From an archaeon (GTDB lineage Archaea > Nanobdellota > Nanobdellia > Pacearchaeales > DTIR01): a stretch of 64,000 nt of DNA. The stretch spans positions 28,903-92,902 of the forward strand of contig JAZDNM010000003.1 in assembly GCA_043799715.1 (NCBI GenBank), read 5' to 3'. Under the pieces are notes generated by a model. That model was not told the origin of the DNA, did not search any database, and saw nothing but the letters and a program-made list of their open reading frames with translations. A program made the translations under genes and the position numbers. Within the stretch, counting starts at the first letter, position 1, and each line of letters opens with the position of its first letter. Shown piece after piece: positions 1-64,000 of this stretch.

Positions 1-3000
1 CCTGATGAGTTCCGCGAGTTCTACAGGCAGGGCACTTACAAAAAGCAGTTTGATGCCGCGACATCTGGGACAGAATGGAAAACAATCTCATGGAATGTTT
101 CAAGATACTCAAAATTCGGGCAGGAACTGGCAAAAGATGATTCAACTGTTTTGCTGATGCATTTTAATAATGATTCAAGTGTTGGGGAGAATTACAACAA
201 TTCAAATGGCAGCGTGATAAATGATTACTCTGATGGCAACAACAACGGCACGCTTCATACTGGAATTGCAAATGGCATAACCTACTCTTCAACAGGCGGC
301 AAGTTTTCAGGAGCATTCACTTTTGACGGCAAGAATGATTATGTAAGCATTCCTAATAGTGCTGATTGGAATTTTGGCACTGCAAAAGATTTCACTATTG
401 ATTTATGGGCAATATTTAGAGATATAAGCTTAATTAAGGGGCTTGTTGTTGCAGATAACTCAGCCTATACGACTGGTTGGGAATGGATATGGCAAGGAGT
501 ATCAGGGAACCTTCAACTTTTTGAAGCAGGGGGGGCGGGGTCATCCAACATATTGTGGTCTCCCTCTACGAACACTTGGTATCATCTCGCTCTTGTGCGT
601 TCAGGCTCGAACAGTACGGTTTATGTTAATGGTGTCCGTATTGGCACATATCCTAATTATAATCTCAATAATGATAATAATGCCCTTATCGTGGGTGCTA
701 CTGGAGCTGGAACTGACCAATTTTTCAACGGCACCATCGACGAAGTCGCAATCTACAACAGAAGCTTGCGTGAAGATGAGATTCAGGACCACTTTGAAAG
801 GGGCGATGAAACAAGAAAAGTTTGGATGCAGACAAGAAGCTCTGCTAATAATGTGACTTGGGGAGAATGGACTGGAAACAAGGAGATGCCACAGCCAAAT
901 GAGCAGATAACAAATTCATCAACAGCGCAGAATGGCACTTTGCTTTCTCTAAGTTTTGATGATGCTTCGACAAAAACACAGACAATTGGGCAGAGGGGCT
1001 ACAAGGGGTATGATGGAGAAAAACCAGATGCTAATACTAAACTTCTGCTTCACATGGATGGAAGTGATGCTTCAACAACCTTCACAGATTCAAGCATATA
1101 TGGAAAATTGGTAACTGCTGTTGGTAACGCCCAGCTTGACACTGCCCAGAGCAAGTTCGGGGGAGCAAGCGGCTTGTTTGACGGCACTGGTGATTATCTT
1201 TCTATTCCAGATAGTGCTGATTGGGCTTTTGGAACAGGTGATTTTACTATTGATACTTGGGTGAGGTTTAATGTATTGCCTGGTGCTGGAAATTACCCGG
1301 CATTTGTCGGTCAAAGTGATGGTGGTCTTAGTGACTGGGTTTTCAGTATTCCTGAGTCAGGCAGCACCTATAAATTAAGAATGGCTGTTGGAGGTTCTGC
1401 GCAATATGGTGATTTTAAAATGACTAATAATTGGGGTGTATCTACTAATACTTGGTATCATCTTGCTTTTGTTAGAAGTGGCAGTAATGCATACATTTTC
1501 ATTGATGGAGTTTCGCAAGCATTGACTACAGATGCTACCTGGGGAATTTTCCCTGATTCTAGTGCTGTTCTAGCTATAGGAGGTCATGTAAGAGATAGTA
1601 AGTGGTTAGATGCATGGATGGATGAGTTTAGGATTATCAAAGGCATAGCCCGCTGGACTTCAAACTTCGCAGTTCCAACACAGGCATACGTTGCAGATAT
1701 TGTCTCGTCAGGCAAGTTTCTCTCTGCTTTCAATGTTTCAAGTTTTGGAGGCGGCACTCTAAAATATCCAACAGGAGCCAGCGCTGATACTGATACAGTC
1801 CTGTTATGCAGGTTTGACAATTCATATGCATGCGACACCGGGCAAAATGGGACAATGAGTGCTGATGGGTATACCAAACTGCTTCTGCATTTTGATGGGG
1901 GGGGCAATGGTACCACAACTTTCTTGGATTCTGAAACAACTCCCAAGGCAGTAACAGCAAATGGGCAGGTTTATATTAACACAGCGCAGAAAAAGTTTGG
2001 GGCGAGCTCAGGATTTTTTGATGGGGCTGGGGATTATCTTTCTTTGGCAGATAGTGATGACTGGGCATTTGGTTCAGAAGATTTCACAATTGATTTTTAT
2101 ATAAAGTGGGCTGGAAGCGTAACTGCTAATGCCGGATTACTTTCTCATTGGGCGGGTCCTCCAAATGATGATTGGAATATTTATTATGATACTAATGGAT
2201 TTACTTTTTACTATTCTGCTAATGGAACTTATCCACCTGGCTATTTCTTTTTCCCTTGGAGAGCCACCTTAAATAATTGGCATCATATTGCTTTTGTGAG
2301 AAATGGAAATAACTTTAAGTTGTATGCTGATGGAATTCAGGTTGGTTCTACTCAAGACATGACTGGCATTAGCTTATACAATGCAGCAACAACTTTAATT
2401 ATTGGAGATGTTCCTACTTGGGAGGTATATTTTAACGGCTTTCTCGATGAGGTTAGAATTAGCAAGGGCGTCGCGCGATGGACTTCCAATTTTGCCCCGC
2501 CGACTGCGCAGTATCCATTTGAGTTTGAAACAGGTAAATACGGGCAGGGCGCGAAGTTCAATGGCAATGTGAGTTATTTAACATTGAAAGACAGCGACGA
2601 CTGGAATTTTGGCAGCGGGGATTTCACGATTGATACATGGGTTAGATTTAATTCTATGGATGGAGCAGCCCAAACCCAAGTGTCTCAATATGTAGATGAC
2701 GATAATTTTTGGAGGATAGTTCACGATGGAACATCTACTTTTATTCTTCAATTCAAAAATGGTGCAGCTAATAAAGGCTATTATTTAGCTTCATGGACCC
2801 CAGTTATAAATACTTGGTATCACGTGACATGGGAAAGAAGCGGGAGCATTGCTCTACTTTTTATAAATGGAATATCTATAACTCCAACAGAAAATACCGC
2901 CTTTGGGAGTAATGATGTAGGTAATTTAGCTGCTAATCTTAATATTGGTAAAGGAATTTCAGCCGTTCAATATATGAACGGCACCCTCGACGAACTCCAC

Positions 3001-5196
3001 ATCACAAAGGGCAGGGCGCGCACACAAAATGAGATTTATAATGATTATTTTGGAAACCTGAATAAAACTGCCGGAACTATTGCGTTCTGGACAAAGCCAG
3101 AGGGCTGGAATGGAAATGACAGCAATCCACACATATTTTATGAAACATCTGATGCAGACAATGCAGCATTCATGAGAATAGGCAAGGATGCAGGAAACAA
3201 TTTGTTCTTTAATATGAATAATGGCACTGATAATGCCACAAAACTGCTCCTGCATTTTGATGGTGCAGATGCAAGCACAACATTTACTGACAGCTCCCCA
3301 ATTCCCAAAACAGTAACACCAAACGGAGGCGCGCAAATCAGCCAGGTTAGCACATCTGGCTTGTTTGATGGAGATAGTGATTATTTAACAGTTCCAGACA
3401 GTGCTGACTGGAATATGGGGACAGGAGCATTTACTGTTGATACTTGGGTGAGGTTTAATTCTTTAGCTGGAAATACTTATGCTTTATGGGGTCAGAGTAA
3501 CAACGCTACAACATCTGGTTGGGGATTATGGCATCAACATAGTACAAATACATTAGATTTTGTATTATATTTTGGTAGTACTTCTTTATATTTGACAGTT
3601 CCTTTTACTTCCGTTACTAATAATTGGTATCATATAGCCTTGGTTAGAGTAGATGATAGTAATGCAGCAACTGGTTGGAGAATTTTTATAGATGGGGTAT
3701 CTCAAACACTTACAAAAACATCGGGAAATTGGAATGCAGGTATATCAGATATAAGTGAATTATTCAGAGTAGGTTATAGTGTTAGCACAGGTCTTGCAGA
3801 TTTAAATGGCTGGATTGATGAATTTAGAGTCTCCAAAGGCATCGCGCGCTGGACTGGAAATTTTGTTCCTCAGACAGTGCCTTACACAACTGATTCCTCA
3901 ACAAAACTGCTCCTGCACATGGATGGAAGAGATGCCTCAACAACATTCACTGATGATACAGGAAAGACTGTTACAGCAGTGGGAACTGCGCAGATTGACA
4001 CAGCACAATATAAGGTTAATTCCCAGAAATTCAGCCAGGCTGCTTATTTTGATGGCAGCGGGGATTATCTCAATTTAAGTGACAGCGCTGACTGGGATTT
4101 CGGCTCGGGAGATTTTACTATTGATTGTTGGATTAGATATAATAATGTTCAAACATATTCTTTGCTTTCTCATTGGGGTGATTCTGGAAATAGGAATTTT
4201 GAAATCAACATAAATTCTGCTACTGTATATTTTTATTATGATAATGATGGTAATAATTTTCAATTTGGTTGGAGTCCATCAACTAATACTTGGTATCATG
4301 TAGCTGCAGTTAGAAATGGAAATGATTTTAAATTCTTCATTAATGGAATACAAAGTGGAGTTACTAAAAATGCTGCACTTATAAATTTTGGTGCGTCAAC
4401 AGCAAATCTTGTTGTAGGTAGAAGTATATGGGATGAATATTTTAATGGTTGGATGGACGAACTCCGTATCTCCAAAGGCATCGCGCGCTGGACAGGGAAT
4501 TTTGAGCCGCCAAAATTATCATATCCATATGAGAAGATTGTGTATTCGGATATTTCAAACTGGAGTGCGAATGTGTGGCAGCACGTTGCTGCCACTTGGG
4601 ACAATACGAGCATGAAGCTTTATATCAATGGAACGCAGGTTAACTCAACTGTTTCATCGCCTCTTGCCCTAAATTCAGTGAACCTTTCCTCCTCAATGAG
4701 GATTGGAAGCAATGCAGATGGCAGGGAAAACTGCCAATGCTCAATTGATGATTTTGCAATTTACAATTATCCAAAAACATCGCCAAAAACACTGGGATAT
4801 ACTGCTGATACAGGGGAGAATATCGCCTCGACTATCGGAAGATACATTGAGGCAAGGGCTATTTTTGCAACAAAGGATATTGAGAAGACAGTTGTCTTGG
4901 GAGAGATAACAATAACAGCAGAGGACTTGATTTTATGGAGCACTCCTTCATATGAAGGCACAACTCTGATTAACGGAAACAGCATGACTGTTACTGTCAA
5001 CTTTTCTGACACTTCCAATCATCTATATGATGTTGTGTGCAACATTACAAGTTCTGGAGGAACAAACATGTGGGGTGTTTATCTCCCTCCAAGCTATATG
5101 CTCAGCAATACAAGCATGAACATAACAGACACAATTGATGTTTCAAGCTGGAATGAAGGCAATTATTCCATGTCATGCAAAGTCAGGGATATTTAG
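1..5196 (+). CDS. Giant surface/secreted protein made of about 8 tandem LamG (concanavalin A-like lectin) domains; 5' end cut by the window edge
   Basis: Frame 1 is open from nt 1, with no stop before the track's TTG at 151, so the gene continues upstream. The recurring module is a TKLLLH(M/F)DG..ASTTFTDSS linker, then DG.GDYL..DS.DW.FG.GDFTID.W, NTWYH.A.VR.G, and DE.R(I/V)SKG(I/V)ARWT.NF.PP. Linker copies start near nt 139, 1036, 1873, 3238 and 3901. The protein is rich in N-x-S/T sequons. Confidence 0.8.
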   Translation, partial: PDEFREFYRQGTYKKQFDAATSGTEWKTISWNVSRYSKFGQELAKDDSTVLLMHFNNDSSVGENYNNSNGSVINDYSDGNNNGTLHTGIANGITYSSTGGKFSGAFTFDGKNDYVSIPNSADWNFGTAKDFTIDLWAIFRDISLIKGLVVADNSAYTTGWEWIWQGVSGNLQLFEAGGAGSSNILWSPSTNTWYHLALVRSGSNSTVYVNGVRIGTYPNYNLNNDNNALIVGATGAGTDQFFNGTIDEVAIYNRSLREDEIQDHFERGDETRKVWMQTRSSANNVTWGEWTGNKEMPQPNEQITNSSTAQNGTLLSLSFDDASTKTQTIGQRGYKGYDGEKPDANTKLLLHMDGSDASTTFTDSSIYGKLVTAVGNAQLDTAQSKFGGASGLFDGTGDYLSIPDSADWAFGTGDFTIDTWVRFNVLPGAGNYPAFVGQSDGGLSDWVFSIPESGSTYKLRMAVGGSAQYGDFKMTNNWGVSTNTWYHLAFVRSGSNAYIFIDGVSQALTTDATWGIFPDSSAVLAIGGHVRDSKWLDAWMDEFRIIKGIARWTSNFAVPTQAYVADIVSSGKFLSAFNVSSFGGGTLKYPTGASADTDTVLLCRFDNSYACDTGQNGTMSADGYTKLLLHFDGGGNGTTTFLDSETTPKAVTANGQVYINTAQKKFGASSGFFDGAGDYLSLADSDDWAFGSEDFTIDFYIKWAGSVTANAGLLSHWAGPPNDDWNIYYDTNGFTFYYSANGTYPPGYFFFPWRATLNNWHHIAFVRNGNNFKLYADGIQVGSTQDMTGISLYNAATTLIIGDVPTWEVYFNGFLDEVRISKGVARWTSNFAPPTAQYPFEFETGKYGQGAKFNGNVSYLTLKDSDDWNFGSGDFTIDTWVRFNSMDGAAQTQVSQYVDDDNFWRIVHDGTSTFILQFKNGAANKGYYLASWTPVINTWYHVTWERSGSIALLFINGISITPTENTAFGSNDVGNLAANLNIGKGISAVQYMNGTLDELHITKGRARTQNEIYNDYFGNLNKTAGTIAFWTKPEGWNGNDSNPHIFYETSDADNAAFMRIGKDAGNNLFFNMNNGTDNATKLLLHFDGADASTTFTDSSPIPKTVTPNGGAQISQVSTSGLFDGDSDYLTVPDSADWNMGTGAFTVDTWVRFNSLAGNTYALWGQSNNATTSGWGLWHQHSTNTLDFVLYFGSTSLYLTVPFTSVTNNWYHIALVRVDDSNAATGWRIFIDGVSQTLTKTSGNWNAGISDISELFRVGYSVSTGLADLNGWIDEFRVSKGIARWTGNFVPQTVPYTTDSSTKLLLHMDGRDASTTFTDDTGKTVTAVGTAQIDTAQYKVNSQKFSQAAYFDGSGDYLNLSDSADWDFGSGDFTIDCWIRYNNVQTYSLLSHWGDSGNRNFEININSATVYFYYDNDGNNFQFGWSPSTNTWYHVAAVRNGNDFKFFINGIQSGVTKNAALINFGASTANLVVGRSIWDEYFNGWMDELRISKGIARWTGNFEPPKLSYPYEKIVYSDISNWSANVWQHVAATWDNTSMKLYINGTQVNSTVSSPLALNSVNLSSSMRIGSNADGRENCQCSIDDFAIYNYPKTSPKTLGYTADTGENIASTIGRYIEARAIFATKDIEKTVVLGEITITAEDLILWSTPSYEGTTLINGNSMTVTVNFSDTSNHLYDVVCNITSSGGTNMWGVYLPPSYMLSNTSMNITDTIDVSSWNEGNYSMSCKVRDI
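5107..5196 (+). repeat. Copy 1 of the LamG gene tail repeat (the genuine 3' end, encoding NTSMNITDTIDVSSWNEGNYSMSCKVRDI*)
   Basis: This 90-nt segment recurs at 6370-6459 and partially at 7311-7338 (direct reading of the sequence). Confidence 0.7.
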
Positions 5197-5213
5197 AAAA
5201 GAAACCCCCCAAT

Positions 5214-5233
5214 CGTTACTTTAGAAAGTAACG
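5214..5233 (+). terminator. Perfect 9-bp hairpin just after the LamG stop codon; possible terminator or recombination-site structure
   Basis: The sequence is cgttacttt-ag-aaagtaacg. A second hairpin, aagtaatg-aa-cattactt, follows at about 5249-5266. Confidence 0.3.
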
Positions 5234-5277
5234 AAAGTTATTTAAATAAGTAATGAACATTACTTTTGTAGGTAAAG

Positions 5278-5895
5278 ATGATGTCAAAAGATGAATTAAA
5301 AATTTTAGGAGTGTTCAAAGAAAATCTATTCGGAGAATTTAGCATATCTGAGGTAATGAAAAAAGCAAACAAAAAAAGCAAACCGTGGGTATTCAACACC
5401 CTTAAGAAATTTGAAAAAGAGAAATTCTTATTATCTGGGAAAAAGGCGAATATAAACTTATACAAGGCAAATTTGGGAAACCCCCTCTTGATTCAAGCTT
5501 TCTTGTTTTTAGAAAGCCAGAGTTTAGTGAATTTCAAATACCTTGGCATTATAATCAAGATTATTGAAAAGATACCAGCAGAAAATTACTGCCTCTTGAT
5601 ATTTGGAAGTTACACTGAAAACAAGCAAAGGAATGATTCAGATTTAGACCTCTGCTTTTTAGTTGAGAATAAAGAATCTGAAAGCAAAATCAAGCCTTAT
5701 TTTAATGAAATTAAGCTTCTTTCTGAGGTTAAGATTGATGAGCATTACATCACCTTTGAGGATTTTGTTAGAATGCTCTTAAAAGATGAGGAAAATTTGG
5801 GAAAACAGATGTTCAAGAAGCACAAGACATTATTTAACGGCAACATATTTTATAAATTGGTGCTTAAAGCTCATAAAAATGGATTTAATGGATAG
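5278..5895 (+). CDS. Minimal nucleotidyltransferase (MNT family) with an N-terminal winged-helix region; putative antitoxin of an MNT/HEPN pair
   Basis: It carries the nucleotidyltransferase motif GSYTENKQRNDSDLDLCF (G-S...D-x-D). It overlaps the following HEPN gene. Confidence 0.75.
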   Translation: MMSKDELKILGVFKENLFGEFSISEVMKKANKKSKPWVFNTLKKFEKEKFLLSGKKANINLYKANLGNPLLIQAFLFLESQSLVNFKYLGIIIKIIEKIPAENYCLLIFGSYTENKQRNDSDLDLCFLVENKESESKIKPYFNEIKLLSEVKIDEHYITFEDFVRMLLKDEENLGKQMFKKHKTLFNGNIFYKLVLKAHKNGFNG

Positions 5896-6367
5896 GGCAA
5901 AATTGTATTTGCAAAGGGCAAAAAATGAATTAAATTTAGCGAGAGCAATCTTTAAACTGTCTTGCGAAGAGAAGTTAAAGACAGAATTTGAACTAACTGC
6001 TGATTCAACATTTTTTAGCAATGTTATAGCCAATTCTTATTACTGTATATTTTACTCTGCAAAGGCGATATTAGCAAGTAGAGGCATAAGAACATTTCCG
6101 CCAGAGGAGCACAAAAAAACACTCAATGAATTTGAAAAATTAGTAGATTCTGGCAAGATTGACATTGAATTATTGAGGATATACAAGTCAATTGTAGTGA
6201 AAGCAGAAGAGCTTCTTAATATATTCCAAAAAGAGAAAGGCAAGCGAGGAAAATTTACCTATCAAAAGCTCCCGCAGGCAAATTTACAGCCAGCAAGAGA
6301 GAGTTTGGATAATGCTGAAAAATTTTTCAGAAATATTTATTTGATTATTGAAAAAGAAACAAAATAA
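5879..6367 (+). CDS. HEPN domain protein, partner of the MNT gene
   Basis: The helical protein has the HEPN-type pattern YYCIFYSAKAILASRGIRTFPPEEHKKTLNEF. The ATG at 5879 (MDLMDRAKLYL) overlaps the MNT stop. The track's 5786 start lies inside the MNT gene and is unlikely. Confidence 0.7.
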   Translation: MDLMDRAKLYLQRAKNELNLARAIFKLSCEEKLKTEFELTADSTFFSNVIANSYYCIFYSAKAILASRGIRTFPPEEHKKTLNEFEKLVDSGKIDIELLRIYKSIVVKAEELLNIFQKEKGKRGKFTYQKLPQANLQPARESLDNAEKFFRNIYLIIEKETK

Positions 6368-6369
6368 TG

Positions 6370-6459
6370 AACACAAGCATGAACCTCACAGACACAATTG
6401 ATGTTTCAGGATGGACAGAAGGCAATTACAGCATGTCATGCAAAGTCAGGGATGTTTAA
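6370..6459 (+). repeat. Copy 2 of the LamG gene tail repeat, not attached to any long ORF
   Basis: The sequence aacacaagcatgaacctcacagacacaattgatgtttcaggatggacagaaggcaattacagcatgtcatgcaaagtcagggatgtttaa aligns without gaps to 5107-5196. It would encode NTSMNLTDTIDVSGWTEGNYSMSCKVRDV*. It begins 3 nt after the HEPN stop. Confidence 0.75.
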
Positions 6460-6518
6460 GCCCTATACCAATTTAACAGCAAAAATGTTACATAAGCAAC
6501 AAAAGATTAAAATGCATA

Positions 6519-6635
6519 ATGGAAACTGAAACCAAAATCATAAGGATGTTAATAGAAAAGAAGAGAGCTTTTACTATTAGAGAGAATATTGTCACAGAAA
6601 AGCATATATCAAAGAATAATAACCTTTATATATAA
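6519..6635 (+). pseudogene. Short ORF (38 aa) resembling the N-terminal winged-helix part of an MNT-type protein; possible cassette remnant
   Basis: METETKIIRMLIEKKRAFTIRENIV... parallels the N-terminus of the 5278 protein (KILGVFKENLFGEFSISEV). It is below the ORF-track size cutoff. Confidence 0.25.
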
Positions 6636-6670
6636 CTTTATATAAGTTATTATATACAAATATATAAAAA

Positions 6671-6931
6671 ATGGAACAAGAAATATTGCACTATCCAAAT
6701 TTAAGAACTGTCCTGATGGTAGAGAAAATTCTGAAAGAAGCAGAAACCACAATTTCTAGAACTGAACTAAAAGAAAGGCTGCCTAAAGGCATAATGCACC
6801 AAACCCTTAATTTGATTCTTGATTATTTAGAAAAAAGAGGAATGATAGTGGATATACATAAGGGAATATTGTGGATATACAATCCAAGCCCAAAACTAAA
6901 AGCTGCAATAGAAAAAGGGACAGAGGTTTAA
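6671..6931 (+). CDS. Small winged-helix DNA-binding protein, putative antitoxin
   Basis: The 86-aa protein abuts the next ORF directly (stop at 6929-6931, ATG at 6932). An AT-rich palindromic TATA-like region lies upstream at about 6620-6660. Confidence 0.5.
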   Translation: MEQEILHYPNLRTVLMVEKILKEAETTISRTELKERLPKGIMHQTLNLILDYLEKRGMIVDIHKGILWIYNPSPKLKAAIEKGTEV

Positions 6932-7309
6932 ATGTTCAGGGGAAAAGAGATTCATGTAGTATTTTCAGAAGAAGCAAGAGAAAGTTTTGACGAACTAAAC
7001 AAAGTTGTTGGTGAAGAGATTAAGAAGGATATAATGGCTTCTGTGCACCAAACCCTGCTTAAGTCCATAAACAGGGCAAAGGAATTGCTAAGAGAAAATC
7101 CTTTTGCAGGCATTCAAATACCCAAGAGCCGAATCCCCCGCAAATACCTTTTAAAGTATAATGTTACAAACCTCTGGAAAATAAACCTTTCAGATTTTTG
7201 GAGGATAGTTTATACTGCTACTGGCAACCAAGTTGAAATCATGGCTTTTGTTCTTGACATAGTTGACCATAAAACTTATGATAAGATATTTGGTTATAAG
7301 GGGAAGTAG
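6932..7309 (+). CDS. RelE/ParE-superfamily toxin-like protein
   Basis: The C-terminal pattern NLWKINLSDFWRIVYTATGNQVEIMAFVLDIVDHKTYDKIFGY is typical of RelE/ParE-fold addiction toxins. It is translationally coupled to the small upstream wHTH ORF. Confidence 0.55.
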   Translation: MFRGKEIHVVFSEEARESFDELNKVVGEEIKKDIMASVHQTLLKSINRAKELLRENPFAGIQIPKSRIPRKYLLKYNVTNLWKINLSDFWRIVYTATGNQVEIMAFVLDIVDHKTYDKIFGYKGK

Positions 7310-7310
7310 A

Positions 7311-7338
7311 GTGCTGAGCAACACAAACATGAATAATC
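7311..7338 (+). repeat. Copy 3 (partial) of the LamG tail region
   Basis: gtgctgagcaacacaaacatgaataatc matches atgctcagcaatacaagcatgaacataa at 5098-5125 at about 20 of 25 leading positions. It starts 2 nt after the toxin stop, the same relative position as copy 2. Confidence 0.4.
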
Positions 7339-7494
7339 TCCCAATAAGTTAAACAAATGTCCAAAAAATGAAAAAATACCTAAAAATAGGTAAAAAGAGA
7401 AGTAATAATTACCTCACTTCAAAATAAATCACAAAAATATCCAATATCACTATCCTCATCACACTCTCCAGATAAAAAGCAGGGAAAGCGAGAG

Positions 7495-7528
7495 GCGCGA
7501 GAAATCCCGGGATTTCGAAATGTCTCGC
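7495..7528 (+). promoter_or_regulatory. Nested palindrome enclosing the start codon of the 7520 gene
   Basis: There is a perfect 16-nt palindrome gaaatcccgggatttc at 7501-7516. It is flanked by gcgaga (7495-7500) and tctcgc (7523-7528), and the ATG (7520-7522) sits in the internal bulge. Confidence 0.35.
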
Positions 7529-10198
7529 ATAAGCAAAAGGAACTTTGATTTAGCCGGCAGAAGCAAATTCCTTACTGGGGAGTATGCAGTTTTATCTGCT
7601 GCGTTTCTGGCTGTTTTCTTTGTTCTGCTTCTCGCTTTCCCTGAACTTGCCTATGCCAACAACACAGCATCAGGCATAAGGAGCTTTACAGTCGGCGGAT
7701 TGGTTTGCGAAGTAAACCAGACGTGCAGGGGGGGGTGGACTGACATGTTCCACGTTTCAAATATTTCTGATGCTCATGGGGAAATGGCAAACAGCTCTGA
7801 GTATGCCTATAAAGTATGCTGTGTCACGAATGAAACAGCTGTAAACTGGCTTGGGAACAACTGCAGCCAGAAATACTGGACAATGCTGCACATTTCAAAT
7901 GAGACAAACGCCCATGCAGAACTGCCGAATAATTCTCTTCTTGGAATTAACCTGTGCATAAATATGAATACTACAAGATATGTTTTCAACTGGACTTATA
8001 GCCAGAACTGCTCTGGATACGGAGACTGCATATTTTCCATAAGCAATGAGACAAATGCGCATTTTGCTGGCTGCGGCGCTGACACTTCATATGCCCTGAA
8101 ATTATGCGCTGACATAAAGTTTGACAGGACACTGCCTTCTGTGAATCTTCTTACTCCTGCAAACAACACAAATTTTTCAAGCGCATCAGTTGAGTTCAAT
8201 TATACTGTTGATGATGACAACAATATAGCCAACTGCAGCTTTATTGCAAATAGCACTGTAATAAGCACAAGCTCTTCAATAACAAAAATAGCAAACCAGA
8301 CATTCCTGCCTTCATTAAGCCAGGGAAGCTTTAACTGGACAGTCAACTGCACTGACAGCAACAGCAATACAGGAACAGCAGGAATGAGGAGACTAAGTAT
8401 AAGGGGCATGGACTGCGAAGTTGCAGCATCGTGCCAGTCAGGATATTATGACTTGCTGCATATGAATGACACTACAAACGCCCATGCAGAACTGCCAAAC
8501 AGAAGCATATTCAGCTATAAAATATGCTGCAAGAGCAATATTGCAGGCGCAAGCCTGACAGCAAACTGCTCATCAGCTTTTGGCAGCTCATGGACAATGC
8601 TCCATTTGTATCAGGAAACAAACTCCCATGTGGAAATGAACAACAGGAGCATTTACAATATTTCTGCATGCATGAACCTTAATTCAACTGCATATATCAT
8701 GTCATGCAGCTATAAAACAACATGCGCTTACGCAGAAACATGCGTTGCAGCGGTAAATCAGGAAACAAACTCCCATGTCTCAGGATGCGCTTCAGAGGCA
8801 TATGGAACAAGATTATGCTGCCAGATTGAAAAGGACACAACACCTCCTGTTGCAAGGTTAATCTCGCCTGCAAATGGAAGCACATGGGATGGCGATGCAA
8901 CAGCAACAGTAACATTCACTTATAATGTGACTGATGCGAACAACATCGTGAACTGCAGCCTTTTTGTTGATTCTGCATTTGACCAGGTTGACAATACAAT
9001 AACAAAAGACACAAGCCAGTCATTTTTGAAGGATTTTATGTTAAGCGCAAATCACACATGGTATGTGAAGTGCGTTGATGCTGCAAACAATATAGGGCTG
9101 CAGCCGTCATGGCAGTTTAATTTCTCGCGCTCTGTTATTCCTGAAACTCCAAACATAACATTTGTGTTTCCTACTCCTGCCAACAGCGAAAGGCAAGTCA
9201 AAAACTGGATTTATGTAAATGTTACAGTCAACACAACACTGAACAATGTCAGCGCATGCCTGCTTGGCTGGAATTCAGGAGCAGGAGAAGTAAACGAGAC
9301 AATGAGCAAGATTGGAACAGGCACAAATGCAACATGCTGGCTAAACAAGACAACAGTTGACGGCACAACTTACACATTCAGGGTTTATGCAAATGACACA
9401 ACAAACACATTTGGCATGTCCGGGCAGAGAAGCAATATTGAAAATTCAATTCCAGGCGCTGTTGCAGCCCTTGTTTATCCTAAAGTCAACCAGAGCACAA
9501 CAAACAGGACTTTGCAATTTAACTGGAGCGCCTCATCAGACAGCGAAGGGGATGCACTGACATATGAAGTGAATATCTCATGTTTCCCTGCATGCTCTGC
9601 TGACAACAGGAAAGTCAACTCTTCTGCAAACCAGAACTGGACAACGCTGGATTCAAGATTGAGATACTTCTGGGATGACACTTTCTATTACAACTGGACT
9701 GTGAGAGTATGGGATGGCTATGAAGTAAGCGACTGGACTGTGCCGCAGAATTTCACACTGGCAAGTTATGTTGCGCTTTCATTGCCCACAGAAAAAGTAA
9801 ATTTCAGCACGCTTACTCCGGGCTCAACCGAGGATACAACCTCAGATAATCCTGCGCCATTGGTATTGCAAAATGATGGAAACTCATTTGCTGATATCAA
9901 CCTTTCAATATTCCAGAATAACTGGCTTTGGACAAGCATAGCTGCAGCAGCTTCTGACTATTTCAGATACAAGATAGACAGTGTTCTAGGGGAATCAGGG
10001 GCGTTTAATGCAGCCGGCTCTCAAACAACACTGGCGCAGGTTCCTCAGTCAAATTTCACTGTTATTGACAACCTGAATTACACAGATGCATCTGATTCAG
10101 CAGAGATTGATGTGTCAATAACAGTGCCTCCGAATGAAGGTGCTGGAATAAAATCAAGCCAGATGGTATTTACCGGCTGGTATGTGAGGGAATTATGA
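7520..10198 (+). CDS. Large membrane-anchored or secreted surface protein with duplicated Cys-rich TNAH-repeat modules followed by Ig-like domains
   Basis: It has an N-terminal TM or signal segment. There are six copies of the motif (L/F)H.S/N.(E/T)TN(A/S)H.E...(N.S)...C(C), arranged as 2 x 3. Each triplet is followed by D.T.P.V.L..PAN and F.Y.V.D.NNI.NCS. N-x-S/T sequons are very dense. Confidence 0.7.
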   Translation: MSRISKRNFDLAGRSKFLTGEYAVLSAAFLAVFFVLLLAFPELAYANNTASGIRSFTVGGLVCEVNQTCRGGWTDMFHVSNISDAHGEMANSSEYAYKVCCVTNETAVNWLGNNCSQKYWTMLHISNETNAHAELPNNSLLGINLCINMNTTRYVFNWTYSQNCSGYGDCIFSISNETNAHFAGCGADTSYALKLCADIKFDRTLPSVNLLTPANNTNFSSASVEFNYTVDDDNNIANCSFIANSTVISTSSSITKIANQTFLPSLSQGSFNWTVNCTDSNSNTGTAGMRRLSIRGMDCEVAASCQSGYYDLLHMNDTTNAHAELPNRSIFSYKICCKSNIAGASLTANCSSAFGSSWTMLHLYQETNSHVEMNNRSIYNISACMNLNSTAYIMSCSYKTTCAYAETCVAAVNQETNSHVSGCASEAYGTRLCCQIEKDTTPPVARLISPANGSTWDGDATATVTFTYNVTDANNIVNCSLFVDSAFDQVDNTITKDTSQSFLKDFMLSANHTWYVKCVDAANNIGLQPSWQFNFSRSVIPETPNITFVFPTPANSERQVKNWIYVNVTVNTTLNNVSACLLGWNSGAGEVNETMSKIGTGTNATCWLNKTTVDGTTYTFRVYANDTTNTFGMSGQRSNIENSIPGAVAALVYPKVNQSTTNRTLQFNWSASSDSEGDALTYEVNISCFPACSADNRKVNSSANQNWTTLDSRLRYFWDDTFYYNWTVRVWDGYEVSDWTVPQNFTLASYVALSLPTEKVNFSTLTPGSTEDTTSDNPAPLVLQNDGNSFADINLSIFQNNWLWTSIAAAASDYFRYKIDSVLGESGAFNAAGSQTTLAQVPQSNFTVIDNLNYTDASDSAEIDVSITVPPNEGAGIKSSQMVFTGWYVREL

Positions 10199-10719
10199 GA
10201 ATGAAAATAATGAAGAATAACAGCAATCAAAAAATATTGAAAACGCAGATTGTGCTGAACATAGCAGCAATAATCATGTTTGTTGTAATCTTAAATTTTA
10301 GCATTTTGCTTTCCCCTTCGCAAGGGATGCAAACAAGAGGCAGTTCAGTGTCTTTCAGCTGGCTTGGATTTGCATCCTCTGCTCTTGTTGATGACAATCC
10401 TGATTTTACTTCTCCGATAATTGCAGAGAAGAACAGGCAGATTGAGCTGAAGCCGGGAACATATTACTGGTGCGTTCAGTTTATGGGCAAGTGCCTTGAC
10501 AAGCAGGAATTTGCGATAAACTCTGATGTTGTAATTGATGTCAAAACTGCGGTTATTGATAATGAAACAGCATACAGGATTGAAAACAAAGGCAACACAA
10601 GAGTAATGCTCAACATAATAGGAATGCTGACAGGAAAAGCAATACTTGAGCCGGATGCAGTGATTTACGAAAAAAATTCCTCTGATATAACAAAAATAAT
10701 CGCTTCAGAAAATGAATAA
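10195..10719 (+). CDS. Hypothetical membrane-anchored protein
   Basis: It has an N-terminal hydrophobic helix (IVLNIAAIIMFVVILNFSILL). It overlaps both neighbouring genes, which suggests an operon with the surface proteins. Confidence 0.5.
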   Translation: MRMKIMKNNSNQKILKTQIVLNIAAIIMFVVILNFSILLSPSQGMQTRGSSVSFSWLGFASSALVDDNPDFTSPIIAEKNRQIELKPGTYYWCVQFMGKCLDKQEFAINSDVVIDVKTAVIDNETAYRIENKGNTRVMLNIIGMLTGKAILEPDAVIYEKNSSDITKIIASENE

Positions 10720-11956
10720 AAACAATACAAAAACAATATTGGCTGCCTTGGCATTGATTTTGATAGCAGTTGCGATGACATCAAATGCCCTTGCTCTCGG
10801 CATTTCTCCTGGAAGATTGACGCTTAATTTTGAGCAGGGAATGCAGAGGGATGTGCAGATTACAGTAATTAACACAGAGCACAGGGATATGAATGTTGTT
10901 TTTGGCGCAACAGGGGAGCTTGCGAGCTATATCACATTGAAAAGCGATTCTCCGATAGTCCGCATAGGCGCATCAGAAAATGAAAAAACACTGACATACT
11001 CAGTTTCCCTGCCTGCAAAACTTACTCCTGGCGAGCACGAGGCAAAGATAACAGTAACTGAACTTCCTCCTGAAGGCGGCGCGGATGGAGTCCAGATAGG
11101 CGCAATGGTTGTTGTTGCATCGCAGTTGCTTGTAAAAGTGCCATATCCTTACAAATACGCAGCAATAGTGCTCAGTTCAGAGCATTTTGAAGCAGGCAGC
11201 TCTGGCAAATTTTATGTTGAAGTTGATAATCTTGGGGAGCAGGATTTGGTTGGCATGCAGGCGACAATTGAGATTATTTCAGCAGCAAACCAGAAAATAG
11301 CAGTATTAAAAACAGACAGCAAAACAATAAATTCAGGGACAAAAGGCGAGCTGCAGGCAGCATGGAAAGCAGATGTTAACCCTGGAAATTACAGGATTGT
11401 TGCAACATTGCCTTATGATGAGGGCAAGCTTGCGTCTTCTGAAAAAATAATCTCAGTTGGCTCACTGGTTGTTGATATTGTTGATATTTCTGTAAGAAAC
11501 TTCAGGCTGGGGGATATAGCCAAATTTGACATCACTGTTGAGAGCAAATGGAGCGAGAAAATCAGCGATATCTATGCGCAGCTCCAGATTCAGGATGAGC
11601 AGGAGAACTTGATTGCAAATGTCAAGACTCCTTCAATAGAGCTTTCTGCAATGGGCAGGAGCGTCTTGAATGCATACTGGGATACAGCAGGAGTAAAAGA
11701 AGGCGTGTATTCAGGAAAATTGCTGCTGAATTTTGCCAACCAGGTTCTTGAAAGGCAGCTAAAAACAGAAATAGCCCTGACTTCAATTAAAGTGGAGATT
11801 ATTGGAGTTGGAATATCCGCAAGGGCAGTATCAGCCGAGTCAGGAAAGCAGAATATGATGTTTGTGCTTGTTTTGGCAGTACTGCTCCTTGTTGTGATAA
11901 ACATAGCATGGTTTGTTTACTTTAATAAAAAGATAAAGAAAAAAAAGAGTGATTAG
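10712..11956 (+). CDS. Secreted beta-rich protein with a C-terminal TM anchor and basic tail
   Basis: It has a signal peptide (ILAALALILIAVAMTSNALA), a C-terminal helix (MMFVLVLAVLLLVVINIAWFVYF) and a KKIKKKK tail. Confidence 0.6.
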   Translation: MNKNNTKTILAALALILIAVAMTSNALALGISPGRLTLNFEQGMQRDVQITVINTEHRDMNVVFGATGELASYITLKSDSPIVRIGASENEKTLTYSVSLPAKLTPGEHEAKITVTELPPEGGADGVQIGAMVVVASQLLVKVPYPYKYAAIVLSSEHFEAGSSGKFYVEVDNLGEQDLVGMQATIEIISAANQKIAVLKTDSKTINSGTKGELQAAWKADVNPGNYRIVATLPYDEGKLASSEKIISVGSLVVDIVDISVRNFRLGDIAKFDITVESKWSEKISDIYAQLQIQDEQENLIANVKTPSIELSAMGRSVLNAYWDTAGVKEGVYSGKLLLNFANQVLERQLKTEIALTSIKVEIIGVGISARAVSAESGKQNMMFVLVLAVLLLVVINIAWFVYFNKKIKKKKSD

Positions 11957-12393
11957 ATGATTATTTCCTGCTCTGTTCTTGTTGCTTTATCATGCCAGGT
12001 TATCTCTGTCTGAAGGATATAATTTCCATGTTTGAGATTATCAGTGTTTATCCCTGCGCTGAATTTATGGCTTCCGATGTATCCTTTTCCCTCATAGCCA
12101 AGCTCTTTGTTTTTCCCTTCTACTAATTTGAAAGAGTCCTGTGCTTTGAAATCCTCCACAAAATCAAGGGCAGTTGAATTGTAAATCTCCATTGCAGTCT
12201 GATTGTTCTTCTCAAGAAAGATATGAATTACTGCGTTCGGAGGCAGGACTTCGCTTGCAGTTATTTTAATCTCTGCACTCATCACAGGAGCAGCAAAGAA
12301 ACCTGTAATCTGCGGGCGCACAATAACTGCCATTGCAATCATAACTGCCATTGTCAATGCAGGCAGCGCGTATGGAACACTTTTATGCACCAT
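11953..12393 (-). CDS. Hypothetical N-terminally anchored protein
   Basis: It is a 146-aa ORF with an N-terminal hydrophobic segment. It converges on the previous gene. Confidence 0.45.
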   Translation of the reverse strand: MVHKSVPYALPALTMAVMIAMAVIVRPQITGFFAAPVMSAEIKITASEVLPPNAVIHIFLEKNNQTAMEIYNSTALDFVEDFKAQDSFKLVEGKNKELGYEGKGYIGSHKFSAGINTDNLKHGNYILQTEITWHDKATRTEQEIII

Positions 12394-12455
12394 CCAGCAG
12401 CAAAATTGATTAAGTTTATAAATTTTCTCTGCTTAATCCTCAATAATAATTCAAA

Positions 12456-13496
12456 ATGATAAATCTGCTTTATTTCTTCCTGCCTGCAATACTCCTGCTT
12501 GGGGGCTTGGCTTCATTCTGGGATATAAGGCATGGAAGAGTGAAAAATTGGCTTGTGCTTTGGGCGCTGGCTTATTCTGCAGTTGTATATCTTCTGCTTG
12601 TTATCTATCTTAAAATCTCCGGCATGCCTGTTAATGAGGCATATATCTCAGAACTCCTGACAAACTTCCTGTCTGCTGTTGCGTTCAGCTTCCTGCTTTA
12701 TTCATTCAGGTTCTGGGCTCCGGGCGATGCAAAGCTTTTCATTGCTTTCTCTGCGCTGATACCCCTATCTTTTTATTCCAGTTTTCATATAAGCATATTC
12801 CCCTCTCTTGTCTTTTTCAGCAATACTTTTGTCATCTCAGGGGCTTATCTGCTGATAAATTCAATTGTGATGCTGTGCAAAGGCAAAAAGGGATTAGGAA
12901 AGGTTCTTGATGCCAGGGATTTTTTCAAGAAAATTTTAATCCTCGTAATCTCAATATTTTCCTTTTCGTGGATAACAAGCATGTTCCTGAGAAGCTTTCT
13001 TCCTGTTTCTGGCTTTTATTTGACATTGATTTCTTATTCCTGTGCTGCTGTGCTTAATATTTTCCTTGCCAGAATTGTTAAAAATAAGAAGATACTGTAT
13101 CTTTCTTATTTCTTGCTTTCCCTGTTTAATATGGTATTTTTTAGGGCATACACCTCCTTGCTGAATGTATTAAGCTTCTCGCTATTTTTCTCTATTTTCA
13201 AAACAGTTGCAATAGATATGCAGGCAAGGATAAATATATCAAAGGCAAGAATAGGCAGTTTAATGCCTTACAGCCAGATTATGCAGCCACTTTTCCATAA
13301 CAAAAAGGAAATATGCAAAAAAGGGGAGGTTATCAACAGAGCCAAAATAAAAGAGATGAAAAGCGCTTTCAGCCTGGACAGAAAAATACTGGTTAAAGAC
13401 AATTCCGCCCTTGCGCCTTTCATGTTTATTGGGGCTCTTGTTACAATCCTGATAAAGGGAGAAGTAATAACATGGCTCCTTGCACTGATAAGGTAA
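12456..13496 (+). CDS. A24-family prepilin/preflagellin peptidase with a C-terminal extension
   Basis: It is polytopic and carries the two aspartyl motifs SFWDIRHGRVKNW and FWAPGDAKLFIAF, characteristic of type IV prepilin peptidases. Confidence 0.7.
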   Translation: MINLLYFFLPAILLLGGLASFWDIRHGRVKNWLVLWALAYSAVVYLLLVIYLKISGMPVNEAYISELLTNFLSAVAFSFLLYSFRFWAPGDAKLFIAFSALIPLSFYSSFHISIFPSLVFFSNTFVISGAYLLINSIVMLCKGKKGLGKVLDARDFFKKILILVISIFSFSWITSMFLRSFLPVSGFYLTLISYSCAAVLNIFLARIVKNKKILYLSYFLLSLFNMVFFRAYTSLLNVLSFSLFFSIFKTVAIDMQARINISKARIGSLMPYSQIMQPLFHNKKEICKKGEVINRAKIKEMKSAFSLDRKILVKDNSALAPFMFIGALVTILIKGEVITWLLALIR

Positions 13497-13497
13497 A

Positions 13498-14163
13498 ATG
13501 AACAAACAAATGCGCTTTTTTGCCAGGGATGATGATGTTTTCGATTTAACTTCCAATTTAGTTAAATTTTCCAGAATGATGATTGAGCTTAAAGTGCCTG
13601 TTATTTATGGAATAATTCCGGGAAAAATAGAAAAAAAGCTTTCGGATTTTCTCTCAAAATTAAAAAAAGACAATGATAGTCTTGTGCATCTTGCGCAGCA
13701 CGGCTGGATGCATGCCAACTATGGAAAAACAAGAAAATATGAGTTTGGAATGTCAAGGGATTATGAAACCCAGAAAAAGGATATTCTGCAGGGGCTTGGT
13801 ATCATGCAGAAATTATTCGGATTCAAAAAGAGAATCTTTATTCCCCCTTATAATCATCTGAACAAGGCAACTGTCAGGGCTCTTGAGGGGCTGAATTTTG
13901 AATTTATTTCAACAGATTTGCCTGCAGCGCGCTTGGGAAAAATCAGGAACTTGCCTGCGATTATAAATTTTGAAACATTTACAGACAATGGCGTAAAGAA
14001 GAAAACATTAAGGGAGCTGCTGCTTGATTTTGCAATTCTAAGCAGAAAGACGAATTCATTTGGGATATATTTTCACCATAGGACTCTGGAAAAAAGGGAT
14101 TTTGAGACAATCAGGAAATTTATGGAGATACTGAAAGGAAAAAAAGTTAAATTTGTTTTGTAA
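13498..14163 (+). CDS. Polysaccharide deacetylase-like (NodB/CE4-like) protein
   Basis: It has divergent NodB-type motifs: ARDDDV, HGWMH and IPPYNH. It starts 2 nt after the peptidase stop. Confidence 0.5.
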   Translation: MNKQMRFFARDDDVFDLTSNLVKFSRMMIELKVPVIYGIIPGKIEKKLSDFLSKLKKDNDSLVHLAQHGWMHANYGKTRKYEFGMSRDYETQKKDILQGLGIMQKLFGFKKRIFIPPYNHLNKATVRALEGLNFEFISTDLPAARLGKIRNLPAIINFETFTDNGVKKKTLRELLLDFAILSRKTNSFGIYFHHRTLEKRDFETIRKFMEILKGKKVKFVL

Positions 14164-15182
14164 TGGACAGTAAAATGCAGAAAATCTCGGCAAAGAACAT
14201 AACATTTGAAATAACAAATGAATGCAATCTGAAATGTTCTGCCTGCCCTATGTGGCAGGAAGCTGAAAGAAAGAATCTTGGCAAAGATGCGATATTGGGG
14301 GTTCTGACATCGGGAATATTAAGGCATCCTCTTGAATCAGTGACATTGACAGGAGGAGAGCCGTTTATGCATCCGGAATTTAATGAAATTTTCAAGTCTC
14401 TTGTGTTGCTGAAGATGAAAAAGCAACTGAGGAAAATAGGGATATCCTCAAACGGCTATGACACTGCCAGAATTCTGGATTTTTTAAAGGAAAATAAGGA
14501 TTATGCAAGAGATATCAGTTTGTTCATCAGCCTTGACGGGTTTGGCAGTGTGCATGATAAACTCCGGGGCAGAAATAATGCCTTTGAGAAGACAATGAAC
14601 ACTATAAACGCTGTGAACAGTGAATTTGAAGATGTGAATCTAACCCTGAAATTCACAATCTGCAGTGAGAATGCAAATGAAATACCAAAAGTTTATGATT
14701 TTTGCAGCAAAATAGGCATAAATCTCCTTTTTAAGCTGCTGCAATCCTCTAATTCTGCGCATGGACTTACTCCCAAATACCGCAACAGCAGCAGGCAGGA
14801 CTTCATGAAAAAAATGCTTGATAATAAAAGCAGGGAGAAAATAGCAAAAGAGCTTCTCAGAATTATTGCTTCTGAGAAGAATTCAGGCGCATCAATTGTA
14901 AATCTGGATTACTTGTCTGCCCTTGTAGATTATCTTCAGGGAGAATTAGAGATAAAATCCTGCAAAACCCCTGAAAATTACCTTTTTATTGACTGCACAG
15001 GGAATATTTACCCTTGCTTGTATCAGGAGCCAATTGCGAATTGCCTTGATAAGGACTGGGAAAAGGAATTTTATAAAAAGAGATATGCAGAGATGATAAA
15101 TAATGCAGAAAAAGGCATATGCCCGAAATGCCTTGCTTATCATGGGTATTTAAAATACTGGAATTTCAAAAATGGCAATTAA
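14163..15182 (+). CDS. Radical SAM protein with a SPASM/twitch-like C-terminal Cys cluster
   Basis: It has the CX3CX2C motif (TNECNLKCSACPMW). The C-terminus reads CKTPENYLFIDCTGNIYPC...CPKC. Confidence 0.8.
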   Translation: MDSKMQKISAKNITFEITNECNLKCSACPMWQEAERKNLGKDAILGVLTSGILRHPLESVTLTGGEPFMHPEFNEIFKSLVLLKMKKQLRKIGISSNGYDTARILDFLKENKDYARDISLFISLDGFGSVHDKLRGRNNAFEKTMNTINAVNSEFEDVNLTLKFTICSENANEIPKVYDFCSKIGINLLFKLLQSSNSAHGLTPKYRNSSRQDFMKKMLDNKSREKIAKELLRIIASEKNSGASIVNLDYLSALVDYLQGELEIKSCKTPENYLFIDCTGNIYPCLYQEPIANCLDKDWEKEFYKKRYAEMINNAEKGICPKCLAYHGYLKYWNFKNGN

Positions 15183-16260
15183 CGAGAAAGCAGGGAACAT
15201 AAAAAGGGCAGAGGGCATAACAAAGAACAGGGCTCTTGTCGGCCCTGAAATAGCCCAGATAACAGCAGTAAGAAAATGCAACCAGTCATGCAAATACTGC
15301 TGGATTTATTCTGATGTGGCCAATAGATACTGCAAACTATATAATAATTTCTATATGAAATTCCGCAAAAATCAGGATTTTCCCATTTCCAAGTTCAAAG
15401 AGGTTGTTGATGACCTTGCTGAGATAGGAACTCCTACTCTGTCAATAAGCGGGGATGGCGAGCCATTCATGCATAAAAATCTTGGGGAAATGGTTCGCTA
15501 TGCTCATGAAAAAGGGCTTTCAGTAGGAATCCAGACAAATGGGACTATTTCCCTGGAGAATTTTAAGGAAATTGGCATGATTTCATTCCTGAATATTCAT
15601 GTTCCAAGCCTGAATGAAAAAAACTCGAGGCTTCTGCAGGCATCAGGAATTTCTTATCTTGATAGGGTTATAAGGAATATTCAGTGGATTTCCAGAATGG
15701 CTGAACATAGAACAATGCCCAAGATTGAACTTGGGCTTGTAGTCAACAAGATAAACTGCAATGAGATAATTGATTTCTTTGATTTTGCACTGAAGTATAA
15801 CATTGATTCAGTATGCCTTAAGAAACTCCGCTCTTTTAATCATGTTGATGAACTGTGCCTTGATAAGGGAGATATAGAAAAAATAAGGGACAGCGTAAAA
15901 TTTCTCCTTGGTTCAGGCAAATCCAGAAAAGTCAAGAACAACCTCGCAGCATTCCTCAAGGAATTAAACACTGAGGAAAGCAGAAAGCGCCAGAAATGCC
16001 TTGTAGGATATTACAGGGTTTATATAAATCTGGATGGAAGCACAAGCTTGTGCTGCTGGAACCCTTTCCGGTCATTCGGGAATGTTTTCAAGAAAAGATT
16101 AAAGGATATCTGGTTTTCAAAAAAGGCAGATAATCTTAGAGGAAAGATGCAGTCTATAAATACAGCAAAAGTTCTGTGGAGAACATGCAGAACCTGCCCT
16201 TTAAGCACTGTTGACTTGAACAAGAAACTATGCAATATCTCTGAGTACTTTAGTTCCTAG
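15172..16260 (+). CDS. Second radical SAM protein with a SPASM-like C-terminus
   Basis: It has the CX3CX2C motif (RKCNQSCKYCW). The C-terminus reads CLVGYYRVYINLDGSTSLCCWNP...CRTCP. It overlaps the previous rSAM gene by 11 nt. Confidence 0.75.
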   Translation: MAINEKAGNIKRAEGITKNRALVGPEIAQITAVRKCNQSCKYCWIYSDVANRYCKLYNNFYMKFRKNQDFPISKFKEVVDDLAEIGTPTLSISGDGEPFMHKNLGEMVRYAHEKGLSVGIQTNGTISLENFKEIGMISFLNIHVPSLNEKNSRLLQASGISYLDRVIRNIQWISRMAEHRTMPKIELGLVVNKINCNEIIDFFDFALKYNIDSVCLKKLRSFNHVDELCLDKGDIEKIRDSVKFLLGSGKSRKVKNNLAAFLKELNTEESRKRQKCLVGYYRVYINLDGSTSLCCWNPFRSFGNVFKKRLKDIWFSKKADNLRGKMQSINTAKVLWRTCRTCPLSTVDLNKKLCNISEYFSS

Positions 16261-17429
16261 CTGAAGATTTCCTTCCTTATTATTTTTTGGGAATTAAACC
16301 ACTCTTTTTTCATTTTTATAATATGTTTTTCACTGATTTTTTTTCTTATCTCTTCTGCCAGCCTGCCTGCGTCAATATTGCTGTATTCAATAATTGAACT
16401 ATCAGCTTTGTCTTTCAGAAGCAAAGCCCTGTAATACTGCTCTATCCCTGCTTTGCTTATGTTGTCAAATTTTGGGATGATTATTGATTTTTTTCCAAGG
16501 AGCATTGTTTCTGCAGAAGTGTTGTAGCCAGCCATGCTTACAGACAAGTCGCATGCATTGAGCAGCCTGCTGAAATCTGATGAAAATTTTATAAGTTTCA
16601 TATTTTTCCTGCCTTTAGCCATCTTCCTGAATATCTTTTCTTCTTTTGCAGTTGAGGATATCCCATAGACAACAATAAAGAAGAAATTATCCCCGAGGAT
16701 TTCTGACGCTTTTATTGCGCTTGAGATTATTTTTGGGTAGATAACTCCGCCTCCCCTGCTGGCAAGTATAATCTTTTGGTTTTTGCCTATGCCAAAAGCA
16801 TTCCTGAGACTATCATCTCTTCTTATTTTGGGCTTTGCTGTCAGATAATTTGTAAATGTAATCTTGGATGCAAGTTTGCTGAACACACTGTTATAGAAAT
16901 CAAGGATGTCATCTCTTCCTATCAGATTAAGCGCTTTCCTTATATAAGCCAAGTCAAGGTTTTCAGGGCAGTGAATCAAAATTTTGTCATAATATTCTGA
17001 AAATTTTAATATTCTCTCATTTTCAATTACAGGATATCCCACGCTTGCATAAATCTTTATTGAAGGATTAATCTGCCTGAGATGCCTTATTATTGAGGAT
17101 ATCTCAATTGAAAAGATTCTCCTGCCAAAAGGGAAAAATTCTGTTATAAACACATCAGGGCTGAAATCTTTTAACTTGTCCGTGATAAATTTTATTCTCT
17201 TTTTTATTCTTTCAATGCTTATTCTGGCTCTTCCTCCCTTGAACACCTCTTTTCCTGCTATGCTCCACGGAACATTTATTATTTCTGCATGAAAGTCTGG
17301 AATCTTTTGTGCCTTTCCTGCCTGTATAACAAGAATTTCATTTCCGGGCTTCAAAACATTAGCAAGGTTCCTTGTTCTTGATGTATGCCCAAGTGATTCA
17401 TAATGAGTATAATACAATGCGATTCTCAT
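16257..17429 (-). CDS. Glycosyltransferase (GT-B fold, GT1/GT28-like)
   Basis: The N-terminus MRIALYYTHYESLGHTSRTRNLA and the C-terminal nucleotide-sugar binding half (ASRGGG...MAGYNT) resemble MurG/MGT-type enzymes. Confidence 0.55.
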   Translation of the reverse strand: MRIALYYTHYESLGHTSRTRNLANVLKPGNEILVIQAGKAQKIPDFHAEIINVPWSIAGKEVFKGGRARISIERIKKRIKFITDKLKDFSPDVFITEFFPFGRRIFSIEISSIIRHLRQINPSIKIYASVGYPVIENERILKFSEYYDKILIHCPENLDLAYIRKALNLIGRDDILDFYNSVFSKLASKITFTNYLTAKPKIRRDDSLRNAFGIGKNQKIILASRGGGVIYPKIISSAIKASEILGDNFFFIVVYGISSTAKEEKIFRKMAKGRKNMKLIKFSSDFSRLLNACDLSVSMAGYNTSAETMLLGKKSIIIPKFDNISKAGIEQYYRALLLKDKADSSIIEYSNIDAGRLAEEIRKKISEKHIIKMKKEWFNSQKIIRKEIFS

Positions 17430-18529
17430 TTCTTCCTAAAAAACTCCCTTACTGCAGCGGAAATCTGCCTGATTTCATCCTCTTTTATAAAATGGAAAAA
17501 TGGAAGATGCAGGCATCTTTTGTAATAATCCTCTGCTCCTGGAAATTTCCTATTCTGGTTTTCTGAAAATATGCAGATTGCTGGATAAGGCAATTCTGCT
17601 AAGATATTTCTTTTTTTCAGGAAGTCATGCAGCATGTTCCTTTCATCCTCGCCTTCAAGCTGAATTACTAATCTTGTGTAAAGCCCTTCATTCTTGTTTT
17701 TTGAGTTGATAATCCTAATTTCATTTATACCGCTTAGTTCCTTGAAGTATAACTCTTTCATCTTGTTATGGCGCTCCTGCATCTTGCTGAAATACCTCAG
17801 CTGGACTGCAATGCTGCTTATCGCAGGAAGCGAAATTCTTGAAATTCCCTTGAGCTCCTTTGCCTGCATCAATCTGCTTATTTTTTCTGCATTCTCCTCT
17901 GATTTGAATGTGAGCATCCCGCCCCCGCTGCTGCCTATTGAAGAGATGAATTTTTCATTTGAGAAGCTGAAAATTGCAAAATCGCCTAAACTCCCAAGAT
18001 ACTTGTCATCAATCTTGTTTCCTATTGCCTGGCAGGCATCTTCTAAAAGAACGAGATTGTTTTTTTCTTTTATTTTAACAAGCTCTTTCATATTGCAGGC
18101 ATTTCCAAACATATGAGCTGCAACAATAGCCTTTGTATCCCTGTTGACAAGTTTCTCTGCCTTTTCTGTGTCAATTGCAAAATTTTCAGGATTTACATCG
18201 CACAGCCTCATTTTTATATCAGGGAAGCATGAGAAAGAGCTGGTTAAGCTGTAATATTCTGCTGCAGGAACAATAACCTCTGCTTTTTTTCCTCTGCTGT
18301 TTAAACTTAACAACCATAAGAAAAGAGTGAATGCCTGCGTGCCTGAACCAACGGATTTTGAATGAATAAACCCGAATTTCCTGCTGAATTCATCTTCGAG
18401 GGCAGCAGAATATTTTTGGATGTCATTTGCTCCATTTAAGCCCCTTATTGCCCTGCTGAGCTCTGCGAAATATTTTTTTTCGAGAATTTTGTCTATTCTC
18501 AGGTTGTCATGCCTTGCTTTCCACACCAT
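17426..18529 (-). CDS. DegT/DnrJ/EryC1/StrS-family PLP-dependent sugar aminotransferase
   Basis: It has the motifs GSGTQAF, EDACQAIG and GDFAIFSFSNEKFIS (Lys in the SF..K context). Confidence 0.8.
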   Translation of the reverse strand: MVWKARHDNLRIDKILEKKYFAELSRAIRGLNGANDIQKYSAALEDEFSRKFGFIHSKSVGSGTQAFTLFLWLLSLNSRGKKAEVIVPAAEYYSLTSSFSCFPDIKMRLCDVNPENFAIDTEKAEKLVNRDTKAIVAAHMFGNACNMKELVKIKEKNNLVLLEDACQAIGNKIDDKYLGSLGDFAIFSFSNEKFISSIGSSGGGMLTFKSEENAEKISRLMQAKELKGISRISLPAISSIAVQLRYFSKMQERHNKMKELYFKELSGINEIRIINSKNKNEGLYTRLVIQLEGEDERNMLHDFLKKRNILAELPYPAICIFSENQNRKFPGAEDYYKRCLHLPFFHFIKEDEIRQISAAVREFFRKK

Positions 18530-18559
18530 AAGCCTTAAAAATAATTCAAATTTAAATAT

Positions 18560-19741
18560 ATGATGGTTGAGGTTGAGGCTGCAAGAGATGAAAGGGAGAT
18601 TATAGCGCAGTTCAACATTCTATTGAAGAATTTCTCAGGTTTCAATAATCTGGGCGAAGTCAGGGAGATAAGAAAAATTGAGGACATAGATAGAATACCA
18701 ATGACAACAAGGCAGAGCCTTGAATCACTGGGAATAAAGAATGCTCCTATTCAACCTTTATGCATGCATGTGACAAGCGGCTCTTCAGGCAAAAATGTCC
18801 CTGTATTCTACTCTGAAAAATCATGGCAAGTTCTTGTGGAAAGGACAAAAAAGCTTTTTGAATTTATGGAAATTTCAAAGAAAGACATAGTCCTTAACCT
18901 GTTTGAATACGGGCTTTCAAATGAGGGGCTTGCAATAGACAATGCGCTGGCAAGTGCGGGGATAGCTGCATTTCCCTGCGGAAATCTTGAAAAGGAAAAG
19001 AAGTATCTTGCCAGGGACTTGATTAAAAAGATAAAGCCAACAGCCCTTATCTCTTTTCCTTCATTTATCTTTGACCTTATTGAATTGAATGCTGACTTGT
19101 CATCGATAAAGAAGATTATGCATGCAGGCAGCTTTGTATCAAGGGAGTTCTTTGATTTTATGCGCAGCAGGATAGATGCTGTTTTTTACAATTGCTATGG
19201 CTGCAACGAAGTCGGCCCTATTTCAATCAGCAGGACTTTTGAAGATGAATTCTCGCTTCTTATTGATAAAGGGCTTTACATAGAGGTTCTTGATGACAAT
19301 AGCAAGCCGCATGAAATAGGAGAAGGCAGGATTTTAATCACTGATTTGTATAATCTTTCAACCCCAATGATAAGATATTTTCTTGGTGACAGGGTTAAAA
19401 TAATAAAGCAGGATGGAAAAAAATATATAAAAGTCCTGAAAAGAGAGGACTCCTACTCCAAAATAAACGGCGCTGTAATGCCTGTAGGTCTGCTTGTAAA
19501 GACATGCATGGAACAAATAGGGCATGACCACTTTTCAATACTTGTGAATTTTTCAAAATCCTCAATGAAGGACGAGACTGTAATCTATCTGCTCAAAAAA
19601 GATGCAGGCAAGGCATCAGCACTGCAGAAAGAGTTCAACGAGAAACTTAATCTCTTCCCGCAAATCAAGCTGATAGGAAATATGCCCAGGACATTCACAG
19701 GCAAGATAAGGAATTTTATTGATGCAAGAAAACCAGAGTAA
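18560..19741 (+). CDS. Adenylate-forming ligase of the PaaK/CapK/F390-synthetase family
   Basis: It has the AMP-binding motif TSGSSGKNVPVFYS, and its size and architecture match phenylacetate-CoA ligase-like enzymes. Confidence 0.7.
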   Translation: MMVEVEAARDEREIIAQFNILLKNFSGFNNLGEVREIRKIEDIDRIPMTTRQSLESLGIKNAPIQPLCMHVTSGSSGKNVPVFYSEKSWQVLVERTKKLFEFMEISKKDIVLNLFEYGLSNEGLAIDNALASAGIAAFPCGNLEKEKKYLARDLIKKIKPTALISFPSFIFDLIELNADLSSIKKIMHAGSFVSREFFDFMRSRIDAVFYNCYGCNEVGPISISRTFEDEFSLLIDKGLYIEVLDDNSKPHEIGEGRILITDLYNLSTPMIRYFLGDRVKIIKQDGKKYIKVLKREDSYSKINGAVMPVGLLVKTCMEQIGHDHFSILVNFSKSSMKDETVIYLLKKDAGKASALQKEFNEKLNLFPQIKLIGNMPRTFTGKIRNFIDARKPE

Positions 19742-19750
19742 ACCTTCTTC

Positions 19751-20662
19751 TTATTTTACAAGAGAATATACATCCATATAGCTGAGGGACTTGTCAGAGC
19801 ATAGCGCCTTTAATTCCTCTGTTTTAATCAGGGAGCATTTTTCATAATTATTCTCCTGCCGGACATAGCTTATTATTGACAAGTCCATTGAAATCCTGTT
19901 GAATAGGTCATTGCAGTCTTTTCTTATAATGCCCCTGCATGCTTCAGAATACCCTATCCCCAAATTCTTGTTTGAGCATAAATTCTCATCGTTCTTAGAG
20001 ATTGCAAGCCTTTCTGTGAAATATCTCTCGCAGTCTTCATTTGAAAATTCAAGGCATCTTGATGCATTAACAAGAATCGCGCTGCATATGGCTTCTGAAC
20101 TGCCTGTTAATCCTATGCATGATTTTTCCTGCACAGCCCTGCATATTTCTTCATCAACCAAGCCCCCCTCTCCTGCTTCGTCTTTAAGCGTGCTGCAGTC
20201 TATATTTGAATATTTCTCTATATCCGCGACTATTGCTTTATAGTCATTGTAATCTGCGATGCACCACTGCCTTGAAATTGAGTTGTTTATGAAATTGCAC
20301 TTGCTCTCATTATCAGAAACAACCGCCTCACAGCTGACAACATTTGCAACCCACCTTATGTCCTTTTCAACAAGATGATACCTCAAACTCTCAACATCCC
20401 CTGAAACAACATTTTCAAAAGGAACAGGTATTTCAATAATCTTCACTCTTGGCATAAAAATAAAGATTGCAGCTATAATAAGTATGATTGAGATTCCTGC
20501 TGCAAGAAATATCATGCTGTTGTTCTTTGAGATGGAGTTTATTGCCTCTCTGGCATCTTTCTCAGGATATCCTTTTTTTCCAATTTCCTCTTTTAACTGC
20601 GCTATGGAAATCCCTTTTCTAAGTCCATTTTTTATGTAATTCACAAGAACTTGGTTAACCAT
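19751..20662 (-). CDS. Single-pass membrane protein with a Cys-rich extracytoplasmic domain
   Basis: A small N-terminal helical domain is followed by a TM helix (MIFLAAGISIILIIAAIFIF) and then about 16 Cys residues. It lies 12 nt downstream of the His/Ser-rich peptide gene on the same strand. Confidence 0.5.
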   Translation of the reverse strand: MVNQVLVNYIKNGLRKGISIAQLKEEIGKKGYPEKDAREAINSISKNNSMIFLAAGISIILIIAAIFIFMPRVKIIEIPVPFENVVSGDVESLRYHLVEKDIRWVANVVSCEAVVSDNESKCNFINNSISRQWCIADYNDYKAIVADIEKYSNIDCSTLKDEAGEGGLVDEEICRAVQEKSCIGLTGSSEAICSAILVNASRCLEFSNEDCERYFTERLAISKNDENLCSNKNLGIGYSEACRGIIRKDCNDLFNRISMDLSIISYVRQENNYEKCSLIKTEELKALCSDKSLSYMDVYSLVK

Positions 20663-20674
20663 CTTTTTTTGAAT

Positions 20675-20935
20675 TTAGTATTCTGTCTGCGAGTGGCTTG
20701 CATGATGTGAATGCGTTGCTGTTGCTGTCCCGCTGGCATAACCCTGGCTTAAGTCATTGCTGTGTGTTGCCTGGCTGTGCGCAGCAGCAGGCTGCGACAT
20801 GAGTATTATATTTGCGAGTATAACTCCTGCTTTTATTATCTTATCCTTAGAAATAGTGCCTTCCTCGTCATTCAGGAAATTTTTAAGCTCCTGCTTAATC
20901 TTTGGAAAGAATTTCTTTCCCGCCTCTTTTGCCAT
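20675..20935 (-). CDS. Small His/Ser-rich protein, candidate radical SAM substrate (HxsA-like)
   Basis: This 86-aa protein has a basic N-region, the hydrophobic segment AGVILANIILMSQPAAA, and the tail HSQATHSNDLSQGYASGTATATHSHHASHSQTEY. It starts 5 nt after the rSAM stop. Confidence 0.55.
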   Translation of the reverse strand: MAKEAGKKFFPKIKQELKNFLNDEEGTISKDKIIKAGVILANIILMSQPAAAHSQATHSNDLSQGYASGTATATHSHHASHSQTEY

Positions 20936-20940
20936 TATAT

Positions 20941-22338
20941 CTAATCGCTAATCCAATTTTTAAATATTTCCCTGTTCTCTTTCCCCTCAGCCATTTTCTC
21001 AAATATATACCTGAACTGCCCTGTGTAAATTATGTGCCTCATGCTGCAGCTTATCTTAGGCAGGACATTGCCCTGCTCGCTGTGGTTTATTACAGGGCAT
21101 GTTCCAATCCACGGAAGGAATGCAGAAAGGGGAGAGTAAAGATTCATTGCAGAAGAGCCAGCCATGTAAAACATGTTAGGACTGCCAAGAACCTCTTCAT
21201 ACCTGTTATTCTCAACATTTCCAAGCTTGAACAAGTCATTCCCAGTCATTCTTGCCTCATCGCATGTGAAAACATCGCCGTTTTCAGAGTACAATATCTG
21301 GCTTCTGCCTGCCCCACAAGGGCTCATTAGTTCAGTGTACAAAGCATCTTTTTTCAGCAGAATTTTCTTCAGCATTATAACAGAAGTTGTTTCTTTTATT
21401 TTTGTTCCTTTTTTGTTCAGTTCAAGAATGTAATCAAGTGCTGAACGCCAGAATTTTAGGAACTCTTCTGCTGTGTAGCCAATCTCTTTCCAGTTTTCTT
21501 TTGCAACTCCGAGATAATTGAGAAATCTCATATGAATGCTGTCAAAGCCCTGCTTTGCATACTCATCAACTATCTCTTTCCAGTATGGAAGCGAATTTCT
21601 TGTTATTGTTGGCAGGGCTCCGACAATTTTCCTGCTGTTCTTTTTTATTGACAGGGCATTTATTTTTCTTATTCCGCTTATGACATCATCATAACTGCCC
21701 TTGCCTGAAATATAATGCCGGTTCATGTCATGAAGGGATTTCTGCCCGTCAAGCGATGTGCATACAGTTATATCATTATCAAGGATAAAATCAATATGCT
21801 CTTCTTTTATTGATGTCAGGTTGGAGACAATTGTGATTTTCAAGTCCTTGTTTTCTATCTTGTTTATTTTCCTTGCCTCTTCTGCAATAAACTTGAGAAC
21901 ATCCCAGTTAAGCAGCGGCTCTCCGCCCTGAAATTCTATTGTTATTGCTTTTGAAGGGCTCTGGAAAATAAAATTGAGAACTTTTAATGCTGTGTCCCTG
22001 CTCATTTTCTCGATTTTTCTGTCCTTGGCATGGCAGTAAACACAGCCAAGGTTGCATTCAGGAGTCAGGCTTACTATATGCAGTGATGGACCCAAAAAAA
22101 GATTCGCATTAAGGTTCCTGTAATTTTTTATAATCCTGTTTATATTTTCCTTGCTTGCTATTATGTCCTTTTCATGAAGTTTTGTCTCCAGTTCCTTGCT
22201 GAGATTTCTGCTTAATAGGCATTTCCATTCCTCTTCATCAAGCATCGCCCATGAGCCGAAGAATGTTGTTACAAGATGCTTATCTTTTATCTTTTCTTCA
22301 TTAAACGGCAGCAGAATATGCTGTTCTTCAAGCGCCAT
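20941..22338 (-). CDS. Radical SAM/SPASM-type peptide maturase candidate (anSME/HxsB/HxsC-like)
   Basis: An extension of about 90 aa precedes the CX3CX2C motif (TPECNLGCVYCHA). Auxiliary-cluster cysteines lie downstream (SPCGAGRSQILYSENGDVFTCDE, GTCPV...ISCS). Confidence 0.8.
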   Translation of the reverse strand: MALEEQHILLPFNEEKIKDKHLVTTFFGSWAMLDEEEWKCLLSRNLSKELETKLHEKDIIASKENINRIIKNYRNLNANLFLGPSLHIVSLTPECNLGCVYCHAKDRKIEKMSRDTALKVLNFIFQSPSKAITIEFQGGEPLLNWDVLKFIAEEARKINKIENKDLKITIVSNLTSIKEEHIDFILDNDITVCTSLDGQKSLHDMNRHYISGKGSYDDVISGIRKINALSIKKNSRKIVGALPTITRNSLPYWKEIVDEYAKQGFDSIHMRFLNYLGVAKENWKEIGYTAEEFLKFWRSALDYILELNKKGTKIKETTSVIMLKKILLKKDALYTELMSPCGAGRSQILYSENGDVFTCDEARMTGNDLFKLGNVENNRYEEVLGSPNMFYMAGSSAMNLYSPLSAFLPWIGTCPVINHSEQGNVLPKISCSMRHIIYTGQFRYIFEKMAEGKENREIFKNWISD

Positions 22339-22567
22339 TCTTGCTCCCTGAAAGATTATCCATTTTTATTTTTTCCAATCCAAGGCAATAATTGCAAAAC
22401 TCAAGCGCCTGCTCCTTATCCGAAAGCAGGATGCTTATTGATGTCTTGCTCTCTGTTTTTTTTGTGCCTTCAATTCCAAAATCCTTGATTGCCTTTTCAA
22501 TGCTCTCATTGGAGTATAAGTCCTTGCTTAGTTCAAGAATTATTTTTCCTTCTTTATGGATTATCAT
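22328..22567 (-). CDS. Small HxsD-like protein (short paralog)
   Basis: This 79-aa protein shares an N-terminal pattern with the upstream 127-aa protein (KIILELSKDLYSNESIEKAIKDF) and has an EFCNYCLGLEK motif. It overlaps the rSAM start by 11 nt. Confidence 0.45.
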   Translation of the reverse strand: MIIHKEGKIILELSKDLYSNESIEKAIKDFGIEGTKKTESKTSISILLSDKEQALEFCNYCLGLEKIKMDNLSGSKNGA

Positions 22568-22576
22568 CTTGCTTTA

Positions 22577-22960
22577 TTACTTCTTGCTCTTTGTTTCATC
22601 CAAATCTCTCAGGAGCTCTTCAATCTCTTTTTCTTCTGCCTCTTCTGCTATCGAGGGATTTGCGCTGAATAAAGCCCTTTCAAGAATCATTTTCACTATA
22701 TCCTTTTCTCTTTTCAAAGAGGCATAGTAATTCCCGTAGTTTATCAGCTCGTCATAGAATTCCTGCTTTATTTTTTCTGCATCTTTCCCATTTTTCCTGA
22801 AAATCTGCACTATAATCTCTTTTTTCGGGTTTCCATCAAGGATTATGTATGCCCTATCAAGCATTGAATATGCTGCTGCATAAATCACTTGCATTGAATA
22901 TATCTGGGGATTTATCTTTATGATAACTGATTCATCTTTGCTGTTTTCATTCTCTTTCAT
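22577..22960 (-). CDS. HxsD-like accessory protein
   Basis: The patterns VIIKINPQIYSMQVIYAAAYSMLDRAYIILD and FYDELINYGNYYASLKREKDIVKMILERALF resemble, from memory, the HxsD family and its LLNDYxLRE signature. Confidence 0.5.
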   Translation of the reverse strand: MKENENSKDESVIIKINPQIYSMQVIYAAAYSMLDRAYIILDGNPKKEIIVQIFRKNGKDAEKIKQEFYDELINYGNYYASLKREKDIVKMILERALFSANPSIAEEAEEKEIEELLRDLDETKSKK

Positions 22961-22980
22961 TTTACTTTTATCCCTTCATG

Positions 22981-23015
22981 AATCAGAACCAATTGATATT
23001 GGTTCCGATACCTCC
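22981..23015 (-). repeat. R1 hairpin element, copy A (35 nt, identical to the copy at 31979-32013)
   Basis: The plus-strand sequence is aatcagaaccaattgatattggttccgatacctcc. In the sense of local transcription (minus strand) it reads GGAGGTATCGGAACCAAT-ATCA-ATTGGTTCTGATT, a 12-bp stem. It lies between the rtcB stop and the first gene of the Hxs-like operon. Confidence 0.7.
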
Positions 23016-23016
23016 G

Positions 23017-24435
23017 CTAACCCTTCATTACTGCAATTGGCTTTAATTTTGCCACAAGCTTGCCTATTCCTGCCTCGTGGCTTACTTTTACAACTTCGTC
23101 TATGTCTTTGTATACTTGCGGCGCTTCCTCTGCTATTGATTTCCACGAAGCTGCCTTGATTTCTATGTTCTTTTTTGCAAGCTCATCCCTTATCTGCTCC
23201 CCCCTGAACTCGCGCAATGCAGCGCTTCTTGAGCTTACTCTTCCTGCGCCATGCGCAGTGCTTGCAAATGAAATTTCCTCTGCTGTTTTTGTTCCGAGCA
23301 GAACATAGCTTGATGTGCCCATGCTGCCAGGCAGTATAATCGGCTGCCCTGCATCCCTGTAAACTTCAGGAATTTCCTCTCTCCCTGCCCCGAAGCTTCT
23401 TGTTGCGCCTTTCCTGTGCACGCAAACTTCCCTAATTTTGTCATCAATCCTGTGCTTTTCAATTTTTGCTATATTGTGGCATACATCATATACAACTCCA
23501 ATCTTGCATGGCAGCAGTTTGCTGAAAACTTCCCTTATCCAGTGGGTTATCATCTGCTTGTTGCAGAAAGCAAAGTTTGCTGCTGCGCTCATAGCAGCAT
23601 AATATTTCTGCCCCATGTCGGACATGATAGGCGCGTTTATCAGCTCCCTGTCAGGCAGATTTTTGAAACCATACTTGTCTTCCATCAGTTTTATGTAGTC
23701 AGAAGCAACCTGATGCCCCAATCCCCTTGAGCCGCAATGCACCATAATCATAACCTGCCCCTTTTCTGTTATGCCGAGCATTCTCGCTGTTCTTTCATCA
23801 TATATCTCTGAAACTTCCTGTATCTCAAGAAAGTGATTCCCGGCGCCAAGGCTTCCAAGCTGCGGCATTCCTCTTTCAATTGCCCTTGCTGAAACCTCTG
23901 ATGCTTTTGCAGTTTTCATGCATCCCTCTTCTTCTGTTTTTTTCCAGTCATCTGCAGTGCCAAATCCCTGCCTGACAGCCCACTTTGCCCCCTGTTCAAG
24001 AACATCCTTTATGACATCCCTTGTCTGCCTTGTCTTTCCTGCCCTTCCAACTCCGCTTGGCACATTTGAGAACAATTCATTCAGAATTTCAGTTCTTTTT
24101 TTCATCAGTTCCTTTGCTGTCAGGTCAGTTTTTAAAAGGCGGACTGAGCAGTTGATGTCATATCCAACTCCTCCTGGAGAAATAATGCCTTCATTCATGT
24201 CAAATGCCGCCACTCCTCCGATGGGAAAACCGTATCCGGAATGAACATCAGGCATTGCTATTGCATATTTGAGTATTCCAGGCAGTTTTGCAATATTTGC
24301 AAGCTGCTGCACTGCTGTTTCCTCAACATCCCTGAGCAGTTTTTCAGAGATAAATGCCTTTGCAGGCACTTTCATGCTCCCTTCTTTCGGCAGCTCAAAT
24401 TCGAACTTGCTGATTTTTCTCAGTTTTTCTTTCAT
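23017..24435 (-). CDS. rtcB: RNA-splicing ligase RtcB
   Basis: It has the diagnostic motifs GYDINCSVRLL, GAGNHFLEIQ, HCGSRGLGHQV and HGAGR. Confidence 0.95.
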   Translation of the reverse strand: MKEKLRKISKFEFELPKEGSMKVPAKAFISEKLLRDVEETAVQQLANIAKLPGILKYAIAMPDVHSGYGFPIGGVAAFDMNEGIISPGGVGYDINCSVRLLKTDLTAKELMKKRTEILNELFSNVPSGVGRAGKTRQTRDVIKDVLEQGAKWAVRQGFGTADDWKKTEEEGCMKTAKASEVSARAIERGMPQLGSLGAGNHFLEIQEVSEIYDERTARMLGITEKGQVMIMVHCGSRGLGHQVASDYIKLMEDKYGFKNLPDRELINAPIMSDMGQKYYAAMSAAANFAFCNKQMITHWIREVFSKLLPCKIGVVYDVCHNIAKIEKHRIDDKIREVCVHRKGATRSFGAGREEIPEVYRDAGQPIILPGSMGTSSYVLLGTKTAEEISFASTAHGAGRVSSRSAALREFRGEQIRDELAKKNIEIKAASWKSIAEEAPQVYKDIDEVVKVSHEAGIGKLVAKLKPIAVMKG

Positions 24436-24532
24436 ATCTCTCCTGATTCATCCCAATTGATTTATTATTTAAATAGCTTGCCCCAAATAAAGCATATTTT
24501 TCAGAATAGAAAAGTATTTATTTAATTCAAAA

Positions 24533-25732
24533 GTGGTAAAAGCTATGAGAACAACAGAAGAATATTTTAATTCATACAGGCAGGTTCAAAAGGGTTCTTT
24601 TAGAATATTGGGCAATGAGAACAAAGAAATAGAGGAGTTCAGAACAGTTGAGATAAGGCAGCAGCCGTTATTCAGGCAGTATTCAACTCTTATATGTGTT
24701 GAAAGGGCAAACAGGCCTGTAAATTTCAACCATAGCTCTAACCTTTACACCAAGGGGCATATTCAGGACGTTGTTAGTAAGATGCTCCAAAGCAATATGG
24801 ATGGAATAAATTTAGAGAAAGCAGTTGAAAATGAACTTCTAAAAATTGACCAGAGTGAAGAAAAAAAGAAAAGAGACAAATGCCCTTTCTGCTACCCTAA
24901 CCTGGAGAAGGTAACGCCAAATCCCAAGAAGATGCATAATAGCGGGCTTACAATAGAGGATTCTGAGTTTAAACTTGCGAAAATGCCTGAATCAAAAGTA
25001 ATCAGTGTTCCCAATCTCTATCCATTTACTGTTCCTCATTGGGTTACTATCTTTGCAAAACACAAGCCGGACTTGCAGGAATTGAACTTTCAGGATATTT
25101 TCAATTATATCGAAAGCGGGTATGAAATCGCGAAAGAGATAAAATTTATAGAAGGTGTTGATGGCATGTGGGATATAATAAACTGGGGTCCTGAAGCCGC
25201 TGCTTCCCAACCGCATCCGCATGCCCAGCGAGGGGGCATAGCAACAATGATGATTACTGAAATGGACAGAGAAATAGAAAAATGCACTGCCGCAAAAAAA
25301 TACCTTATGGATGACCCATTTGAGCATTATATGAATAGAATAAGGCAAAGCGCCTTATTTGGTTTTGAGAATGAGCACATACTTATTCATGCACCATTCG
25401 CACCAAAATTTCCGCATTCAATAGATATAATATGCAAGAGAAAAGCGGGCAATATACTTGATTTAAATGAACATGAAAGGAAGGTAATTGCGCACAGCAT
25501 GCTTGGTGTTTTCCACTTGCTTTATAACCGATGCGGGGTCAGGGACTTGAATGTTGTAACGCACCAAACAAGATTAAACAGCAAGAACGAGTCGGATTAT
25601 CATCTTCATTGGCACTTTATGCCCAGAAATCTCAACAAGCTTGGAGGAGTAGAAATAAATCTGAATAATTTTGTGGTTTCAGTTTTTCCAGAAGCAACAG
25701 CAAAAGAGATAAAAACACATTACAAGGTCTAA
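24533..25732 (+). CDS. GalT-branch HIT-superfamily nucleotidyltransferase/phosphorylase-like protein
   Basis: It has the zinc motif DKCPFC, the active-site-like SQPHPHAQ (His-Pro-His), and a second HLHWHFMPR. The track start is GTG, and an alternative ATG lies at 24545. Confidence 0.6.
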   Translation: MVKAMRTTEEYFNSYRQVQKGSFRILGNENKEIEEFRTVEIRQQPLFRQYSTLICVERANRPVNFNHSSNLYTKGHIQDVVSKMLQSNMDGINLEKAVENELLKIDQSEEKKKRDKCPFCYPNLEKVTPNPKKMHNSGLTIEDSEFKLAKMPESKVISVPNLYPFTVPHWVTIFAKHKPDLQELNFQDIFNYIESGYEIAKEIKFIEGVDGMWDIINWGPEAAASQPHPHAQRGGIATMMITEMDREIEKCTAAKKYLMDDPFEHYMNRIRQSALFGFENEHILIHAPFAPKFPHSIDIICKRKAGNILDLNEHERKVIAHSMLGVFHLLYNRCGVRDLNVVTHQTRLNSKNESDYHLHWHFMPRNLNKLGGVEINLNNFVVSVFPEATAKEIKTHYKV

Positions 25733-25736
25733 TTCA

Positions 25737-26162
25737 TCACAAGTCAACAACAACCTGCGCTGAAAACTTGCCTTTCTCTTTTTTTATCAGCATGCTGTTG
25801 TATGTGACTGCCTTTACCTCTCCGAATGTTTCATATTTCTTTGAGTTGTCCCCGAGAATTTCTGCTTCAAGCACGTATTTCCCTTCATTTCCTGAGATTT
25901 TCATTTTTTCAATCCTGCATGCAAGGAAATTTTTGGAATCAAGCAGGAATATAACCTCCTCAAGAAAATTATAAAGCAGGGATTCAGGATTTTTTGCCTT
26001 AACTTTTATCTTTTTGCTTGTTTTTCTGATTATTTTGCTGGTTTCGCACATCAAGTTCAGCATCGCCATTGCTGAATTGCTGAATGCCTCTTCCAGTGTC
26101 CTGCCTGTTGCAATGAACTTGCCGTCTGCAGTGTGCTCAAGATATCTGTATCCTTTTGCCAT
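25737..26162 (-). CDS. Archease (RtcB activator)
   Basis: The N-terminus YRYLEHTADGKFIATGRTLEEAF matches the archease signature EHTAD...G.tleE. Confidence 0.85.
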   Translation of the reverse strand: MAKGYRYLEHTADGKFIATGRTLEEAFSNSAMAMLNLMCETSKIIRKTSKKIKVKAKNPESLLYNFLEEVIFLLDSKNFLACRIEKMKISGNEGKYVLEAEILGDNSKKYETFGEVKAVTYNSMLIKKEKGKFSAQVVVDL

Positions 26163-26183
26163 TTTTTATTTTATATTCTGGGC

Positions 26184-26576
26184 TCACTCTATCCACGCAA
26201 AGAACCTGAGCTTCCTCGGCTCATAATGTATCATTGTTGAAGAAACAAGAATGTCATCAACATAAACTTCCTTTTCAGGAAGTTCAATGCTGCATTGCCC
26301 AGCAAGCCCGCATATCTTCACAGTGAAATTTATTCCTGGCGGCATCCTTTCTGTTATGAATGATTTCACAACTGCATCATTGCCTGATAGGGCTGCGCTG
26401 CGCACTGTCTCATTTCTTGCAGCTTCATCAAGTATGCTGTGCTGTATTTTATACATTGATTCTCCAAGGTCATTCTTTTCTGCCTGCTTTCCTATCAGCA
26501 TCAGGATAATTGATGCGAGCATTATTATTGCAATCGCGGCTTCTGCAATCCTTATCCATGCTTTCTTGCTTTTCAT
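26184..26576 (-). CDS. Putative type IV pilin-like protein
   Basis: The N-terminus MKSKKAWIRIAEAAIAIIMLASIILML is class III signal-peptide-like. It is the last gene of the pilus locus. Confidence 0.45.
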   Translation of the reverse strand: MKSKKAWIRIAEAAIAIIMLASIILMLIGKQAEKNDLGESMYKIQHSILDEAARNETVRSAALSGNDAVVKSFITERMPPGINFTVKICGLAGQCSIELPEKEVYVDDILVSSTMIHYEPRKLRFFAWIE

Positions 26577-26590
26577 TTTTTCAGTTTCTT

Positions 26591-26693
26591 CCCGAACTTT
26601 TTAATTTCTCTTTCCGAAGTTTCTCTTTCCGCGAAAAGCTTTTGCTTTTCGGGGCACAGGAAATCTTTGATTTCCTCTGTGAAAGAGAAAGCT
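26591..26693 (-). repeat. R2 element, intergenic copy (tRNA-intron-like structured spacer between two pilin-like genes)
   Basis: The minus-sense sequence is AGCTTTCTCTTTC...AAAGAGAAACTTCGGAAAGAGAAATTAAAAAGTTCGGG. It shares the blocks AGCTTTCTCTTT and GGAAAGAGAAATTAAAAAG(C/T)T with the tRNA-Trp and tRNA-Glu introns, and it contains two extra internal hairpins. Confidence 0.6.
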
Positions 26694-27425
26694 CTACCAA
26701 ACCTGCATGTTTATCGTTGCCTGGAACACTTCCCCGTTCTCGCGCATTATTTCAGCAGGCAGTTCCCTTGCATTGACTTCAACTTTTTCGGGTTTGCTTG
26801 TGCTCATGCTGATTATCTTCTGCTTTGTTGCTGAATCTATTATTTCTGCTGAAAAATCATAGCTTAAAGGGAAATTGAATGATCCCCTTAATTTAGTATA
26901 ATCACTGCTGTATGCCCTTGCCACTCCCTCCAGTTTTGGAAGATAAAGCACTTCATAAACCCTTGATGCGGCATACTTGTAGTTGCTTATATTCAGGACA
27001 TTGCAGGATATCATCTGCAGCTCAGGGATTGTAAAAATCACGCTGCCGTAGTACAGGTAATAATAACTCTGTCCTGAAGCGCCTTTCTCTATTTTTAGAC
27101 TGCCGCTGTCAAGTGCTGTCTTCGATACTCTCCCATTGCTGTCTTTTGCAAGTATATTTGCCCTGTTGCTTGTGTCAAATGGATTTGGGATTGTGAAGCA
27201 GTTCTCAAAGCCTGCTTTTATGTTCAACGGCATTTCAATAAGCTGAATTGTTGCGTTGCTCTGCAGGCTGTTTTGGACAGCATCAAGAAGAACATCCGAG
27301 ATATCCTGGTTCCTTACTGGATTAAGGAAAAACAGCAGGAAAAATACAAATGAAGCAAACAGCATAAAAGATACAACCATCTCTATGTGGCTCACTCCTT
27401 TTTTACTTGTCATTTTTATTGTCAT
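26694..27425 (-). CDS. Putative type IV pilin-like protein
   Basis: The N-terminus SKKG/VSHIEMVVSFMLFASFVFFLLFF has Gly at -1, Glu at +5 and a hydrophobic helix, as in class III (prepilin) signals. Confidence 0.5.
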   Translation of the reverse strand: MTIKMTSKKGVSHIEMVVSFMLFASFVFFLLFFLNPVRNQDISDVLLDAVQNSLQSNATIQLIEMPLNIKAGFENCFTIPNPFDTSNRANILAKDSNGRVSKTALDSGSLKIEKGASGQSYYYLYYGSVIFTIPELQMISCNVLNISNYKYAASRVYEVLYLPKLEGVARAYSSDYTKLRGSFNFPLSYDFSAEIIDSATKQKIISMSTSKPEKVEVNARELPAEIMRENGEVFQATINMQVW

Positions 27426-27474
27426 TTCTTCATCTGATTATTTAATCTTTTTGAATTTGGATTGGGTGATTGAA

Positions 27475-28314
27475 TTATCCCACTAATGCCCTGGCACCGG
27501 TTGTTATAAGATAAGCCAGCGCCATCATTATGAATGAGTGCCTTAATCCGGATTTCACGCTGCCTTCTGAAAGCTTGCCTATCACAAGCCCTGTGAAAAA
27601 ACCCTGCACAACAAGAAGCGCGAGGAACGGCTGTGACAATTCTTCTGCTGAAAGCGGGGATGTCTGCACGTTTGCCCCTGACAGGCTCATCTGCCCTGTG
27701 CCTGATAAGCCTGCGGTCATGGGTATTATTTTCATCTCTGTAACAAGCATTATTACAATGAATATCACAAATATTATGTATCCTCGAACAACAAGATTGT
27801 ACACAGCAGCTTTCTGCTCTTTCTTCGTGTCTTCTATCTCTGTGACGGATTTTCCCACAGATTCAAGAATTGTGTCTATCATCCCGCCTGCCTGCTCTGC
27901 CTCGCTTATCAGCGTTACTGCGCGGCTTACAACCTTGTTTCCTATATCCTTCGCAAAAATATCCAATGCCTGCTTTACAGGAATTCCCAGAGCAACCTGA
28001 TTTCCAAGTTTTTGTATATGGGGAGTCAGGGAGCCAAAATCCTTGTTTTGCAGGTTGATTATGCTCTTGCTGATTGGAGTGCCTGCCTTCACATTCTCAA
28101 CAAGGCTTCTTGTGAATTCAAGGAACATTTCCTCTTTTTCCCTTTCCCTGCCTACCTCTACTATAGTAGAGAGAACAAACGGGAGAACAGCTATGACAAC
28201 GGCAACTCCCAGCAGAAAATAAAAAAGTTTCTGCTGCCTCATGAATACAAAGTCAATAAGGATAATTGCTGCTGCGAATGCGATTATAACCCAAGTTTTC
28301 TTGTCAATTTTCAT
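27475..28314 (-). CDS. Type II secretion system F-domain membrane protein (TadC/FlaJ-half-like)
   Basis: It is polytopic with a soluble helical domain between TM segments. Its position next to the secretion ATPase supports the call. Confidence 0.6.
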   Translation of the reverse strand: MKIDKKTWVIIAFAAAIILIDFVFMRQQKLFYFLLGVAVVIAVLPFVLSTIVEVGREREKEEMFLEFTRSLVENVKAGTPISKSIINLQNKDFGSLTPHIQKLGNQVALGIPVKQALDIFAKDIGNKVVSRAVTLISEAEQAGGMIDTILESVGKSVTEIEDTKKEQKAAVYNLVVRGYIIFVIFIVIMLVTEMKIIPMTAGLSGTGQMSLSGANVQTSPLSAEELSQPFLALLVVQGFFTGLVIGKLSEGSVKSGLRHSFIMMALAYLITTGARALVG

Positions 28315-28320
28315 TTTTTA

Positions 28321-29628
28321 TCATACTTCCTGCCTCAACTGCAGGAACATCAGGAAAACAATGTTTATCAGGGCAACGCCTGCAACAACAAGATAGGAAA
28401 GCATCTGCATGCTCATGCCAAGCCCCATGCCTGTCACATTCATCACAACGAGCATAACCATGAATATCAATGGCGCTGCAACGAGTATTCCTATGTAGAT
28501 ATCCATTGAGGTTTCAGCCATGTTGCTGTATTTCTTTCTCTCAAGCTTGTAATCAAGAAGAGTGTCTTCTGCCCTCTTGTTTAGGTAGTCCTTCAGGCTG
28601 CCGCCCCCGGAAATAGTTGTTGCAATGCCGTTGAACAGTTCTCCTAACCTTTCATTTGAAGTTGTTTTTGAGACATTCCTCAGTGAGTTGACCAAATCGT
28701 ATCCGTAAAGATTGACATAATTTATTATCTTTTTTATCTCCTTGCTTATCGCAGGATATTCAGGGCTTACTGCAAGTATCTGGAATACTCTTGATGGTTC
28801 AACTCCCGAGCCTGCAATGCTTGCCATGTGTATCGTAACAAATGGCATTTCCCCTCTTATTTTGGTGCTTATTGAAGCAGCCTGCGTCGAGGGATAAATG
28901 TAAAAAAACCAGAATGTCGCAGCCCCTGCTGCAAGGGAAATACCTGTGTTCTTGAGCAGCCTGCTGGCAAGCCCTAATGTTCCGAGAAAATTGAATGTGG
29001 GATAAAGCCTGCCCATAGGCATGCTCACACTAAAAAACGCAAGGAAAAGGGATATTGCAAGTGCAGTAAGCAGCACAGCAAAAGTTGAGAAAATTGTTAT
29101 TGACAGATATGTGCTCAGAAGATGTGGCATATTTGCTTTCCTGAGCTGTTCCTGAAGCCCCTTAAACGCCCCTGAATCAGCCATTTTAAACGCCTGTTTG
29201 GAGAAAAATCTGGATGCAAGCACAGTGTACTCAGAAGGCTTTTTGAAATCGCTCTCCTCCATGACGCTCTTTTCCCTTTTCTTTTTTCTTATCTCCCTAA
29301 GCGCGTCTTCAGATATCCTGAGTTCGTCTATGAATTTTTTCCTGTATTCCCTGTTGAGCATTACAATTCCTGAAGGAATCTTCACTTCAACAGACATTTC
29401 AACAGGGGAAGTTTTCACAGCTTTTTTTTCAGGAAGTATGCTGCTGATTATCCCGGGAATTGAATTATTTATCATCTCCAGTTGTTTTATCATTGCGCTG
29501 GCAGCAGTGTTGAAAAAATCCTTTTCATCAGAAATTTTTGAAGATTCAGCTTCGTGGCTGAGCACAGCAAGCTCCTCAATAATCCTTTTGCTTTGCATCA
29601 AATTTGAATTTAATATTTCCAAGCTCAT
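28321..29628 (-). CDS. Type II secretion system F-domain membrane protein (TadB/FlaJ-half-like)
   Basis: It has a long N-terminal cytoplasmic region followed by TM bundles. It is adjacent to the ATPase and to the second F-domain gene. Confidence 0.6.
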   Translation of the reverse strand: MSLEILNSNLMQSKRIIEELAVLSHEAESSKISDEKDFFNTAASAMIKQLEMINNSIPGIISSILPEKKAVKTSPVEMSVEVKIPSGIVMLNREYRKKFIDELRISEDALREIRKKKREKSVMEESDFKKPSEYTVLASRFFSKQAFKMADSGAFKGLQEQLRKANMPHLLSTYLSITIFSTFAVLLTALAISLFLAFFSVSMPMGRLYPTFNFLGTLGLASRLLKNTGISLAAGAATFWFFYIYPSTQAASISTKIRGEMPFVTIHMASIAGSGVEPSRVFQILAVSPEYPAISKEIKKIINYVNLYGYDLVNSLRNVSKTTSNERLGELFNGIATTISGGGSLKDYLNKRAEDTLLDYKLERKKYSNMAETSMDIYIGILVAAPLIFMVMLVVMNVTGMGLGMSMQMLSYLVVAGVALINIVFLMFLQLRQEV

Positions 29629-29640
29629 TTTTCTTCTTTA

Positions 29641-29808
29641 TCAGTGCAGCAGATTCATGAATTTTTTCTGCAGCACCAGAATAAGTGATTTCAATCTTTC
29701 AGCTTCAATACTGTCCTTTTTGTCAAGAGATTTTTCCAGTTTTAATGCAGCTTCACTCATCTCCTGGTTAAGCTGCGACAGGGATTTTAGCTGGCTGTTG
29801 TCTGTCAT
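29641..29808 (-). CDS. Small coiled-coil ORF (55 aa) between the ATPase and the platform gene
   Basis: MTDNSQLKSLSQLNQEMSEAALKLEKSLDKKDSIEAERLKSLILVLQKKFMNLLH fills the gap exactly. It is below the ORF-track cutoff. Confidence 0.3.
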   Translation of the reverse strand: MTDNSQLKSLSQLNQEMSEAALKLEKSLDKKDSIEAERLKSLILVLQKKFMNLLH

Positions 29809-29810
29809 CT

Positions 29811-31385
29811 TTACATGGAAATGCCAAGTTTTTGCATTGCCTGCTGTGGATTTTTGTAATAGTTATTAATAACCTTTTGAACTTCGTCAAAATCAAATAT
29901 TTTCCGCTTGTAAAGCTCAAAAATGATTTTTGTCCTTATTTCAAATTCCCTCATAAGCTCCTCCTTGCTTAAGCCATTCCTGTTCATTATCTTCTCGAAT
30001 ACCTTGCTGTCTTTTTTGAAGAAAAATTGGTCATTTACAGGATTCCACCTGAAAGGCGTATTTGTCATTGCAACCCCGTCAGGAGTCACATTCACAACTT
30101 CAACTATCTCCCTTAATCTTCTTGTTTCCTGCTTGTTGACAACAGCATGCGTCATAACAGCAACTGCGTCAAGAGTGTTTACAAGAGTTGGCGAAAGCTC
30201 TATTGGCGGAGTTTCAAGCCTTTTGATTACTGTATCAACAGAATCTGCGTGCATTGTGCTCAGGGAGGAATGCCCTGACGCCATGCCCTGAAAAAGGACA
30301 TATGCTTCTTTTCCCCTGACTTCTCCAACAATCACATAATCCGGATTCTGCCTGAATGAGTTTTTTAAAAGAGAGAACAAATCCACTTCTCCCACTCCTC
30401 CTATAGTCACGCCTGTTCTTGCCACGCTTGGCAGCCAGTTTTCCCTTGGGAGGTTGAGTTCCCTGGTATCTTCTATGCTTACAACTCTTGCTTCAGGAGG
30501 AATAAAAAACGCAAGCGCATTCAGCAGTGTTGTTTTTCCAGAGCCTGTGCCTCCTGTAATAAGGATATTGCATTTGTACTGCATTAAAATCCAAAAATAA
30601 GCAAGCATCTCGGGGCTCAGGGAATTCATTGTTATGAGCTGCACTGGAGTCCAGGGAACCTTTGTGAATTTTCTTATGGTCATTGTAGGCCCCTTGCTTG
30701 TCACATCCATTGTGTAAGTTGCATTTACTCTGCTTCCGTCAGGCAGGCTCCCGTCAAGCAATGGAGAAGCATAGGAGATGTATCTGCCGCATCTCTGGGC
30801 AAGTTTTTCAATAAAGCTGGCGAGAACATTCATGTCATTGTATGCTATATTTGTCCTCAAGTTTCTGTACAGCCTGTGAACAACATAAACAGGGGTGTTA
30901 ATGCCATTGCATTCAATATCCTCTATAAAATAGTCTCTTAGCAATGGCTCTATATCATTCAGCCCGACGAAATTCCTGTAAAGATAATAAAATAATTTTT
31001 TGTATGAATCCTCGCTGATTTTCAATCCCATCTCTGTTATAAGCAGCCTGGCTGTTTTGTCAAGATATTCTATTGTGGCCTCAGGATTTTTTTCAATAAG
31101 GACATTGAGGTTCATAAGCTCGCGCATGCCGCTTTCAACTTTTATGAGATTTGCTTTTTCATCATCGCTTAAAATCGGCTCTTCAATGTCATACACAACC
31201 TCTGAGATTTCAGGATTCCAGTATATATGCGCTGAAACATAAGGCGAAAGAAGCATGTACCTAACATCAATCATGCTTTTGTCAGAAAATTTTGGCAGGA
31301 CAGGTATTTTTGGGGATAAATCAATCTTTATCGGTTCTGCGAGAACAGAGTTTGAGTTCACACTTGCCCCCTTTTTTCCGAACAT
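29811..31385 (-). CDS. Type IV pilus/archaellum-type secretion ATPase (FlaI/TadA/VirB11 superfamily)
   Basis: It has Walker A ITGGTGSGKTTLLNAL, an Asp box VVSIEDTRELNL, Walker B/His box GEVRGKEA and GHSSLSTMHA. Confidence 0.9.
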   Translation of the reverse strand: MFGKKGASVNSNSVLAEPIKIDLSPKIPVLPKFSDKSMIDVRYMLLSPYVSAHIYWNPEISEVVYDIEEPILSDDEKANLIKVESGMRELMNLNVLIEKNPEATIEYLDKTARLLITEMGLKISEDSYKKLFYYLYRNFVGLNDIEPLLRDYFIEDIECNGINTPVYVVHRLYRNLRTNIAYNDMNVLASFIEKLAQRCGRYISYASPLLDGSLPDGSRVNATYTMDVTSKGPTMTIRKFTKVPWTPVQLITMNSLSPEMLAYFWILMQYKCNILITGGTGSGKTTLLNALAFFIPPEARVVSIEDTRELNLPRENWLPSVARTGVTIGGVGEVDLFSLLKNSFRQNPDYVIVGEVRGKEAYVLFQGMASGHSSLSTMHADSVDTVIKRLETPPIELSPTLVNTLDAVAVMTHAVVNKQETRRLREIVEVVNVTPDGVAMTNTPFRWNPVNDQFFFKKDSKVFEKIMNRNGLSKEELMREFEIRTKIIFELYKRKIFDFDEVQKVINNYYKNPQQAMQKLGISM

Positions 31386-31428
31386 GCTATCCAGAAGTCA
31401 AATTTCTTTAAAAATCTACCGATGTTTT

Positions 31429-31974
31429 CTATGCTTTCTTGTCCCTGATTATAAGGATGCTGCTGCCTATTAAATCAGAAACAACAGCGCTGACTGACAT
31501 GTCGTCTAATCTTGCCTTGAAAACGCCTTCCTGCAATGGAATTCTTGTTTTTCCAGAGATTTTTTGCATGACTTGTTTTAAATCATTCTCACTTATCTTA
31601 ATCCCACTGTCCTCAAACAAGCTGCCTTTTTTTACAAGAATGCTTCCCCCTGAGATTTCAATTGCGTTTACACTTGCATCTTCAAGCAGCCTGTCAATAT
31701 CTTCATTAAGAGCTATGCTCTGCTTTTTTTTGGCAGGAACTTCGGCAATCTCTTCTCTTGCTTCCTCTTTTCCAGCCATCCCGGGAAACTGCCTTATTAT
31801 CAGCCTTACTTTCTCAAGCGCTTCCTCTCTTACTCTATCCTCTTCTTTAGGGATAATCGGAATAATTTCCTGTTCCAATTCTGCTTTTACCGGCATTGCT
31901 TCTATAGCATTATTTACAAATTCCTGAAGAAATTCCTCCTTTTCAGAAGAGGTTAGATATACAGTCTCAAACAT
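31429..31974 (-). CDS. Stand-alone protein resembling the N-terminal domain of secretion ATPases
   Basis: The C-terminal half VNAIEISGGSILVKKGSLFEDSGIKISENDLKQVMQKISGKTRIPLQEGVFKARLDDMSVSAVV parallels the N1/N2 region of GspE/CpaF/FlaI-type ATPases. It has no Walker motifs. Confidence 0.45.
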   Translation of the reverse strand: MFETVYLTSSEKEEFLQEFVNNAIEAMPVKAELEQEIIPIIPKEEDRVREEALEKVRLIIRQFPGMAGKEEAREEIAEVPAKKKQSIALNEDIDRLLEDASVNAIEISGGSILVKKGSLFEDSGIKISENDLKQVMQKISGKTRIPLQEGVFKARLDDMSVSAVVSDLIGSSILIIRDKKA

Positions 31975-31978
31975 TCTT

Positions 31979-32013
31979 AATCAGAACCAATTGATATTGG
32001 TTCCGATACCTCC
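31979..32013 (-). repeat. R1 hairpin element, copy B (identical 35-mer)
   Basis: It is the same 35 nt as 22981-23015. It lies between the 114-aa gene stop and the 181-aa gene start, 4 nt upstream of the ATG. Confidence 0.7.
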
Positions 32014-32030
32014 ATAAATATAAACAATTT

Positions 32031-32375
32031 TTAAAATCTGAATTCAGGCAGGGGCTTAGGCTTTGTTTTTTCAGAAGTCATCTCTTCCTCAACCATGCTC
32101 AGCCCCCTTGCAATTGTCTTGTTTTGCTCTGTAAGCTCATTCAGCTTTTCTGTCAAGCCCCGGACTTCGGTTTTCTGCTGCTCTTTTCTCTCCTTGAAGT
32201 TTTTTGCTGATGACTCAAAAAGTTTCAGCAGATTTGAAATCTGTTCAGTCAGGGTTGAAAGCTTTCCTGAGACTTCTGTGAGAACTTTCTGCAGGGAGAT
32301 AAAATTTCCTATGAGCAGGTCTGCTGTAGAATCCTCTTTTTTCTCTTTGTTTTCCTCATCCCCTTTTGCAGCCAT
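32031..32375 (-). CDS. Hypothetical coiled-coil protein
   Basis: It is a 114-aa Lys/Glu-rich helical ORF at the head of the pilus locus. Confidence 0.4.
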   Translation of the reverse strand: MAAKGDEENKEKKEDSTADLLIGNFISLQKVLTEVSGKLSTLTEQISNLLKLFESSAKNFKERKEQQKTEVRGLTEKLNELTEQNKTIARGLSMVEEEMTSEKTKPKPLPEFRF

Positions 32376-32417
32376 GCTTTAGATAGTGGATTTCAATTTA
32401 AAAAGATTGTGTCAATA

Positions 32418-32570
32418 TGGGGACAGGGCGAATCGAACGCCCAACCGACGGTTTCTTCGCTATTGTAGTTTCTTTCTACTTCCAAGCTTTTTAATTTCTC
32501 TTTCCAAGGTTTCTCTTTTGAAAGAGAAAGCTTTCTGGAGCCGTCCGTTTTACCATTAAACTATGCCCCC
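32418..32570 (-). tRNA. tRNA-Trp (CCA) with an intron of about 81 nt at the canonical 37/38 position
   Basis: Manual fold: acceptor GGGGGCA/TGTCCCC, anticodon stem GACGG/CCGTC, loop CTCCAGA, T arm GGGCG-TTCGATT-CGCCC, discriminator A. The intron spans about 32453-32533. Confidence 0.85.
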
Positions 32571-32621
32571 GTTCTTCCTTATATAATCAGAATTCCTGAT
32601 TTAAAAGATTTGCTTAATTTG

Positions 32622-33296
32622 TCATAGCCTTTTCAGCTCCTCAATCTCCTGCCCGGATATCGCGCATCCCTTAAATTTCAATGCATACAGAAATGCATCA
32701 ACAAGGTGCTTTCCGTCAGGCAGCCCCATCAAGCTTTTTTTGTATGCAACATATGCAAGCTCAGAACTCCTTATTATCTTTATTCCTGAAAACAATTCAA
32801 AATTTTTCTCTTCTGCACGGATAGGGGTGTGCAGCTTGCTTTCAAGCAGCTTCTTCAGGTTCAAGGGCATCTCGCAGAGCATTCTCGCTGTTCTTTCATC
32901 AACCATAAATGCACAGTTGAATCCCTTCTCGGCAGCGATTCTTGCAAGTGCAAGACAGCTTGTCTCGCCGTGGCTGATAATATGTATCCACTCGCCTTTT
33001 GCATTGAATGTATGATTTGCCAGCTGCATCAGCTGCTCTTTTTCCCTGCCTATTTCTTTTGGGCTTATATTTATTGATTCAGGGGATTCAAATGTTCCAT
33101 CACTAACAAGCTGCTGTATCATCAGTGATTCAAGCTCATATTTTTTTATATGCCCTGGTGTCTCAATAATCTCTCTTTTCACATCCTCTGTCACTATAAA
33201 CCTGACTCCTGGTTTTTTCATCTTTCTAAACAGGTAAAGAAGGCTGTTCATTGCAAGTGAGATTATGCTGCTGGAGTCAAGTATTATGATATTCAT
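32622..33296 (-). CDS. PIN-domain-like nuclease family protein
   Basis: The N-terminus MNIIILDSSSIISL carries the PIN first acidic residue, and later acidic positions include HGETSCLALA and VDERTAR. It overlaps the upstream gene by 4 nt. Confidence 0.5.
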   Translation of the reverse strand: MNIIILDSSSIISLAMNSLLYLFRKMKKPGVRFIVTEDVKREIIETPGHIKKYELESLMIQQLVSDGTFESPESINISPKEIGREKEQLMQLANHTFNAKGEWIHIISHGETSCLALARIAAEKGFNCAFMVDERTARMLCEMPLNLKKLLESKLHTPIRAEEKNFELFSGIKIIRSSELAYVAYKKSLMGLPDGKHLVDAFLYALKFKGCAISGQEIEELKRL

Positions 33297-33853
33297 CCCA
33301 GAACCTCCTCTGCTGTTTTCAATCTCTCTTTTACGTTTTTTGTAATGCTTAAGTCCACATCGCTTATTCCTGTTGAGCCCGCATATTCAGCAAGCTCGAA
33401 CACGCTGATGCCAAGAAGTTCAGATGTTTTCTGCATGCTGATGCCGTGCTCGTAAACCCTTGATGCTTTGGTTATCTCTGCTTTTCTGAAAACATCCTGG
33501 ATATAATGCCTCAGGTTGCCTGATATCCTTCCAACCCTGCTTCTTATCTCCTTAATTGCACTCCTGAATTTCCTTGAATCTCCCTTCTTCAGGGCTATAA
33601 TCGCTATGCTGAGCCCGTTCATGCATGTCTGGAAAAATTTAGGCCAGTCAGGATATTCGTGATATTTTTTCCTTTCAACTATCTTGCTTAGGGAATAGAC
33701 TATTACCGCTATTGCGATGTTATCCTCATCCCCGTATATCGAAGCTGAATGCACAGTCCTGTCGCTCAGTTCTCTCATCAGCACAACGTCTTCATCTTTT
33801 ACCGCCTGCTTTGTCTTTAGAAGTATGTCAAGAAGATTCTCTTTTTCCTGCAT
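33293..33853 (-). CDS. Helical protein with a C-terminal HTH
   Basis: It has the HTH-like segment MQKTSELLGISVFELAEYAG. It is coupled to the PIN-like gene. Confidence 0.45.
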   Translation of the reverse strand: MQEKENLLDILLKTKQAVKDEDVVLMRELSDRTVHSASIYGDEDNIAIAVIVYSLSKIVERKKYHEYPDWPKFFQTCMNGLSIAIIALKKGDSRKFRSAIKEIRSRVGRISGNLRHYIQDVFRKAEITKASRVYEHGISMQKTSELLGISVFELAEYAGSTGISDVDLSITKNVKERLKTAEEVLG

Positions 33854-33935
33854 AAGCCCTCAAATGCAGAATATTATTTAAAACTTGCTAAAAGGGGTTG
33901 AAAAACCTTTTAAATTGCTTCTGCCTTGCTGATTC

Positions 33936-34316
33936 ATGATAATCGCCCTGGATACAAATTTCCTTGTTTACTGCGCGAGGCAGAAGCTTGATTTTATCAG
34001 GGAAATTGAAAGGATGTGCAGCTGCACAAATAAAATTGTTGTTCCGGGGCAAGTTCTTAAGGAGCTTGAAAAACTGTCAAAATCTAACTCTCTTGACAGC
34101 ATCTCCGCAGCACTTGCGCTAAAAATGACAAAGGATTATATCTCTAAAAGCAGAATGCATGCCGAGATTATTGATGCAGACACTGCTGATTCAGCGCTTC
34201 TTGAACTGGATTTTAAAGGCAACGCTATAGCAACGCTTGACGCGGAACTGAGAGCAAAATTCAAAAATGCAAAGGTTATTGTGATACGCCAGTTCAACCA
34301 TCTTGAATGGGCTTAA
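33936..34316 (+). CDS. Small PIN-domain protein (Fcf1/Utp24-like)
   Basis: It has MIIALDTNFLVY, VPGQVLKELEKL and ATLDAELR. Its size matches archaeal Fcf1-like PIN proteins. Confidence 0.55.
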   Translation: MIIALDTNFLVYCARQKLDFIREIERMCSCTNKIVVPGQVLKELEKLSKSNSLDSISAALALKMTKDYISKSRMHAEIIDADTADSALLELDFKGNAIATLDAELRAKFKNAKVIVIRQFNHLEWA

Positions 34317-34403
34317 TGCAGGAAAAATGGAAGAGAAAAAGGTTTAAAAATGCCTTTTTTATGATACTAATGGATTAACTTTTTATAAAAATATTACCAA
34401 AAA

Positions 34404-34991
34404 ATGTTTTACATACTTAATGTTGAGGACCATATCCGAGTAGAACCAGAGCTTTTTGGGCTTGAAACAAAGGAAGCAGTGCTGAAACAGCTTGAAAAGA
34501 CATACAGCGAATTTATCAGCAAGGATTTCGGCGCTGTAATAGGCATTCTTGATGTTCTTAATGTAGGAGAGGGGATAATCATACCAGGAGACGGTGCTGC
34601 GTACTACAAGACAAATTTCAAGCTGCTGTCTTTCAGGCCTGAATTGCAGGAGCTTATTTTTGGCATTGTTGAGGAAATAACCAATTTTGGAGCATTGGTT
34701 GATATCAGCGTTATGACCGGCATGATGCACATTTCGCAGGCAATGGATGATTTTGTAAATTTCAGCAAGACAAACACGCTTATCGGAAAAAACTCAAAGA
34801 GAAGCCTAAAGAAAGGGGACTTGTGCCTTGCAAGGATTGTTGCAGTAAGCTACAAAACTGCAGAACAGAAGATAGGACTCACAATGAGACAGCCGGGCTT
34901 GGGCAAGCTGGAGTGGCTGGACGAGGAAAAGCGGAGAGCAAAAGTAAAATCACCCCCGCCTGAAGAAAAAGAAAGGAAAAAGAAAAAATGA
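34404..34991 (+). CDS. rpo7: DNA-directed RNA polymerase subunit Rpo7 (E')
   Basis: It has the N-terminus MFYILNVEDHIRVEPELFG and an S1-like C-terminal domain. The conserved Rpo7-Spt4-S24e-S27ae gene order supports the call. Confidence 0.85.
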   Translation: MFYILNVEDHIRVEPELFGLETKEAVLKQLEKTYSEFISKDFGAVIGILDVLNVGEGIIIPGDGAAYYKTNFKLLSFRPELQELIFGIVEEITNFGALVDISVMTGMMHISQAMDDFVNFSKTNTLIGKNSKRSLKKGDLCLARIVAVSYKTAEQKIGLTMRQPGLGKLEWLDEEKRRAKVKSPPPEEKERKKKK

Positions 34992-35170
34992 AGAAAGCAT
35001 GCAAGAAATGCAGGATAATTTTCTCAGGAGAGAGATGCCCTATCTGCAATAATATTGATTTTACAGAGGCATGGAAAGGCAGGGTTGTAATCCTTAAGCC
35101 GGGAGAATCGGAAATAGCAAAAAATCTTAATCTTAGCAAGGAAGGAATATACGCTATAAAAATAAAGTAA
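34988..35170 (+). CDS. spt4: Transcription elongation factor Spt4 (RpoE'')
   Basis: It has the zinc ribbon CKKC...CPIC, and its size and position fit. Confidence 0.75.
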   Translation: MKKACKKCRIIFSGERCPICNNIDFTEAWKGRVVILKPGESEIAKNLNLSKEGIYAIKIK

Positions 35171-35177
35171 CTTTAAA

Positions 35178-35483
35178 ATGGAAATTAAATTAAGGGACAA
35201 AAAGCATAATATCTTTCTGGACAGGGATGAGATAACTGTTACTGTTATATCGGATGCAACACCAAAAACAGAGCAGGTTAAAAAAGAGGTTTCTGCGAAA
35301 TTTAATATTTCCGAGGATGCAATAGCCATAAAGAGGATTAAGGGCAATTTTGGCAGGAAGGAATTTGAGATTGAGGCATATGCCTACAAGGACAAGGAAG
35401 CATTTGAGAAGAGTGAGCCCAAGTCAAAATCAAAGAAAGCAGATACAGCTCAGGATGCAGCAAAGGCAGAAGAGAAGAAATAA
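35178..35483 (+). CDS. rps24e: Ribosomal protein S24e
   Basis: It has the N.FLDRDEITV...ATP pattern and conserved synteny. Confidence 0.85.
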   Translation: MEIKLRDKKHNIFLDRDEITVTVISDATPKTEQVKKEVSAKFNISEDAIAIKRIKGNFGRKEFEIEAYAYKDKEAFEKSEPKSKSKKADTAQDAAKAEEKK

Positions 35484-35492
35484 TTTTTATAA

Positions 35493-35699
35493 TTGAAAAT
35501 GGCAAAAGTTGAGAAAAAAGGCAAGAGGGAAAGAAAGCCTAGAATTTCAAGCAAGAAGTGGGAAAAATACAAGATTGAAGGTGATGCTCTGAAAAGAACG
35601 CATAAATTCTGCCCAAGGTGCGGACAGGGGATATTTCTCGCAGCTTCAAAAGGAAGGTTATTCTGCGGCAAGTGCCATTACACCGAATTTGTCAAATAG
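35493..35699 (+). CDS. rps27ae: Ribosomal protein S27ae
   Basis: It has the zinc ribbon CPRCG...CGKC after a basic N-terminus. Confidence 0.85.
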   Translation: MKMAKVEKKGKRERKPRISSKKWEKYKIEGDALKRTHKFCPRCGQGIFLAASKGRLFCGKCHYTEFVK

Positions 35700-35722
35700 A
35701 AATTCATTGGAAGATATCAAGA

Positions 35723-36361
35723 ATGAAACTTAATCGGATAATCAAGTATCTTGTTTATTCAGATTTGATTTTTTATACTGGCTGGGGGCTTATATCCCCC
35801 CTTTTTGCAATCTTTATCCTGCAGTCAATTGCAGGAGGAAGTGTGTTTGTTGTCGGGATGTCAGCAGCGGTTCATCTTATTACCCGTTCGCTCCTGAGAG
35901 TTCCTTTTGGGATTCAGGCTGATAAAAGCCAAAAAAAAGCTTATTGGTATATGTTCTGGGGTTTGCTGATTGCTTCTTTTGTTCCTGCAGGATATATCAT
36001 CTCGGCAAATCCGTGGCATATTTATCTCTTGCAGGCAGTTTTAGGCAGCAGCCTTGCGATGTCTACAGCAGGATGGACAGGAGTATTTACCAAGCATATG
36101 GACAAGGGCAAGGAGAGCACAGAGTGGGGCGTTGATGCAGTTGCTGTAGGTTTAGGCCCGGGCATCGCAGGAGCCTTGGGGGGCGCTGCTGTGACTTACT
36201 TAAACTTTGATGCTGTATTCGCAGCTGTGGGGATTATAGGGATAATAGGGGCTTTACTGCTGCTTGCAGTGAAAAAAGATATCCTGAAACATAGTTCAGG
36301 CAGCGGGAGATTATTTATTCCTCATGAGATCAGAAGGCTGAAAAAGGCAAGGATACATTAA
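35723..36361 (+). CDS. Six-TM membrane protein (MFS-half-like)
   Basis: The hydrophobic profile starts at the ATG at 35723 (MKLNRIIKYLVYSDLIFYTGWG). The track's upstream extension overlaps rps27ae. Confidence 0.5.
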   Translation: MKLNRIIKYLVYSDLIFYTGWGLISPLFAIFILQSIAGGSVFVVGMSAAVHLITRSLLRVPFGIQADKSQKKAYWYMFWGLLIASFVPAGYIISANPWHIYLLQAVLGSSLAMSTAGWTGVFTKHMDKGKESTEWGVDAVAVGLGPGIAGALGGAAVTYLNFDAVFAAVGIIGIIGALLLLAVKKDILKHSSGSGRLFIPHEIRRLKKARIH

Positions 36362-36410
36362 TCTGGCTGAATATTAATTATAAATCAAAAAACAAAAGTT
36401 GCTGGTCTAT

Positions 36411-36681
36411 TATAAAAACCAAAAAATCCAAAAGGATTTTAGGGTGCTCAGAAATGTTAAACATTTCTGACATAATAGAAAAGCCAGCCAACTTTAATCA
36501 TAATAGTGGAGGTATCTTAACACTCTTGAAGGGAAAGTATCGGAAACCGTAGGTTTCTGATAAAGAAAACCCTTAGAGGACCTTCCCGCGTATTCAAAAA
36601 GAACTGCGTCAAGGTCCTCTTGGGTAAAAAGAGGTGATACTATTTTCAAGGAACTACACTTTATAAATCTTTCGGTTTTGT
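36411..36681. ncRNA. Unassigned structured, non-coding locus (candidate ncRNA or long structured UTR; orientation unresolved)
   Basis: A 22-nt BRE/TATA-like box at 36660-36681 is identical to the one upstream of the S-layer-like gene (minus orientation). Several hairpins are present: 36448-36471, 36537-36562 (R1-like), 36576-36619 and 36615-36636. A hairpin plus T-run in minus sense lies at 36411-36440. No credible ORF is present. Confidence 0.3.
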
Positions 36682-36774
36682 TGTCTTTGAGTAGTGACAG
36701 CATTCTATTCTTTCCTGTTTTCCGTCCTGGCAGCAGGACAAAAGGATTTTAAACTTTTGATTGCTCTGAGTTCA

Positions 36775-37566
36775 ATGCAGGAAAAAGAGACAGTCAGCCA
36801 GGAGCAGCTTTATGATATGCTTCTTTCCCATGAACTCAGCTGGCAAGAGATAATTTATGAGCTTATCAAAACAGAGCAGCTTGACCCGTGGAGCGTCGAT
36901 ATAACCCTTCTTGCATCAAAATACCTTGACAGGATAAGGCGGCTCGAAGAGGCTAATTTTCTTGTCTCAAGCAAAGTCCTGCTTGCAGCATCTATACTGT
37001 TAAGGATGAAATCAGAGCTTTTGCTGAGCAGATACATCAAAACACTTGACGAACTGCTTTTCGGCAGGAAAGACGATGCAAGAAAGCAGGAGAGAATAAT
37101 ATTTGATGAGGAAATACCTGAACTGCTTCCTAAAACTCCATTGCCAAGGCTGAAGAAAGTCACGCTGCCTGAGCTTATGCAGGCTCTTGAAAGAGCGATA
37201 ACAACAGAGCAGAGAAGGATAAAAAAAGACATAGCGCTGAAGCATGCTGGCAGGAATATAATTTTCGTTTTGCCAAAAGTCCGCGTCAACATAAAGGACA
37301 GGATAATGGGCCTTTATGGCAGAATAAAGGAATTTTTCAGGCAAAAACCCGGAGAAAAACTGACATATACAATTCTTACAGGGGCTGAAAGAGAGGAAAA
37401 AATAGCCTCATTTCTTCCATTGCTGCATTTAGACAGCCAGGGCAAAGTCTCTCTTGAACAAGAGAAGCATTTTGAAGAAATCTACATTATGCTTCAGGAA
37501 CATTCAAAGAGAAATGAATCAGTAATGCCAAATCTTGAATGGCTCAACACAGAACCCTCTGCTTAA
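36775..37566 (+). CDS. scpA: Segregation and condensation protein A (ScpA kleisin)-like
   Basis: The N-terminus LYDMLLSHELSWQEIIYELIKTEQLDPWSVDITLLASKYLDRIRRLEE has the typical ScpA pattern. The ATG at 36775 is preferred over the track start. Confidence 0.55.
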   Translation: MQEKETVSQEQLYDMLLSHELSWQEIIYELIKTEQLDPWSVDITLLASKYLDRIRRLEEANFLVSSKVLLAASILLRMKSELLLSRYIKTLDELLFGRKDDARKQERIIFDEEIPELLPKTPLPRLKKVTLPELMQALERAITTEQRRIKKDIALKHAGRNIIFVLPKVRVNIKDRIMGLYGRIKEFFRQKPGEKLTYTILTGAEREEKIASFLPLLHLDSQGKVSLEQEKHFEEIYIMLQEHSKRNESVMPNLEWLNTEPSA

Positions 37567-38708
37567 GTTAACGCTTTGATTATCCCTATTTCAGAAAGCA
37601 TATTTTCTTTTCCTGTCTTCATATCTCTCAACTTGAATTTCTTCTCTTTTGCTTCTTTCTCCCCGACAAAAATCACATAGGGGATATCAAGAGAATTTGC
37701 GTATTCAAGCGCATTCGTGATTTTATACATTACAATCACATCAACATTCTTCTTCCTCAAACTTTCTGCAATTTTCACAGCTTCCTTGTCCTGCGCAATG
37801 CTGACGATTATAATCCTCCTGTCCCTTGCAGAGATATTTGCAATGCTTGAAATTCTGTCAAGCCCGAAGCTTATCCCTGTTGCCTGGATGTTATTGACAG
37901 TATAACTGCCGCCTGCAATGATTGTTTCTTTCATTTCCTTTGTTTTAATCTCAAATATGCTGCCGTTGTAATAGCCAAGCCCTCTTGAAAGATTCGGCTT
38001 GAATTTCACGCCGATATTATAATATAAGCAGTATTTTTTCAGCTCTTCAATTTCCTTGTATGAACTGAATTTCTTGAAATAACTTTCAGGATTTTTGAAC
38101 AGCTCAACCAGTTTATCCGCCCTGAATTTTTTCAGATTTTCTTTTATATCCTTTTCAGGAATCTTGTCTATTTTGTCTATCTCCCTCAATACAGCTTCTT
38201 TCTCGATTATTCCCTCTTTTTCCATAATCTCATTCAGGAGTTTCCTGTTGTTTATGCAGATTTCCGCCTTTATCCCGAGATTTTCAAGAATTTTTCCTGC
38301 AATGCAGAGAATCTCTGCCTCATCCCTTATGCCTGCGCCTACAATATCAGCATCACACTGGACAAACTGCCTGAATCTGTTTGAAGAAACAGGTTCATCC
38401 CTGAAAACTTCCCCGATCTGATATCTCTTGTAAGGCAGTTTTTTATTATTTGCGAGCCTTTTCAGCTGGAATGTGAATTCATATCTCAATGCAAGATTTC
38501 TCTTTCCCTTGTCCTGCAGCCTGAAAATATCAGAGATAGCCTCCTGCCCGAGATTTCCCGCCTTGACAAATTCCTCATTCTCAATTATAGGAGTTTCTGC
38601 AGGCTCGAAACCGTAAAGCTTGAAAGTTCCCACTAGGATTTTCTTTATTTCTTCTCTTTTCAGGGCTTCCTTGCCTGAAACATCCCTAAAACCTTTTACT
38701 TGTTCCAT
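37563..38708 (-). CDS. hisS: Histidyl-tRNA synthetase
   Basis: It has KGFRD, LALRYEFTFQLKR, YQIGEVFRDEP..NRFRQFVQCDADIVG, motif 3 GGSY...GISFGLDR and a C-terminal anticodon-binding domain. Confidence 0.85.
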   Translation of the reverse strand: MEQVKGFRDVSGKEALKREEIKKILVGTFKLYGFEPAETPIIENEEFVKAGNLGQEAISDIFRLQDKGKRNLALRYEFTFQLKRLANNKKLPYKRYQIGEVFRDEPVSSNRFRQFVQCDADIVGAGIRDEAEILCIAGKILENLGIKAEICINNRKLLNEIMEKEGIIEKEAVLREIDKIDKIPEKDIKENLKKFRADKLVELFKNPESYFKKFSSYKEIEELKKYCLYYNIGVKFKPNLSRGLGYYNGSIFEIKTKEMKETIIAGGSYTVNNIQATGISFGLDRISSIANISARDRRIIIVSIAQDKEAVKIAESLRKKNVDVIVMYKITNALEYANSLDIPYVIFVGEKEAKEKKFKLRDMKTGKENMLSEIGIIKALT

Positions 38709-38718
38709 TCTATTGAAG

Positions 38719-38802
38719 GGCGGAAGGAGAGAATCGGACTCTCTTTTAGCGGGTTCTGCAGATTTCCACAGCCGCTTGTTCTGCCATTAAACTACATCCG
38801 CC
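38719..38802 (-). tRNA. tRNA-His (GTG) with encoded G-1 and a 12-nt intron
   Basis: G-1 pairs with C73. The acceptor is GCGGATG/CTTCCGC with one U-U, the anticodon stem is AGCGG/CCGCT and the loop is CTGTGG. Intron AAATCTGCAGAA (38754-38765) gives a good bulge-helix-bulge, with CTGT pairing to GCAG. The T loop TCCGATT is atypical. Confidence 0.8.
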
Positions 38803-38867
38803 ATGGTGCAATATTAAGAAACAGATGTTATCAATTTTAAAGCTTTTGCCTTGCAAGCTCTGCCTGC

Positions 38868-39173
38868 TTATTTAACCACAAACAAATTGCTGTCAGAAAC
38901 GTCAAACAAGCCCAGCCTGCTTCCTGCGTCAATCCAGCCGTGCGCGTAATTTACAGCAGCAAATGCATTCACATAATCCCCTTTCTTCCGGAAATATTCT
39001 GCATCGCTCAGGTATCTTGAAGCCATATCAAGAACTGCCAGGGCATCTTTTTCCCGGGATTTCACAATATGCTTTTTTGCTTCTTTAATCGCCTTGTCTG
39101 ATATGCTGAAATATTTGTCAAGGCGGGCGTCGCAAACAAGATTTATTTTTTTGCCTTTTTCTTTCTTTGCCAT
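38868..39173 (-). CDS. DUF357-family archaeal protein
   Basis: It has the pattern RYLSDAEYFRKKGDYVNAFAAVNYAHGWIDAGSRLGL. Confidence 0.6.
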   Translation of the reverse strand: MAKKEKGKKINLVCDARLDKYFSISDKAIKEAKKHIVKSREKDALAVLDMASRYLSDAEYFRKKGDYVNAFAAVNYAHGWIDAGSRLGLFDVSDSNLFVVK

Positions 39174-40004
39174 TTATACCTCCTCAACAGCCAAGTCATC
39201 AATACTTTTAATATCTTTTTCTAAATCTGCAATTGCAACTATTCTCCTTCTTGGGTAAGCAGAAGATGTAAATATTGTGAGGCATTTTTTGTCAAACATA
39301 GCCTCTGCAGCTTCTGATTGATGCCCCCGTATCAATACCTTTTTGTTGTATCTATTCATCAACTCATTGAAATAATCTGCACCAAAGAGCGGTCTTTTCC
39401 AAGGGCGTTCTTCCAATATTCCCCCTTTGACTTCTGCAAAATCCCCCCTGAGAATTTTCATCCAATTTTTATCCCTATCTTCAATTTTGTTTATATCCTC
39501 TAATTTTTCAACAGCAGGCAGTGCCCCATGCAATGCCACTATCCCCCCGGCAGAAATGGCAAGAGGAAAATTTTCAAATATCCTAAAATAATTTTGTTTT
39601 TCTCTTTCTTCAAGGCTTTCCCAGAAATCATTTGGATAGCATTCCTGTATGCCAAAAGCATCATGATTGCCCAAAAGAAGATAAACTTGTTTGGGATGTT
39701 TCTTTCTTGCCTCAAGCAAAAAATCAATATTGCCCTTGGAGTCATAGCCCCTGTCCACATAATCCCCGAGAAAGACAATTTTGTAATTTGATTTCAGGTA
39801 ATTCCCAATGATTTTTTTGCTTGCTTCCAAATCCCCATGAGTGTCCCCGACAAAAACGATTTTACCCTTTGCTGGCAGCACAATAAGCTTTTCCTGTTTC
39901 ATAACTTTTAAAAACAATTCTGATTTTAAAAATCTATGCAGGAAATCATCAGGAATAAGTGATGACAGATTAAACCCTTTTGAAATATCCTTTTTCTGAC
40001 ACAA
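39174..40004 (-). CDS. PPP-family metallophosphoesterase (Ser/Thr phosphatase-like)
   Basis: It has the motifs GDTHGD, GDYVDRG and GNHD. Confidence 0.75.
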   Translation of the reverse strand: MCQKKDISKGFNLSSLIPDDFLHRFLKSELFLKVMKQEKLIVLPAKGKIVFVGDTHGDLEASKKIIGNYLKSNYKIVFLGDYVDRGYDSKGNIDFLLEARKKHPKQVYLLLGNHDAFGIQECYPNDFWESLEEREKQNYFRIFENFPLAISAGGIVALHGALPAVEKLEDINKIEDRDKNWMKILRGDFAEVKGGILEERPWKRPLFGADYFNELMNRYNKKVLIRGHQSEAAEAMFDKKCLTIFTSSAYPRRRIVAIADLEKDIKSIDDLAVEEV

Positions 40005-40036
40005 ATTTTTATAAATTAACTTCCTCTGCGATAGAG

Positions 40037-40909
40037 ATGGATGAGAAATTTCTTGATGCAGTTTATATTGATGCTTTTAATCTCGATGATGCGTGGTTCC
40101 AGTGCGTCAACAAGATTCTTGACAGGGGCTATAAGTACACAATAAGCAAAGGGAGCTATGAAGGGAATCAGAGGCTGGAATTTGACTATGTTACAGTAAA
40201 AGTCAGGAAACCTGGTGCTGAGCCGATTATACCTATTATGCCTGAGGGCTGCTCAATTCCTGCGCCAACAGATATGAAATATGTAACTGAAAATTATTTG
40301 CCGTATCTTCTTACCCCCCAGAAAACAGCAACAGAGAATTACACTTACGGAGAAAGGATGCATGAGCCAAAGGCAAGGCTTGAAGATAAATTAAGCATAG
40401 AGAAAGTCAAGGAAGGCGGTGTTGAATTAGGCAGTAAAACAGACGAGGAAATCAAGAAAATTTATCCATACACTCTTAATGTAAGAAGGGATGATGGAAA
40501 CATTATATTGTCAAGAGAGATTCCTTTTAATATGAATCCTTTTGAGCAGATTATAAAAGATTACAAAGAAAAGGGCTTTGGCACAAATCAGGAAACAATG
40601 GAGATAGCAATGCCTTCGGACATTGTGCTTAAGGACCCTCCATGCCTGAGATTGATTGATACAAGGATAAGGTATGGCAAGCTTCATTTTATGGTTTATT
40701 TCCGCTCTTGGGATTTGTGGGGAGGTTTTCCTTCAAATCTTGCCGGGCTTGAATTAGTAAAGCAGCACATGGCATCTGAGATTGGAGTGGAGAACGGCGA
40801 GATTATAGCGTCAAGCAAGGGACTGCATCTTTACAATTACGTGTGGGACCTTGCAAAAGCAAGGACGCATAAGGAAATTGATTTTGATAAATACAAGAAT
40901 CATGATTGA
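40037..40909 (+). CDS. thyA: Thymidylate synthase, archaeal ThyA-like
   Basis: It has the catalytic-Cys context DPPCLRLID and FRSWDLWGGFPSNLAGL. The ATG at 40037 avoids overlap with the convergent upstream gene. Confidence 0.65.
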   Translation: MDEKFLDAVYIDAFNLDDAWFQCVNKILDRGYKYTISKGSYEGNQRLEFDYVTVKVRKPGAEPIIPIMPEGCSIPAPTDMKYVTENYLPYLLTPQKTATENYTYGERMHEPKARLEDKLSIEKVKEGGVELGSKTDEEIKKIYPYTLNVRRDDGNIILSREIPFNMNPFEQIIKDYKEKGFGTNQETMEIAMPSDIVLKDPPCLRLIDTRIRYGKLHFMVYFRSWDLWGGFPSNLAGLELVKQHMASEIGVENGEIIASSKGLHLYNYVWDLAKARTHKEIDFDKYKNHD

Positions 40910-40912
40910 AAA

Positions 40913-41554
40913 ATGAACAAGCTGAAAAAAGGAATTCTTGTGCTGTTTGAAGGCGGAGAGAGCTGTGGGAAAAGCACTGCGCAGGAAAGCTGTTTCAATT
41001 ATCTTTCTTCAAAATATGACACAGTTAAGATGCGCGAGCCAGGCACTGCCCCTGTATCCGAGGGCATAAGAGACCTTTTGCTGAATCATCCTGAAATGAA
41101 AATGTCAAATCTTACAGAGCTTTTTCTTTATGAGGCAGCAAGGACGCAGTTTGTAGAGGACTTGCTCAAGCCCGCCTTGCAGCAGCACAAATTAGTGTTG
41201 TCTGACAGATATTACTATTCAACAATAGCTTATCAGGGCTTTGGAAGGGGGATTGATTTAAGAGTGATTGACTCTTTGAATAAAATCGCAACAACTGGAA
41301 TCAGGCCGGATATAGCATTTATATTTGACGTCCCTTATGAAATAGCGGCGGAAAGAATGCGCAATGCAGGAAAATCTCCTGATAGAATAGAAAGATTAGG
41401 CAAGGAATTTCATGAAAAAGTGAGACAAGGCTACCTTTACGCTGCAAATAACAAGGAAGCTGTGAAAATAGACGGCACTTTAAGCAAAGAAGCTATAAGC
41501 AAGCAGGTTATAAGCATGATAGAAGATTACCTTAATCCCTTTATAATTCAGTAA
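40913..41554 (+). CDS. tmk: Thymidylate kinase
   Basis: It has the P-loop FEGGESCGKST, DRYYYSTIAYQG and a LID region. Confidence 0.85.
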   Translation: MNKLKKGILVLFEGGESCGKSTAQESCFNYLSSKYDTVKMREPGTAPVSEGIRDLLLNHPEMKMSNLTELFLYEAARTQFVEDLLKPALQQHKLVLSDRYYYSTIAYQGFGRGIDLRVIDSLNKIATTGIRPDIAFIFDVPYEIAAERMRNAGKSPDRIERLGKEFHEKVRQGYLYAANNKEAVKIDGTLSKEAISKQVISMIEDYLNPFIIQ

Positions 41555-41602
41555 AGGATTTAAATCTCTGTTTCTCTAAGATTTCAGATTAAAAGAGGCA
41601 AG

Positions 41603-42136
41603 ATGATAATAAGCATTTCAGGCACCCCCGGCTCTGGCAAGACAACTCTTGCAAATTTTCTGTCAGGAAAACTCAGGATGAAAGAGTATCTTGTTGGCGA
41701 AATGGTAAGGAAGATTGCTGAAAAAAAAGGGATTTCTATTGTTGCGCTTGACAAAAAGGCAGTAAGCGACAGGGCAATTGACAGGGAGATAGACAAAATT
41801 CACCTGAAGCTGAAGAATAAAGATAATTTCATTATTGACAGCAGGGTTGCCTTCAAGTTCTTTCCAAAGTCATTGAAGATATTTCTTTATTGTAGTCCTG
41901 CGGTTGCAGCCAAAAGGATTTTTGAATCAAAAAGGGAAACAGAAAGAATGAATCTGAAAAAAACACTGCAGGAAGTCAGGCAGCGCAACCGCCTTGATAG
42001 ATTGAGATACAAAAAATATTACGGGATAGACCTAGATTATGCCGGCAATTATGATATAATAGTTGATACTTCGCGCATGATAATAAATGAAATGTGCAAT
42101 ACTATCCTGAAAGCAGCTGAAAAATTCAGGAATTAG
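41603..42136 (+). CDS. cmk: Archaeal-type cytidylate kinase
   Basis: It has MIISISGTPGSGKTTLA and IDREIDK, matching archaeal CMP kinases. Confidence 0.65.
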   Translation: MIISISGTPGSGKTTLANFLSGKLRMKEYLVGEMVRKIAEKKGISIVALDKKAVSDRAIDREIDKIHLKLKNKDNFIIDSRVAFKFFPKSLKIFLYCSPAVAAKRIFESKRETERMNLKKTLQEVRQRNRLDRLRYKKYYGIDLDYAGNYDIIVDTSRMIINEMCNTILKAAEKFRN

Positions 42137-42189
42137 CAGCTTTTTCCAATTAGCAATCTTTTTAAATTTGGATAATCAAAGTTTTCTGT

Positions 42190-42348
42190 GCGGGGATGCC
42201 GGAGTGGCCAAACGGGCAGGACTCAGAAGAAGGTATCGGAAACCTTGGTTTCTGATGTGCCAAACTTAAGGTCCTTCGGAGAAACGGGAAAAGGGATGTG
42301 AAATCCTGTGGCTTAGTGCCTGCGTAGGTTCGATTCCTACTCCCCGCA
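42190..42348 (+). tRNA. tRNA-Leu (CAG), class II, with an intron of about 75 nt at 37/38
   Basis: The acceptor is GCGGGGA/TCCCCGC, the anticodon stem CAGGA/TCCTG and the loop CTCAGA. It has a long variable arm and T arm GTAGG-TTCGATT-CCTAC. The intron spans about 42228-42302 and carries an R1-like hairpin at 42230-42257. Confidence 0.85.
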
Positions 42349-42435
42349 TTTATTTTTTGTTTCTGATGATATTAAAGGTAATAAAGAATAAAAAATATAA
42401 AAAAATAAAAAGAAAAAACAAAAATCTAAGAAGAT

Positions 42436-42561
42436 TTACTTCTTCTTTTTCTTCTTTCCGCCGCGGGCCATCTTTGCTTCGCATACATTGCCCTTTCCGT
42501 CGACGTAATAAAGGAATCCTGTTTTCCTCTTGATGGCGTTTTTAACGAGAATCTTTCCCAT
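42436..42561 (-). CDS. Small basic protein (41 aa), unannotated by the ORF track
   Basis: The sequence is MGKILVKNAIKRKTGFLYYVDGKGNVCEAKMARGGKKKKKK. It is compact with a lysine tail. Family assignment is not possible from memory. Confidence 0.4.
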   Translation of the reverse strand: MGKILVKNAIKRKTGFLYYVDGKGNVCEAKMARGGKKKKKK

Positions 42562-42662
42562 TTTGAAATCACACCTCCATTTTTATTTTTATATTCGATA
42601 AATCATCATCGCTTGTATTTAAACCTTTCTTTTTCCTTCGCTGTTATGGAAAAATGGAAAAA

Positions 42663-43043
42663 TTATCCCTGCTGCTTTTCATGAATTCCCTGAACACAAA
42701 TTCCACGTTTTTTCTTGTTACAAAGTCGTGATGCTTGAATCCCCCCTCCAAATGCCTTCGGGATGTGCATTATTTCATGTATTAATGTCCTTGTCTGCTC
42801 ATCTTTTGGAAGCCTGTCAAACCTTTCACTTATCACTTCCACTATATATGCCGCCTTGCAGTCGAGAACTTTCTGCCATATCTTGCCAAGAGCATAGCAC
42901 CTCGCTATAACCCCTGATGCAGTCGAGCCGCGGCTTCTTATGCAGAAAACCCTTGACATGTCAATATGCTTTATGTCTGTCTTTTTCAGTATCTCAATTA
43001 TCCTCTCCTGGATGTCAGGGGCGAATTCATATTTGATTGGCAT
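42663..43043 (-). CDS. Putative zinc metallopeptidase (HExxH)
   Basis: It has the HEIMH motif in the context LIHEIMHIPKAFGGG. Confidence 0.45.
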   Translation of the reverse strand: MPIKYEFAPDIQERIIEILKKTDIKHIDMSRVFCIRSRGSTASGVIARCYALGKIWQKVLDCKAAYIVEVISERFDRLPKDEQTRTLIHEIMHIPKAFGGGIQASRLCNKKKRGICVQGIHEKQQG

Positions 43044-43045
43044 TT

Positions 43046-43267
43046 TTATTCTTGAATCTCAATAATTTTATTGTGCGATGTTATTCCCCTCTTGATTCTT
43101 ATTTTTGAGCTTGAAATCCCGAAATGCCCTGCCAGCAGTTTTATTAATGCAGTATTTGCCTTTCCTTTTTCTGCCCTTGCCTTCACGCTTGCTTCGTAGC
43201 TGTTAATATTTATAGGGGTTATTTTTTCAGCACTGCCGCCTGGCTTGACTTTGACATTGATTATCAT
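43046..43267 (-). CDS. DUF167 (YggU)-family protein
   Basis: It has MIINVKVKPGGS...GKANTALIKLLAGHFG...IRIKRGITSHNKIIEI. Confidence 0.6.
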   Translation of the reverse strand: MIINVKVKPGGSAEKITPININSYEASVKARAEKGKANTALIKLLAGHFGISSSKIRIKRGITSHNKIIEIQE

Positions 43268-43317
43268 GCTAGGGAAAAATTGAAAGAATATTTAAATCTT
43301 GCATATCTTTTTCCCTG

Positions 43318-43941
43318 ATGATAAAACAAATCTTCCATGATGTATGGAAGCTTTATTATGATAATTTTGGCTCAAACTGCTATCTTGTGAAAGCAGAGGG
43401 CAAGCATATTTTGATTGACACAAGCGGCAGGGAAAATAGGGAAGAGCTTATTTCTGATTTGAAAGATTTAAACCTCAATTTAGAAGATATCAGCCTTGTT
43501 CTGCTTACACATCTTCATTATGACCATATTGGCAATCTTGATTTGTTCAGGAATGCAGAATTTTTTGCTTCAAAGCAGGAAATTGAGGATTTCGAGAAAA
43601 ATCAGTTTGATGCTGTTTTGAATGAAAATTTTATTGAGAAGATAGTGGAAGGAAAAAGCAGCACCAAGCCTACAAAAGAATTTGCCGAGCTTGGCAAGGT
43701 TAAGATAAACCCTGTTGAAGATTTAAAATTTGAATCAATGGAGATAATTAAAGTTCCGGGGCATACCCAAGGAAGCATTGCTTTTTACATGCCTTCTGAA
43801 AGGATACTGTTTTCAGGAGACACTCTTTTCGAGGAAGGCACAGGCAGGACTGATTTGCCTACAAGCAATGCAAAAGAAATGGAAAACTCATTGAAAAAGC
43901 TGGATAAGTTAAGATTTAGATTCCTTTGCGCAGGGCACTGA
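43318..43941 (+). CDS. MBL-fold metallo-hydrolase
   Basis: It has the HxHxDH motif (THLHYDHIG), a later PGHTQGS, and GDTLF. Confidence 0.7.
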   Translation: MIKQIFHDVWKLYYDNFGSNCYLVKAEGKHILIDTSGRENREELISDLKDLNLNLEDISLVLLTHLHYDHIGNLDLFRNAEFFASKQEIEDFEKNQFDAVLNENFIEKIVEGKSSTKPTKEFAELGKVKINPVEDLKFESMEIIKVPGHTQGSIAFYMPSERILFSGDTLFEEGTGRTDLPTSNAKEMENSLKKLDKLRFRFLCAGH

Positions 43942-43948
43942 CTTCTGC

Positions 43949-45142
43949 TTATGTTACAATTTCAATTCCGTCCCTGTGCTTGAGCTTATGCTCCTTGCCG
44001 ACAGCAAGCTTTGTCTTGGCATCTATCGCCCTTATGAATTTCTTTCCCAAGTCTGTATGCACAGCATATGCAAAATCAAGTGCAGTAGAGCCGTTTGGCA
44101 GCAGGAAACAGTCAGGAAGAATATTCCCCTTGCTGTCAGCAAGCTTTGTTGCGCCTGCAGGGAAAATAGCGATATAATCCAAAAGCTGGAATACAGTTTT
44201 GTTCAGGATTTCCTGCACTCCTGTTGAGCTGTTTGCATCGAGAATATTATTTTTTATGAACTCAAGAGCTTTTTGCTGTTTTTCGCTGATTGTTCCCTTA
44301 ATTTTAAAGCTGCTGTCTCCTGGAACATAATCAATAAGATTATCCCTTGCAGCCTCTCTTAATGCAAGCTCTGCTTCTGCAGAGCAGGGAATTATAATCT
44401 TGTCAGGGAATTTTTCCTTTATTTTTTTCAGGTTCTCAACTGCCATCGCAGTATCACATTTGTTTGCCGCGATTATCATCGGCTTGCTCAATGCCCTGAG
44501 CTCATGCGCAAATCTTGCAATATTCTCTTCACTCCATGAAGTCAATCTCTCAGAGAAATTCACTTTTGAAAAAACTGTTTTCACTAAATTCTCGCTGATT
44601 TTGAGCCCTGAAAACTGCTTTGCTATTGCCTGAACTGCATTCTGGTGCTGCATGTCAACAGTTCTTGAAAACGCTTTCCAAACCTTGTTCAATATTCCGA
44701 GAAACCATAAGTCAAGCTCTTCTTCAAGGAAGATTATGTCATTGACAGGATTATATCCCTGGGTTTTCTTGCCTTCAACATCTGTTGTTCCGCTTAAATC
44801 AACAATCTGTATGAATGCATCTGCCTGCCTTAAGTCATCAAGGAACTGGTTGCCAAGCCCTTTTCCCTTGCTTGCCCCCGGGACAAGCCCTGCCACATCC
44901 ATAAGCTCAACAGCAACGAATCTCTTGTGATTGATGCAGAATCCTATTCTCGGCATGCACTGAACTCCAAGTTCCTTGTCTATGCAGTCAACTTTCACAT
45001 ATCCCATTCCGTGATTTGGCTTTATTGTTGCAAACGGGTAATCTGCTATCAGCACTTCAGCGAGGGTTGCTGCCTTGAAAAAAGTGCTTTTTCCTACATT
45101 CGGTTTTCCCACAAGTCCAATTAACATAAATCTGCGAGACAA
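43949..45142 (-). CDS. Obg-like GTPase/ATPase (YchF/OLA1-DRG group) with a C-terminal TGS domain
   Basis: It has G1 GKPNVGKST, G3 DVAGLV, G4 NKCD and LGNQFLDDLRQADA. Confidence 0.75.
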   Translation of the reverse strand: MSRRFMLIGLVGKPNVGKSTFFKAATLAEVLIADYPFATIKPNHGMGYVKVDCIDKELGVQCMPRIGFCINHKRFVAVELMDVAGLVPGASKGKGLGNQFLDDLRQADAFIQIVDLSGTTDVEGKKTQGYNPVNDIIFLEEELDLWFLGILNKVWKAFSRTVDMQHQNAVQAIAKQFSGLKISENLVKTVFSKVNFSERLTSWSEENIARFAHELRALSKPMIIAANKCDTAMAVENLKKIKEKFPDKIIIPCSAEAELALREAARDNLIDYVPGDSSFKIKGTISEKQQKALEFIKNNILDANSSTGVQEILNKTVFQLLDYIAIFPAGATKLADSKGNILPDCFLLPNGSTALDFAYAVHTDLGKKFIRAIDAKTKLAVGKEHKLKHRDGIEIVT

Positions 45143-45180
45143 GAAAGTTTTAAATATCTTTTTAGTATCCCTGTTCCAAT

Positions 45181-45321
45181 GGGCCTGTAGCTCAGCCAGG
45201 TTTAGAGCGCCTGTCTTATACGACGGTAAGAGGATACTCTTATCAATTGGATAAAGTAATCTTTATCAGAAAGTTGCTCTAAGCAAGCAGGTGGCCCGAG
45301 GTTCGAATCCTCGCAGGCCCA
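45181..45321 (+). tRNA. tRNA-Ile (TAT) with an intron of about 65 nt at 37/38
   Basis: The acceptor is GGGCCTG/CAGGCCC, the anticodon stem CCTGT/GCAGG and the loop CTTATA. A bulge-helix-bulge can be drawn, with C32-A35 pairing to intron TAAG and bulges TA|C and CA|A. The anticodon call depends on this intron placement. Confidence 0.7.
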
Positions 45322-45373
45322 TTATTCTCTTTTAGAGTTAGATTTAAATACAATTTTTTTCTCTCTATCAGGT

Positions 45374-45491
45374 GCCCCTTTAGTCTAGAGGCCCAGGATA
45401 GAGCCCTTTCGATGAGCTTTCTCTTTAGGAAAGAGAAATTAAAAAGTTCAATAGAAAGGCTTTGACACGGGTTCGAATCCCGTAGGGGGCA
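45374..45491 (+). tRNA. tRNA-Glu (TTC) with an intron of about 45 nt at 37/38
   Basis: The acceptor is GCCCCTT/AGGGGGC, the anticodon stem GAGCC/GGCTT and the loop CTTTCG. The T arm is ACGGG-TTCGAAT-CCCGT. The intron (about 45412-45456) contains R2 blocks. Confidence 0.8.
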
Positions 45492-45493
45492 TA

Positions 45494-45754
45494 TCAGTAT
45501 TTCCATTCAGAGTGCCCGAATTGGACAATCATGTCAAAATTAAGATTTTCAAGATGCAGGGGCAGGTCGCATGCGCCAAAGCATGAGCCAAGCCAGATAA
45601 AGCATTTTGCGCCTGTTTTTTTCTCAATCTTTTCTGCAATCTCTGTTGCATCCTGCTTCAATCCGTCAGGAAACTGAAGGCAGACAAGCTTTGCCCTGCT
45701 TTTCTCAATCTTTTCTGCAATCCTGTCTGTTTCAGGCTCATACATTGTTTTCAT
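45494..45754 (-). pseudogene. dph2: N-terminal fragment (86 aa) of diphthamide synthase Dph2
   Basis: KLVCLQFPDGLKQDATEIAEKIEKKTGAKCFIWLGSCFGACDLP...MIVQFGHS matches the first ~85 aa of archaeal Dph2 (about 330 aa). The ORF stops 2 nt from the 3' end of tRNA-Glu, and no continuation exists downstream. Confidence 0.55.
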
Positions 45755-45842
45755 TTCAGCAGAATGAATGGACGGTTTAAATATTTGATTGGCTTGTTTC
45801 AGGTGTAGGAAGTTTTTTAAATTTCAATCTGCTGCTCGAATT

Positions 45843-46010
45843 ATGAATTGCTCAATCTGCAGTGCTGAACTTAAAGAAACCTTTCTTGGAAAAATTGATG
45901 GTGCAATTGTCAAGGTTAATGAACAGGGCAAAAATAAGATTGTTTATTTCTGCCCTGAATGCCAGAAAAAAGAAAAAAATCTCAAGGAGAAAGCAGGAAA
46001 AATAAAATGA
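45843..46010 (+). CDS. Small zinc-ribbon protein
   Basis: It has CSIC...CPEC. Its stop overlaps the dut start. Confidence 0.4.
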   Translation: MNCSICSAELKETFLGKIDGAIVKVNEQGKNKIVYFCPECQKKEKNLKEKAGKIK

Positions 46011-46480
46011 AAGGGAAAATACTGAAAGTCATGAAGCTTTCCAAGGATGCTGAACTGCCTGAGTATGCCACAGAAACAGATGTGGGATTTGACTTGAGAG
46101 CTTCAGAAAGCATGGATATTGAGGCAGGCGAACAGAAAACAATAAAGACAGGAATAGCGATTGAGATTCCTGAAGGGCATGTCGGCCTGGTAAGGGATAG
46201 GGCAGGGATAACAACAAGAATGAGCTTGCATACAGCCGCAGGAACATTTGACCCTGCATATAGAGGAGAGGTTTCAATTGTCATGATGAATTACGGGGAT
46301 GAGACAGCATGCATTGAAAAAGGCATGAGGATAGCCCAGATGCTTGTCCTGCCTGTTGCAAAAGTCAAAATTCAGGAATCCAAGAAGCTTACAAAAACAG
46401 CAAGGGGCAGCAGAGGTTTTGGCTCTACAGGAAACAAGGAGATTCTTGAAATAGAAAAAGAGCTTAACAAGGATGCTTAG
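46007..46480 (+). CDS. dut: dUTP diphosphatase (trimeric dUTPase)
   Basis: It has the motifs GFDLRA, GLVRDRAG, GTFDPAYRGE and RGSRGFGSTG. Confidence 0.9.
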   Translation: MKGKILKVMKLSKDAELPEYATETDVGFDLRASESMDIEAGEQKTIKTGIAIEIPEGHVGLVRDRAGITTRMSLHTAAGTFDPAYRGEVSIVMMNYGDETACIEKGMRIAQMLVLPVAKVKIQESKKLTKTARGSRGFGSTGNKEILEIEKELNKDA

Positions 46481-46516
46481 AAAAACTTAAAATCCATGAT
46501 TTCTATTTTAGGATAT

Positions 46517-46650
46517 GCCTCCGTAGCTCAGCTGGCAGAGCACGGCTTTCGTAAAGCTTTTCTTTGCTAAAGAAAACCTTGGAAAAGAAAAGTCTGTAGG
46601 AAACTACTTGAAAAAAGCTGGGGTCGCAGGTTCAAATCCTGCCGGAGGCT
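46517..46650 (+). tRNA. tRNA-Thr (CGT) with an intron of about 61 nt at 37/38
   Basis: The acceptor is GCCTCCG/CGGAGGC, the anticodon stem CGGCT/AGCTG and the loop TTCGTA. The T arm is GCAGG-TTCAAAT-CCTGC. The intron (about 46554-46614) is homologous to the tRNA-Trp intron. Confidence 0.85.
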
Positions 46651-46662
46651 TTTATTCTTTTC

Positions 46663-46872
46663 TTATTCCCTTCTATCGCTCCTTTTGGCAGTTCTCCTGT
46701 CTGCGGATGTTACTCTCCTTTCAAGCCTGCTCGCGGCTTCCCTTAATCCCTTTTTAGGCATATTTTTGCTTGCTGTATAAGCCCCATAGTTCATGCCCTT
46801 GTATTTTAAAGTGATATAATCCCCGCTGAATTCAACTATAATCCCCTCAGGCAGCCAGTTGAAATCTCCCAT
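46663..46872 (-). CDS. Hypothetical small protein with a basic C-terminus
   Basis: It is a 69-aa ORF with no recognisable motif. Confidence 0.35.
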   Translation of the reverse strand: MGDFNWLPEGIIVEFSGDYITLKYKGMNYGAYTASKNMPKKGLREAASRLERRVTSADRRTAKRSDRRE

Positions 46873-46964
46873 GTTTTTCTGGATAAATTCAGGTTTAAAA
46901 ATTTATCCTGTTTTTCCCACAACATTTATAAATTGAGTAATTTGGTTATTCCTGATATCATAAA

Positions 46965-47081
46965 ATGAAACGCTCATCGAGAAGGTGGAAAAAGAAAGGG
47001 CAAATGCGCTGGAAATGGCAGCGCAAGAGGCTTAGGCGAGAGAAGCATAAGAGAAAGCAAAAAAGGCAGGCTGCAAAGTAA
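46965..47081 (+). CDS. Ribosomal protein eL41-like (38 aa, extremely basic)
   Basis: MKRSSRRWKKKGQMRWKWQRKRLRREKHKRKQKRQAAK resembles archaeal L41e sequences (RKWKKKGRMRWKW...RLKR pattern, recalled from memory). A TATA-like catttataaatt lies about 35 nt upstream. It is below the ORF-track cutoff. Confidence 0.5.
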   Translation: MKRSSRRWKKKGQMRWKWQRKRLRREKHKRKQKRQAAK

Positions 47082-47179
47082 GCGTCTTATTTCTGGGATT
47101 TACTTATCTGTTTGTATTCTTACAGAGCTCAAAAAGCAAAATTTTAAATATCCCCCTGCTTTGCCAATTAAAGGAGGGG

Positions 47180-47713
47180 ATGATTATGCCAAAAGAGGGA
47201 AATCTGATTGTTACTTTTGAGCCTACGCATCAGGATTCTGCGTTAAAGGAGATTTCTATGCTGCTTTCAGAAGTGAAAGACAAGGGTGATATCATCAAGG
47301 CAGAGGAGGGTGTTGCAGAGCTTATTGTCAAGGATGCAAAAAAAGCAGTGAGGGAGCTGTCAATGCTTTCAAAAAAGAGCCCTGATAAATTTGCATTTAC
47401 GTCGCATTGGATTCCTGTTGAGAAGTGGTGCAAAAATGCTGTTGCTGACATGCAGAAGGAGATAAAAAGCCTTGCCTTAGGAATAAAGAAAAATGAAAAG
47501 TGGAAAATGGACCTCAAAATAAGAAAACTGAAAGAGAGGCCTGATGAAATCAAGCTGATAACAAAGCTCACAGAGGTTGTTGACAATCAGAATGTTGATT
47601 TAGGCAATCCTGATAAGATTATCAAGATTGAGATAATCGGCAGCAAGGCAGGATTGGCTTTGCTGGACAAGGGCGAATTTCTGAACCTTTCAAAGCTTAA
47701 GCAGAAGGGCTGA
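47180..47713 (+). CDS. Hypothetical protein, possibly THUMP-like RNA-binding
   Basis: Its size and alpha/beta pattern fit. GGAGGGG lies upstream of the ATG. The family call is weak. Confidence 0.4.
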   Translation: MIMPKEGNLIVTFEPTHQDSALKEISMLLSEVKDKGDIIKAEEGVAELIVKDAKKAVRELSMLSKKSPDKFAFTSHWIPVEKWCKNAVADMQKEIKSLALGIKKNEKWKMDLKIRKLKERPDEIKLITKLTEVVDNQNVDLGNPDKIIKIEIIGSKAGLALLDKGEFLNLSKLKQKG

Positions 47714-47821
47714 ACTTTTTTATCCTGTTCCCTGTGAATTTTCTCAGTTGGAGCTGCAACTGCGGAAACTATATCATAAAAATACAGCAATCTTTATAAA
47801 ACTCCTGATATAAAGAGAAGC

Positions 47822-48799
47822 ATGCCAGAAAAGGATTTTTCTTATGGTGAGATGTGGACTGAGAAATACAGGCCAAAGGACTTTCAGGGAATAGTCGGGC
47901 AGGAAGAGATTGTCAAAAGAGTCAAAGCTCTAACCAATTCACAAAACATCCCTCATTTGCTTTTTGCAGGCCCTGCAGGAACAGGAAAGTCATCGCTTTC
48001 TCTTATAATTGTCAAGGAGTTGTTTGGAAAGAACTGGCGCGAAAATTATCTCGAGCTTAATGCCAGCGATGAAAGAGGGATAGATGTTGTGAGGCAGAAA
48101 GTCAAGGATTTTGCAAGGACAAAAGCCCTGGGTGATGTCCCGTTCAAGATAATCTTCCTTGATGAGGCTGACGCGCTGACAAGAGAGGCGCAACAGGCAT
48201 TGAGAAGAACAATGGAGAATTTTACATCAACATGCAGGTTCATAATGTCATGCAACTACAGCAGCAAGATAATAGACCCTATCCAAAGCAGGTGCGTTGT
48301 TTTCAGGTTCAGGCTTCTTGAGAAAAAGGATATAGAGAAGATAATAAAGAGAATCACAGAGGAAGAAAAAATTGAGATTGACAGCGGCGCAATGGAAATC
48401 CTGTATGAGGTTTCAGAAGGCGATTGCAGAAGAATGATAAACTTATTGCAGGCAACTGCATCAATAAGCCAGAGGATAACAAAAGAACTTATTTTCACTC
48501 TTGTTTCCTCGGCAAAGCCGAGTGATATAAAGATTATTCTGGAATACGCGCTTGCAGGCGACTTTCTGAAGGCAAAGGACAAGCTTCTTGATGTAATGCT
48601 AAAGGAAAGCATATCAGGGCAGGATATCATCAAGGCAATTCAGAGGGAAATATGGAACCTGCATATAGAGCCTGAGATAAAAGTCAGACTTACAGAGAAG
48701 ACAGGGGAGGCAGAATTCAGGATTGTTGAGGGAAGCGACGAGTTTATCCAATTGGAAGCCCTGCTCGCCTCGTTTGTGCTTGCTGGGAAAAAGCAATAA
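47822..48799 (+). CDS. rfcS: Replication factor C small subunit
   Basis: It has WTEKYRPK, GPAGTGKSS, FLDEADALT and the SRC motif (IQSRC). Confidence 0.9.
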   Translation: MPEKDFSYGEMWTEKYRPKDFQGIVGQEEIVKRVKALTNSQNIPHLLFAGPAGTGKSSLSLIIVKELFGKNWRENYLELNASDERGIDVVRQKVKDFARTKALGDVPFKIIFLDEADALTREAQQALRRTMENFTSTCRFIMSCNYSSKIIDPIQSRCVVFRFRLLEKKDIEKIIKRITEEEKIEIDSGAMEILYEVSEGDCRRMINLLQATASISQRITKELIFTLVSSAKPSDIKIILEYALAGDFLKAKDKLLDVMLKESISGQDIIKAIQREIWNLHIEPEIKVRLTEKTGEAEFRIVEGSDEFIQLEALLASFVLAGKKQ

Positions 48800-48812
48800 C
48801 TGCCTTTTGAAT

Positions 48813-49334
48813 ATGGACATAACTGAGAAAATTAATTCATCAAAGATTGTTGCAGAGGCATACCTGCTTGCTTTTAATGCGCATTCAGGACAAAAAAGAA
48901 AATCAGGCGAAAATTATTTTATGCATCCTCTTCAGGTTGCAGTAATTGCAATTGACAATAATGCAGATGATGCAATTGTTGCAGCTTCATTGCTGCATGA
49001 TGTTGTTGAGGATACAGTCATAACACTGGATGAAATAAGAAGCAAATTTGGAGAGGAAGTTTGCTTTTTGGTGGATGGTGTTACAAAAGAAAAATCTGAT
49101 GAAGGCACTTTCAACAAAATCAGAATGTACTCCCAAAAAGACAAAAGAGTTTTGTTTGTGAAGCTTGCAGACCGGATTCATAATATGCAGACACCTATTG
49201 ACTCTGATGAGTGGAAGAAAAAATACTGCAGCTCAACAAAGGAGTTTTATATCCCTATGGCAAGGGAATACGGCTTTGAAAATTTTGCTGACAGACTGGA
49301 AAACTTGCTGGGCAAACTGAAAAATGCAGAATAA
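48813..49334 (+). CDS. SpoT/RelA-type HD-domain protein (small alarmone hydrolase-like)
   Basis: HSGQKRKSGENYFMHPLQVAVI...LLHDVVEDT...FGEEVCFLVDGVTK matches the (p)ppGpp hydrolase HD domain. It has no synthetase domain. The ATG at 48813 is preferred. Confidence 0.75.
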   Translation: MDITEKINSSKIVAEAYLLAFNAHSGQKRKSGENYFMHPLQVAVIAIDNNADDAIVAASLLHDVVEDTVITLDEIRSKFGEEVCFLVDGVTKEKSDEGTFNKIRMYSQKDKRVLFVKLADRIHNMQTPIDSDEWKKKYCSSTKEFYIPMAREYGFENFADRLENLLGKLKNAE

Positions 49335-50514
49335 AAGCGAAACTTGGGCAGAGAAGTACAGGGCATTTTCCCTGGATGATTTTAAAGGGCAGGATGATGC
49401 TATTTTCATGCTGAAAAAATTCATAATAAATTTCAGGCATGGCAAGCATGCAGCCCTGATTTACGGCGCAAGCGGGACAGGAAAAACCTCAATGGTTTAT
49501 GCCCTTGCAAGGAATTTGGGGTTTGAAGTTATTGAGCTTAATGCAAGCAGCATGAGAAGCAGGGAGCAGATAGAATCCATATTAAACCCCGCATCATCGC
49601 AGGCAAGCCTTTTTGCCAAATCCAAAGTAATTCTTATTGACGAGATTGACGGCATTTCAGGAAAGGACAGGGGGGGCATAGATGCAATTGTCGGGCTTAT
49701 TGAGACAACAAAATATCCTATATTCATAACAACAAATGATGCGTGGCAGCAGAAGCTCAATCCCCTTAGGCATAAAACAGAGATGATAGAATTTAAGCAG
49801 ATAAATTATAATGCCCTTGCTTTCATCCTTGATGTTATATGCAGGAAAGAGGGCTTGTGCATTAATCCCGAGCTTCTCAAGAGCATTGCTGTCAAGTGCA
49901 GGGGCGATGTCAGGGCTGCGATAAATGACCTGCAGTCAATATCTCAAAGCACTGAAATTGACACCTCATGCATTTACGAAAGGGAAAAGGACGAGAGCAT
50001 ATTCAATGCAATGAAAAAAGTGTTCAAGGCGGTTAAGATTGACATGTCAGTTATAGAAGCTTTTGACTCGGTCAATGTCCCTATTGATGATATTTTCCTG
50101 TGGATAGAGGAAAACATTCCTGCAGAATATTCAGGCAGCGATTTGGCTAATGCATATGATGCCCTGAGCATTGCTGATGTTTTCCGCGGCAGGATTCACA
50201 GGCAGCAGCACTGGAGATTTCTGATTTATGAGAATGCTTTTTTGACTGCAGGCATCGCTGCTGCAAAGAAGCAGGCAAAACTTGAATTCACGCCTTACAA
50301 AAGGCCTTCAAGAATTCTTAAGATATGGATGGCAAAGCAGAGAAATGCAGTCAAGAAATCAATTGCAGCAAAGCTTGCCTCGGCAACACATACTTCACTT
50401 AAAAGGGCGCTGAAGGACTTTTATTTTTACAGGATAATACTGCAGAAAGGCAAGATATACGCTGACAATCTTAAACTAAGCGACAGGGAGATGGAATTTA
50501 TTCTTGAGAAATAG
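49324..50514 (+). CDS. rfcL: Replication factor C large subunit
   Basis: It has WAEKYR and YGASGTGKTS. Its AAA+ architecture and position support the call. It overlaps the HD gene by 11 nt. Confidence 0.8.
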   Translation: MQNKSETWAEKYRAFSLDDFKGQDDAIFMLKKFIINFRHGKHAALIYGASGTGKTSMVYALARNLGFEVIELNASSMRSREQIESILNPASSQASLFAKSKVILIDEIDGISGKDRGGIDAIVGLIETTKYPIFITTNDAWQQKLNPLRHKTEMIEFKQINYNALAFILDVICRKEGLCINPELLKSIAVKCRGDVRAAINDLQSISQSTEIDTSCIYEREKDESIFNAMKKVFKAVKIDMSVIEAFDSVNVPIDDIFLWIEENIPAEYSGSDLANAYDALSIADVFRGRIHRQQHWRFLIYENAFLTAGIAAAKKQAKLEFTPYKRPSRILKIWMAKQRNAVKKSIAAKLASATHTSLKRALKDFYFYRIILQKGKIYADNLKLSDREMEFILEK

Positions 50515-50577
50515 TGAAGGAGAAGATTTATAAATTCCTCTTTTTGAATTTAAGTATCATACAATCAATGTGCAAAA

Positions 50578-50925
50578 ATGAAAATATCTGAATTACAGGC
50601 AGGACAGGGAAACGTGGATATAGAAGCCGAGGTTGTTGAAGTCAGCGCTCCAAGAGAATTCAACAAGTTCGGCAGGAATCTCTCTGTTGCAACAGCAACA
50701 ATAAAGGATGATAGCGGAACTGTAAAAATGAGCTTGTGGAACCAGGACATAGACAAAGTAAAGGCAGGCAGCAGGATAAAGGTTACAAGCGGATATGTCA
50801 ATGAGTTTCAGGGCGAGAAGCAGTTCACATCAGGCAAGTTCGGAAAGATTGAAGTTCTTGGAGAGGGAAAATCTATACAGGCAGAAGAGAAAAGCGAGAA
50901 TTTTGAAGAAGAAAGGATTGGGTAG
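50578..50925 (+). CDS. OB-fold single-stranded DNA-binding protein with an acidic tail
   Basis: It has the pattern MKISELQAGQGNVDIEAEVVEVS..REF....G....VATATIKDDSGTVKMSLWN and the C-terminus EEKSENFEEE. Confidence 0.55.
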   Translation: MKISELQAGQGNVDIEAEVVEVSAPREFNKFGRNLSVATATIKDDSGTVKMSLWNQDIDKVKAGSRIKVTSGYVNEFQGEKQFTSGKFGKIEVLGEGKSIQAEEKSENFEEERIG

Positions 50926-50946
50926 GAATAAGGATATATCCCAAGA

Positions 50947-51759
50947 TTAAGCCCAGAGTTCCTTTTCTATATACTCTTTCAGGGATTTATTCTCCTTCAT
51001 GATTAGGGAATATTCCAAATCAATGTTCCTGATGTTTTTTACAATGGCAATCTTTGAATGATTTATTTCTTCTTTGCACATTCTTCCCTCTGCCTCAAGA
51101 AACTCACTGAACCCCCTTCTCTCCTCCTCTTCATTCACATTCTCCCCCTGCTTTTTAAGAATAGGCAGATGCACTGTTTCAAACAATCTTTTTCCTATCA
51201 CTTCCTTGCTTGCAAAGTCAACGTGCATGTCAGCTATGTCAACAAGGGTGTCAATTGAAAGATTGTACAGCCATGAAAGCTCGCTGCATTTGTTGTATTT
51301 AATCCTGTTAAAAAAATTGTAAGCTGAAAGCTTTTTGCCGTTATGCTCGACTGAAAAGTTCATGTCAAAGCTGCTGAATATTCTTGATATCTGGCTGATG
51401 AATCCGCTGCTAACCATCAGGCTTTTGAACGGCTTTTTCAGGAGTTCCATATCCTCCTTGCTCATTCCTGCTTCATACATCAGCAATTCTGAAAGTTTTT
51501 CCCCTGACAGAGTCTTCCACTCATTTACTCTTGTGCTTATGCCTGTGTCATATCCATTCATGAAAGATTCATATTCGCTCATGAAAACAAAAGGGTTTCC
51601 CTTTATGATGCCGCTTTCAGATGAATCCACCTTTTTTTTGATATATTCCAAAAAATGCTCAGAGCATTTGCTCAGCGGCTCTTTTTCTATCTCCAGCAAG
51701 TCAAGGCATTCAACAATGCTGTCAATCTTTTTTTCAAGGCAGGAGTCGCTGCTTTTCAT
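50947..51759 (-). CDS. Hypothetical protein
   Basis: It is a 270-aa ORF with coding-like composition and no recognised motif. Confidence 0.4.
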   Translation of the reverse strand: MKSSDSCLEKKIDSIVECLDLLEIEKEPLSKCSEHFLEYIKKKVDSSESGIIKGNPFVFMSEYESFMNGYDTGISTRVNEWKTLSGEKLSELLMYEAGMSKEDMELLKKPFKSLMVSSGFISQISRIFSSFDMNFSVEHNGKKLSAYNFFNRIKYNKCSELSWLYNLSIDTLVDIADMHVDFASKEVIGKRLFETVHLPILKKQGENVNEEEERRGFSEFLEAEGRMCKEEINHSKIAIVKNIRNIDLEYSLIMKENKSLKEYIEKELWA

Positions 51760-51838
51760 GGGATTGAAAGGCAGAGATTATATTTAATCTTTGCTGTTAA
51801 TCAACGCTGAATTGTTACGAGAAAAAAGCTTGTTATGA

Positions 51839-52894
51839 TTAGCCGCACTGTGGTGTGTCCCCATTTGATGCTGCAGCGCCTGTCACGCTTGCTGTCACAG
51901 TCACAGAGCATTCGCTTGGCTCTGTGCTGAATGCAGAGCAGATTGCTGCCTGTGCTGCTTCAGTTCCAGAGTAAATTGAATCGCTCTTGACTCCGTTAAT
52001 TAAGAGTGTAGGGCTGCCTGAAACGCTGTGCTCTGCAGCGTCTGCTTCATCCTGCTTCAATAAACTTGTGCCTTCTGCGCCATAAGCCGCAGCTTCTATC
52101 TTGCTGATGTTCATTCCTAATTTTGTTGTGGCATTTTTCCAGCATGCATCAAGCTTTGCAGCATTGCTTGCAACAGAATAGCAGTTATTGTTAAATTCCT
52201 CAAGGTAAGCATAATACTTGGCAGGATAATATTTCATTATTACTGCCTGCCTCGCGTCTTCCTTTGCCTCGTTTATGCCATGCAGGGAGCTTACATCATT
52301 GATTGTGTTTCCGTTTACAGTTGAGATGAACTTGACTTTAAAATCAATCTTATTCTTTAGAAGTTCAGCTACAGGCAGGATATTATTCTCGGCATTGACT
52401 CCGTAAGGGCAGAAGCTCATCACAAAAAGCTCAACAACTGGCTTGTCTGATTTTGGAATTTCTGTTTCAGCTGCTGCTTCTGCAGGCGTCTCCAAATCAG
52501 AAACGCTTATTATGCCGCTTGGAAGAATAAGGAACTTGGCATCTTTTGTAAGATAAACAGGAATCTTGTTTGAGTTGTAGTTTAATGTGACTTTGTATAA
52601 TCCGCTTTCAATGCTTATAGAATCAAGTGTTGCAGAACTGTCCTGCACAAAATTATCATTGACTAATTTCAGGACTTTCTCCCCTGCTGCTTTGCTGTTT
52701 ATTGTACTGCCTGAGAAAATCTGGAGTGAAATGAATATTAAAGCAATCACAGCCAAAGCAACTGTAGAAACAACCCAAGGATTTATTTTTCTTGGCTTTT
52801 TTTCATGCTCGTGCATTGTTTTTTCGTGTTTCTTTGCCATATATACCTCTGCTTTGGACAATTTATAAAGTTTATGGATTTCATGGCTTTGCAT
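51839..52894 (-). CDS. Membrane-anchored thioredoxin-fold (DsbA-like) protein
   Basis: It has a TM helix (WVVSTVALAVIALIFISL) and a thioredoxin-like region FVMSFCPYG. The start may be the internal MAKKHEK. Confidence 0.5.
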   Translation of the reverse strand: MQSHEIHKLYKLSKAEVYMAKKHEKTMHEHEKKPRKINPWVVSTVALAVIALIFISLQIFSGSTINSKAAGEKVLKLVNDNFVQDSSATLDSISIESGLYKVTLNYNSNKIPVYLTKDAKFLILPSGIISVSDLETPAEAAAETEIPKSDKPVVELFVMSFCPYGVNAENNILPVAELLKNKIDFKVKFISTVNGNTINDVSSLHGINEAKEDARQAVIMKYYPAKYYAYLEEFNNNCYSVASNAAKLDACWKNATTKLGMNISKIEAAAYGAEGTSLLKQDEADAAEHSVSGSPTLLINGVKSDSIYSGTEAAQAAICSAFSTEPSECSVTVTASVTGAAASNGDTPQCG

Positions 52895-52947
52895 ATTAAA
52901 GTAAAAATTATATAAAGACAGATTATATTCTTATTTGATAAAAAAGA

Positions 52948-54267
52948 GTGAAAATGGCTTTTGACATAATTCTCGGAAGGGACGAGGCGGACAAGAAGAA
53001 ATTTGGAAATTCTGGACTTATATACATAGGAAAGCAGTATGTAAACATGGGGCAGACAACCTCACTTTCAAACAGGATTCTGATGGACATAGCAAGAAGC
53101 CATGTTATCCTAATTGCAGGCAAGAGAGGCTCAGGAAAATCATACACCCTGGCAGCAATAGCAGAGGAGTTATCACTGCTGCCTGAGGAGATATCAAAAA
53201 ATATTGCCTCGCTTATTTTTGACACAATGGGCGTGTTCTGGACAATGAAATATGCAAATGACAAGGAGTATCAGCTTTTGAAGGAATGGCAGCTCAGCCC
53301 GCAGAAACTGCCTGCAAGAATTTTCGTGCCTTATGGCTTTGCTTCTGATTACGAAAAAAAAGGCATTCCTGTCGACAGCTCTTTTGCCTTGTCAGCAAGG
53401 GAATTAAGCGCTGATGACTGGTGCATCACATTCGGCTTGAATTACATAAACCCTGTTGCAATAGTCATACAGAAGGTTGTCTCTGCTCTCAAAGCGAAGG
53501 ATGCTGATTTTGATATCGAAGATATAATCCTCGGCATAAAAAAAGACAATGAGTCAGGAGTGGATGTCAGGCAGGCTGCAATGAACCTTTTTCAGGGTGC
53601 AAATACATGGGGTGTTTTTGCAGTAAAAGGGCAGAAAAGCATGACAACAAGGGAACTGGTTGAAGGCGGGATAACAAGCATTGTTGATTTGAGTTGTTAC
53701 AGTTCAATAGGCACTTTTAATGTCAGGGCATTAATTATCGGATTGATTTCAAGGAAATTGTTTAATGAGAGAATGTCAGCAAGAAAGGCTGAAGAAGTAG
53801 AGGCAGTGCAGCATGGAATAGATTATATGAGCTACAGGCAGGACAGGGAGATGCCGCTTGTATGGATTTTTATTGATGAAGCGCATGAATTCCTACCCAA
53901 GATAGGCGAGACAGCTGCAACAGACACTCTGATACAGATACTGAGAGAGGGCAGGCAGCCAGGCATCTCTCTTGTGATGGCAACACAGCAGCCAGGCGCA
54001 ATTCACGAGGATGTTATGACGCAGTCAGATATTGTAATCGCGCACAGGGTTACTTCAAAGCCGGATATTGAATCCCTTAATGTTATAATGCAGACATATG
54101 TCTTGGAAGATATAAGGGCCTATATGAATAACCTTCCTGATTTGAAAGGAAGTGCCATTCTGCTTGATGACAATTCAGAAAGGATTTATCCCTGCAGGAT
54201 AAGGCCGAGATTCACATGGCATGGCGGAGAAGCCCCGACTGCTGTGAAGGTTGAGAGAAGGATATAG
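52948..54267 (+). CDS. HerA/FtsK-superfamily P-loop ATPase (DUF87-like)
   Basis: It has Walker A IAGKRGSGKSYTL and Walker B VWIFIDEAHEF, followed by ATQQPG. Confidence 0.65.
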   Translation: MKMAFDIILGRDEADKKKFGNSGLIYIGKQYVNMGQTTSLSNRILMDIARSHVILIAGKRGSGKSYTLAAIAEELSLLPEEISKNIASLIFDTMGVFWTMKYANDKEYQLLKEWQLSPQKLPARIFVPYGFASDYEKKGIPVDSSFALSARELSADDWCITFGLNYINPVAIVIQKVVSALKAKDADFDIEDIILGIKKDNESGVDVRQAAMNLFQGANTWGVFAVKGQKSMTTRELVEGGITSIVDLSCYSSIGTFNVRALIIGLISRKLFNERMSARKAEEVEAVQHGIDYMSYRQDREMPLVWIFIDEAHEFLPKIGETAATDTLIQILREGRQPGISLVMATQQPGAIHEDVMTQSDIVIAHRVTSKPDIESLNVIMQTYVLEDIRAYMNNLPDLKGSAILLDDNSERIYPCRIRPRFTWHGGEAPTAVKVERRI

Positions 54268-54414
54268 ATTTTTCTTGTGATTAATCAAAAATAAAAAAGA
54301 AAAATAAAAGGGAACAAAAAATAAAGTTCCTGAAAAAGGAATTTTTTAGCTGATGTTTTCTGCTTGCTGTTTACCTAGTTTCTTAAAACGTGGGTTGATA
54401 AGGGCTTGCCCTTA

Positions 54415-55659
54415 TTAATAGTAAGCTGTCTCTTCCTCGCCCATTTCCTTTGGCTTTCTCACTGTGACAAAAAGCACAATCATAAGCACAACAAACATAA
54501 TGCCCAACACAACTGAAAGTGTCAGAGCTGATTTTGATGTGCCTGCACTCTTTGCCTTTACAACATTTGCAGTTATGCCAACTTCCTTTGTAGTGTCATC
54601 CTCTGCGGATGTGATTGTCAAAGGCACGTTGTAGCTTCCTGTTGTTGTCTCGCCGCTTGCTTCAACCTGGACTTCAACAACCTGACTTGAATCAGCAGGC
54701 ACTGTTATCACAGAAGGTGTTGTAGTAACCTTGACTCCCTGTGCTTCCAAAGCAGCAGGAGTTGTTATTGTCACTGTCTTTGCCTCGTCGCTTGGATTGA
54801 ATATCTCAATCCTGTAGGTTTCCTTGCCTCCGATGGCAACTTCCTTTTTGAGCTGTTCGCTTGTAGCAAGGATTTCCATGCTAACCTGCTCGTCAACGCC
54901 CTTCACTATAACACTGTCGCTTACGCTTGCAGTGGACTCGTCGTTGTATGCCTCTATAACCACTTTGTATGTCCCGGACTCTGTGCCCTTAGGAATGCTT
55001 ATAGAAACTGTCTTCTCAACTGTGTCTTCTTTCTCACAGTCATCGTCATCACAGTCAACAGCAACCAAGTCTCCTGCGTAAACTTCCCTGCTTGTAAGTC
55101 CAAGCTCAGAAATTCTTGCCTTGACAAAATTGTCCTCAACTTTCTTGCTGCCCCTGTTCTTTATCACTGCGTTTATCTGCAAAGTGTCCCCTGCCTTGAC
55201 TTCCCTTACAAAACTTGCAGATAAAATCTCAAGTTCGTATGCAGGCCTTTGCACAGTAAGCTGATAATCCTGCTCATCAGCCCTGTTCTTGCCAGCGATT
55301 CTGACAACAAGCTTTGAGTCCTCAGCGACATCAAAATCAATAGGCAATGCAATTGTCAGCTTTTTGGTGTATGTCCTGCCTGAGACAACATCGAATCTTC
55401 CTGATTTCTCAAGAATTTCTTCTTTGTATCCTTCCTCAGTCCATACCTTAACAACTACATCCTTGTCATCAACAACAGCAGTAAAGCTGACTTCAACATC
55501 AAAGCTCTGCCCTGCTGTCACTGAGATTGTCTTGCTGTCAACAACAGTATTGTCAACCCTGACTGATACGTTGCTTGCAAGCTCTGCAGCATAAACCGCA
55601 AAACTTGCTGAAACTAGGAGAATTGCAAACAAAAATCCTAACAAAATATTTTTTGACAT
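54415..55659 (-). CDS. Acidic S-layer-like surface protein with a C-terminal TM anchor
   Basis: It has a signal peptide (LLGFLFAILLVSASFAVYA), beta-rich V/T/E repeats and the C-terminal helix LSVVLGIMFVVLMIVLFV. A strong promoter-like box and a GGAG lie upstream. Confidence 0.65.
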   Translation of the reverse strand: MSKNILLGFLFAILLVSASFAVYAAELASNVSVRVDNTVVDSKTISVTAGQSFDVEVSFTAVVDDKDVVVKVWTEEGYKEEILEKSGRFDVVSGRTYTKKLTIALPIDFDVAEDSKLVVRIAGKNRADEQDYQLTVQRPAYELEILSASFVREVKAGDTLQINAVIKNRGSKKVEDNFVKARISELGLTSREVYAGDLVAVDCDDDDCEKEDTVEKTVSISIPKGTESGTYKVVIEAYNDESTASVSDSVIVKGVDEQVSMEILATSEQLKKEVAIGGKETYRIEIFNPSDEAKTVTITTPAALEAQGVKVTTTPSVITVPADSSQVVEVQVEASGETTTGSYNVPLTITSAEDDTTKEVGITANVVKAKSAGTSKSALTLSVVLGIMFVVLMIVLFVTVRKPKEMGEEETAYY

Positions 55660-55701
55660 TTTTCTCCATTAATTTTATTTTAAAGACTGCAGTTCCCCAG
55701 A

Positions 55702-55723
55702 TTTATAAATCTTTCGGTTTTGT
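55702..55723 (-). promoter_or_regulatory. BRE/TATA-like promoter box of the S-layer-like gene (duplicated exactly at 36660-36681)
   Basis: The minus-sense sequence ACAAAACCGAAAGATTTATAAA lies about 45 nt upstream of the ATG at 55659. GGAG sits 5 nt before the ATG. Confidence 0.45.
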
Positions 55724-55754
55724 AACTACTATAGAGTTTTAAAAATATCACACT

Positions 55755-56585
55755 TTACTCTGCCAGCTTCTGCATTTCCAGGGCGTCAAGGTCAAGGTTT
55801 GGCGATTCAGAGATGATTGTGAGCATGAGTTTCTTGCTTTTTATCACTTTTGCAAGCTGCCTGAAATCCGGCTGCCATCTTTCTCCAAGAGAAAGATGCC
55901 TTCTTTCCCCTTTTTCAGTGAACTCAATTTCTGCGAAATGGCAGTGCATCTGTTTCAGATAATCTTCCCCCAGCTCTTTTTTTATTTTATCGAAGATTTT
56001 CTCATAATCCTCCTTGCTTTTTATGCTTCCATTTGCTCGGGCATGCAAGTGCGCAAAATCTATTACAGGCTTGACTTCAGGCAGAATTTTTGCAAGTTTT
56101 ATGTTCTCGTCAAGAGAGCCGAATGCGCTTTGCTTGCCTGTTGTTTCTGCTCCAAGAATGCAGTGCAGTTTCTCGCTTTTCATTTTTTTGATAACTTCCC
56201 TTAGAACAGATACACATCTGCTCATTGCCTGTTCAGGGCTCTGCCCCTGGTAATATCCTGGATGGAACACTATAATATAAGCTCCGAGAAGCTCGGCAGC
56301 CCTTGCTGTCTGGAGCAGATTGCGCACGGATGTTTGCTGCTTGTCTTTTGAAGGCGAGCAGCAGTTGATATAATAAGGGGCATGACAGCTTAGCAGGACA
56401 TCATTTTTCTTAGCAGTTAACTTTGCTTCAGCCCAGTCCTCTTTGTTGCCTCTTACACCCCTGACAAACTCAACTTCAAATGCATTTAACCCTTCATTTG
56501 CAGTGTATTCAATTCCCTCTGCCAGCTTCCTGCCTTTCATTGCAAGTGGCATGCCTGCAGGCCCGAACCTTAATTTTGGTTGCAT
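55755..56585 (-). CDS. nfo: Endonuclease IV-like (AP endonuclease family 2, TIM barrel)
   Basis: It has metal-ligand-like motifs HAPYYIN, VFHPG, DFAHLHA and HCHFAEIE. Confidence 0.6.
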   Translation of the reverse strand: MQPKLRFGPAGMPLAMKGRKLAEGIEYTANEGLNAFEVEFVRGVRGNKEDWAEAKLTAKKNDVLLSCHAPYYINCCSPSKDKQQTSVRNLLQTARAAELLGAYIIVFHPGYYQGQSPEQAMSRCVSVLREVIKKMKSEKLHCILGAETTGKQSAFGSLDENIKLAKILPEVKPVIDFAHLHARANGSIKSKEDYEKIFDKIKKELGEDYLKQMHCHFAEIEFTEKGERRHLSLGERWQPDFRQLAKVIKSKKLMLTIISESPNLDLDALEMQKLAE

Positions 56586-56666
56586 TAAAATAAGCAGAAT
56601 TTTTTATTAATAAATGTTATCAAGGATAAATTTATAAAATCTTTTCTGCTTCCAGATAAGAGAAAA

Positions 56667-58400
56667 ATGAAAATTCTGTCATTGCACTGCGATTATATAA
56701 AATTCAAGCCCCTGAAAAAGGCGCTCAAACAACCTGAAGAGCTTAATGCAGAGCAGTTAAAAGGAGATGAAGTCAGGGAGTGCATTGTAATCCTTTCAAG
56801 CGTTGAAAAAAGAGACGAGGGGAATGAGCAGGAAATTGTCAAAAAGCTTGTCGAAAATGTCAAGGATATAGCATCTCAGGTTAAATGCAGCAAGATTGTT
56901 CTTTACCCCTATGCGCATCTTTCATCCGAGCTTGCGTCCCCCCAATCTGCAGTTAAAATATTGAATGATGCTGAAACTGCGCTGAAAAAAGCAAAATTTG
57001 AGGTTATAAGGGCGCCTTTTGGATATTACAAGGAATTTGAGCTGAAATGCAAAGGGCATCCTCTTGCTGAGTTGAGCAGGGAGATTTTTGTCGGGGAAGC
57101 AAAAGAAGGAGAGAAGGGCAAGAAGTTAGAAGTAATTGGGGAAAAATATGATTACAAGCAATTGCTGAGGCAGATTTCTCAGGTAGGACTGGATACTACA
57201 AAATTAAAGGAAAATGACCACAGGATTCTTGGGCAGAAGCTTGATTTGTTCAGCTTTAATGAAGTTGCGCCAGGCATGGTTTTCTGGCATAACAACGGAC
57301 TGATAATTTATAATGAATTGATAAATTTCTGGAGGGATGAGCACAGGAAATCAGGATATCAGGAAATTTCAACTCCTTTTGTCCTGGACAAGAGGTTGTG
57401 GCAGATTTCAGGGCACTGGGAGAAGTACAGAGAAAATATTTTCCTTACAAAATATGAAGGCAGGGATTTTGCAGTCAAGCCTATGAACTGCCCTGGAGGA
57501 ATTCTCGTGTACAAGACAAAAACAAGAAGTTACAGGGATTTGCCGCTCAGGGTTGCAGAGCTTGGAATTGTGCACAGGCATGAGTTAAGCGGTGTTCTGG
57601 CAGGATTGTTCAGGGTTATCAAATTCACGCAGGACGATGCTCATATCTACTGCACAGAAGAGCAGCTTGAAGATGAAGTTTCAAATGTAATGCAGCTTGT
57701 TGACAAGTTTTACAAAAAGTTTGGGTTTGAATACCATGTTGAGTTCTCAACAAAGCCGGAAAAAAGAATTGGCTCTGATGAGATATGGGACAAGGCAGAA
57801 AAAGCCCTGAGCAATGTCTTGAAAAAGAAAAAAGTAGAATTTAAGATAAATAAGGGAGACGGCGCTTTCTACGGCCCTAAGATTGATTTTCATATAAAAG
57901 ACAGCTTGGGAAGAACTTGGCAGTGCGCAACAATACAGGTTGATTTCTCAATGCCTGAAAGGTTTGAATTGAGTTACACAGGCAAGGACAACAGGGAGCA
58001 CAGGCCTGTAATGGTGCACAGGGCAATCTATGGCAGCCTGGAAAGATTTATTGGAATCCTGCTTGAGCATACAAACGGGAATCTGCCTTTATGGCTTTCT
58101 CCGATACAGGCAAGAGTTCTTTCATTCACAGAAAGGAATACCAAAGCAAGCGGGCAGATTCTGCAGAAACTCAAAGAGGCGGGGATAAGGGCTGATTCTG
58201 ATTTTGAATCTTCGACAGTGAACGAGAAGGTTAGGAATGCAGAGCTGATGAAAATCCCCTACATCCTTGTTATTGGAGACAAGGAAGAGAAAAACAACAC
58301 AGTTGCAGTCAGGGAAAAAGGCAGGAAAGAGCTAAAATTTGGGGTGAAGATTGAGAAGCTTGTTGAGGAATTAAAAAAGAAAATTGAAGAGAGAGCATAA
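56667..58400 (+). CDS. thrS: Threonyl-tRNA synthetase, archaeal type with an N-terminal editing domain
   Basis: It has the archaeal editing domain (MKILSLHCDYIKFKP), class II core motifs (FRVIKFTQDDAHIYC, VMVHRAIYGSLERF) and a C-terminal anticodon-binding domain. Confidence 0.9.
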   Translation: MKILSLHCDYIKFKPLKKALKQPEELNAEQLKGDEVRECIVILSSVEKRDEGNEQEIVKKLVENVKDIASQVKCSKIVLYPYAHLSSELASPQSAVKILNDAETALKKAKFEVIRAPFGYYKEFELKCKGHPLAELSREIFVGEAKEGEKGKKLEVIGEKYDYKQLLRQISQVGLDTTKLKENDHRILGQKLDLFSFNEVAPGMVFWHNNGLIIYNELINFWRDEHRKSGYQEISTPFVLDKRLWQISGHWEKYRENIFLTKYEGRDFAVKPMNCPGGILVYKTKTRSYRDLPLRVAELGIVHRHELSGVLAGLFRVIKFTQDDAHIYCTEEQLEDEVSNVMQLVDKFYKKFGFEYHVEFSTKPEKRIGSDEIWDKAEKALSNVLKKKKVEFKINKGDGAFYGPKIDFHIKDSLGRTWQCATIQVDFSMPERFELSYTGKDNREHRPVMVHRAIYGSLERFIGILLEHTNGNLPLWLSPIQARVLSFTERNTKASGQILQKLKEAGIRADSDFESSTVNEKVRNAELMKIPYILVIGDKEEKNNTVAVREKGRKELKFGVKIEKLVEELKKKIEERA

Positions 58401-58898
58401 ATGAATTTTGCTGAAACACTTGAAAAACTTGAAGCTAGCAAGGAATTCAGGAATTTTAAGAAAAAAAATACTGATGCCTATTTATGCGCAGGCTTTTTTG
58501 TGATTGATTTTGAGGCAGGCAAGGACACGCAGCAGATGGATTTCCAGTGCGATGAGCAGATTGCTGCTTTTTCTGTTTCTGATAGGATAGAAATGAAAAT
58601 GGAAGAAACCATTGACAAGAAAAAAGTGCCTGAAATAAAAAAAGAAATCAAGATAGATTTGGATGAGATGCAGAAGATAGCAGGAAAGGAGATAGAAAAA
58701 AGCAAGATTTCAACAAAGCTCAACAAGATGATAGCCATACTGCAGATGAATAATGAAAAGCAGATTTGGAACATTACATGCATTTTTGCCTCGCTTGCAA
58801 TGCTCAGAGTTCATATTGACGCCTTTTCAGGGGATGTTCTCAGGGCAGACAAGTCAAGCTTGTTTGATTTTGTCCAAAAGGGCGGAAAAAACAGCTGA
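58401..58898 (+). CDS. Hypothetical protein
   Basis: This 165-aa ORF starts at the thrS stop. No motif was recognised. Confidence 0.4.
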   Translation: MNFAETLEKLEASKEFRNFKKKNTDAYLCAGFFVIDFEAGKDTQQMDFQCDEQIAAFSVSDRIEMKMEETIDKKKVPEIKKEIKIDLDEMQKIAGKEIEKSKISTKLNKMIAILQMNNEKQIWNITCIFASLAMLRVHIDAFSGDVLRADKSSLFDFVQKGGKNS

Positions 58899-58942
58899 TT
58901 GAGGACAGATATTTTTAAATAATCTTTCTATCAATCTTTCTT

Positions 58943-60253
58943 ATGCTAAAGAGACTATCAAAACTTGGATTAACAGCGTTGCTTTCTTTATCATTGGCAG
59001 GATGCGCAACAACTAATATCGCCAAGATAGAAACAGAAAAGAGGTATGGGGGTCCTGTTGAGCAGCAGATTTCAAGGGAAATTGTTTCTTCGAAATTAAA
59101 TTATTCAATTGACAAGTTCCTTCAGAACAATTCAGATATTTCAGTCTATGTAAGCGAATCAAAAAAAGATAACATAATAATTACCACTCGGATTTCAAAA
59201 GAGGTTTTTGAGGGCAAGTATGAAGTTGTAGAGCACAAGAATTATGGGAGTTCAACAATCGGCAATCTGATATGCCTGCCCCTGATTATTCTGGGGTCTC
59301 AGCCTATAGAGCCTGCTACTTCAACAGAGAGGCGTAAGGTTAGCGAGACAAAAACAGGAACTGAAAAAACCACAAGGAAAAAAGAGCGCACTATTGATGC
59401 TTACATAAATGAGCCAGCAAGGAATATTCTTGTCAAGATAAGCAGCCAGGATTTGGGTTTTGGGGATGACAAAGCAGATTCAGTCATTGCAAGAACTGAT
59501 GCAAATGGCATTGCAAAAGTTAAGATAACAAAAAAGCCTTTTCTGTTCTATTTTCCAAGCGATGATGTCCGTAAGGATTTGAAAAATATCATGCTGCAGC
59601 AAACAAAAAAAGCGCTTCAGGAGAAAATTGTCAATGAGAACTATTCTTTCAAGGCTAAGGAATATCCGGTTACAGCAAAGACAATTTCTGATGCAGGCGC
59701 GGTCCTATCTGAAGAGGGAAATGTTGAGAGGATAAATGATGAAAAAACCTTTTCTGCAGGGGGAATGGAAACGGATATTTCAAACCTTTTATCGCAAACA
59801 GAGCAAATAATCATGGCAGAGCTTGAAAGCAAATACAAGTCAAAAATAATCTCAATAAGCGCAGTAGGCGAGGACTTGCTTCCTGTTGAAGCATACATTT
59901 GGTTTAAGTCAGGCAAGGAACTGGGGTTGGAAGAGGTGCTTGAAGAATCAGAGAAGATAAAAGAAAAATATCTTGTGAAAGATTTGGAATTATACAAGAG
60001 AGTGCAAGTTGATTCTGCTTCAATTGTCAAAAATAATACAGACAAAGGCGCGGTTATTCCTGTTACAGGGTTTGATTTTTCTGTTAATGTGCCGTCAGAG
60101 TACAGAATAAGAATCATGAAAGAGGAGTATGCCCCTGTTGATGAGACAATCAAATTCACAGAAAAGATGAAAGGCAAGATAGAAGTTAAACTGAACCCGC
60201 TCAGCAAGAAATTTGATGTTGGCAGCAGCAAGAGCTCGTTTGATGTTGAGTAA
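58943..60253 (+). CDS. Putative lipoprotein
   Basis: It has a signal peptide ending in the lipobox-like LSLAGC. Confidence 0.5.
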   Translation: MLKRLSKLGLTALLSLSLAGCATTNIAKIETEKRYGGPVEQQISREIVSSKLNYSIDKFLQNNSDISVYVSESKKDNIIITTRISKEVFEGKYEVVEHKNYGSSTIGNLICLPLIILGSQPIEPATSTERRKVSETKTGTEKTTRKKERTIDAYINEPARNILVKISSQDLGFGDDKADSVIARTDANGIAKVKITKKPFLFYFPSDDVRKDLKNIMLQQTKKALQEKIVNENYSFKAKEYPVTAKTISDAGAVLSEEGNVERINDEKTFSAGGMETDISNLLSQTEQIIMAELESKYKSKIISISAVGEDLLPVEAYIWFKSGKELGLEEVLEESEKIKEKYLVKDLELYKRVQVDSASIVKNNTDKGAVIPVTGFDFSVNVPSEYRIRIMKEEYAPVDETIKFTEKMKGKIEVKLNPLSKKFDVGSSKSSFDVE

Positions 60254-60886
60254 TCATCTGCTCACAACAAAAACAAGATTTCTTCCGAAAGTATTTTTCT
60301 TCAGTATTTTAAATCCCGCCTTTTTTATCAGCCTTGACAGCTCAAATGAACTGAATAAGTGATAATATCTCTGATATGTTTTTTTCCTGCTGTGCCATGG
60401 TATTGAAATGTCCTTTTTGCTAAAAAAGAATCTTGGCTGAAGCTTATTCCATACAGTTATAATCGCCCTGCCGTTGGATTTCATTAACCTTTTTATTTCC
60501 TGAAGCGCTTTCACTCTTTCTTCTGCATTCAAGTGATGCAGCATTGCAATTGAAAGCACATAATCAAAACTCCTGTCAGGAAACGGAATTTCTGTTGCCA
60601 GCCCGTATTTCAGCTTCACATCAACATCATGCTTTTTGCAGTAGTTGCCTGACATCTCAAGCATCTTTCTGCTGAAATCTATGCCATAGCACTCAAAATT
60701 ATTGTATGAAAATAAAAGCAGATTTCTGCAGTTCCCGCAGCCAATCTCCAGAACCTTCCCTTTCTGCCAGCTTTCTGCGCATTCTTTCAAAATTGCTGCG
60801 AGTTCAGGAACTGGCTTCTGCCTGTAGGAGTCCCAGCCCTCTGCGATTTCATTCCATACTTCCTGCTGTGATTCCTCTTTTTCCAT
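60254..60886 (-). CDS. Class I SAM-dependent methyltransferase
   Basis: It has motif I VLEIGCGNCRN and a typical Rossmann layout. Confidence 0.7.
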   Translation of the reverse strand: MEKEESQQEVWNEIAEGWDSYRQKPVPELAAILKECAESWQKGKVLEIGCGNCRNLLLFSYNNFECYGIDFSRKMLEMSGNYCKKHDVDVKLKYGLATEIPFPDRSFDYVLSIAMLHHLNAEERVKALQEIKRLMKSNGRAIITVWNKLQPRFFFSKKDISIPWHSRKKTYQRYYHLFSSFELSRLIKKAGFKILKKNTFGRNLVFVVSR

Positions 60887-60926
60887 TATGAGAATAATAA
60901 AAAGTTGTTTAAATATCTTTATCAGG

Positions 60927-61589
60927 CTATTTTAAAGAAAGCTCCCTTATTGCATCGCCTGCAATCCACTTCGCAGCTTTTGAATCTGACTTTCTGATTT
61001 CTTCTGCTGCGGCTATTGCGGCATTTTTTAGATTTTTGTTTCTCTTGCCTATCTGTCTTAATGCCCAGTTAACAGCTTTTTTCACAAAATTTCTTTCATC
61101 AGTTGATTCTCTTTTTAGTATTGGCAGGAATTTCAGGAATTTCCTGTCATCTGCATTCTTGTCATGGCAAGCAAGTGCAGCCATCATTGCAAATCCTGCT
61201 CTTTTGACAAATTCACTTTTGTTTCTGCTCCATTCCTCTGCTTTTTTCCATGCAACTTCTGTTTTGTCAAAAAGATTCATGCATGTCTGGTCGCAGACAT
61301 CCCAGGAGTCAAAATCTCCTGCCCATAAATCCATCTGGCTTGATGTGACAAGAGCGGGCTCATCAATCATTGATGCGAGGATTTTTGCCTCGTGAATACC
61401 AGAAGCCCAGAGTTTCAGCGCAAGTTCGTGATTTTTTCCTGTCTCTTTTGCGATTTTCCTCACAGCAGGGATTGGAACTCCAAGTGTTTTATATGAGCTT
61501 ATCCCGAATCTTGCCATGCCCTCAATATTTCTTGGGTTGGAAAGTGATTTCAGTTCTTTTATTATCTTTCTGCAAGATGAATTTTCCAT
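60927..61589 (-). CDS. DNA alkylation repair protein (AlkD-like HEAT repeat)
   Basis: The pattern NIEGMARFGI...LGVPIPAVRKIAKE...LALKLWASGIHEAKILA is typical of the family. Confidence 0.65.
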   Translation of the reverse strand: MENSSCRKIIKELKSLSNPRNIEGMARFGISSYKTLGVPIPAVRKIAKETGKNHELALKLWASGIHEAKILASMIDEPALVTSSQMDLWAGDFDSWDVCDQTCMNLFDKTEVAWKKAEEWSRNKSEFVKRAGFAMMAALACHDKNADDRKFLKFLPILKRESTDERNFVKKAVNWALRQIGKRNKNLKNAAIAAAEEIRKSDSKAAKWIAGDAIRELSLK

Positions 61590-61597
61590 TTGAAGAA

Positions 61598-62428
61598 TTA
61601 GAGAATTTCGCTTATGCTCTCATTGCAGCTGCATTTTTCTGATTTGATTTCAGGTATTGCAGCAGCCAAAAGTTTTTTCACATTGTCGGCGTTCTGCTTC
61701 ATTCTTTCTGTAATCATCTCCCATGTTACAGGCTCTTCGCCTTCTTTCCAGCAGTCATAATCAGTTGACATTGCAATTGCCTGATAGCACATTCCGGCTT
61801 CCCTTGCAAGAATGACTTCAGGAACAGTTGACATGTTGATTATGTCTGCGTTGAAGCCTCTGAACATATTGCTTTCTGCTTTTGTTGAAAACCTTGGCCC
61901 TTCTATTGTAATCACTGTGCCTTTTTTGTGATGCTGCAGATTTAATTTCTCTGCTGTTTTTATCAGGATATTGCGAAGCCCAGCACAAAACGGCTCTGCC
62001 ATTGATGTATGAACAACTTTTGAATCATGAAATGTCAATGTCCTGTGCTTTGTGAAATCTATGAACTGGTCAGGAAAAATCAGATGTCCGGGCTTTATTT
62101 CTTCCCTTAAAGAGCCGCATGCTGTTGTTGCGAGAATATGCGTGCAGCCGCTCTGCTTCAGTGCAGCAATATTCGCCCTGAAATTCACTCCGGTTGGATA
62201 GATTGTGTGCCCCTCGCCATGCCTTGCAAGGAGGACAACATCAACCCCTGAAATCTTTCCTGTTGTCAATAGTGAGCTTGGCTTTCCGTATTTTGTTTCA
62301 ACAGAAATTTCCTTGAAATCCTTTAGAATTTTAGGGTCATCAAGCCCTGAGCCGCCGATTATCCCCACTTTTATCATATCATCAGGACTGGAAGGATAAT
62401 TTAAATAACTTATCATATTATTTAACAT
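61598..62428 (-). CDS. mtnP: S-methyl-5'-thioadenosine phosphorylase
   Basis: It has GIIGGSGL, ARHGEGH, ACGSLRE and NMSTVPEVILAREAG. Confidence 0.8.
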   Translation of the reverse strand: MLNNMISYLNYPSSPDDMIKVGIIGGSGLDDPKILKDFKEISVETKYGKPSSLLTTGKISGVDVVLLARHGEGHTIYPTGVNFRANIAALKQSGCTHILATTACGSLREEIKPGHLIFPDQFIDFTKHRTLTFHDSKVVHTSMAEPFCAGLRNILIKTAEKLNLQHHKKGTVITIEGPRFSTKAESNMFRGFNADIINMSTVPEVILAREAGMCYQAIAMSTDYDCWKEGEEPVTWEMITERMKQNADNVKKLLAAAIPEIKSEKCSCNESISEIL

Positions 62429-62629
62429 ATGGCAAAAAAGAAGGGCAGGCTTATTGATCTAATTCCCCCTTGTCTTCCTGCAAATGCTGTTGCAAGAGAA
62501 GCGCAGCCGGGCTATAAGGCAGGAAACCCCTTGATTGACAGGGTAAATGAAAATTCAAGGGAAACATTATTCAGGAAGTTCATGGATTTTTATAACAAGA
62601 TTATTAAGAAGAAATAACTGTTTCTTTTT

Positions 62630-64000
62630 ATGGTTCAGTTAAAAAAAGCAGCATTCAGAAAGCCCTCAAAAACAATTGCAGGAGTTACTCCAGTAGCAGT
62701 AATGCTCAAGCCGCGGAAGTGCAAACATGGCACTTGCCTGTACTGCCCTTCTCTTGATGTTCCTCAAAGCTATACTCCAAGAAGCCCTGCTGTGCTGAGG
62801 GCAAAAATGTTTGGATATGATGCATTCAAGCAAGTTGAATCAAGATTAAAGGCATTTGAAATAATGAGCCATCCCACAGACAAAATTGAACTGATAGTTA
62901 TGGGAGGGACTTTTTCGGATTATCCTCTGGCTTACCAGAAAAATTTCATCAAGAAATGCTATGATGCCCTTAATGGCAGGATTTCTTCAAGCTTGGAACA
63001 GGCTAAAAAACTGAATGAGAAAGCAAAACACAGGTGCGTTGCTCTTTGCATAGAAACACGTCCTGACCTTTGCTCTGAAAAAGAAATTCAGAGAATGCTT
63101 GAACTTGGGGCAACAAGAGTCGAGCTTGGAGTGCAGGCAATTGATGACAGGATTTACAGGATTGTTGAAAGAAAACATACTGTTGAAGATGTTGTGAAAG
63201 CAACTCAATTACTGAGAGATGCTGGCTTTAAGATTGGCTATCACATAATGCCGGGCTTGCCTGGAAGTTCCTTGAAACATGACTTGGAAATGTTCAAGCA
63301 GCTTTTTTCTGACTCAAGGTTCAAGCCAGAGCAGTTGAAAATTTACCCGTGCCAGGTTATCAGGGGAAGCAAGCTTGAAAAATGGTTTGAGAAAGGGAAA
63401 TATAATCCATATTCTGAATCTGAGATTGTTGATTTGATTGTTGAAATGCTCAGGCAAGTTCCTGAGTATTGCAGGGTAATGAGAATAATGAGGGAGATTC
63501 CCCCTGAATATCTGGTTGCAGGAACACAAAGAATTGATTTGAGAAAAGTGATTGATGAGAAACTTGCTGAAAAGAAAATAAAGTTGAAAGAGATAAGAAG
63601 CAGGGAAATCGGTTTTATGATGCGCGAGCACAGGAAGATTGACAGGAATTTAAAATTAAAAGTTCTGGAGTATAGCGCTTCAAATGGCAGGGAGTTTTTC
63701 TTAGAAGTTGTTAACAAGCAGAATTTTCTGTTTGGATTGCTGAGATTGAGAATTCCTTTTAAGCCTTTTATCCAGGAATTGGATGATGCTGCTATTGTTC
63801 GCGAGTTGCATGTCTATGGCAAGAGCATTTCTTTAGGAAAGAAATCCTCGGCAAAGAAATTTGATGCTGTCCAGCACAAGGGCTTGGGCAAGATGCTTAT
63901 GAGAAAGGCAGAAGAGATTGCAAAAAAGCAGCATATGAAGAAAATTGCTGTGATTTCTGGGGTTGGGGTGAGGGAGTATTATGGGAAATTGGGATATCAT
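62630..64000 (+). CDS. elp3: Elp3-type tRNA modification radical SAM/acetyltransferase; 3' end beyond the window
   Basis: It is absent from the ORF track because no stop is reached. The frame from the ATG at 62630 is open to nt 64000. It has the Elp3 cluster CKHGTCLYCP, GATRVELGVQ, PGLPGS, RELHVYG, QHKGLGKMLM and the terminal GKLGYH. Confidence 0.85.
   Translation, partial: MVQLKKAAFRKPSKTIAGVTPVAVMLKPRKCKHGTCLYCPSLDVPQSYTPRSPAVLRAKMFGYDAFKQVESRLKAFEIMSHPTDKIELIVMGGTFSDYPLAYQKNFIKKCYDALNGRISSSLEQAKKLNEKAKHRCVALCIETRPDLCSEKEIQRMLELGATRVELGVQAIDDRIYRIVERKHTVEDVVKATQLLRDAGFKIGYHIMPGLPGSSLKHDLEMFKQLFSDSRFKPEQLKIYPCQVIRGSKLEKWFEKGKYNPYSESEIVDLIVEMLRQVPEYCRVMRIMREIPPEYLVAGTQRIDLRKVIDEKLAEKKIKLKEIRSREIGFMMREHRKIDRNLKLKVLEYSASNGREFFLEVVNKQNFLFGLLRLRIPFKPFIQELDDAAIVRELHVYGKSISLGKKSSAKKFDAVQHKGLGKMLMRKAEEIAKKQHMKKIAVISGVGVREYYGKLGYH

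What the first reader, a model, noticed from the sequence alone, without database searches (positions are those of the whole stretch)
19751..22960. Compact archaeal variant of a His-Xaa-Ser-type radical SAM peptide maturation operon
Five co-directional, tightly spaced genes lie on the minus strand. Two are small proteins with a shared N-terminal pattern and an (E)F.NY..L..E-type motif (127 aa and 79 aa) that resemble HxsD as I recall it. One is an rSAM with an N-terminal extension and auxiliary cysteines. One is an 86-aa protein ending in AAAHSQATHSNDLSQGYASGTATATHSHHASHSQTEY, which has four xHS units and one HAS. The last is a membrane protein with about 16 extracytoplasmic cysteines. The described bacterial Hxs system has HxsA (His-Xaa-Ser repeats), two rSAMs (HxsB, HxsC) and one HxsD, and its product is unknown. 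Here the stoichiometry is inverted (one rSAM, two HxsD-like). The substrate candidate has a signal-anchor-like segment with an AxA site directly before the His/Ser tail, and a Cys-rich partner is attached. This suggests an exported, metal-binding modified peptide.
Basis: partly seen in the sequence, partly recalled or inferred. Interest (0 to 1): 0.75.

Follow-up and report, generated by a model that had tools for sequence, protein, structure and literature searches.

The report
Reduced archaeal His-Xaa-Ser peptide maturation cassette
Five genes in an uncultured archaeon form a stripped-down relative of the bacterial His-Xaa-Ser (HXS) system, recently shown to block phage DNA entry; it has one radical SAM enzyme, two small helper proteins, a short exported His/Ser-rich peptide and an unannotated cysteine-rich membrane protein.

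Summary
Five tightly packed minus-strand genes occupy 19751-22960.

- **Model scores:** The rSAM passes NCBIfam's HxsB cut-off (404 vs 370 bits). The 127-aa, 79-aa and 86-aa proteins hit HxsD, HxsD_rel and HxsA3 below cut-off.
- **Conservation:** In the 80 best relatives (at least 592 matches), the order HxsD / HxsD_rel / HxsB / HxsA3-like holds in about 92-95% of evaluable loci. These are Omnitrophota, CPR and other bacteria plus DPANN archaea, so the variant is not specifically archaeal.
- **Fifth gene:** The Cys-rich protein (14 Cys, not 16) belongs to a small unannotated family of 156 clusters. Its model is confident (pLDDT 91) and all-alpha, with no PDB match.

Corrections:
- The canonical system is no longer of unknown function. 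It is an antiphage system (PMC13128918).
- HxsC-like rSAMs occur near 31 of 80 relatives. Their absence is local to the window and its four closest relatives.
- A prepilin-peptidase-like protease accompanies the cassette in 40 of 80 loci and lies inside it on viral contigs. The window's copy is at 12456-13496.

Likely mechanism (inferred): cytoplasmic modification of the tail, then export, N-terminal cleavage and surface display. Function is unproven. NCBIfam already models the parts, but no paper in the searched library describes this form.

The parts
22577..22960 (-). HxsD-like protein (D1, 127 aa)
   Evidence: TIGR03976 HxsD 44.5 bits, E 1.5e-11, against a cut-off of 50. A homologue lies upstream of HxsB in 70 of 74 evaluable loci. 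This copy lacks the C-terminal DPxGIAxPWExK motif of the family consensus. NCBI calls it hypothetical.
22328..22567 (-). HxsD_rel-like protein (D2, 79 aa)
   Evidence: NF038315 HxsD_rel 34 bits, E 2.4e-8, against a cut-off of 41. Profile-profile comparison with D1 gives 94% probability and E 1.3e-7, so it is a paralogue of the N-terminal half of HxsD. It is present in 68 of 74 evaluable loci. It overlaps the HxsB start by 11 nt.
20941..22338 (-). HxsB radical SAM maturase (465 aa)
   Evidence: TIGR03978 404 bits over its full length, above the 370-bit cut-off. Pfam finds Radical_SAM and a weak SPASM match. Invariant Cys are C95/C99/C102 and C341/C359/C414, with C193 nearly invariant. Closest solved structure is CteB 5WGG, E 3e-27. 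NCBI names the identical protein HxsB.
20828..20935 (-). HxsA3-like precursor: conserved Lys-rich leader (aa 1-36)
   Evidence: Family consensus is [FLI]PK[IL]KKx[IL]KxF[LI]x[DS]E[ED]GxI[ST]Kxx[IL][LI]K[IA]. F20, E24 and G26 are kept in at least 71 of 73 members. This is the most conserved part of the peptide, as expected for a recognition leader (inference).
20780..20827 (-). HxsA3-like precursor: hydrophobic segment with AAA (aa 37-52)
   Evidence: Residue 37 is G, S or A in 73 of 73 members and is preceded by K35 in 57 of 73. That makes it a candidate prepilin-type cleavage point. Small-x-small residues follow the hydrophobic stretch (AAA here), giving a candidate signal peptidase I site.
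20675..20779 (-). HxsA3-like precursor: His/Ser tail (aa 53-86) and stop codon
   Evidence: Whole protein scores NF038309 HxsA3 51.7 bits against a cut-off of 65, aligned to model positions 2-78 of 81. The tail shares H[ST]N[DS][LI]Sxx[YF] and G[TS]H[ST]HHxSH[ST]SY-type motifs with L001-L004, L030, L034, L041 and L043. It has no Lys or Arg. The C-terminal residue is Tyr or Trp in 47 of 68 members.
19751..20662 (-). Cys-rich single-pass membrane protein (303 aa; NCBI start gives 297 aa)
   Evidence: No hit at significant or curated thresholds in Pfam, NCBIfam or PADLOC. About 10 Cys columns are conserved. The family has 156 clusters among 1.84 billion representatives. A member is present in 24 of 80 loci, usually directly after A. 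The AlphaFold2 model has pLDDT 91.1 and is all-alpha. Foldseek finds nothing at E <= 0.001 in PDB or BFVD.
12456..13496 (+). A24 (prepilin-peptidase-like) membrane aspartyl protease; probable processing protease, displaced about 9 kb from the cassette
   Evidence: Pfam PF01478 28.4 bits, and NCBI names it prepilin peptidase. It is a full-length member of the family found in 40 of 80 loci (family HMM E 1.6e-55). That family lies immediately upstream of HxsD in about 16 archaeal loci and inside the cassette on viral contigs L085-L090. Catalytic D23 (40/40) and GD91 (37/40) are conserved.
13498..19741 (.). Possibly linked cluster: DUF2334 deacetylase, two rSAMs, GT28 glycosyltransferase, DegT aminotransferase, PaaK-like AMP-binding ligase
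   Evidence: Annotation from Pfam and NCBIfam. Homologues recur in shuffled order near Hxs cassettes of archaea (L002, L003, L004, L026) and bacteria (L006, L009, L012, L015, L021): DUF2334 and DegT in 10 loci each, GT28 in 7 and the AMP-binding ligase in 4 (these counts include the window); rSAM1 homologues in 4 related loci and rSAM2 in 3. The link is suggestive only. Neither rSAM is HxsC-like.

Best explanation
This is a reduced member of the His-Xaa-Ser (Hxs) radical SAM maturation systems, of the HxsA3-like kind.

**Shown here:**
- The enzyme is an HxsB orthologue.
- It is flanked by an HxsD homologue, a shorter HxsD paralogue, an HxsA3-like peptide and a Cys-rich membrane protein, all conserved in position.
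- No HxsC-like rSAM lies in the 64-kb window.

**Inferred mechanism:**
1. The 86-aa precursor has a conserved Lys-rich cytoplasmic leader. HxsB (through its N-terminal extension) and/or the HxsD/HxsD_rel pair recognise it.
2. HxsB then modifies the His/Ser tail in the cytoplasm, probably in the conserved THSHHASHS...Y region, by radical cross-linking.
3. The hydrophobic segment takes the tail across the membrane, N-in and C-out.
4. The leader is removed, most probably by the co-occurring A24 GxGD protease cutting at the invariant small residue (G37) before the hydrophobic stretch. Signal peptidase cutting after AAA52 is the alternative.
5. The modified tail ends up on or at the cell surface, where the Cys-rich alpha-helical ectodomain is the likely partner (holder, receptor or redox/metal partner).

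The biological role is most likely an envelope-level function, by analogy with canonical HxsA, which bars phage DNA entry. Because the tail has no basic residues, the proposed electrostatic DNA-binding mode would not carry over unchanged.
For: - **Model hits:** HxsB is above its cut-off, and there are hits to HxsD, HxsD_rel and HxsA3.
- **Gene order:** D1 is present in 70 of 74 evaluable loci, D2 in 68 of 74 and A in 67 of 73, across bacteria and archaea.
- **Peptide architecture:** The leader, the hydrophobic segment and the His/Ser tail are conserved in 73 family members.
- **Enzyme class:** HxsB's closest solved relative is the peptide maturase CteB, whose own N-terminal ~100 residues lie outside the aligned region, as do HxsB's first ~85.
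- **A24 protease:** It occurs in 40 of 80 loci, lies directly upstream of HxsD in archaeal loci, and lies inside the cassette on viral contigs that hold bona fide HxsA3 (113 bits) and HxsC (283 bits). Its catalytic Asp residues are conserved.
- **Cys-rich partner:** It usually lies directly after A, with conserved Cys and a confident all-alpha model.
- **No local HxsC:** The best score in the window with an HxsC profile is 29.5 bits, which is background level. NCBIfam gives 52 bits against a cut-off of 267.9.
- **Canonical system:** rSAM-dependent maturation, N-terminal processing, export and antiphage function are reported in PMC13128918.
- **Viral carriage:** The cassette occurs on IMG/VR viral contigs, one with a siphovirus protein, which fits a defence or exclusion role.
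Against: - D1, D2 and A all score below their NCBIfam cut-offs.
- No chemistry, export, cleavage or partner binding was tested. All are inferred.
- The K-x-G junction does not fit the usual class III rule of a charged residue at -2.
- No pilus assembly genes were seen among the recurrent neighbour families annotated.
- The window's A24 gene is 9 kb away on the other strand.
- In the canonical system both rSAMs are needed and HxsD binds HxsC, not HxsB. An HxsB-only system may therefore be incomplete or may depend on an HxsC encoded elsewhere.
- The tail has no Lys or Arg, unlike the Arg-rich canonical repeats.
- The cassette is not in a recognisable defence island, and PADLOC gives only a generic viperin-like rSAM hit.
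Confidence: 0.6

Rival explanations
1. Secreted metal-binding peptide. The leader and signal segment are removed at AAA52 by signal peptidase. The free, modified 34-residue His-rich peptide then binds Ni, Zn, Cu or Fe, and the Cys-rich protein acts as its metal-handling or receptor partner.
For: The window's tail is 17% His, and family tails have a median of 19% His. Small-x-small residues follow the hydrophobic segment across the family. The partner ectodomain has about 10 conserved Cys. His-crosslinked copper-binding ribosomal peptides exist as a precedent (PMC10206099, title seen).
Against: The case rests on composition alone. No metal transporter, chaperone or regulator appears in the conserved neighbourhood. 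The only characterised Hxs system has a defence role, not a metal role. The strong link to an A24 protease is not explained by this view.
Confidence: 0.2
2. It is still a two-rSAM system. An HxsC or HxsC4 homologue is encoded elsewhere in the genome, or the neighbouring rSAMs at 14163-16260 do its job. In that case 'one rSAM' is an artefact of looking at five genes.
For: HxsC- or HxsC4-like rSAMs lie within 7 kb of HxsB in 31 of 80 relatives. Both rSAMs are essential in the canonical system. Homologues of the window's rSAM1 and rSAM2 recur near cassettes in L002, L003, L009, L026 and L045. Only 64 kb of a 353-kb contig could be read.
Against: With the HxsC profile, rSAM1 scores 29.5 bits and rSAM2 does not score at all, which is generic rSAM background. 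rSAM1 shows 24% identity to a bona fide HxsC over the rSAM core only, and no significant match to Aeromonas HxsC. The four nearest relatives, L001-L004, also lack an HxsC-like gene in their loci.
Confidence: 0.25
3. Pilin-like surface fibre or adhesin. The precursor is a class III signal-peptide protein. After A24 cleavage its hydrophobic N-terminus drives assembly or membrane anchoring of a His/Ser-tipped surface structure used by an ultra-small symbiont for attachment.
For: The A24 protease association is strong. An invariant small residue sits at the leader/hydrophobic junction. The cassette is common among the best matches in small-celled lineages (DPANN, CPR, Omnitrophota), although that list is ranked by similarity to an archaeal query. 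Large Ig-like/fn3 surface proteins lie upstream in archaeal loci.
Against: No pilus ATPase or platform genes were found in the neighbourhoods. The leader is about 36 aa, far longer than usual prepilin leaders, and the -2 position is not charged. The mature part would be only about 50 aa.
Confidence: 0.1

Closest known systems
Canonical HXS antiphage system HxsD-HxsB-HxsC-HxsA (Pseudomonadota; PMC13128918; reference locus L081, Aeromonas salmonicida plasmid)
   Same: It has an HxsB orthologue (34% identity) and an HxsD homologue upstream of HxsB. The substrate has His/Ser repeats and an export signal, is matured by rSAM chemistry, processed at its N-terminus and exported.
   Different: There is no HxsC locally, and there is an extra HxsD paralogue. 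The substrate is 86 aa, with a long conserved leader ahead of the hydrophobic segment and the His/Ser stretch at the C-terminus. It has no peptidoglycan-binding domain and no Arg-rich repeats. A Cys-rich membrane partner and an associated A24 protease are added. The host is an archaeon. The canonical system's authors found 99.7% of systems in Pseudomonadota because they searched with HxsA.
NCBIfam HxsA3-type cassette (NF038309 HxsA3 with NF038315 HxsD_rel), as seen on IMG/VR contigs L085-L090
   Same: The precursor has the same leader, hydrophobic segment and HxS-tail architecture. The HxsD and HxsD_rel pair, HxsB and an A24-like protease are all present.
   Different: Those cassettes include a bona fide HxsC (283 bits) and a MORN/PG-binding protein. 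Their A3 carries a Pro/Thr-rich extension and scores 113 bits, against 51.7 here. They have no Cys-rich partner.
rSAM/SPASM peptide maturases such as CteB (SCIFF thioether synthase, PDB 5WGG) and anSME
   Same: They share the rSAM core followed by auxiliary-cluster cysteines (CX12GX4C) and an N-terminal extension ahead of the core.
   Different: Only 3-4 conserved auxiliary Cys are present, suggesting one auxiliary cluster (inference). The window's substrate has no Cys, so thioether formation cannot be the reaction here.
rSAM three-residue cyclophane synthases acting on His-containing motifs (HtkB forms His C2 to Lys C-beta; HaaB; PMC11499958)
   Same: They are rSAM enzymes that cross-link a His ring to the side chain two residues away. 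An H-x-S unit has that spacing. HxsB gives weak hits to cyclophane-forming families GrrM/OscB, YhhB and AmcB.
   Different: HxsB is not a member of those families (54-79 bits against cut-offs of 310-445). The one measured Hxs modification is +8 Da, not the -2 Da of a simple cross-link.
Class III signal peptides and A24 prepilin peptidases (PilD, FlaK, PibD)
   Same: A GxGD-type aspartyl protease with both catalytic Asp conserved is genomically linked to a substrate whose charged leader is followed by a small residue and a hydrophobic stretch.
   Different: The leader is about 36 aa and strongly conserved. Lys sits at -3 rather than -2. The protease carries an extra C-terminal region and scores only 28 bits on PF01478. 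No pilus assembly genes are nearby.

Membership tests
His-Xaa-Ser system, canonical HxsABCD | HxsB rSAM maturase (TIGR03978, cut-off 370 bits) | tested here: met
   404.1 bits over the full length.
His-Xaa-Ser system, canonical HxsABCD | Second rSAM, HxsC (TIGR03977, cut-off 267.9 bits), adjacent to HxsB | tested here: not met
   The best window rSAM scores 52 bits. With an ad hoc HxsC profile it scores 29.5 bits, which is background. The rest of the genome could not be searched.
His-Xaa-Ser system, canonical HxsABCD | HxsD (TIGR03976, cut-off 50 bits) upstream of HxsB | tested here: inconclusive
   44.5 bits, E 1.5e-11, just under the cut-off. Position and family conservation support homology.
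His-Xaa-Ser system, canonical HxsABCD | HxsA (TIGR03979, cut-off 121.65 bits): signal peptide, basic HxS repeats and a peptidoglycan-binding domain | tested here: not met
   The 86-aa protein gives no TIGR03979 hit. It has no PG-binding domain and no Lys or Arg in its tail. Compare Aeromonas HxsA at 230.6 bits.
HxsA3-type variant (NCBIfam NF038309 / NF038315) | HxsA3 repeat protein (cut-off 65 bits) | tested here: inconclusive
   51.7 bits, aligned to model positions 2-78 of 81. 69 of 73 positional homologues also hit the model. A bona fide member scores 113 bits.
HxsA3-type variant (NCBIfam NF038309 / NF038315) | HxsD-like protein HxsD_rel (cut-off 41 bits) | tested here: inconclusive
   34 bits, E 2.4e-8. 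Homology to HxsD is supported by hhalign at 94% probability.
HxsA3-type variant (NCBIfam NF038309 / NF038315) | HxsC present in the cassette, as in the above-cut-off examples | tested here: not met
   HxsC is present in L085-L090 (249-283 bits) but absent from the window.
Radical SAM / SPASM peptide maturases | CxxxCxxC cluster motif plus C-terminal auxiliary-cluster cysteines | tested here: met
   C95/C99/C102, Pfam Radical_SAM 63 bits. The SPASM match is 18.5 bits, below the 21.5 cut-off, but C341-x12-G-x4-C359 and C414 are invariant.
Class III (prepilin-type) signal peptide substrates | Short charged leader, charged residue at -2, Gly/Ala at -1, then a hydrophobic stretch; dedicated A24 peptidase | tested here: inconclusive
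   The small residue is invariant (73 of 73) and an A24 family is linked (40 of 80 loci). However, the leader is about 36 aa and Lys is at -3.
Antiphage defence systems | Protection against viruses, or location in a defence island | not testable with these tools
   PADLOC 2023 gives only a generic viperin-like rSAM hit. The neighbours are housekeeping and sugar-modification genes. Cassette relatives do occur on viral contigs.

The most novel reading that the evidence does not exclude
A minimal, single-rSAM Hxs system operates in DPANN-type archaea. HxsB alone, guided by an HxsD/HxsD_rel pair, installs a cross-link in a 34-residue His/Ser peptide. A dedicated prepilin-peptidase-like protease then releases the peptide onto the cell surface, where a previously unseen disulfide-rich alpha-helical receptor holds it. 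This would form an archaeal envelope barrier against viruses, the first rSAM-matured defence effector outside bacteria. Alternatively it could be a surface device for contact with the host cell.
Probability: 0.15. Interest if true: 0.8.

Novelty: new variant of a known kind. Interest (0 to 1): 0.55.

Why it matters
- **Wider distribution.** The HXS system was shown in 2026 to stop phage DNA entry through an rSAM-matured protein. Its chemistry (+8 Da) and processing protease remain unknown, and it was reported as essentially confined to Pseudomonadota. Related cassettes with a different substrate design turn out to be common in Omnitrophota, CPR bacteria and DPANN archaea, and also occur on viral contigs.
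- **Candidate processing protease.** The co-occurring A24 GxGD peptidase is a concrete candidate for the N-terminal processing step.
- **New accessory protein.** A Cys-rich protein family is added whose confident structure model has no match among solved structures.
- **A simpler test system.** The window's form has one local rSAM and a 34-residue core without Cys. It would be a simple starting point for working out what HxsB does to His/Ser motifs.
- **Limit on novelty.** NCBIfam already models HxsA2-A4, HxsC4 and HxsD_rel, so this is an extension of a known kind and not a new kind.

Tried and rejected
- **'No HxsC in any relative' (withdrawn).** I first concluded this from testing the rSAMs most similar to HxsB. 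A profile built from seven bona fide HxsC proteins then found HxsC- or HxsC4-like genes in 31 of 80 loci, confirmed as top NCBIfam hits.
- **Window rSAMs as HxsC (rejected).** The rSAMs at 14163-15182 and 15172-16260 score at background level.
- **HxsD_rel related to the HxsB N-terminus (rejected).** hhalign gives 0.7% probability.
- **Pilus machinery near the cassette (not found).** The recurrent neighbours are Ig/fn3 surface proteins, RNase P p30, GNAT and ketoacyl synthases.
- **Fold identification of the Cys-rich protein (nothing found).** Foldseek found nothing at E <= 0.001 in PDB or BFVD. The full-length model includes the TM helix, which may depress scores.
- **Word-based homologue searches for the Cys-rich protein (little found).** They returned only the protein itself and three relatives. 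The full HMMER scan was needed.
- **The look-up of encoding contigs for the window's HxsB:** not on record.
- **HxsD profile against PDB sequences:** no hit.
- **Organism placement:** Not resolved beyond 'archaeon'. The HxsB tree places it with a Woesearchaeota MAG.
- **Promoters:** Archaeal promoter analysis was not attempted because the tool covers only sigma-70 promoters.

Full report
**1. Observation**

- 22577-22960 (127 aa)
- 22328-22567 (79 aa)
- 20941-22338 (465 aa)
- 20675-20935 (86 aa)
- 19751-20662 (303 aa)

The gaps between them are 9 nt, an 11-nt overlap, 5 nt and 12 nt. The tRNA ligase gene RtcB ends 56 nt upstream on the same strand.

The 86-aa protein ends with the quoted sequence. 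Its last 35 residues hold 6 His, against a 1.5% background in the window's long ORFs (P = 1.5e-5). They contain four HS dipeptides and one HAS. The 303-aa protein has 14 Cys rather than about 16, all beyond its single hydrophobic segment (P = 4e-6).

**2. Identity of the parts**

| Protein | NCBIfam model | Score (bits) | Cut-off (bits) |
|---|---|---|---|
| 465 aa rSAM | HxsB (TIGR03978) | 404 | 370 |
| 127 aa | HxsD (TIGR03976) | 44.5 | 50 |
| 79 aa | HxsD_rel (NF038315) | 34 | 41 |
| 86 aa | HxsA3 (NF038309) | 51.7 | 65 |
| 303 aa | none | - | - |

The 303-aa protein gives no hit at significant or curated thresholds in NCBIfam, Pfam or PADLOC.

The identical HxsB protein is in NCBI as 'MAG: HxsB [archaeon]' on a 352,935-bp contig. 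NCBI names the other four genes hypothetical.

HxsB carries CxxxCxxC at residues 95-102 behind an extension of about 85 aa. It has invariant C341-x12-G-x4-C359 and C414. Its nearest solved relative is the SCIFF peptide maturase CteB (5WGG, E 3e-27). It therefore belongs to a peptide-modifying clade. The 79-aa protein is a paralogue of the N-terminal half of HxsD (hhalign 94% probability, E 1.3e-7). It is unrelated to HxsB.

**3. Relatives**

A scan of one genome per species found at least 592 HxsB relatives. The best 80 (37-52% identity) come from Omnitrophota, Planctomycetia-labelled MAGs, CPR/Patescibacteria, other bacteria, and Woese-/Nanoarchaeota and other archaeal MAGs.

Profiles built from the window's proteins gave these counts:

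| Component | Loci with it |
|---|---|
| HxsD-like (D1) | 70 of 74 evaluable |
| HxsD_rel-like (D2) | 68 of 74 evaluable |
| HxsA3-like peptide (A) | 67 of 73 evaluable |
| Cys-rich protein | 24 of 80 |
| A24-like protease | 40 of 80 |
| HxsC-like rSAM | 31 of 80 |

The genes lie on the same strand in the order D1-D2-B-A. The variant is therefore widespread and not specifically archaeal. In a neighbour-joining tree the window's HxsB pairs with a Woesearchaeota MAG (L002). Together with L001, L003 and L004 it is sister to the Omnitrophota/Planctomycetia-labelled clade, with canonical Aeromonas HxsB far outside.

**4. The precursor family**

The 73 A-family members share three regions:
- A strongly conserved Lys-rich leader, [FLI]PK[IL]KKx[IL]KxF[LI]x[DS]E[ED]GxI[ST]Kxx[IL][LI]K[IA].
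- A residue that is always small (G54, S11, A8 of 73), followed by a hydrophobic stretch of 12-19 residues that often ends small-x-small (AAA in the window).
- A variable tail with between 0 and 46 HxS units.

The tail has a median of 19% His and a median of one Lys or Arg. It ends in Tyr or Trp in 47 of 68 members. The window's tail belongs to a subgroup with few repeats but two conserved motifs, H[ST]N[DS][LI]Sxx[YF] and G[TS]H[ST]HHxSH[ST]SY.

69 of 73 members hit NCBIfam HxsA3 and 38 hit HxsA4. NCBI's curators therefore already model these variants, but my literature search found no paper in the held library (open-access PMC and bioRxiv) describing them.

**5. What is known about the canonical system**

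PMC13128918 (Nat Commun 2026) reports the following:
- HxsD-B-C-A is a broad antiphage system that blocks phage DNA entry.
- HxsA, which has a signal peptide, five basic HxS repeats and a peptidoglycan-binding domain, is processed at its N-terminus.
- HxsA carries a +8 Da modification on an SHRSS motif and is exported to the periplasm.
- Both rSAMs are required, and HxsD binds HxsC.
- 99.7% of systems were found in Pseudomonadota, but that census searched with HxsA.

Reference loci from Aeromonas, Leptospira, Adhaeribacter and Nostoc all show D-B-C. The window's HxsB is 31-35% identical to these.

**6. A correction made during the work: HxsC**

I first tested the extra rSAMs most similar to HxsB and found no HxsC. 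The viral-contig scan changed that conclusion.

Six IMG/VR contigs (L085-L090, 21-76 kb) carry the order D1-D2-A24 protease-rSAM-HxsB-MORN/PG-binding protein-A. One of them has a siphovirus DUF859 protein. In these contigs:
- A scores 113 bits on HxsA3.
- D1 scores 68 bits on HxsD.
- The second rSAM scores 249-283 bits on HxsC.

A profile built from seven bona fide HxsC proteins then found rSAMs of about 300 aa scoring 75-210 bits in 31 of 80 related loci. Generic rSAMs score 38 bits or less with this profile. These genes lie between D2 and B in L006, L007, L010, L018 and L021, and a few kb downstream in CPR and archaeal loci. Ten of them were checked with NCBIfam. All had HxsC (173-207 bits) or HxsC4 (154-288 bits) as top hit, below cut-off.

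In the window the best score is 29.5 bits, for the rSAM at 14163-15182, which is background. BLASTP shows only generic core similarity to one HxsC and none to another. The four nearest relatives, L001-L004, also lack an HxsC-like gene in their loci. 'One rSAM' is therefore a real local property of this small subclade, not of the variant as a whole. An HxsC elsewhere in the genome cannot be excluded.

**7. Outside the given coordinates: a protease**

Clustering all neighbouring ORFs showed a polytopic membrane protein of 290-400 aa in 40 of 80 loci. It lies immediately upstream of HxsD on the same strand in about 16 archaeal loci plus L001. It lies 3-4 kb downstream on the opposite strand in Omnitrophota, and inside the cassette on the viral contigs.

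The window's ORF at 12456-13496 (+) is a full-length member of this family (family HMM E 1.6e-55). Pfam gives Peptidase_A24 at 28 bits, and NCBI names it prepilin peptidase. The two catalytic Asp residues of GxGD proteases are conserved: D23 in 40 of 40 and GD91 in 37 of 40.

This makes it the best candidate for the N-terminal processing step, cutting at the invariant small residue before the hydrophobic stretch. The fit to class III signals is imperfect. The leader is about 36 aa, Lys is at -3 rather than -2, and no pilus assembly genes are nearby. Signal peptidase cleavage after AAA52 therefore remains a live alternative.

**8. Other recurrent neighbours**

The genes between the protease and the cassette in the window are a DUF2334 deacetylase, two rSAMs, a GT28 glycosyltransferase, a PseC/LegC-like DegT aminotransferase and a PaaK-like ligase (13498-19741).

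Homologues recur in shuffled order near cassettes in archaea (L002, L003, L004, L026) and bacteria (L006, L009, L012, L015, L021). DUF2334 and DegT occur in 10 loci each, GT28 in 7 and the ligase in 4, counting the window. This hints at a linked sugar or acyl modification, perhaps of the Ser-rich tail. The numbers are small, so I treat the link as a lead only.

**9. The Cys-rich protein**

Ten or so Cys columns are conserved (C122, C134, C156, C174, C182, C193, C229, C242, C276 and C288 in window numbering). An exhaustive HMMER scan of 1.84 billion representatives found 156 clusters at E <= 1e-3, with most members 240-320 aa. The members that carry a source name are all called hypothetical.

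With a 100-sequence alignment, AlphaFold2 gave pLDDT 91.1 and pTM 0.70. The model is all-alpha with one transmembrane helix. Foldseek found nothing at E <= 0.001 in PDB or BFVD. The best hits were 14-3-3-like helical proteins at E > 1.

The family is concentrated in the Omnitrophota (8 of 13) and Planctomycetia-labelled (9 of 10) loci and in the window's subclade. Many other loci have an unrelated-looking Cys-rich ORF of 250-320 aa in the same position.

The positive-inside rule places the N-terminus in the cytoplasm and the Cys-rich domain outside (inference). Its role as holder or receptor of the exported tail is inferred from adjacency alone.

**10. Mechanism and function**

Shown:
- Homology of the parts.
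- Conserved gene order.
- Precursor architecture.
- Protease association.
- Local absence of HxsC.

Inferred:
- Leader recognition by HxsB and/or HxsD/HxsD_rel.
- Cytoplasmic radical modification of the tail.
- N-in, C-out export.
- Leader removal.
- Surface display with the Cys-rich partner.

The chemistry is unknown. The window's tail has no Cys, so thioether formation is excluded. His-to-side-chain cross-links made by rSAM cyclophane synthases on H-x-K and H-A-A motifs are a precedent with the right spacing (PMC11499958). However, the only measured Hxs modification is +8 Da.

For function, an envelope-level antiviral role is the best analogy, and it fits the presence of relatives on viral contigs. 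Against it, the tail lacks basic residues, the locus is not a defence island, and PADLOC finds nothing specific. Metal binding is compatible with the composition but has no independent support.

**11. Verdict**

The finding is real and correctly recognised as Hxs-related. It is a new variant of a known kind. It is a locally HxsC-less, HxsA3-like cassette with a previously unannotated Cys-rich partner and a displaced A24 protease, in an archaeon. It belongs to a large, unpublished but partly curated radiation of Hxs systems beyond Pseudomonadota.

Noticed in passing
window 32418-32570(-), 38719-38801(-), 42190-42348(+), 45181-45321(+), 45374-45491(+), 46517-46650(+): Rfam finds six tRNA genes. 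Five span 118-159 nt, so they carry long introns. ARAGORN found none of them. This fits an archaeal genome and the adjacent RtcB and archease genes.
   Followed up: no
window 23017-24435(-) and 25737-26162(-): The tRNA-splicing ligase RtcB (560 bits) and its activator archease lie directly upstream of the cassette. RtcB ends only 56 nt before the HxsD-like start, on the same strand.
   Followed up: no
window 13498-19741: A cluster of a DUF2334 deacetylase, two rSAMs (one with SPASM), a GT28 glycosyltransferase, a PseC/LegC-like DegT aminotransferase and a PaaK-like ligase. Homologues recur near Hxs cassettes in both archaea and bacteria, which suggests a linked glycan or acyl modification.
   Followed up: partly
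L085-L090 (IMG/VR contigs), e.g. L085 3353-9007: Viral or prophage contigs carry a full Hxs cassette in the order HxsD, HxsD_rel, A24 protease, HxsC, HxsB, MORN-repeat protein (with PG_binding_1 in L090), HxsA3. Their HxsA3 has a Pro/Thr-rich extension. L090 also encodes a siphovirus DUF859 protein.
   Followed up: partly
L029 428-5553: The whole cassette is duplicated in tandem (D1 D2 B A D1 D2 B A Cys), and the two HxsB copies score identically.
   Followed up: no
L005 188-628 and 10-13 other Omnitrophota/Planctomycetia-labelled loci: A secreted protein family of about 150 aa lies directly upstream of HxsD in these bacterial loci. It has no Pfam or NCBIfam hit.
   Followed up: partly
L052, L053, L061, L072 (A-family ORFs of about 500 aa): A few relatives encode HxsA3/A4-like proteins of about 500 aa with very high profile scores, apparently much longer repeat proteins.
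   Followed up: no
window 22577-22960: The window's HxsD-like protein lacks the C-terminal DPxGIAxPWExK motif present in the consensus of 61 family members.
   Followed up: no
window 151-5196(+) and 24533-25732(+): A 1681-aa ORF with a TTG start was not examined. A 399-aa ORF with a GTG start has no Pfam hit.
   Followed up: no
L005 4997-8406, also L008, L011, L027: In several Omnitrophota-type loci the A24 protease is followed by a conserved set: a GNAT-like protein, two ketoacyl-synthase-like proteins and a small protein of about 110 aa. This suggests an acyl-chain pathway next to the cassette.
   Followed up: no

What the first reader, a model, noticed from the sequence alone, without database searches (positions are those of the whole stretch)
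22981..23015. R1: a 35-nt hairpin element shared by two operon spacers, a third intergenic locus and the tRNA-Leu intron
Identical 35-mers occur at 22981-23015 and 31979-32013. In sense they read GGAGGTATCGGAACCAAT-ATCA-ATTGGTTCTGATT, a 12-bp stem. Close variants with the same stem sequence occur inside the tRNA-Leu(CAG) intron (42230-42257, AAGGTATCGGAAACCTTGGTTTCTGATG) and at 36537-36562 (GTATCGGAAACCGTAGGTTTCTGATA), where a separated GGAGGTATC lies at 36508-36516. The tRNA-Ile intron shares the loop-proximal TATCAATTGG. In all four places the element reads in the same sense as local transcription. The two identical copies sit in 5' leaders, 4 nt and 21 nt upstream of start codons, one right after rtcB. 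Sharing between a tRNA intron and mRNA leaders suggests either an intron-derived mobile RNA module or a common protein/endonuclease recognition hairpin.
Basis: seen in the sequence. Interest (0 to 1): 0.7.

Follow-up and report, generated by a model that had tools for sequence, protein, structure and literature searches.

The report
Pan-DPANN mobile hairpin repeat element
The 35-base hairpin is real. It is a local variant of a roughly 27-base hairpin repeat found across many lineages of tiny DPANN archaea, where it behaves like a miniature insertion element that lands at tRNA gene ends, in tRNA introns, before start codons and even in frame inside genes.

Summary
There are two identical 35-mers on the minus strand (22981-23015, 31979-32013) and two variants on the plus strand (36533-36561; 42229-42256 in the tRNA-Leu intron). 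A covariance model finds exactly these four copies in the window.

The element is not private to this genome. A stricter version gave 0 hits in 2.9 million viral contigs.

- **Consensus:** GGAGGU tail, 9-bp stem AUCGGAACC/GGUUCUGAU with one G.U, and a variable loop.
- **Position near tRNAs:** the CUGAU end sits 0-4 nt from tRNA 5' ends, from tRNA 3' ends (antisense copies) or from intron splice sites.
- **Other positions:** some copies lie 0-7 nt before an ATG; others lie in frame inside ORFs such as FtsY.
- **Flanks:** many copies are flanked by direct duplications of 12-42 nt of the target. At W1 this is the rtcB end, ATGAAGGGTTAG / ATGAAGGGATAA.
- **W2:** the orthologous spacers of four relatives have no element.

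I found no consistent bulge-helix-bulge geometry and no terminator T-run. Shine-Dalgarno use in this genome is negligible.

Best reading: a new, widely conserved miniature palindromic insertion element (MITE/RPE-like). Its mobilising enzyme and mechanism are unknown.

The parts
22981..23015 (-). W1: 35-nt R1 copy (GGAGGU tail, 12-bp stem with one G.U, AUCA loop), 1 nt after the rtcB stop codon
   Evidence: An orthologous longer form follows rtcB in L003/L004/L005/L245.
23017..23028 (-). D1: the last four codons of rtcB, ATGAAGGGTTAG; upstream copy of the duplicated target
22968..22979 (-). D2: ATGAAGGGATAA, a direct repeat of the rtcB end 1 nt after W1. It differs from D1 only at a synonymous position and in the stop codon. 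L003 has ATGAAGGGCTAA at the same place.
31979..32013 (-). W2: second identical 35-nt copy, in the spacer between ORF 32031-32375 and ORF 31429-31974, 4 nt before the ATG. The spacer is 56 nt here. It is 22-33 nt with no element in four relatives.
36533..36561 (+). W3: variant copy GAAAGUAUCGGAAACC-GUA-GGUUUCUGAU in the MFS/scpA intergenic region
   Evidence: E 9e-8. Similarity to W4 extends beyond the hairpin.
36508..36516 (+). Detached GGAGGTATC, 20 nt upstream of W3. The repeated GTATC on both sides of the 20 nt looks like a small nested insertion. In the predicted fold it is the 5' strand of an outer helix.
36511..36641 (+). Predicted structured region enclosing W3 (outer helix GGUAUC/GAUACU, the W3 hairpin and a long second hairpin)
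   Evidence: MFE -51 kcal/mol, z -4.95, 0 of 200 shuffles as stable. No Rfam family matches.
42229..42256 (+). W4: variant copy GAAGGUAUCGGAAACC-UU-GGUUUCUGAU at the 5' end of the tRNA-Leu(CAG) intron
   Evidence: E 3e-9
42190..42348 (+). Intron-containing tRNA-Leu(CAG) gene that hosts W4
   Evidence: Rfam tRNA, 41.9 bits; sequence
23017..24435 (-). rtcB (RNA-splicing ligase), the gene whose 3' end is duplicated around W1
   Evidence: PF01139, E 6e-168
31429..31974 (-). 181-aa ORF directly downstream of W2. Its start is conserved with relatives (MFET.YLTS).

Best explanation
R1 is a local subfamily of a short, non-coding insertion element that is widespread in DPANN archaea. The usual element is 27 nt and has a GGAGGT tail, 9-bp inverted arms ATCGGAACC/GGTTCTGAT and a variable centre.

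**Shown**
- It is multi-copy, and its sequence is conserved across archaeal phyla.
- It can be present or absent at orthologous sites.
- It is often flanked by direct duplications of 12-42 nt of the target.
- The CTGAT junction is precise. The GGAGG-side junction is variable.
- It is tolerated wherever 27 extra nucleotides do no harm:
  - outside the mature ends of tRNAs;
  - at the edges of tRNA introns, which the splicing endonuclease removes;
  - in operon spacers and just before start codons;
  - in frame inside ORFs. 27 nt is 9 codons, and sense frame 1 reads GGIGTxGSD.

**Inferred**
- A trans-acting enzyme conserved in DPANN recognises the nearly invariant tail and lower stem, probably as a folded single strand. 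Only the sense strand forms an uninterrupted hairpin, in which G.T is tolerated, and GNA triloops dominate.
- The enzyme inserts copies at staggered breaks, so that repair duplicates the target. The asymmetry of the two junctions resembles target-primed insertion.

**In this window**
- W1 is an old insertion behind rtcB, shared with the L003 lineage.
- W2 is a recent identical copy.
- W3 and W4 belong to a sister subfamily.
- The RNA hairpins they add to transcripts are by-products. At most they are secondarily useful.
For: **Family and distribution**
A few are labelled Bathyarchaeia. I estimate about 23 chance hits under uniform base composition.
- A stricter version of the pattern gave 0 hits in viral contigs.
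- Single MAGs carry up to 7 strict copies.
- The model finds 118 copies in 666 kb of those loci.

**Insertion and absence**
- The W2 site is empty in L001, L003, L006 and L008.
- Those three 20-kb syntenic loci contain no copy at all.

**Target duplications**
- 12% of copies have a flank-to-flank direct-repeat score of 24 or more, against 0.2% for mismatched flank pairs.
- Examples: L134 (histone-like gene end, about 40 nt), L136, L142, L150, L185, L210, L211, L213, L216, L235 and W1.
- The W1 duplication is reproduced in four independent assemblies of a relative.

**Position rule**
- The CTGAT end lies 0-4 nt from a tRNA +1 in 7 cases.
- It lies 0-4 nt from a tRNA 3' end in 6 antisense cases.
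- It lies at intron edges in at least 12 cases.
- About 12 of 109 copies have an ATG that opens an ORF of at least 60 codons within 7 nt.

**Copies inside ORFs**
- The annotated FtsY protein P0121 contains GGIGTAGSD. Its 81%-identical homologue has unrelated residues there.
- Other cases are a HerA-like ORF, an open BolA-R1-Grx frame, a TnpB C-terminus and a LamG protein.

**Strand asymmetry**
- The sense strand folds better than the antisense strand, both as DNA (-5.4 against -3.0 kcal/mol) and as RNA (-10.1 against -6.6).
- The asymmetric pair is G.U in 58 of 62 distinct copies, G-C in 3 and A-U in 1. It is never a mismatch in the sense strand.

**Neighbouring copies**
- Copies within one locus share orientation in 12 of 13 loci.
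Against: - No transposase, integrase or reverse transcriptase was linked to the element. No copy pair in inverted orientation bounds a gene.
- Duplications of 12-42 nt are longer and more variable than those of any classical transposase.
- Most copies show no detectable duplication. This could reflect decay, or a different mode of origin.
- Near-identity of a 27-mer across phyla is unusual for selfish DNA. It would fit a host function equally well.
- The 0-4 nt adjacency to RNA ends could reflect a function in processing rather than targeting or selection.
- The downstream duplicate at W1 is conserved between two lineages whose RtcB proteins are only 76% identical. That hints at constraint on more than the hairpin.
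- The loci come from MAGs, so single-assembly tandem arrays such as L150 and L213 could in principle be assembly artefacts.
- Covariation evidence is weak, because the search pattern fixed 7 of the 9 pairs.
Confidence: 0.5

Rival explanations
1. R1 is an RNA-level recognition hairpin. An RNA-processing enzyme or RNA-binding protein conserved in DPANN binds the GGAGGU tail and lower stem and defines an RNA end at the base of the hairpin. Candidates are a broad-specificity splicing endonuclease acting with RtcB, or a 5'/3' end-maturation nuclease. This would explain why the hairpin base sits 0-4 nt from tRNA 5' ends, tRNA 3' ends, splice sites and the first codon of probably leaderless mRNAs.
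For: - Every tight junction is a known or plausible RNA end.
- The sequence is invariant across phyla.
- The G.U pair is kept or replaced by G-C or A-U in the sense strand.
- This genome appears to use leaderless mRNAs.
- DPANN splicing endonucleases with an extra loop are associated with heavily disrupted tRNA genes (PMC5829648).
Against: - About half of the tRNA-associated copies are antisense to the tRNA, so the transcript carries an A.C mismatch and an ACCUCC tail instead.
- No consistent bulge-helix-bulge brackets the element.
- Copies inside ORFs and copies antisense to ORFs have no obvious end to define.
- This reading does not explain the flanking direct duplications.
Confidence: 0.2
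2. R1 is a site-specific recombination site, comparable to an integrase core site or an integron attC. It has two conserved inverted arms (ATCGGAA / TTCTGAT) around a variable centre that keeps its pairing. The D-R1-D arrangement would be the attL/attR identity blocks left by very small integrating units.
For: - The arms are invariant and the centre is variable but paired.
- The positions in tRNA genes (anticodon loop, T loop, 3' end) match the classical integrase sublocations. This rests on my recollection of Williams 2002.
- Duplications start in the T loop and run past the tRNA 3' end, as integrase identity blocks do.
- There are tandem arrays of tRNA 3' end plus R1, with periods of 57 and 67 nt.
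- Neighbouring copies are co-oriented.
Against: - No recombinase gene was seen next to copies.
- The 'integrated element' would be only 30-90 bp.
- attC core motifs (RYYYAAC/GTTRRRY) are absent.
- Many dispersed direct copies of an active site would destabilise a small genome.
- The syntenic 9-kb block between W1 and W2 is native in relatives.
Confidence: 0.12
3. R1 is a translation-initiation module. GGAGGU would act as a Shine-Dalgarno sequence, and the hairpin would loop out the spacer to bring it within reach of the AUG, as proposed for phage T4 gene 38.
For: - In W2 and in about 12 family members the ATG follows the hairpin by 0-7 nt.
- The tail plus AUC is complementary to the 16S anti-SD region.
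Against: - Only 3 of 57 ORFs in the window have a GGAGG-type core upstream, against a 3% background. Promoter spacing suggests leaderless mRNAs.
- Most copies are next to tRNAs, antisense or inside ORFs.
- In W1 the hairpin is followed by a 3-codon remnant, not by the gene start.
Confidence: 0.06
4. The four sites are chance AT-rich palindromes, or simple transcription terminators.
For: None beyond the fact that they are hairpins in non-coding DNA.
Against: - There are 0 matches in shuffles.
- Model E-values are 1e-7 or better for exactly four sites.
- More than 100 near-identical copies occur in other phyla.
- No T-run follows W1 or W2.
Confidence: 0.01

Closest known systems
Rickettsia palindromic elements (RPE)
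   Same: Both are short palindromic repeats that spread within a small symbiont genome. Both are found in intergenic DNA and RNA genes and in frame inside protein-coding genes, where they are translated. Neither has a known mobilising enzyme.
   Different: RPEs are about 100-150 bp, bacterial and confined to one genus. R1 is 27-42 nt and archaeal. Its sequence is conserved across phyla, it clusters at tRNA ends and intron edges, and it is often flanked by long target duplications. The comparison with RPE rests on my own knowledge, not on a tool result.
MITEs and IS200/IS605-derived palindrome-associated elements (PATEs)
   Same: R1 is small, non-coding, multi-copy, has inverted arms and shows presence/absence at orthologous sites. 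It may be recognised as a single-strand hairpin with one imperfect pair.
   Different: No partner transposase with matching ends was found. The duplications are 12-42 nt and variable, whereas classical MITEs have 2-10 nt fixed duplications and IS200/IS605 elements have none. The element is far shorter than typical MITEs.
REP/BIME elements with RAYT transposases
   Same: Both are 20-40-nt imperfect palindromes with a conserved single-stranded 5' extension. Both are dispersed in operon spacers and after genes.
   Different: REPs are strictly extragenic, species-specific, start with GTAG and reach hundreds of copies. R1 occurs inside ORFs and tRNA introns, is conserved across phyla, and is estimated at tens of copies per genome.
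Archaeal bulge-helix-bulge tRNA introns, including 'transposed' introns of Thermoproteales
   Same: R1 is related sequence found in introns of different tRNA genes, next to splice sites, in lineages with relaxed-specificity splicing endonucleases.
   Different: R1 is only a module at the intron edge. It occurs in both orientations and also outside tRNA genes. It does not itself provide a bulge-helix-bulge.
Integron attC sites and tRNA-targeting integrase att sites
   Same: Both have conserved inverted arms, a variable but paired centre and strand-asymmetric imperfections. The tRNA anticodon-loop, T-loop and 3'-end positions match. Direct repeats run to the 3' end of the target gene.
   Different: The attC core motifs are absent. 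No integrase is adjacent. The inserted unit is tens of bases, not a gene cassette or a provirus.

Membership tests
Bulge-helix-bulge (BHB) intron | Two 3-nt bulges on opposite strands separated by a 4-bp helix, bracketing the excised segment | tested here: not met
   My strict scanner recovers the real motifs of tRNAs 45181 and 46517. It finds none bracketing W1. W2 has only a weak AU/GU-rich one, matched by 3.1% of flank shuffles. Across 108 copies, scores of 8 or more occur in 17.6% against 9.6% of shuffles (sense) and 11% against 4% (antisense).
Bulge-helix-bulge (BHB) intron | Excised from the transcript, with the exons ligated | not testable with these tools
   No transcript data are available.
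MITE | Terminal inverted repeats | tested here: met
   9-bp arms ATCGGAACC/GGTTCTGAT are paired in 98.9% of cells.
MITE | Short target-site duplication of fixed length | tested here: not met
   Duplications are present and enriched, but they are 12-42 nt and variable, and the GGAGG-side junction is variable.
MITE | Autonomous partner element with the same ends | tested here: inconclusive
   No inverted copy pair flanks a gene in about 0.8 Mb of loci. One copy lies in the 3' end of a tnpB gene, but in frame, like the other ORF insertions. Whole genomes were not available.
REP element | Strictly extragenic position | tested here: not met
   Copies lie inside the FtsY, HerA-like, LamG and TnpB ORFs and inside tRNA introns.
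REP element | Conserved 5' GTAG and a cognate RAYT gene | tested here: not met
   The 5' extension is GGAGGT. RAYT presence was not tested.
Rickettsia palindromic element-like selfish DNA | In-frame insertion into protein-coding genes, with the host protein retained | tested here: met
   The annotated FtsY protein P0121 contains the R1-encoded GGIGTAGSD between its N-terminal helix and the SRP54_N domain. 27 nt is 9 codons, and sense frame 1 is open.
Intrinsic or archaeal terminator | Hairpin or gene end followed by a T-run | tested here: not met
   W1 is followed by CATGAAGGGATAAAAG and W2 by AAGAATGTTTGAG.
Shine-Dalgarno leader | The genome uses GGAGG-type sites at -5 to -12 of start codons | tested here: not met
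   3 of 57 ORFs have such a site, against a 3% background.
Any curated RNA family (Rfam 15) | Match at or near the gathering score | tested here: not met
   Only tRNAs reach the gathering score in the window. E-value searches around W3 and around the L003 long form give nothing better than E 0.45.
CRISPR repeat | Array of identical repeats separated by unique spacers | tested here: not met
   The tandem arrays in L150 and L213 have identical 'spacers' that are tRNA 3'-end copies. All other copies are solitary.
Integron attC | R''/R' core motifs RYYYAAC ... GTTRRRY and a nearby IntI gene | tested here: not met
   The arms read ATCGGAAC ... GTTCTGAT. No integrase was found in the Pfam scans of neighbouring genes.

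The most novel reading that the evidence does not exclude
R1 may be the signature of an undescribed DPANN-wide pathway that joins a specific hairpin to natural RNA or DNA ends and fixes the product in the genome. One possible route is ligation or target-primed copying of an R1 RNA whose 3' end is ...CUGAU. Such a pathway would create new tRNA introns at position 37/38, duplicate the 3' ends of tRNA and protein genes, and place 9-codon inserts in proteins. That would be a live mechanism of archaeal intron gain and tRNA gene disruption. The resemblance of antisense R1 to the last 24 nt of 16S rRNA could point to its origin, or to the host factor it borrows.
Probability: 0.15. Interest if true: 0.85.

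Novelty: new variant of a known kind. Interest (0 to 1): 0.63.

Why it matters
**tRNA genes.** DPANN archaea have tiny genomes and unusually fragmented tRNA genes. How archaeal tRNA introns are gained and moved is an open question. A single 27-nt hairpin that sits at intron edges, tRNA termini and gene starts in at least nine DPANN lineages gives that question a concrete, searchable object.

**Annotation.**
- It helps explain why standard tRNA finders fail on these genomes. ARAGORN found none of the six tRNAs in this window.
- It flags 9-residue GGIGTxGSD inserts in proteins as selfish-DNA scars.
- It identifies DPANN contigs binned into bacterial MAGs.

**If a host factor is involved.** If the conserved tail and lower stem are bound by a host enzyme, that enzyme is probably a shared and so far unrecognised component of DPANN nucleic-acid metabolism.

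Tried and rejected
- **Exact-protein look-ups.** Look-ups of the window's own RtcB and the 127-aa ORF returned nothing. I could not fetch more of the source genome.
- **Loose pattern on viral contigs.** I therefore used a stricter pattern for the single genome scan.
- **Metagenome scans.** The scan with the 181-aa protein found no relatives. With a 5-sequence alignment it found only five loci. Presence/absence at the W1 and W2 sites therefore rests on a handful of relatives.
- **Rfam.** There is no family for R1, for the W3 region or for the L003 long form.
- **Literature.** No paper contains the sequence, and none describes a DPANN hairpin repeat. The N. equitans RNA-seq paper and the circular omega-RNA paper do not mention it.
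- **Promoter idea.** R1 spans -27 to -1 of leaderless genes, but I rejected it as a promoter. It has no TATA-like sequence, and antisense copies would drive antisense tRNA transcription.
- **Split-tRNA or leader/trailer duplex.** Rejected, because no tRNA carries both a sense and an antisense copy.
- **Gene between archease and rtcB.** It is not a transposase.
- **Phage and plasmid collections.** Only chance partial matches, or none. The strict pattern gave 0 hits in IMG/VR.
- **Covariation.** It has little power, because the helix is almost invariant and the pattern fixed most of it.
- **Crude ORF-based orientation counts.** They are noisy in AT-rich DNA. I use them only as a rough figure.
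Full report
**1. The observation**

The two 35-mers are identical and lie where stated. On the minus strand they read GGAGGTATCGGAACCAATATCAATTGGTTCTGATT. There are no further copies within 3 mismatches and none in 100 shuffles. The looser core TATCGGAA-N-TTCTGAT occurs four times in the window and never in shuffles. This adds 36538-36561 and 42234-42256 on the plus strand. GGAGGTATC occurs only three times: in the two 35-mers and at 36508-36516.

The 35-mer folds into a 12-bp stem with one G.U pair and an AUCA loop. As RNA the energy is -14.8 kcal/mol (z -4.5). As DNA it is -9.4 kcal/mol (z -6.4).

I built a covariance model from 45 distinct family members and ran it over the window without filters. 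It returns exactly four sites with E between 2e-9 and 9e-8. Everything else has E above 0.06, and the best of those weaker hits are the antisense strands of the same four sites.

**2. Local context**

The window comes from a DPANN archaeon. RtcB (23017-24435, minus strand) matches 100% to a protein named "MAG: archaeon". Its best named relatives are Pace-, Woese- and Nanoarchaeota.

- **W1** begins 1 nt after the rtcB stop codon.
- **W2** lies between a 114-aa ORF and a 181-aa ORF at the head of a type-IV-pilus-like cluster. It ends 4 nt before the ATG.
- **W3** lies in the 330-nt MFS/scpA spacer. It sits inside a predicted 130-nt structure (MFE -51 kcal/mol, z -4.95).
- **W4** lies at the 5' end of the tRNA-Leu(CAG) intron.
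- W3 and W4 resemble each other beyond the hairpin.

This genome barely uses Shine-Dalgarno sites. Only 3 of 57 ORFs have a GGAGG-type core in the 30 nt upstream, against a background of 3%. Many ORFs have TAAA at -25, the spacing expected for leaderless mRNAs. The GGAGGU tail is therefore unlikely to be there mainly as a ribosome-binding site.

**3. Relatives at the same sites**

The gene order from the 113-aa ORF through the 185-aa ORF, the ATPase and archease to rtcB is conserved in relatives whose RtcB is 76-79% identical.

- **W2 site.** The 114-aa/181-aa spacer is 22 nt in L003 and 23 nt in L001. From the gene calls it is 33 nt in L006 and L008. None of these loci contains the element. 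In the window the spacer is 56 nt, that is 17 + 35 + 4. W2 is therefore an insertion.
- **W1 site.** In L001, L006 and L008, rtcB is followed by a convergent gene and there is no element. In L003, L004, L005 and L245, which are four independent assemblies of one lineage, the rtcB stop is followed at once by GGAGGTATCGGAACCAATCTCAATTGGTTCC. About 50 nt forming two more hairpins follow, and then GGTGATT. This is the same element with extra material in its loop.
- **Duplicated rtcB end.** In both lineages the last codons of rtcB are repeated directly after the element. The window has ATGAAGGGTTAG ... ATGAAGGGATAA. L003 has ATGAAAGGGTAA ... ATGAAGGGCTAA. The repeats differ only at synonymous or stop positions.

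**4. The family**

I estimate about 23 chance hits under uniform base composition.

About 100 of the loci are contigs of DPANN MAGs. By record title they are Woese-, Nano-, Micr-, Iain-/Diapherotrites, Aenigm-, Alti-, Undin-, Naiad- and Parvarchaeota. A few are labelled Bathyarchaeia. The handful from ordinary bacteria mostly have a shorter, 7-bp stem by my count. Two short "bacterial" contigs (L158, L232) carry tRNA genes (intron-containing in L158) next to a true copy, so they are probably mis-binned.

A stricter version of the pattern (GGAGGTATCGGAAC-N(3-24)-GTTCTGAT) gave no hit in 2.9 million viral contigs. Searches of phage and plasmid collections gave only chance partial matches, or none.

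The usual element is 27 nt: GGAGGTATCGGAACC, a 3-nt loop, then GGTTCTGAT. The commonest loops are GTA (20 copies), GCA (11), TAA (10) and GAA (5).

- The tail and the lower stem are essentially invariant.
- The positions left free by my pattern are also conserved (CC/GG).
- Minor variants keep the pairing: GGAAACC/GGTTTC, GGAAAAAC/GTTTTTC, and stems extended to 11-12 bp with different sequences.
- One subfamily carries a 14-15-nt variable insert in the loop.
- Formal pair counts give 98.9% paired cells. Compensatory changes occur only at the top two pairs. The test has little power because the pattern fixed most of the helix.

**5. Where copies sit**

I ran ARAGORN with long introns allowed and then inspected the results. 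The positional rule is strikingly tight.

- Sense copies end 0-4 nt before the first nucleotide of a complete tRNA (7 cases).
- Antisense copies begin 0-4 nt after the last nucleotide of a tRNA (6 cases).
- Inside canonical 37/38 introns, antisense copies sit 0-8 nt from the 5' splice site. ARAGORN shows at least 9 such cases, and the flanks show at least 15 by eye.
- Sense copies sit at the 3' splice site in 2 cases.
- In at least 8 loci a complete tRNA is followed by a short spacer, a sense copy and then a second copy of the tRNA's 3' part, which starts in the T loop.

In every class the CTGAT end of the element touches the tRNA segment. W4 is an exception, because its tail end faces the 5' exon.

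About 12 of 109 copies are followed within 7 nt by an ATG that opens an ORF of at least 60 codons, as at W2.

Other copies lie inside long ORFs. Pfam and homologue checks confirm several of these.

- The NCBI-annotated FtsY protein P0121 contains GGIGTAGSD, which is R1 read in frame 1. The insert lies between the N-terminal MFKLLKEKL helix and the SRP54_N domain. The 81%-identical homologue P0122 has unrelated residues at that place.
- A HerA-like ORF carries the element 105 codons in.
- A BolA domain and a glutaredoxin domain are joined by an open R1 frame.
- Antisense copies lie in a TnpB C-terminus and in a LamG-domain protein.

The arithmetic fits. 27 nt is 9 codons. Sense frame 1 is always open, sense frame 3 contains TGA, and all three antisense frames are open.

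**6. Evidence for insertion with target duplication**

For each copy I aligned the 35 nt on its left with the 35 nt on its right. Scores of 24 or more occur in 12% of copies. They occur in 0.2% of controls in which the flanks are paired between different loci.

The repeats are 12-42 nt long. They abut or nearly abut the CTGAT end (0-4 nt). The other repeat is separated from the GGAGG end by 0-20 variable nucleotides. The duplicated segments include:

- the 3' ends of tRNA genes from the T loop to beyond the terminator (L150, L213, L235, L185);
- the last 11 codons and stop of a histone-like gene, where the three differences are all synonymous (L134);
- AT-rich palindromic, promoter-like segments (L136, L142, L210, L211).

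L150 and L213 have tandem arrays of tRNA 3' end plus R1, with periods of 57 and 67 nt. Copies within one locus nearly always share orientation, in 12 of 13 loci.

**7. RNA level or DNA level?**

Relative to tRNAs the orientation is balanced. Relative to crude ORF calls it is only about 62-65% sense. Yet the asymmetric features are the same in both orientations. These features are the GGAGGT tail and a G.T pair that becomes an A.C mismatch on the other strand.

The sense strand folds better than the antisense strand. As DNA the values are -5.4 and -3.0 kcal/mol. As RNA they are -10.1 and -6.6. Where the wobble pair changes, it becomes G-C or A-U.

Conservation of one strand's hairpin regardless of the direction of transcription points to recognition of the DNA, possibly as a folded single strand. 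The dominance of C-GNA-G triloops fits this, because from my own knowledge such loops are especially stable in DNA hairpins.

- Nothing brackets W1.
- W2 has an AU/GU-rich candidate matched by 3.1% of flank shuffles.
- Across 108 copies the enrichment over shuffles is slight. It is explained by the copies in tRNA introns and by palindromic flanks.

**8. Interpretation**

The best-supported reading is a miniature palindromic insertion element that is new as a family. It is closest in behaviour to Rickettsia palindromic elements, which also insert in frame into ORFs, and to MITE/REP-type repeats. It has three unusual properties:

- near-identical sequence across DPANN phyla;
- long and variable target duplications, with one precise and one ragged junction;
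- tight association with the ends of tRNA segments.

The association with tRNA introns can be read as survivorship. Inside a tRNA gene, only insertions that the splicing endonuclease removes are viable. DPANN endonucleases are reported to be linked to heavy tRNA gene disruption (PMC5829648).

The mobilising activity is unknown. The junction asymmetry resembles target-primed insertion. The tRNA positions resemble integrase sublocations. I could not discriminate between these two.

A functional RNA-processing or protein-recognition hairpin remains a serious rival, because every tight junction is an RNA end. A role as a Shine-Dalgarno leader is unlikely in this genome.

**9. A resemblance I could not explain**

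Antisense R1 aligns best with the very last 24 nt of the only 16S rRNA gene in my loci (L143). The 16S sequence is GAACCTGCGGAT-AGATCACCTCC and antisense R1 reads GAACCTGCGGTTCCGAT-ACCTCC. All four common loop variants align at this same place. For the GCA variant, 2 of 2000 shuffles score as well anywhere in 1.5 kb. For the GTA variant the figure is 31 of 2000.

Sense R1 is thus largely complementary to the 3' end of small-subunit rRNA, well beyond the anti-Shine-Dalgarno sequence. This may be a clue to the element's origin or to a host factor. It may also be a coincidence of two GGAACC-containing hairpins.

**10. Verdict**

The element is mobile and is shared between introns and mRNA spacers. 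It is not specifically derived from an intron, has no bulge-helix-bulge geometry, and is probably conserved at the DNA level.
- I found no description of this element in the searchable literature.

Noticed in passing
window 32418-32570(-), 38719-38801(-), 42190-42348(+), 45181-45321(+), 45374-45491(+), 46517-46650(+): Five of the six tRNA genes in the window carry long introns; the sixth (38719-38801) has only a short insert. ARAGORN with default settings finds none of the six. Rfam's tRNA model finds them. Three introns (32418, 45374, 46517) share a second hairpin family, AGCTTTCTCTTT-NN-AAAGAGAAA(CCTTGGAAA..), unrelated to R1.
   Followed up: partly
window, upstream of most ORFs (e.g. 17426-18529, 18560-19741, 33936-34316, 40037-40909, 43318-43941, 47822-48799): Many ORFs have TAAA exactly at -25 to -22 from the ATG, and almost none has a GGAGG-type Shine-Dalgarno site (3 of 57). 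This suggests mostly leaderless mRNAs.
   Followed up: partly
window 36511-36641 (+): A strongly structured 130-nt region upstream of scpA (MFE -51 kcal/mol, z -4.95). It contains W3 and a long second hairpin and matches no Rfam family. It could be a small RNA gene or a composite of nested hairpin insertions.
   Followed up: partly
L143 (-) 6525-6570 compared with the R1 consensus: Antisense R1 aligns best to the extreme 3' end of 16S rRNA (helix 45 3' strand plus the anti-SD sequence, about 19-20 of 24 positions). For the GCA-loop variant, 2 of 2000 shuffles score as well.
   Followed up: partly
L150 6711-6960; L213 7440-7680: A complete tRNA is followed by two or three tandem units of (tRNA 3' end from the T loop + terminator + R1 + GTGG), with periods of 57 and 67 nt. 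The pattern looks like repeated insertion or rolling-circle-type copying. Each array comes from a single assembly.
   Followed up: partly
L143, L144, L158, L169, L181, L182, L188, L206, L220, L229: A 41-42-nt subfamily has GGAACCG-[14-15 variable nt]-CAGGTTC. The insert has constant length but variable sequence, sits in the loop, and occurs in several phyla.
   Followed up: no
L003 11459-11515: The long form of W1 carries two extra hairpins in the R1 loop (GGAAATCTTTTGATTTCC and CGAAAAGC-GAAA-GCTTTTCG). The second resembles AAAGCTTTT-type hairpins seen next to R1 copies and tRNA starts in other loci (L136, L210, L211). This suggests several families of nested hairpin repeats.
   Followed up: no
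L208 2954-3568: A BolA domain and a monothiol-glutaredoxin domain lie in one open frame, joined by an R1 copy read in frame 2 (KEVSEPKVLI). This is either a gene fusion created by the element or two genes with a lost stop codon.
   Followed up: no
L158 (labelled KSB1 bacterium), L232 (labelled Mucilaginibacter): Short contigs in bacterial MAGs carry tRNA genes (intron-containing in L158) next to true R1 copies. They are probably mis-binned DPANN contigs.
   Followed up: no
window 24436-25736: Archease (25737-26162) and rtcB are adjacent in all relatives. Here they are separated by an opposite-strand 399-aa gene with a weak GalT-like hit, not a transposase. The new rtcB upstream region contains AATCAATTGGGATGAATCAGGAG, which faintly resembles the 3' half of W1.
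   Followed up: partly
many R1 copies, e.g. L191, L227, L232, L233, L239, L168: The GGAGG tail is often preceded by CCUUCC or CCUCC plus a 4-7-nt loop (for example CCUUCC-GUAAG-GGAGG). This forms a second small hairpin that would sequester the tail. It is absent at W1 and W2.
   Followed up: no
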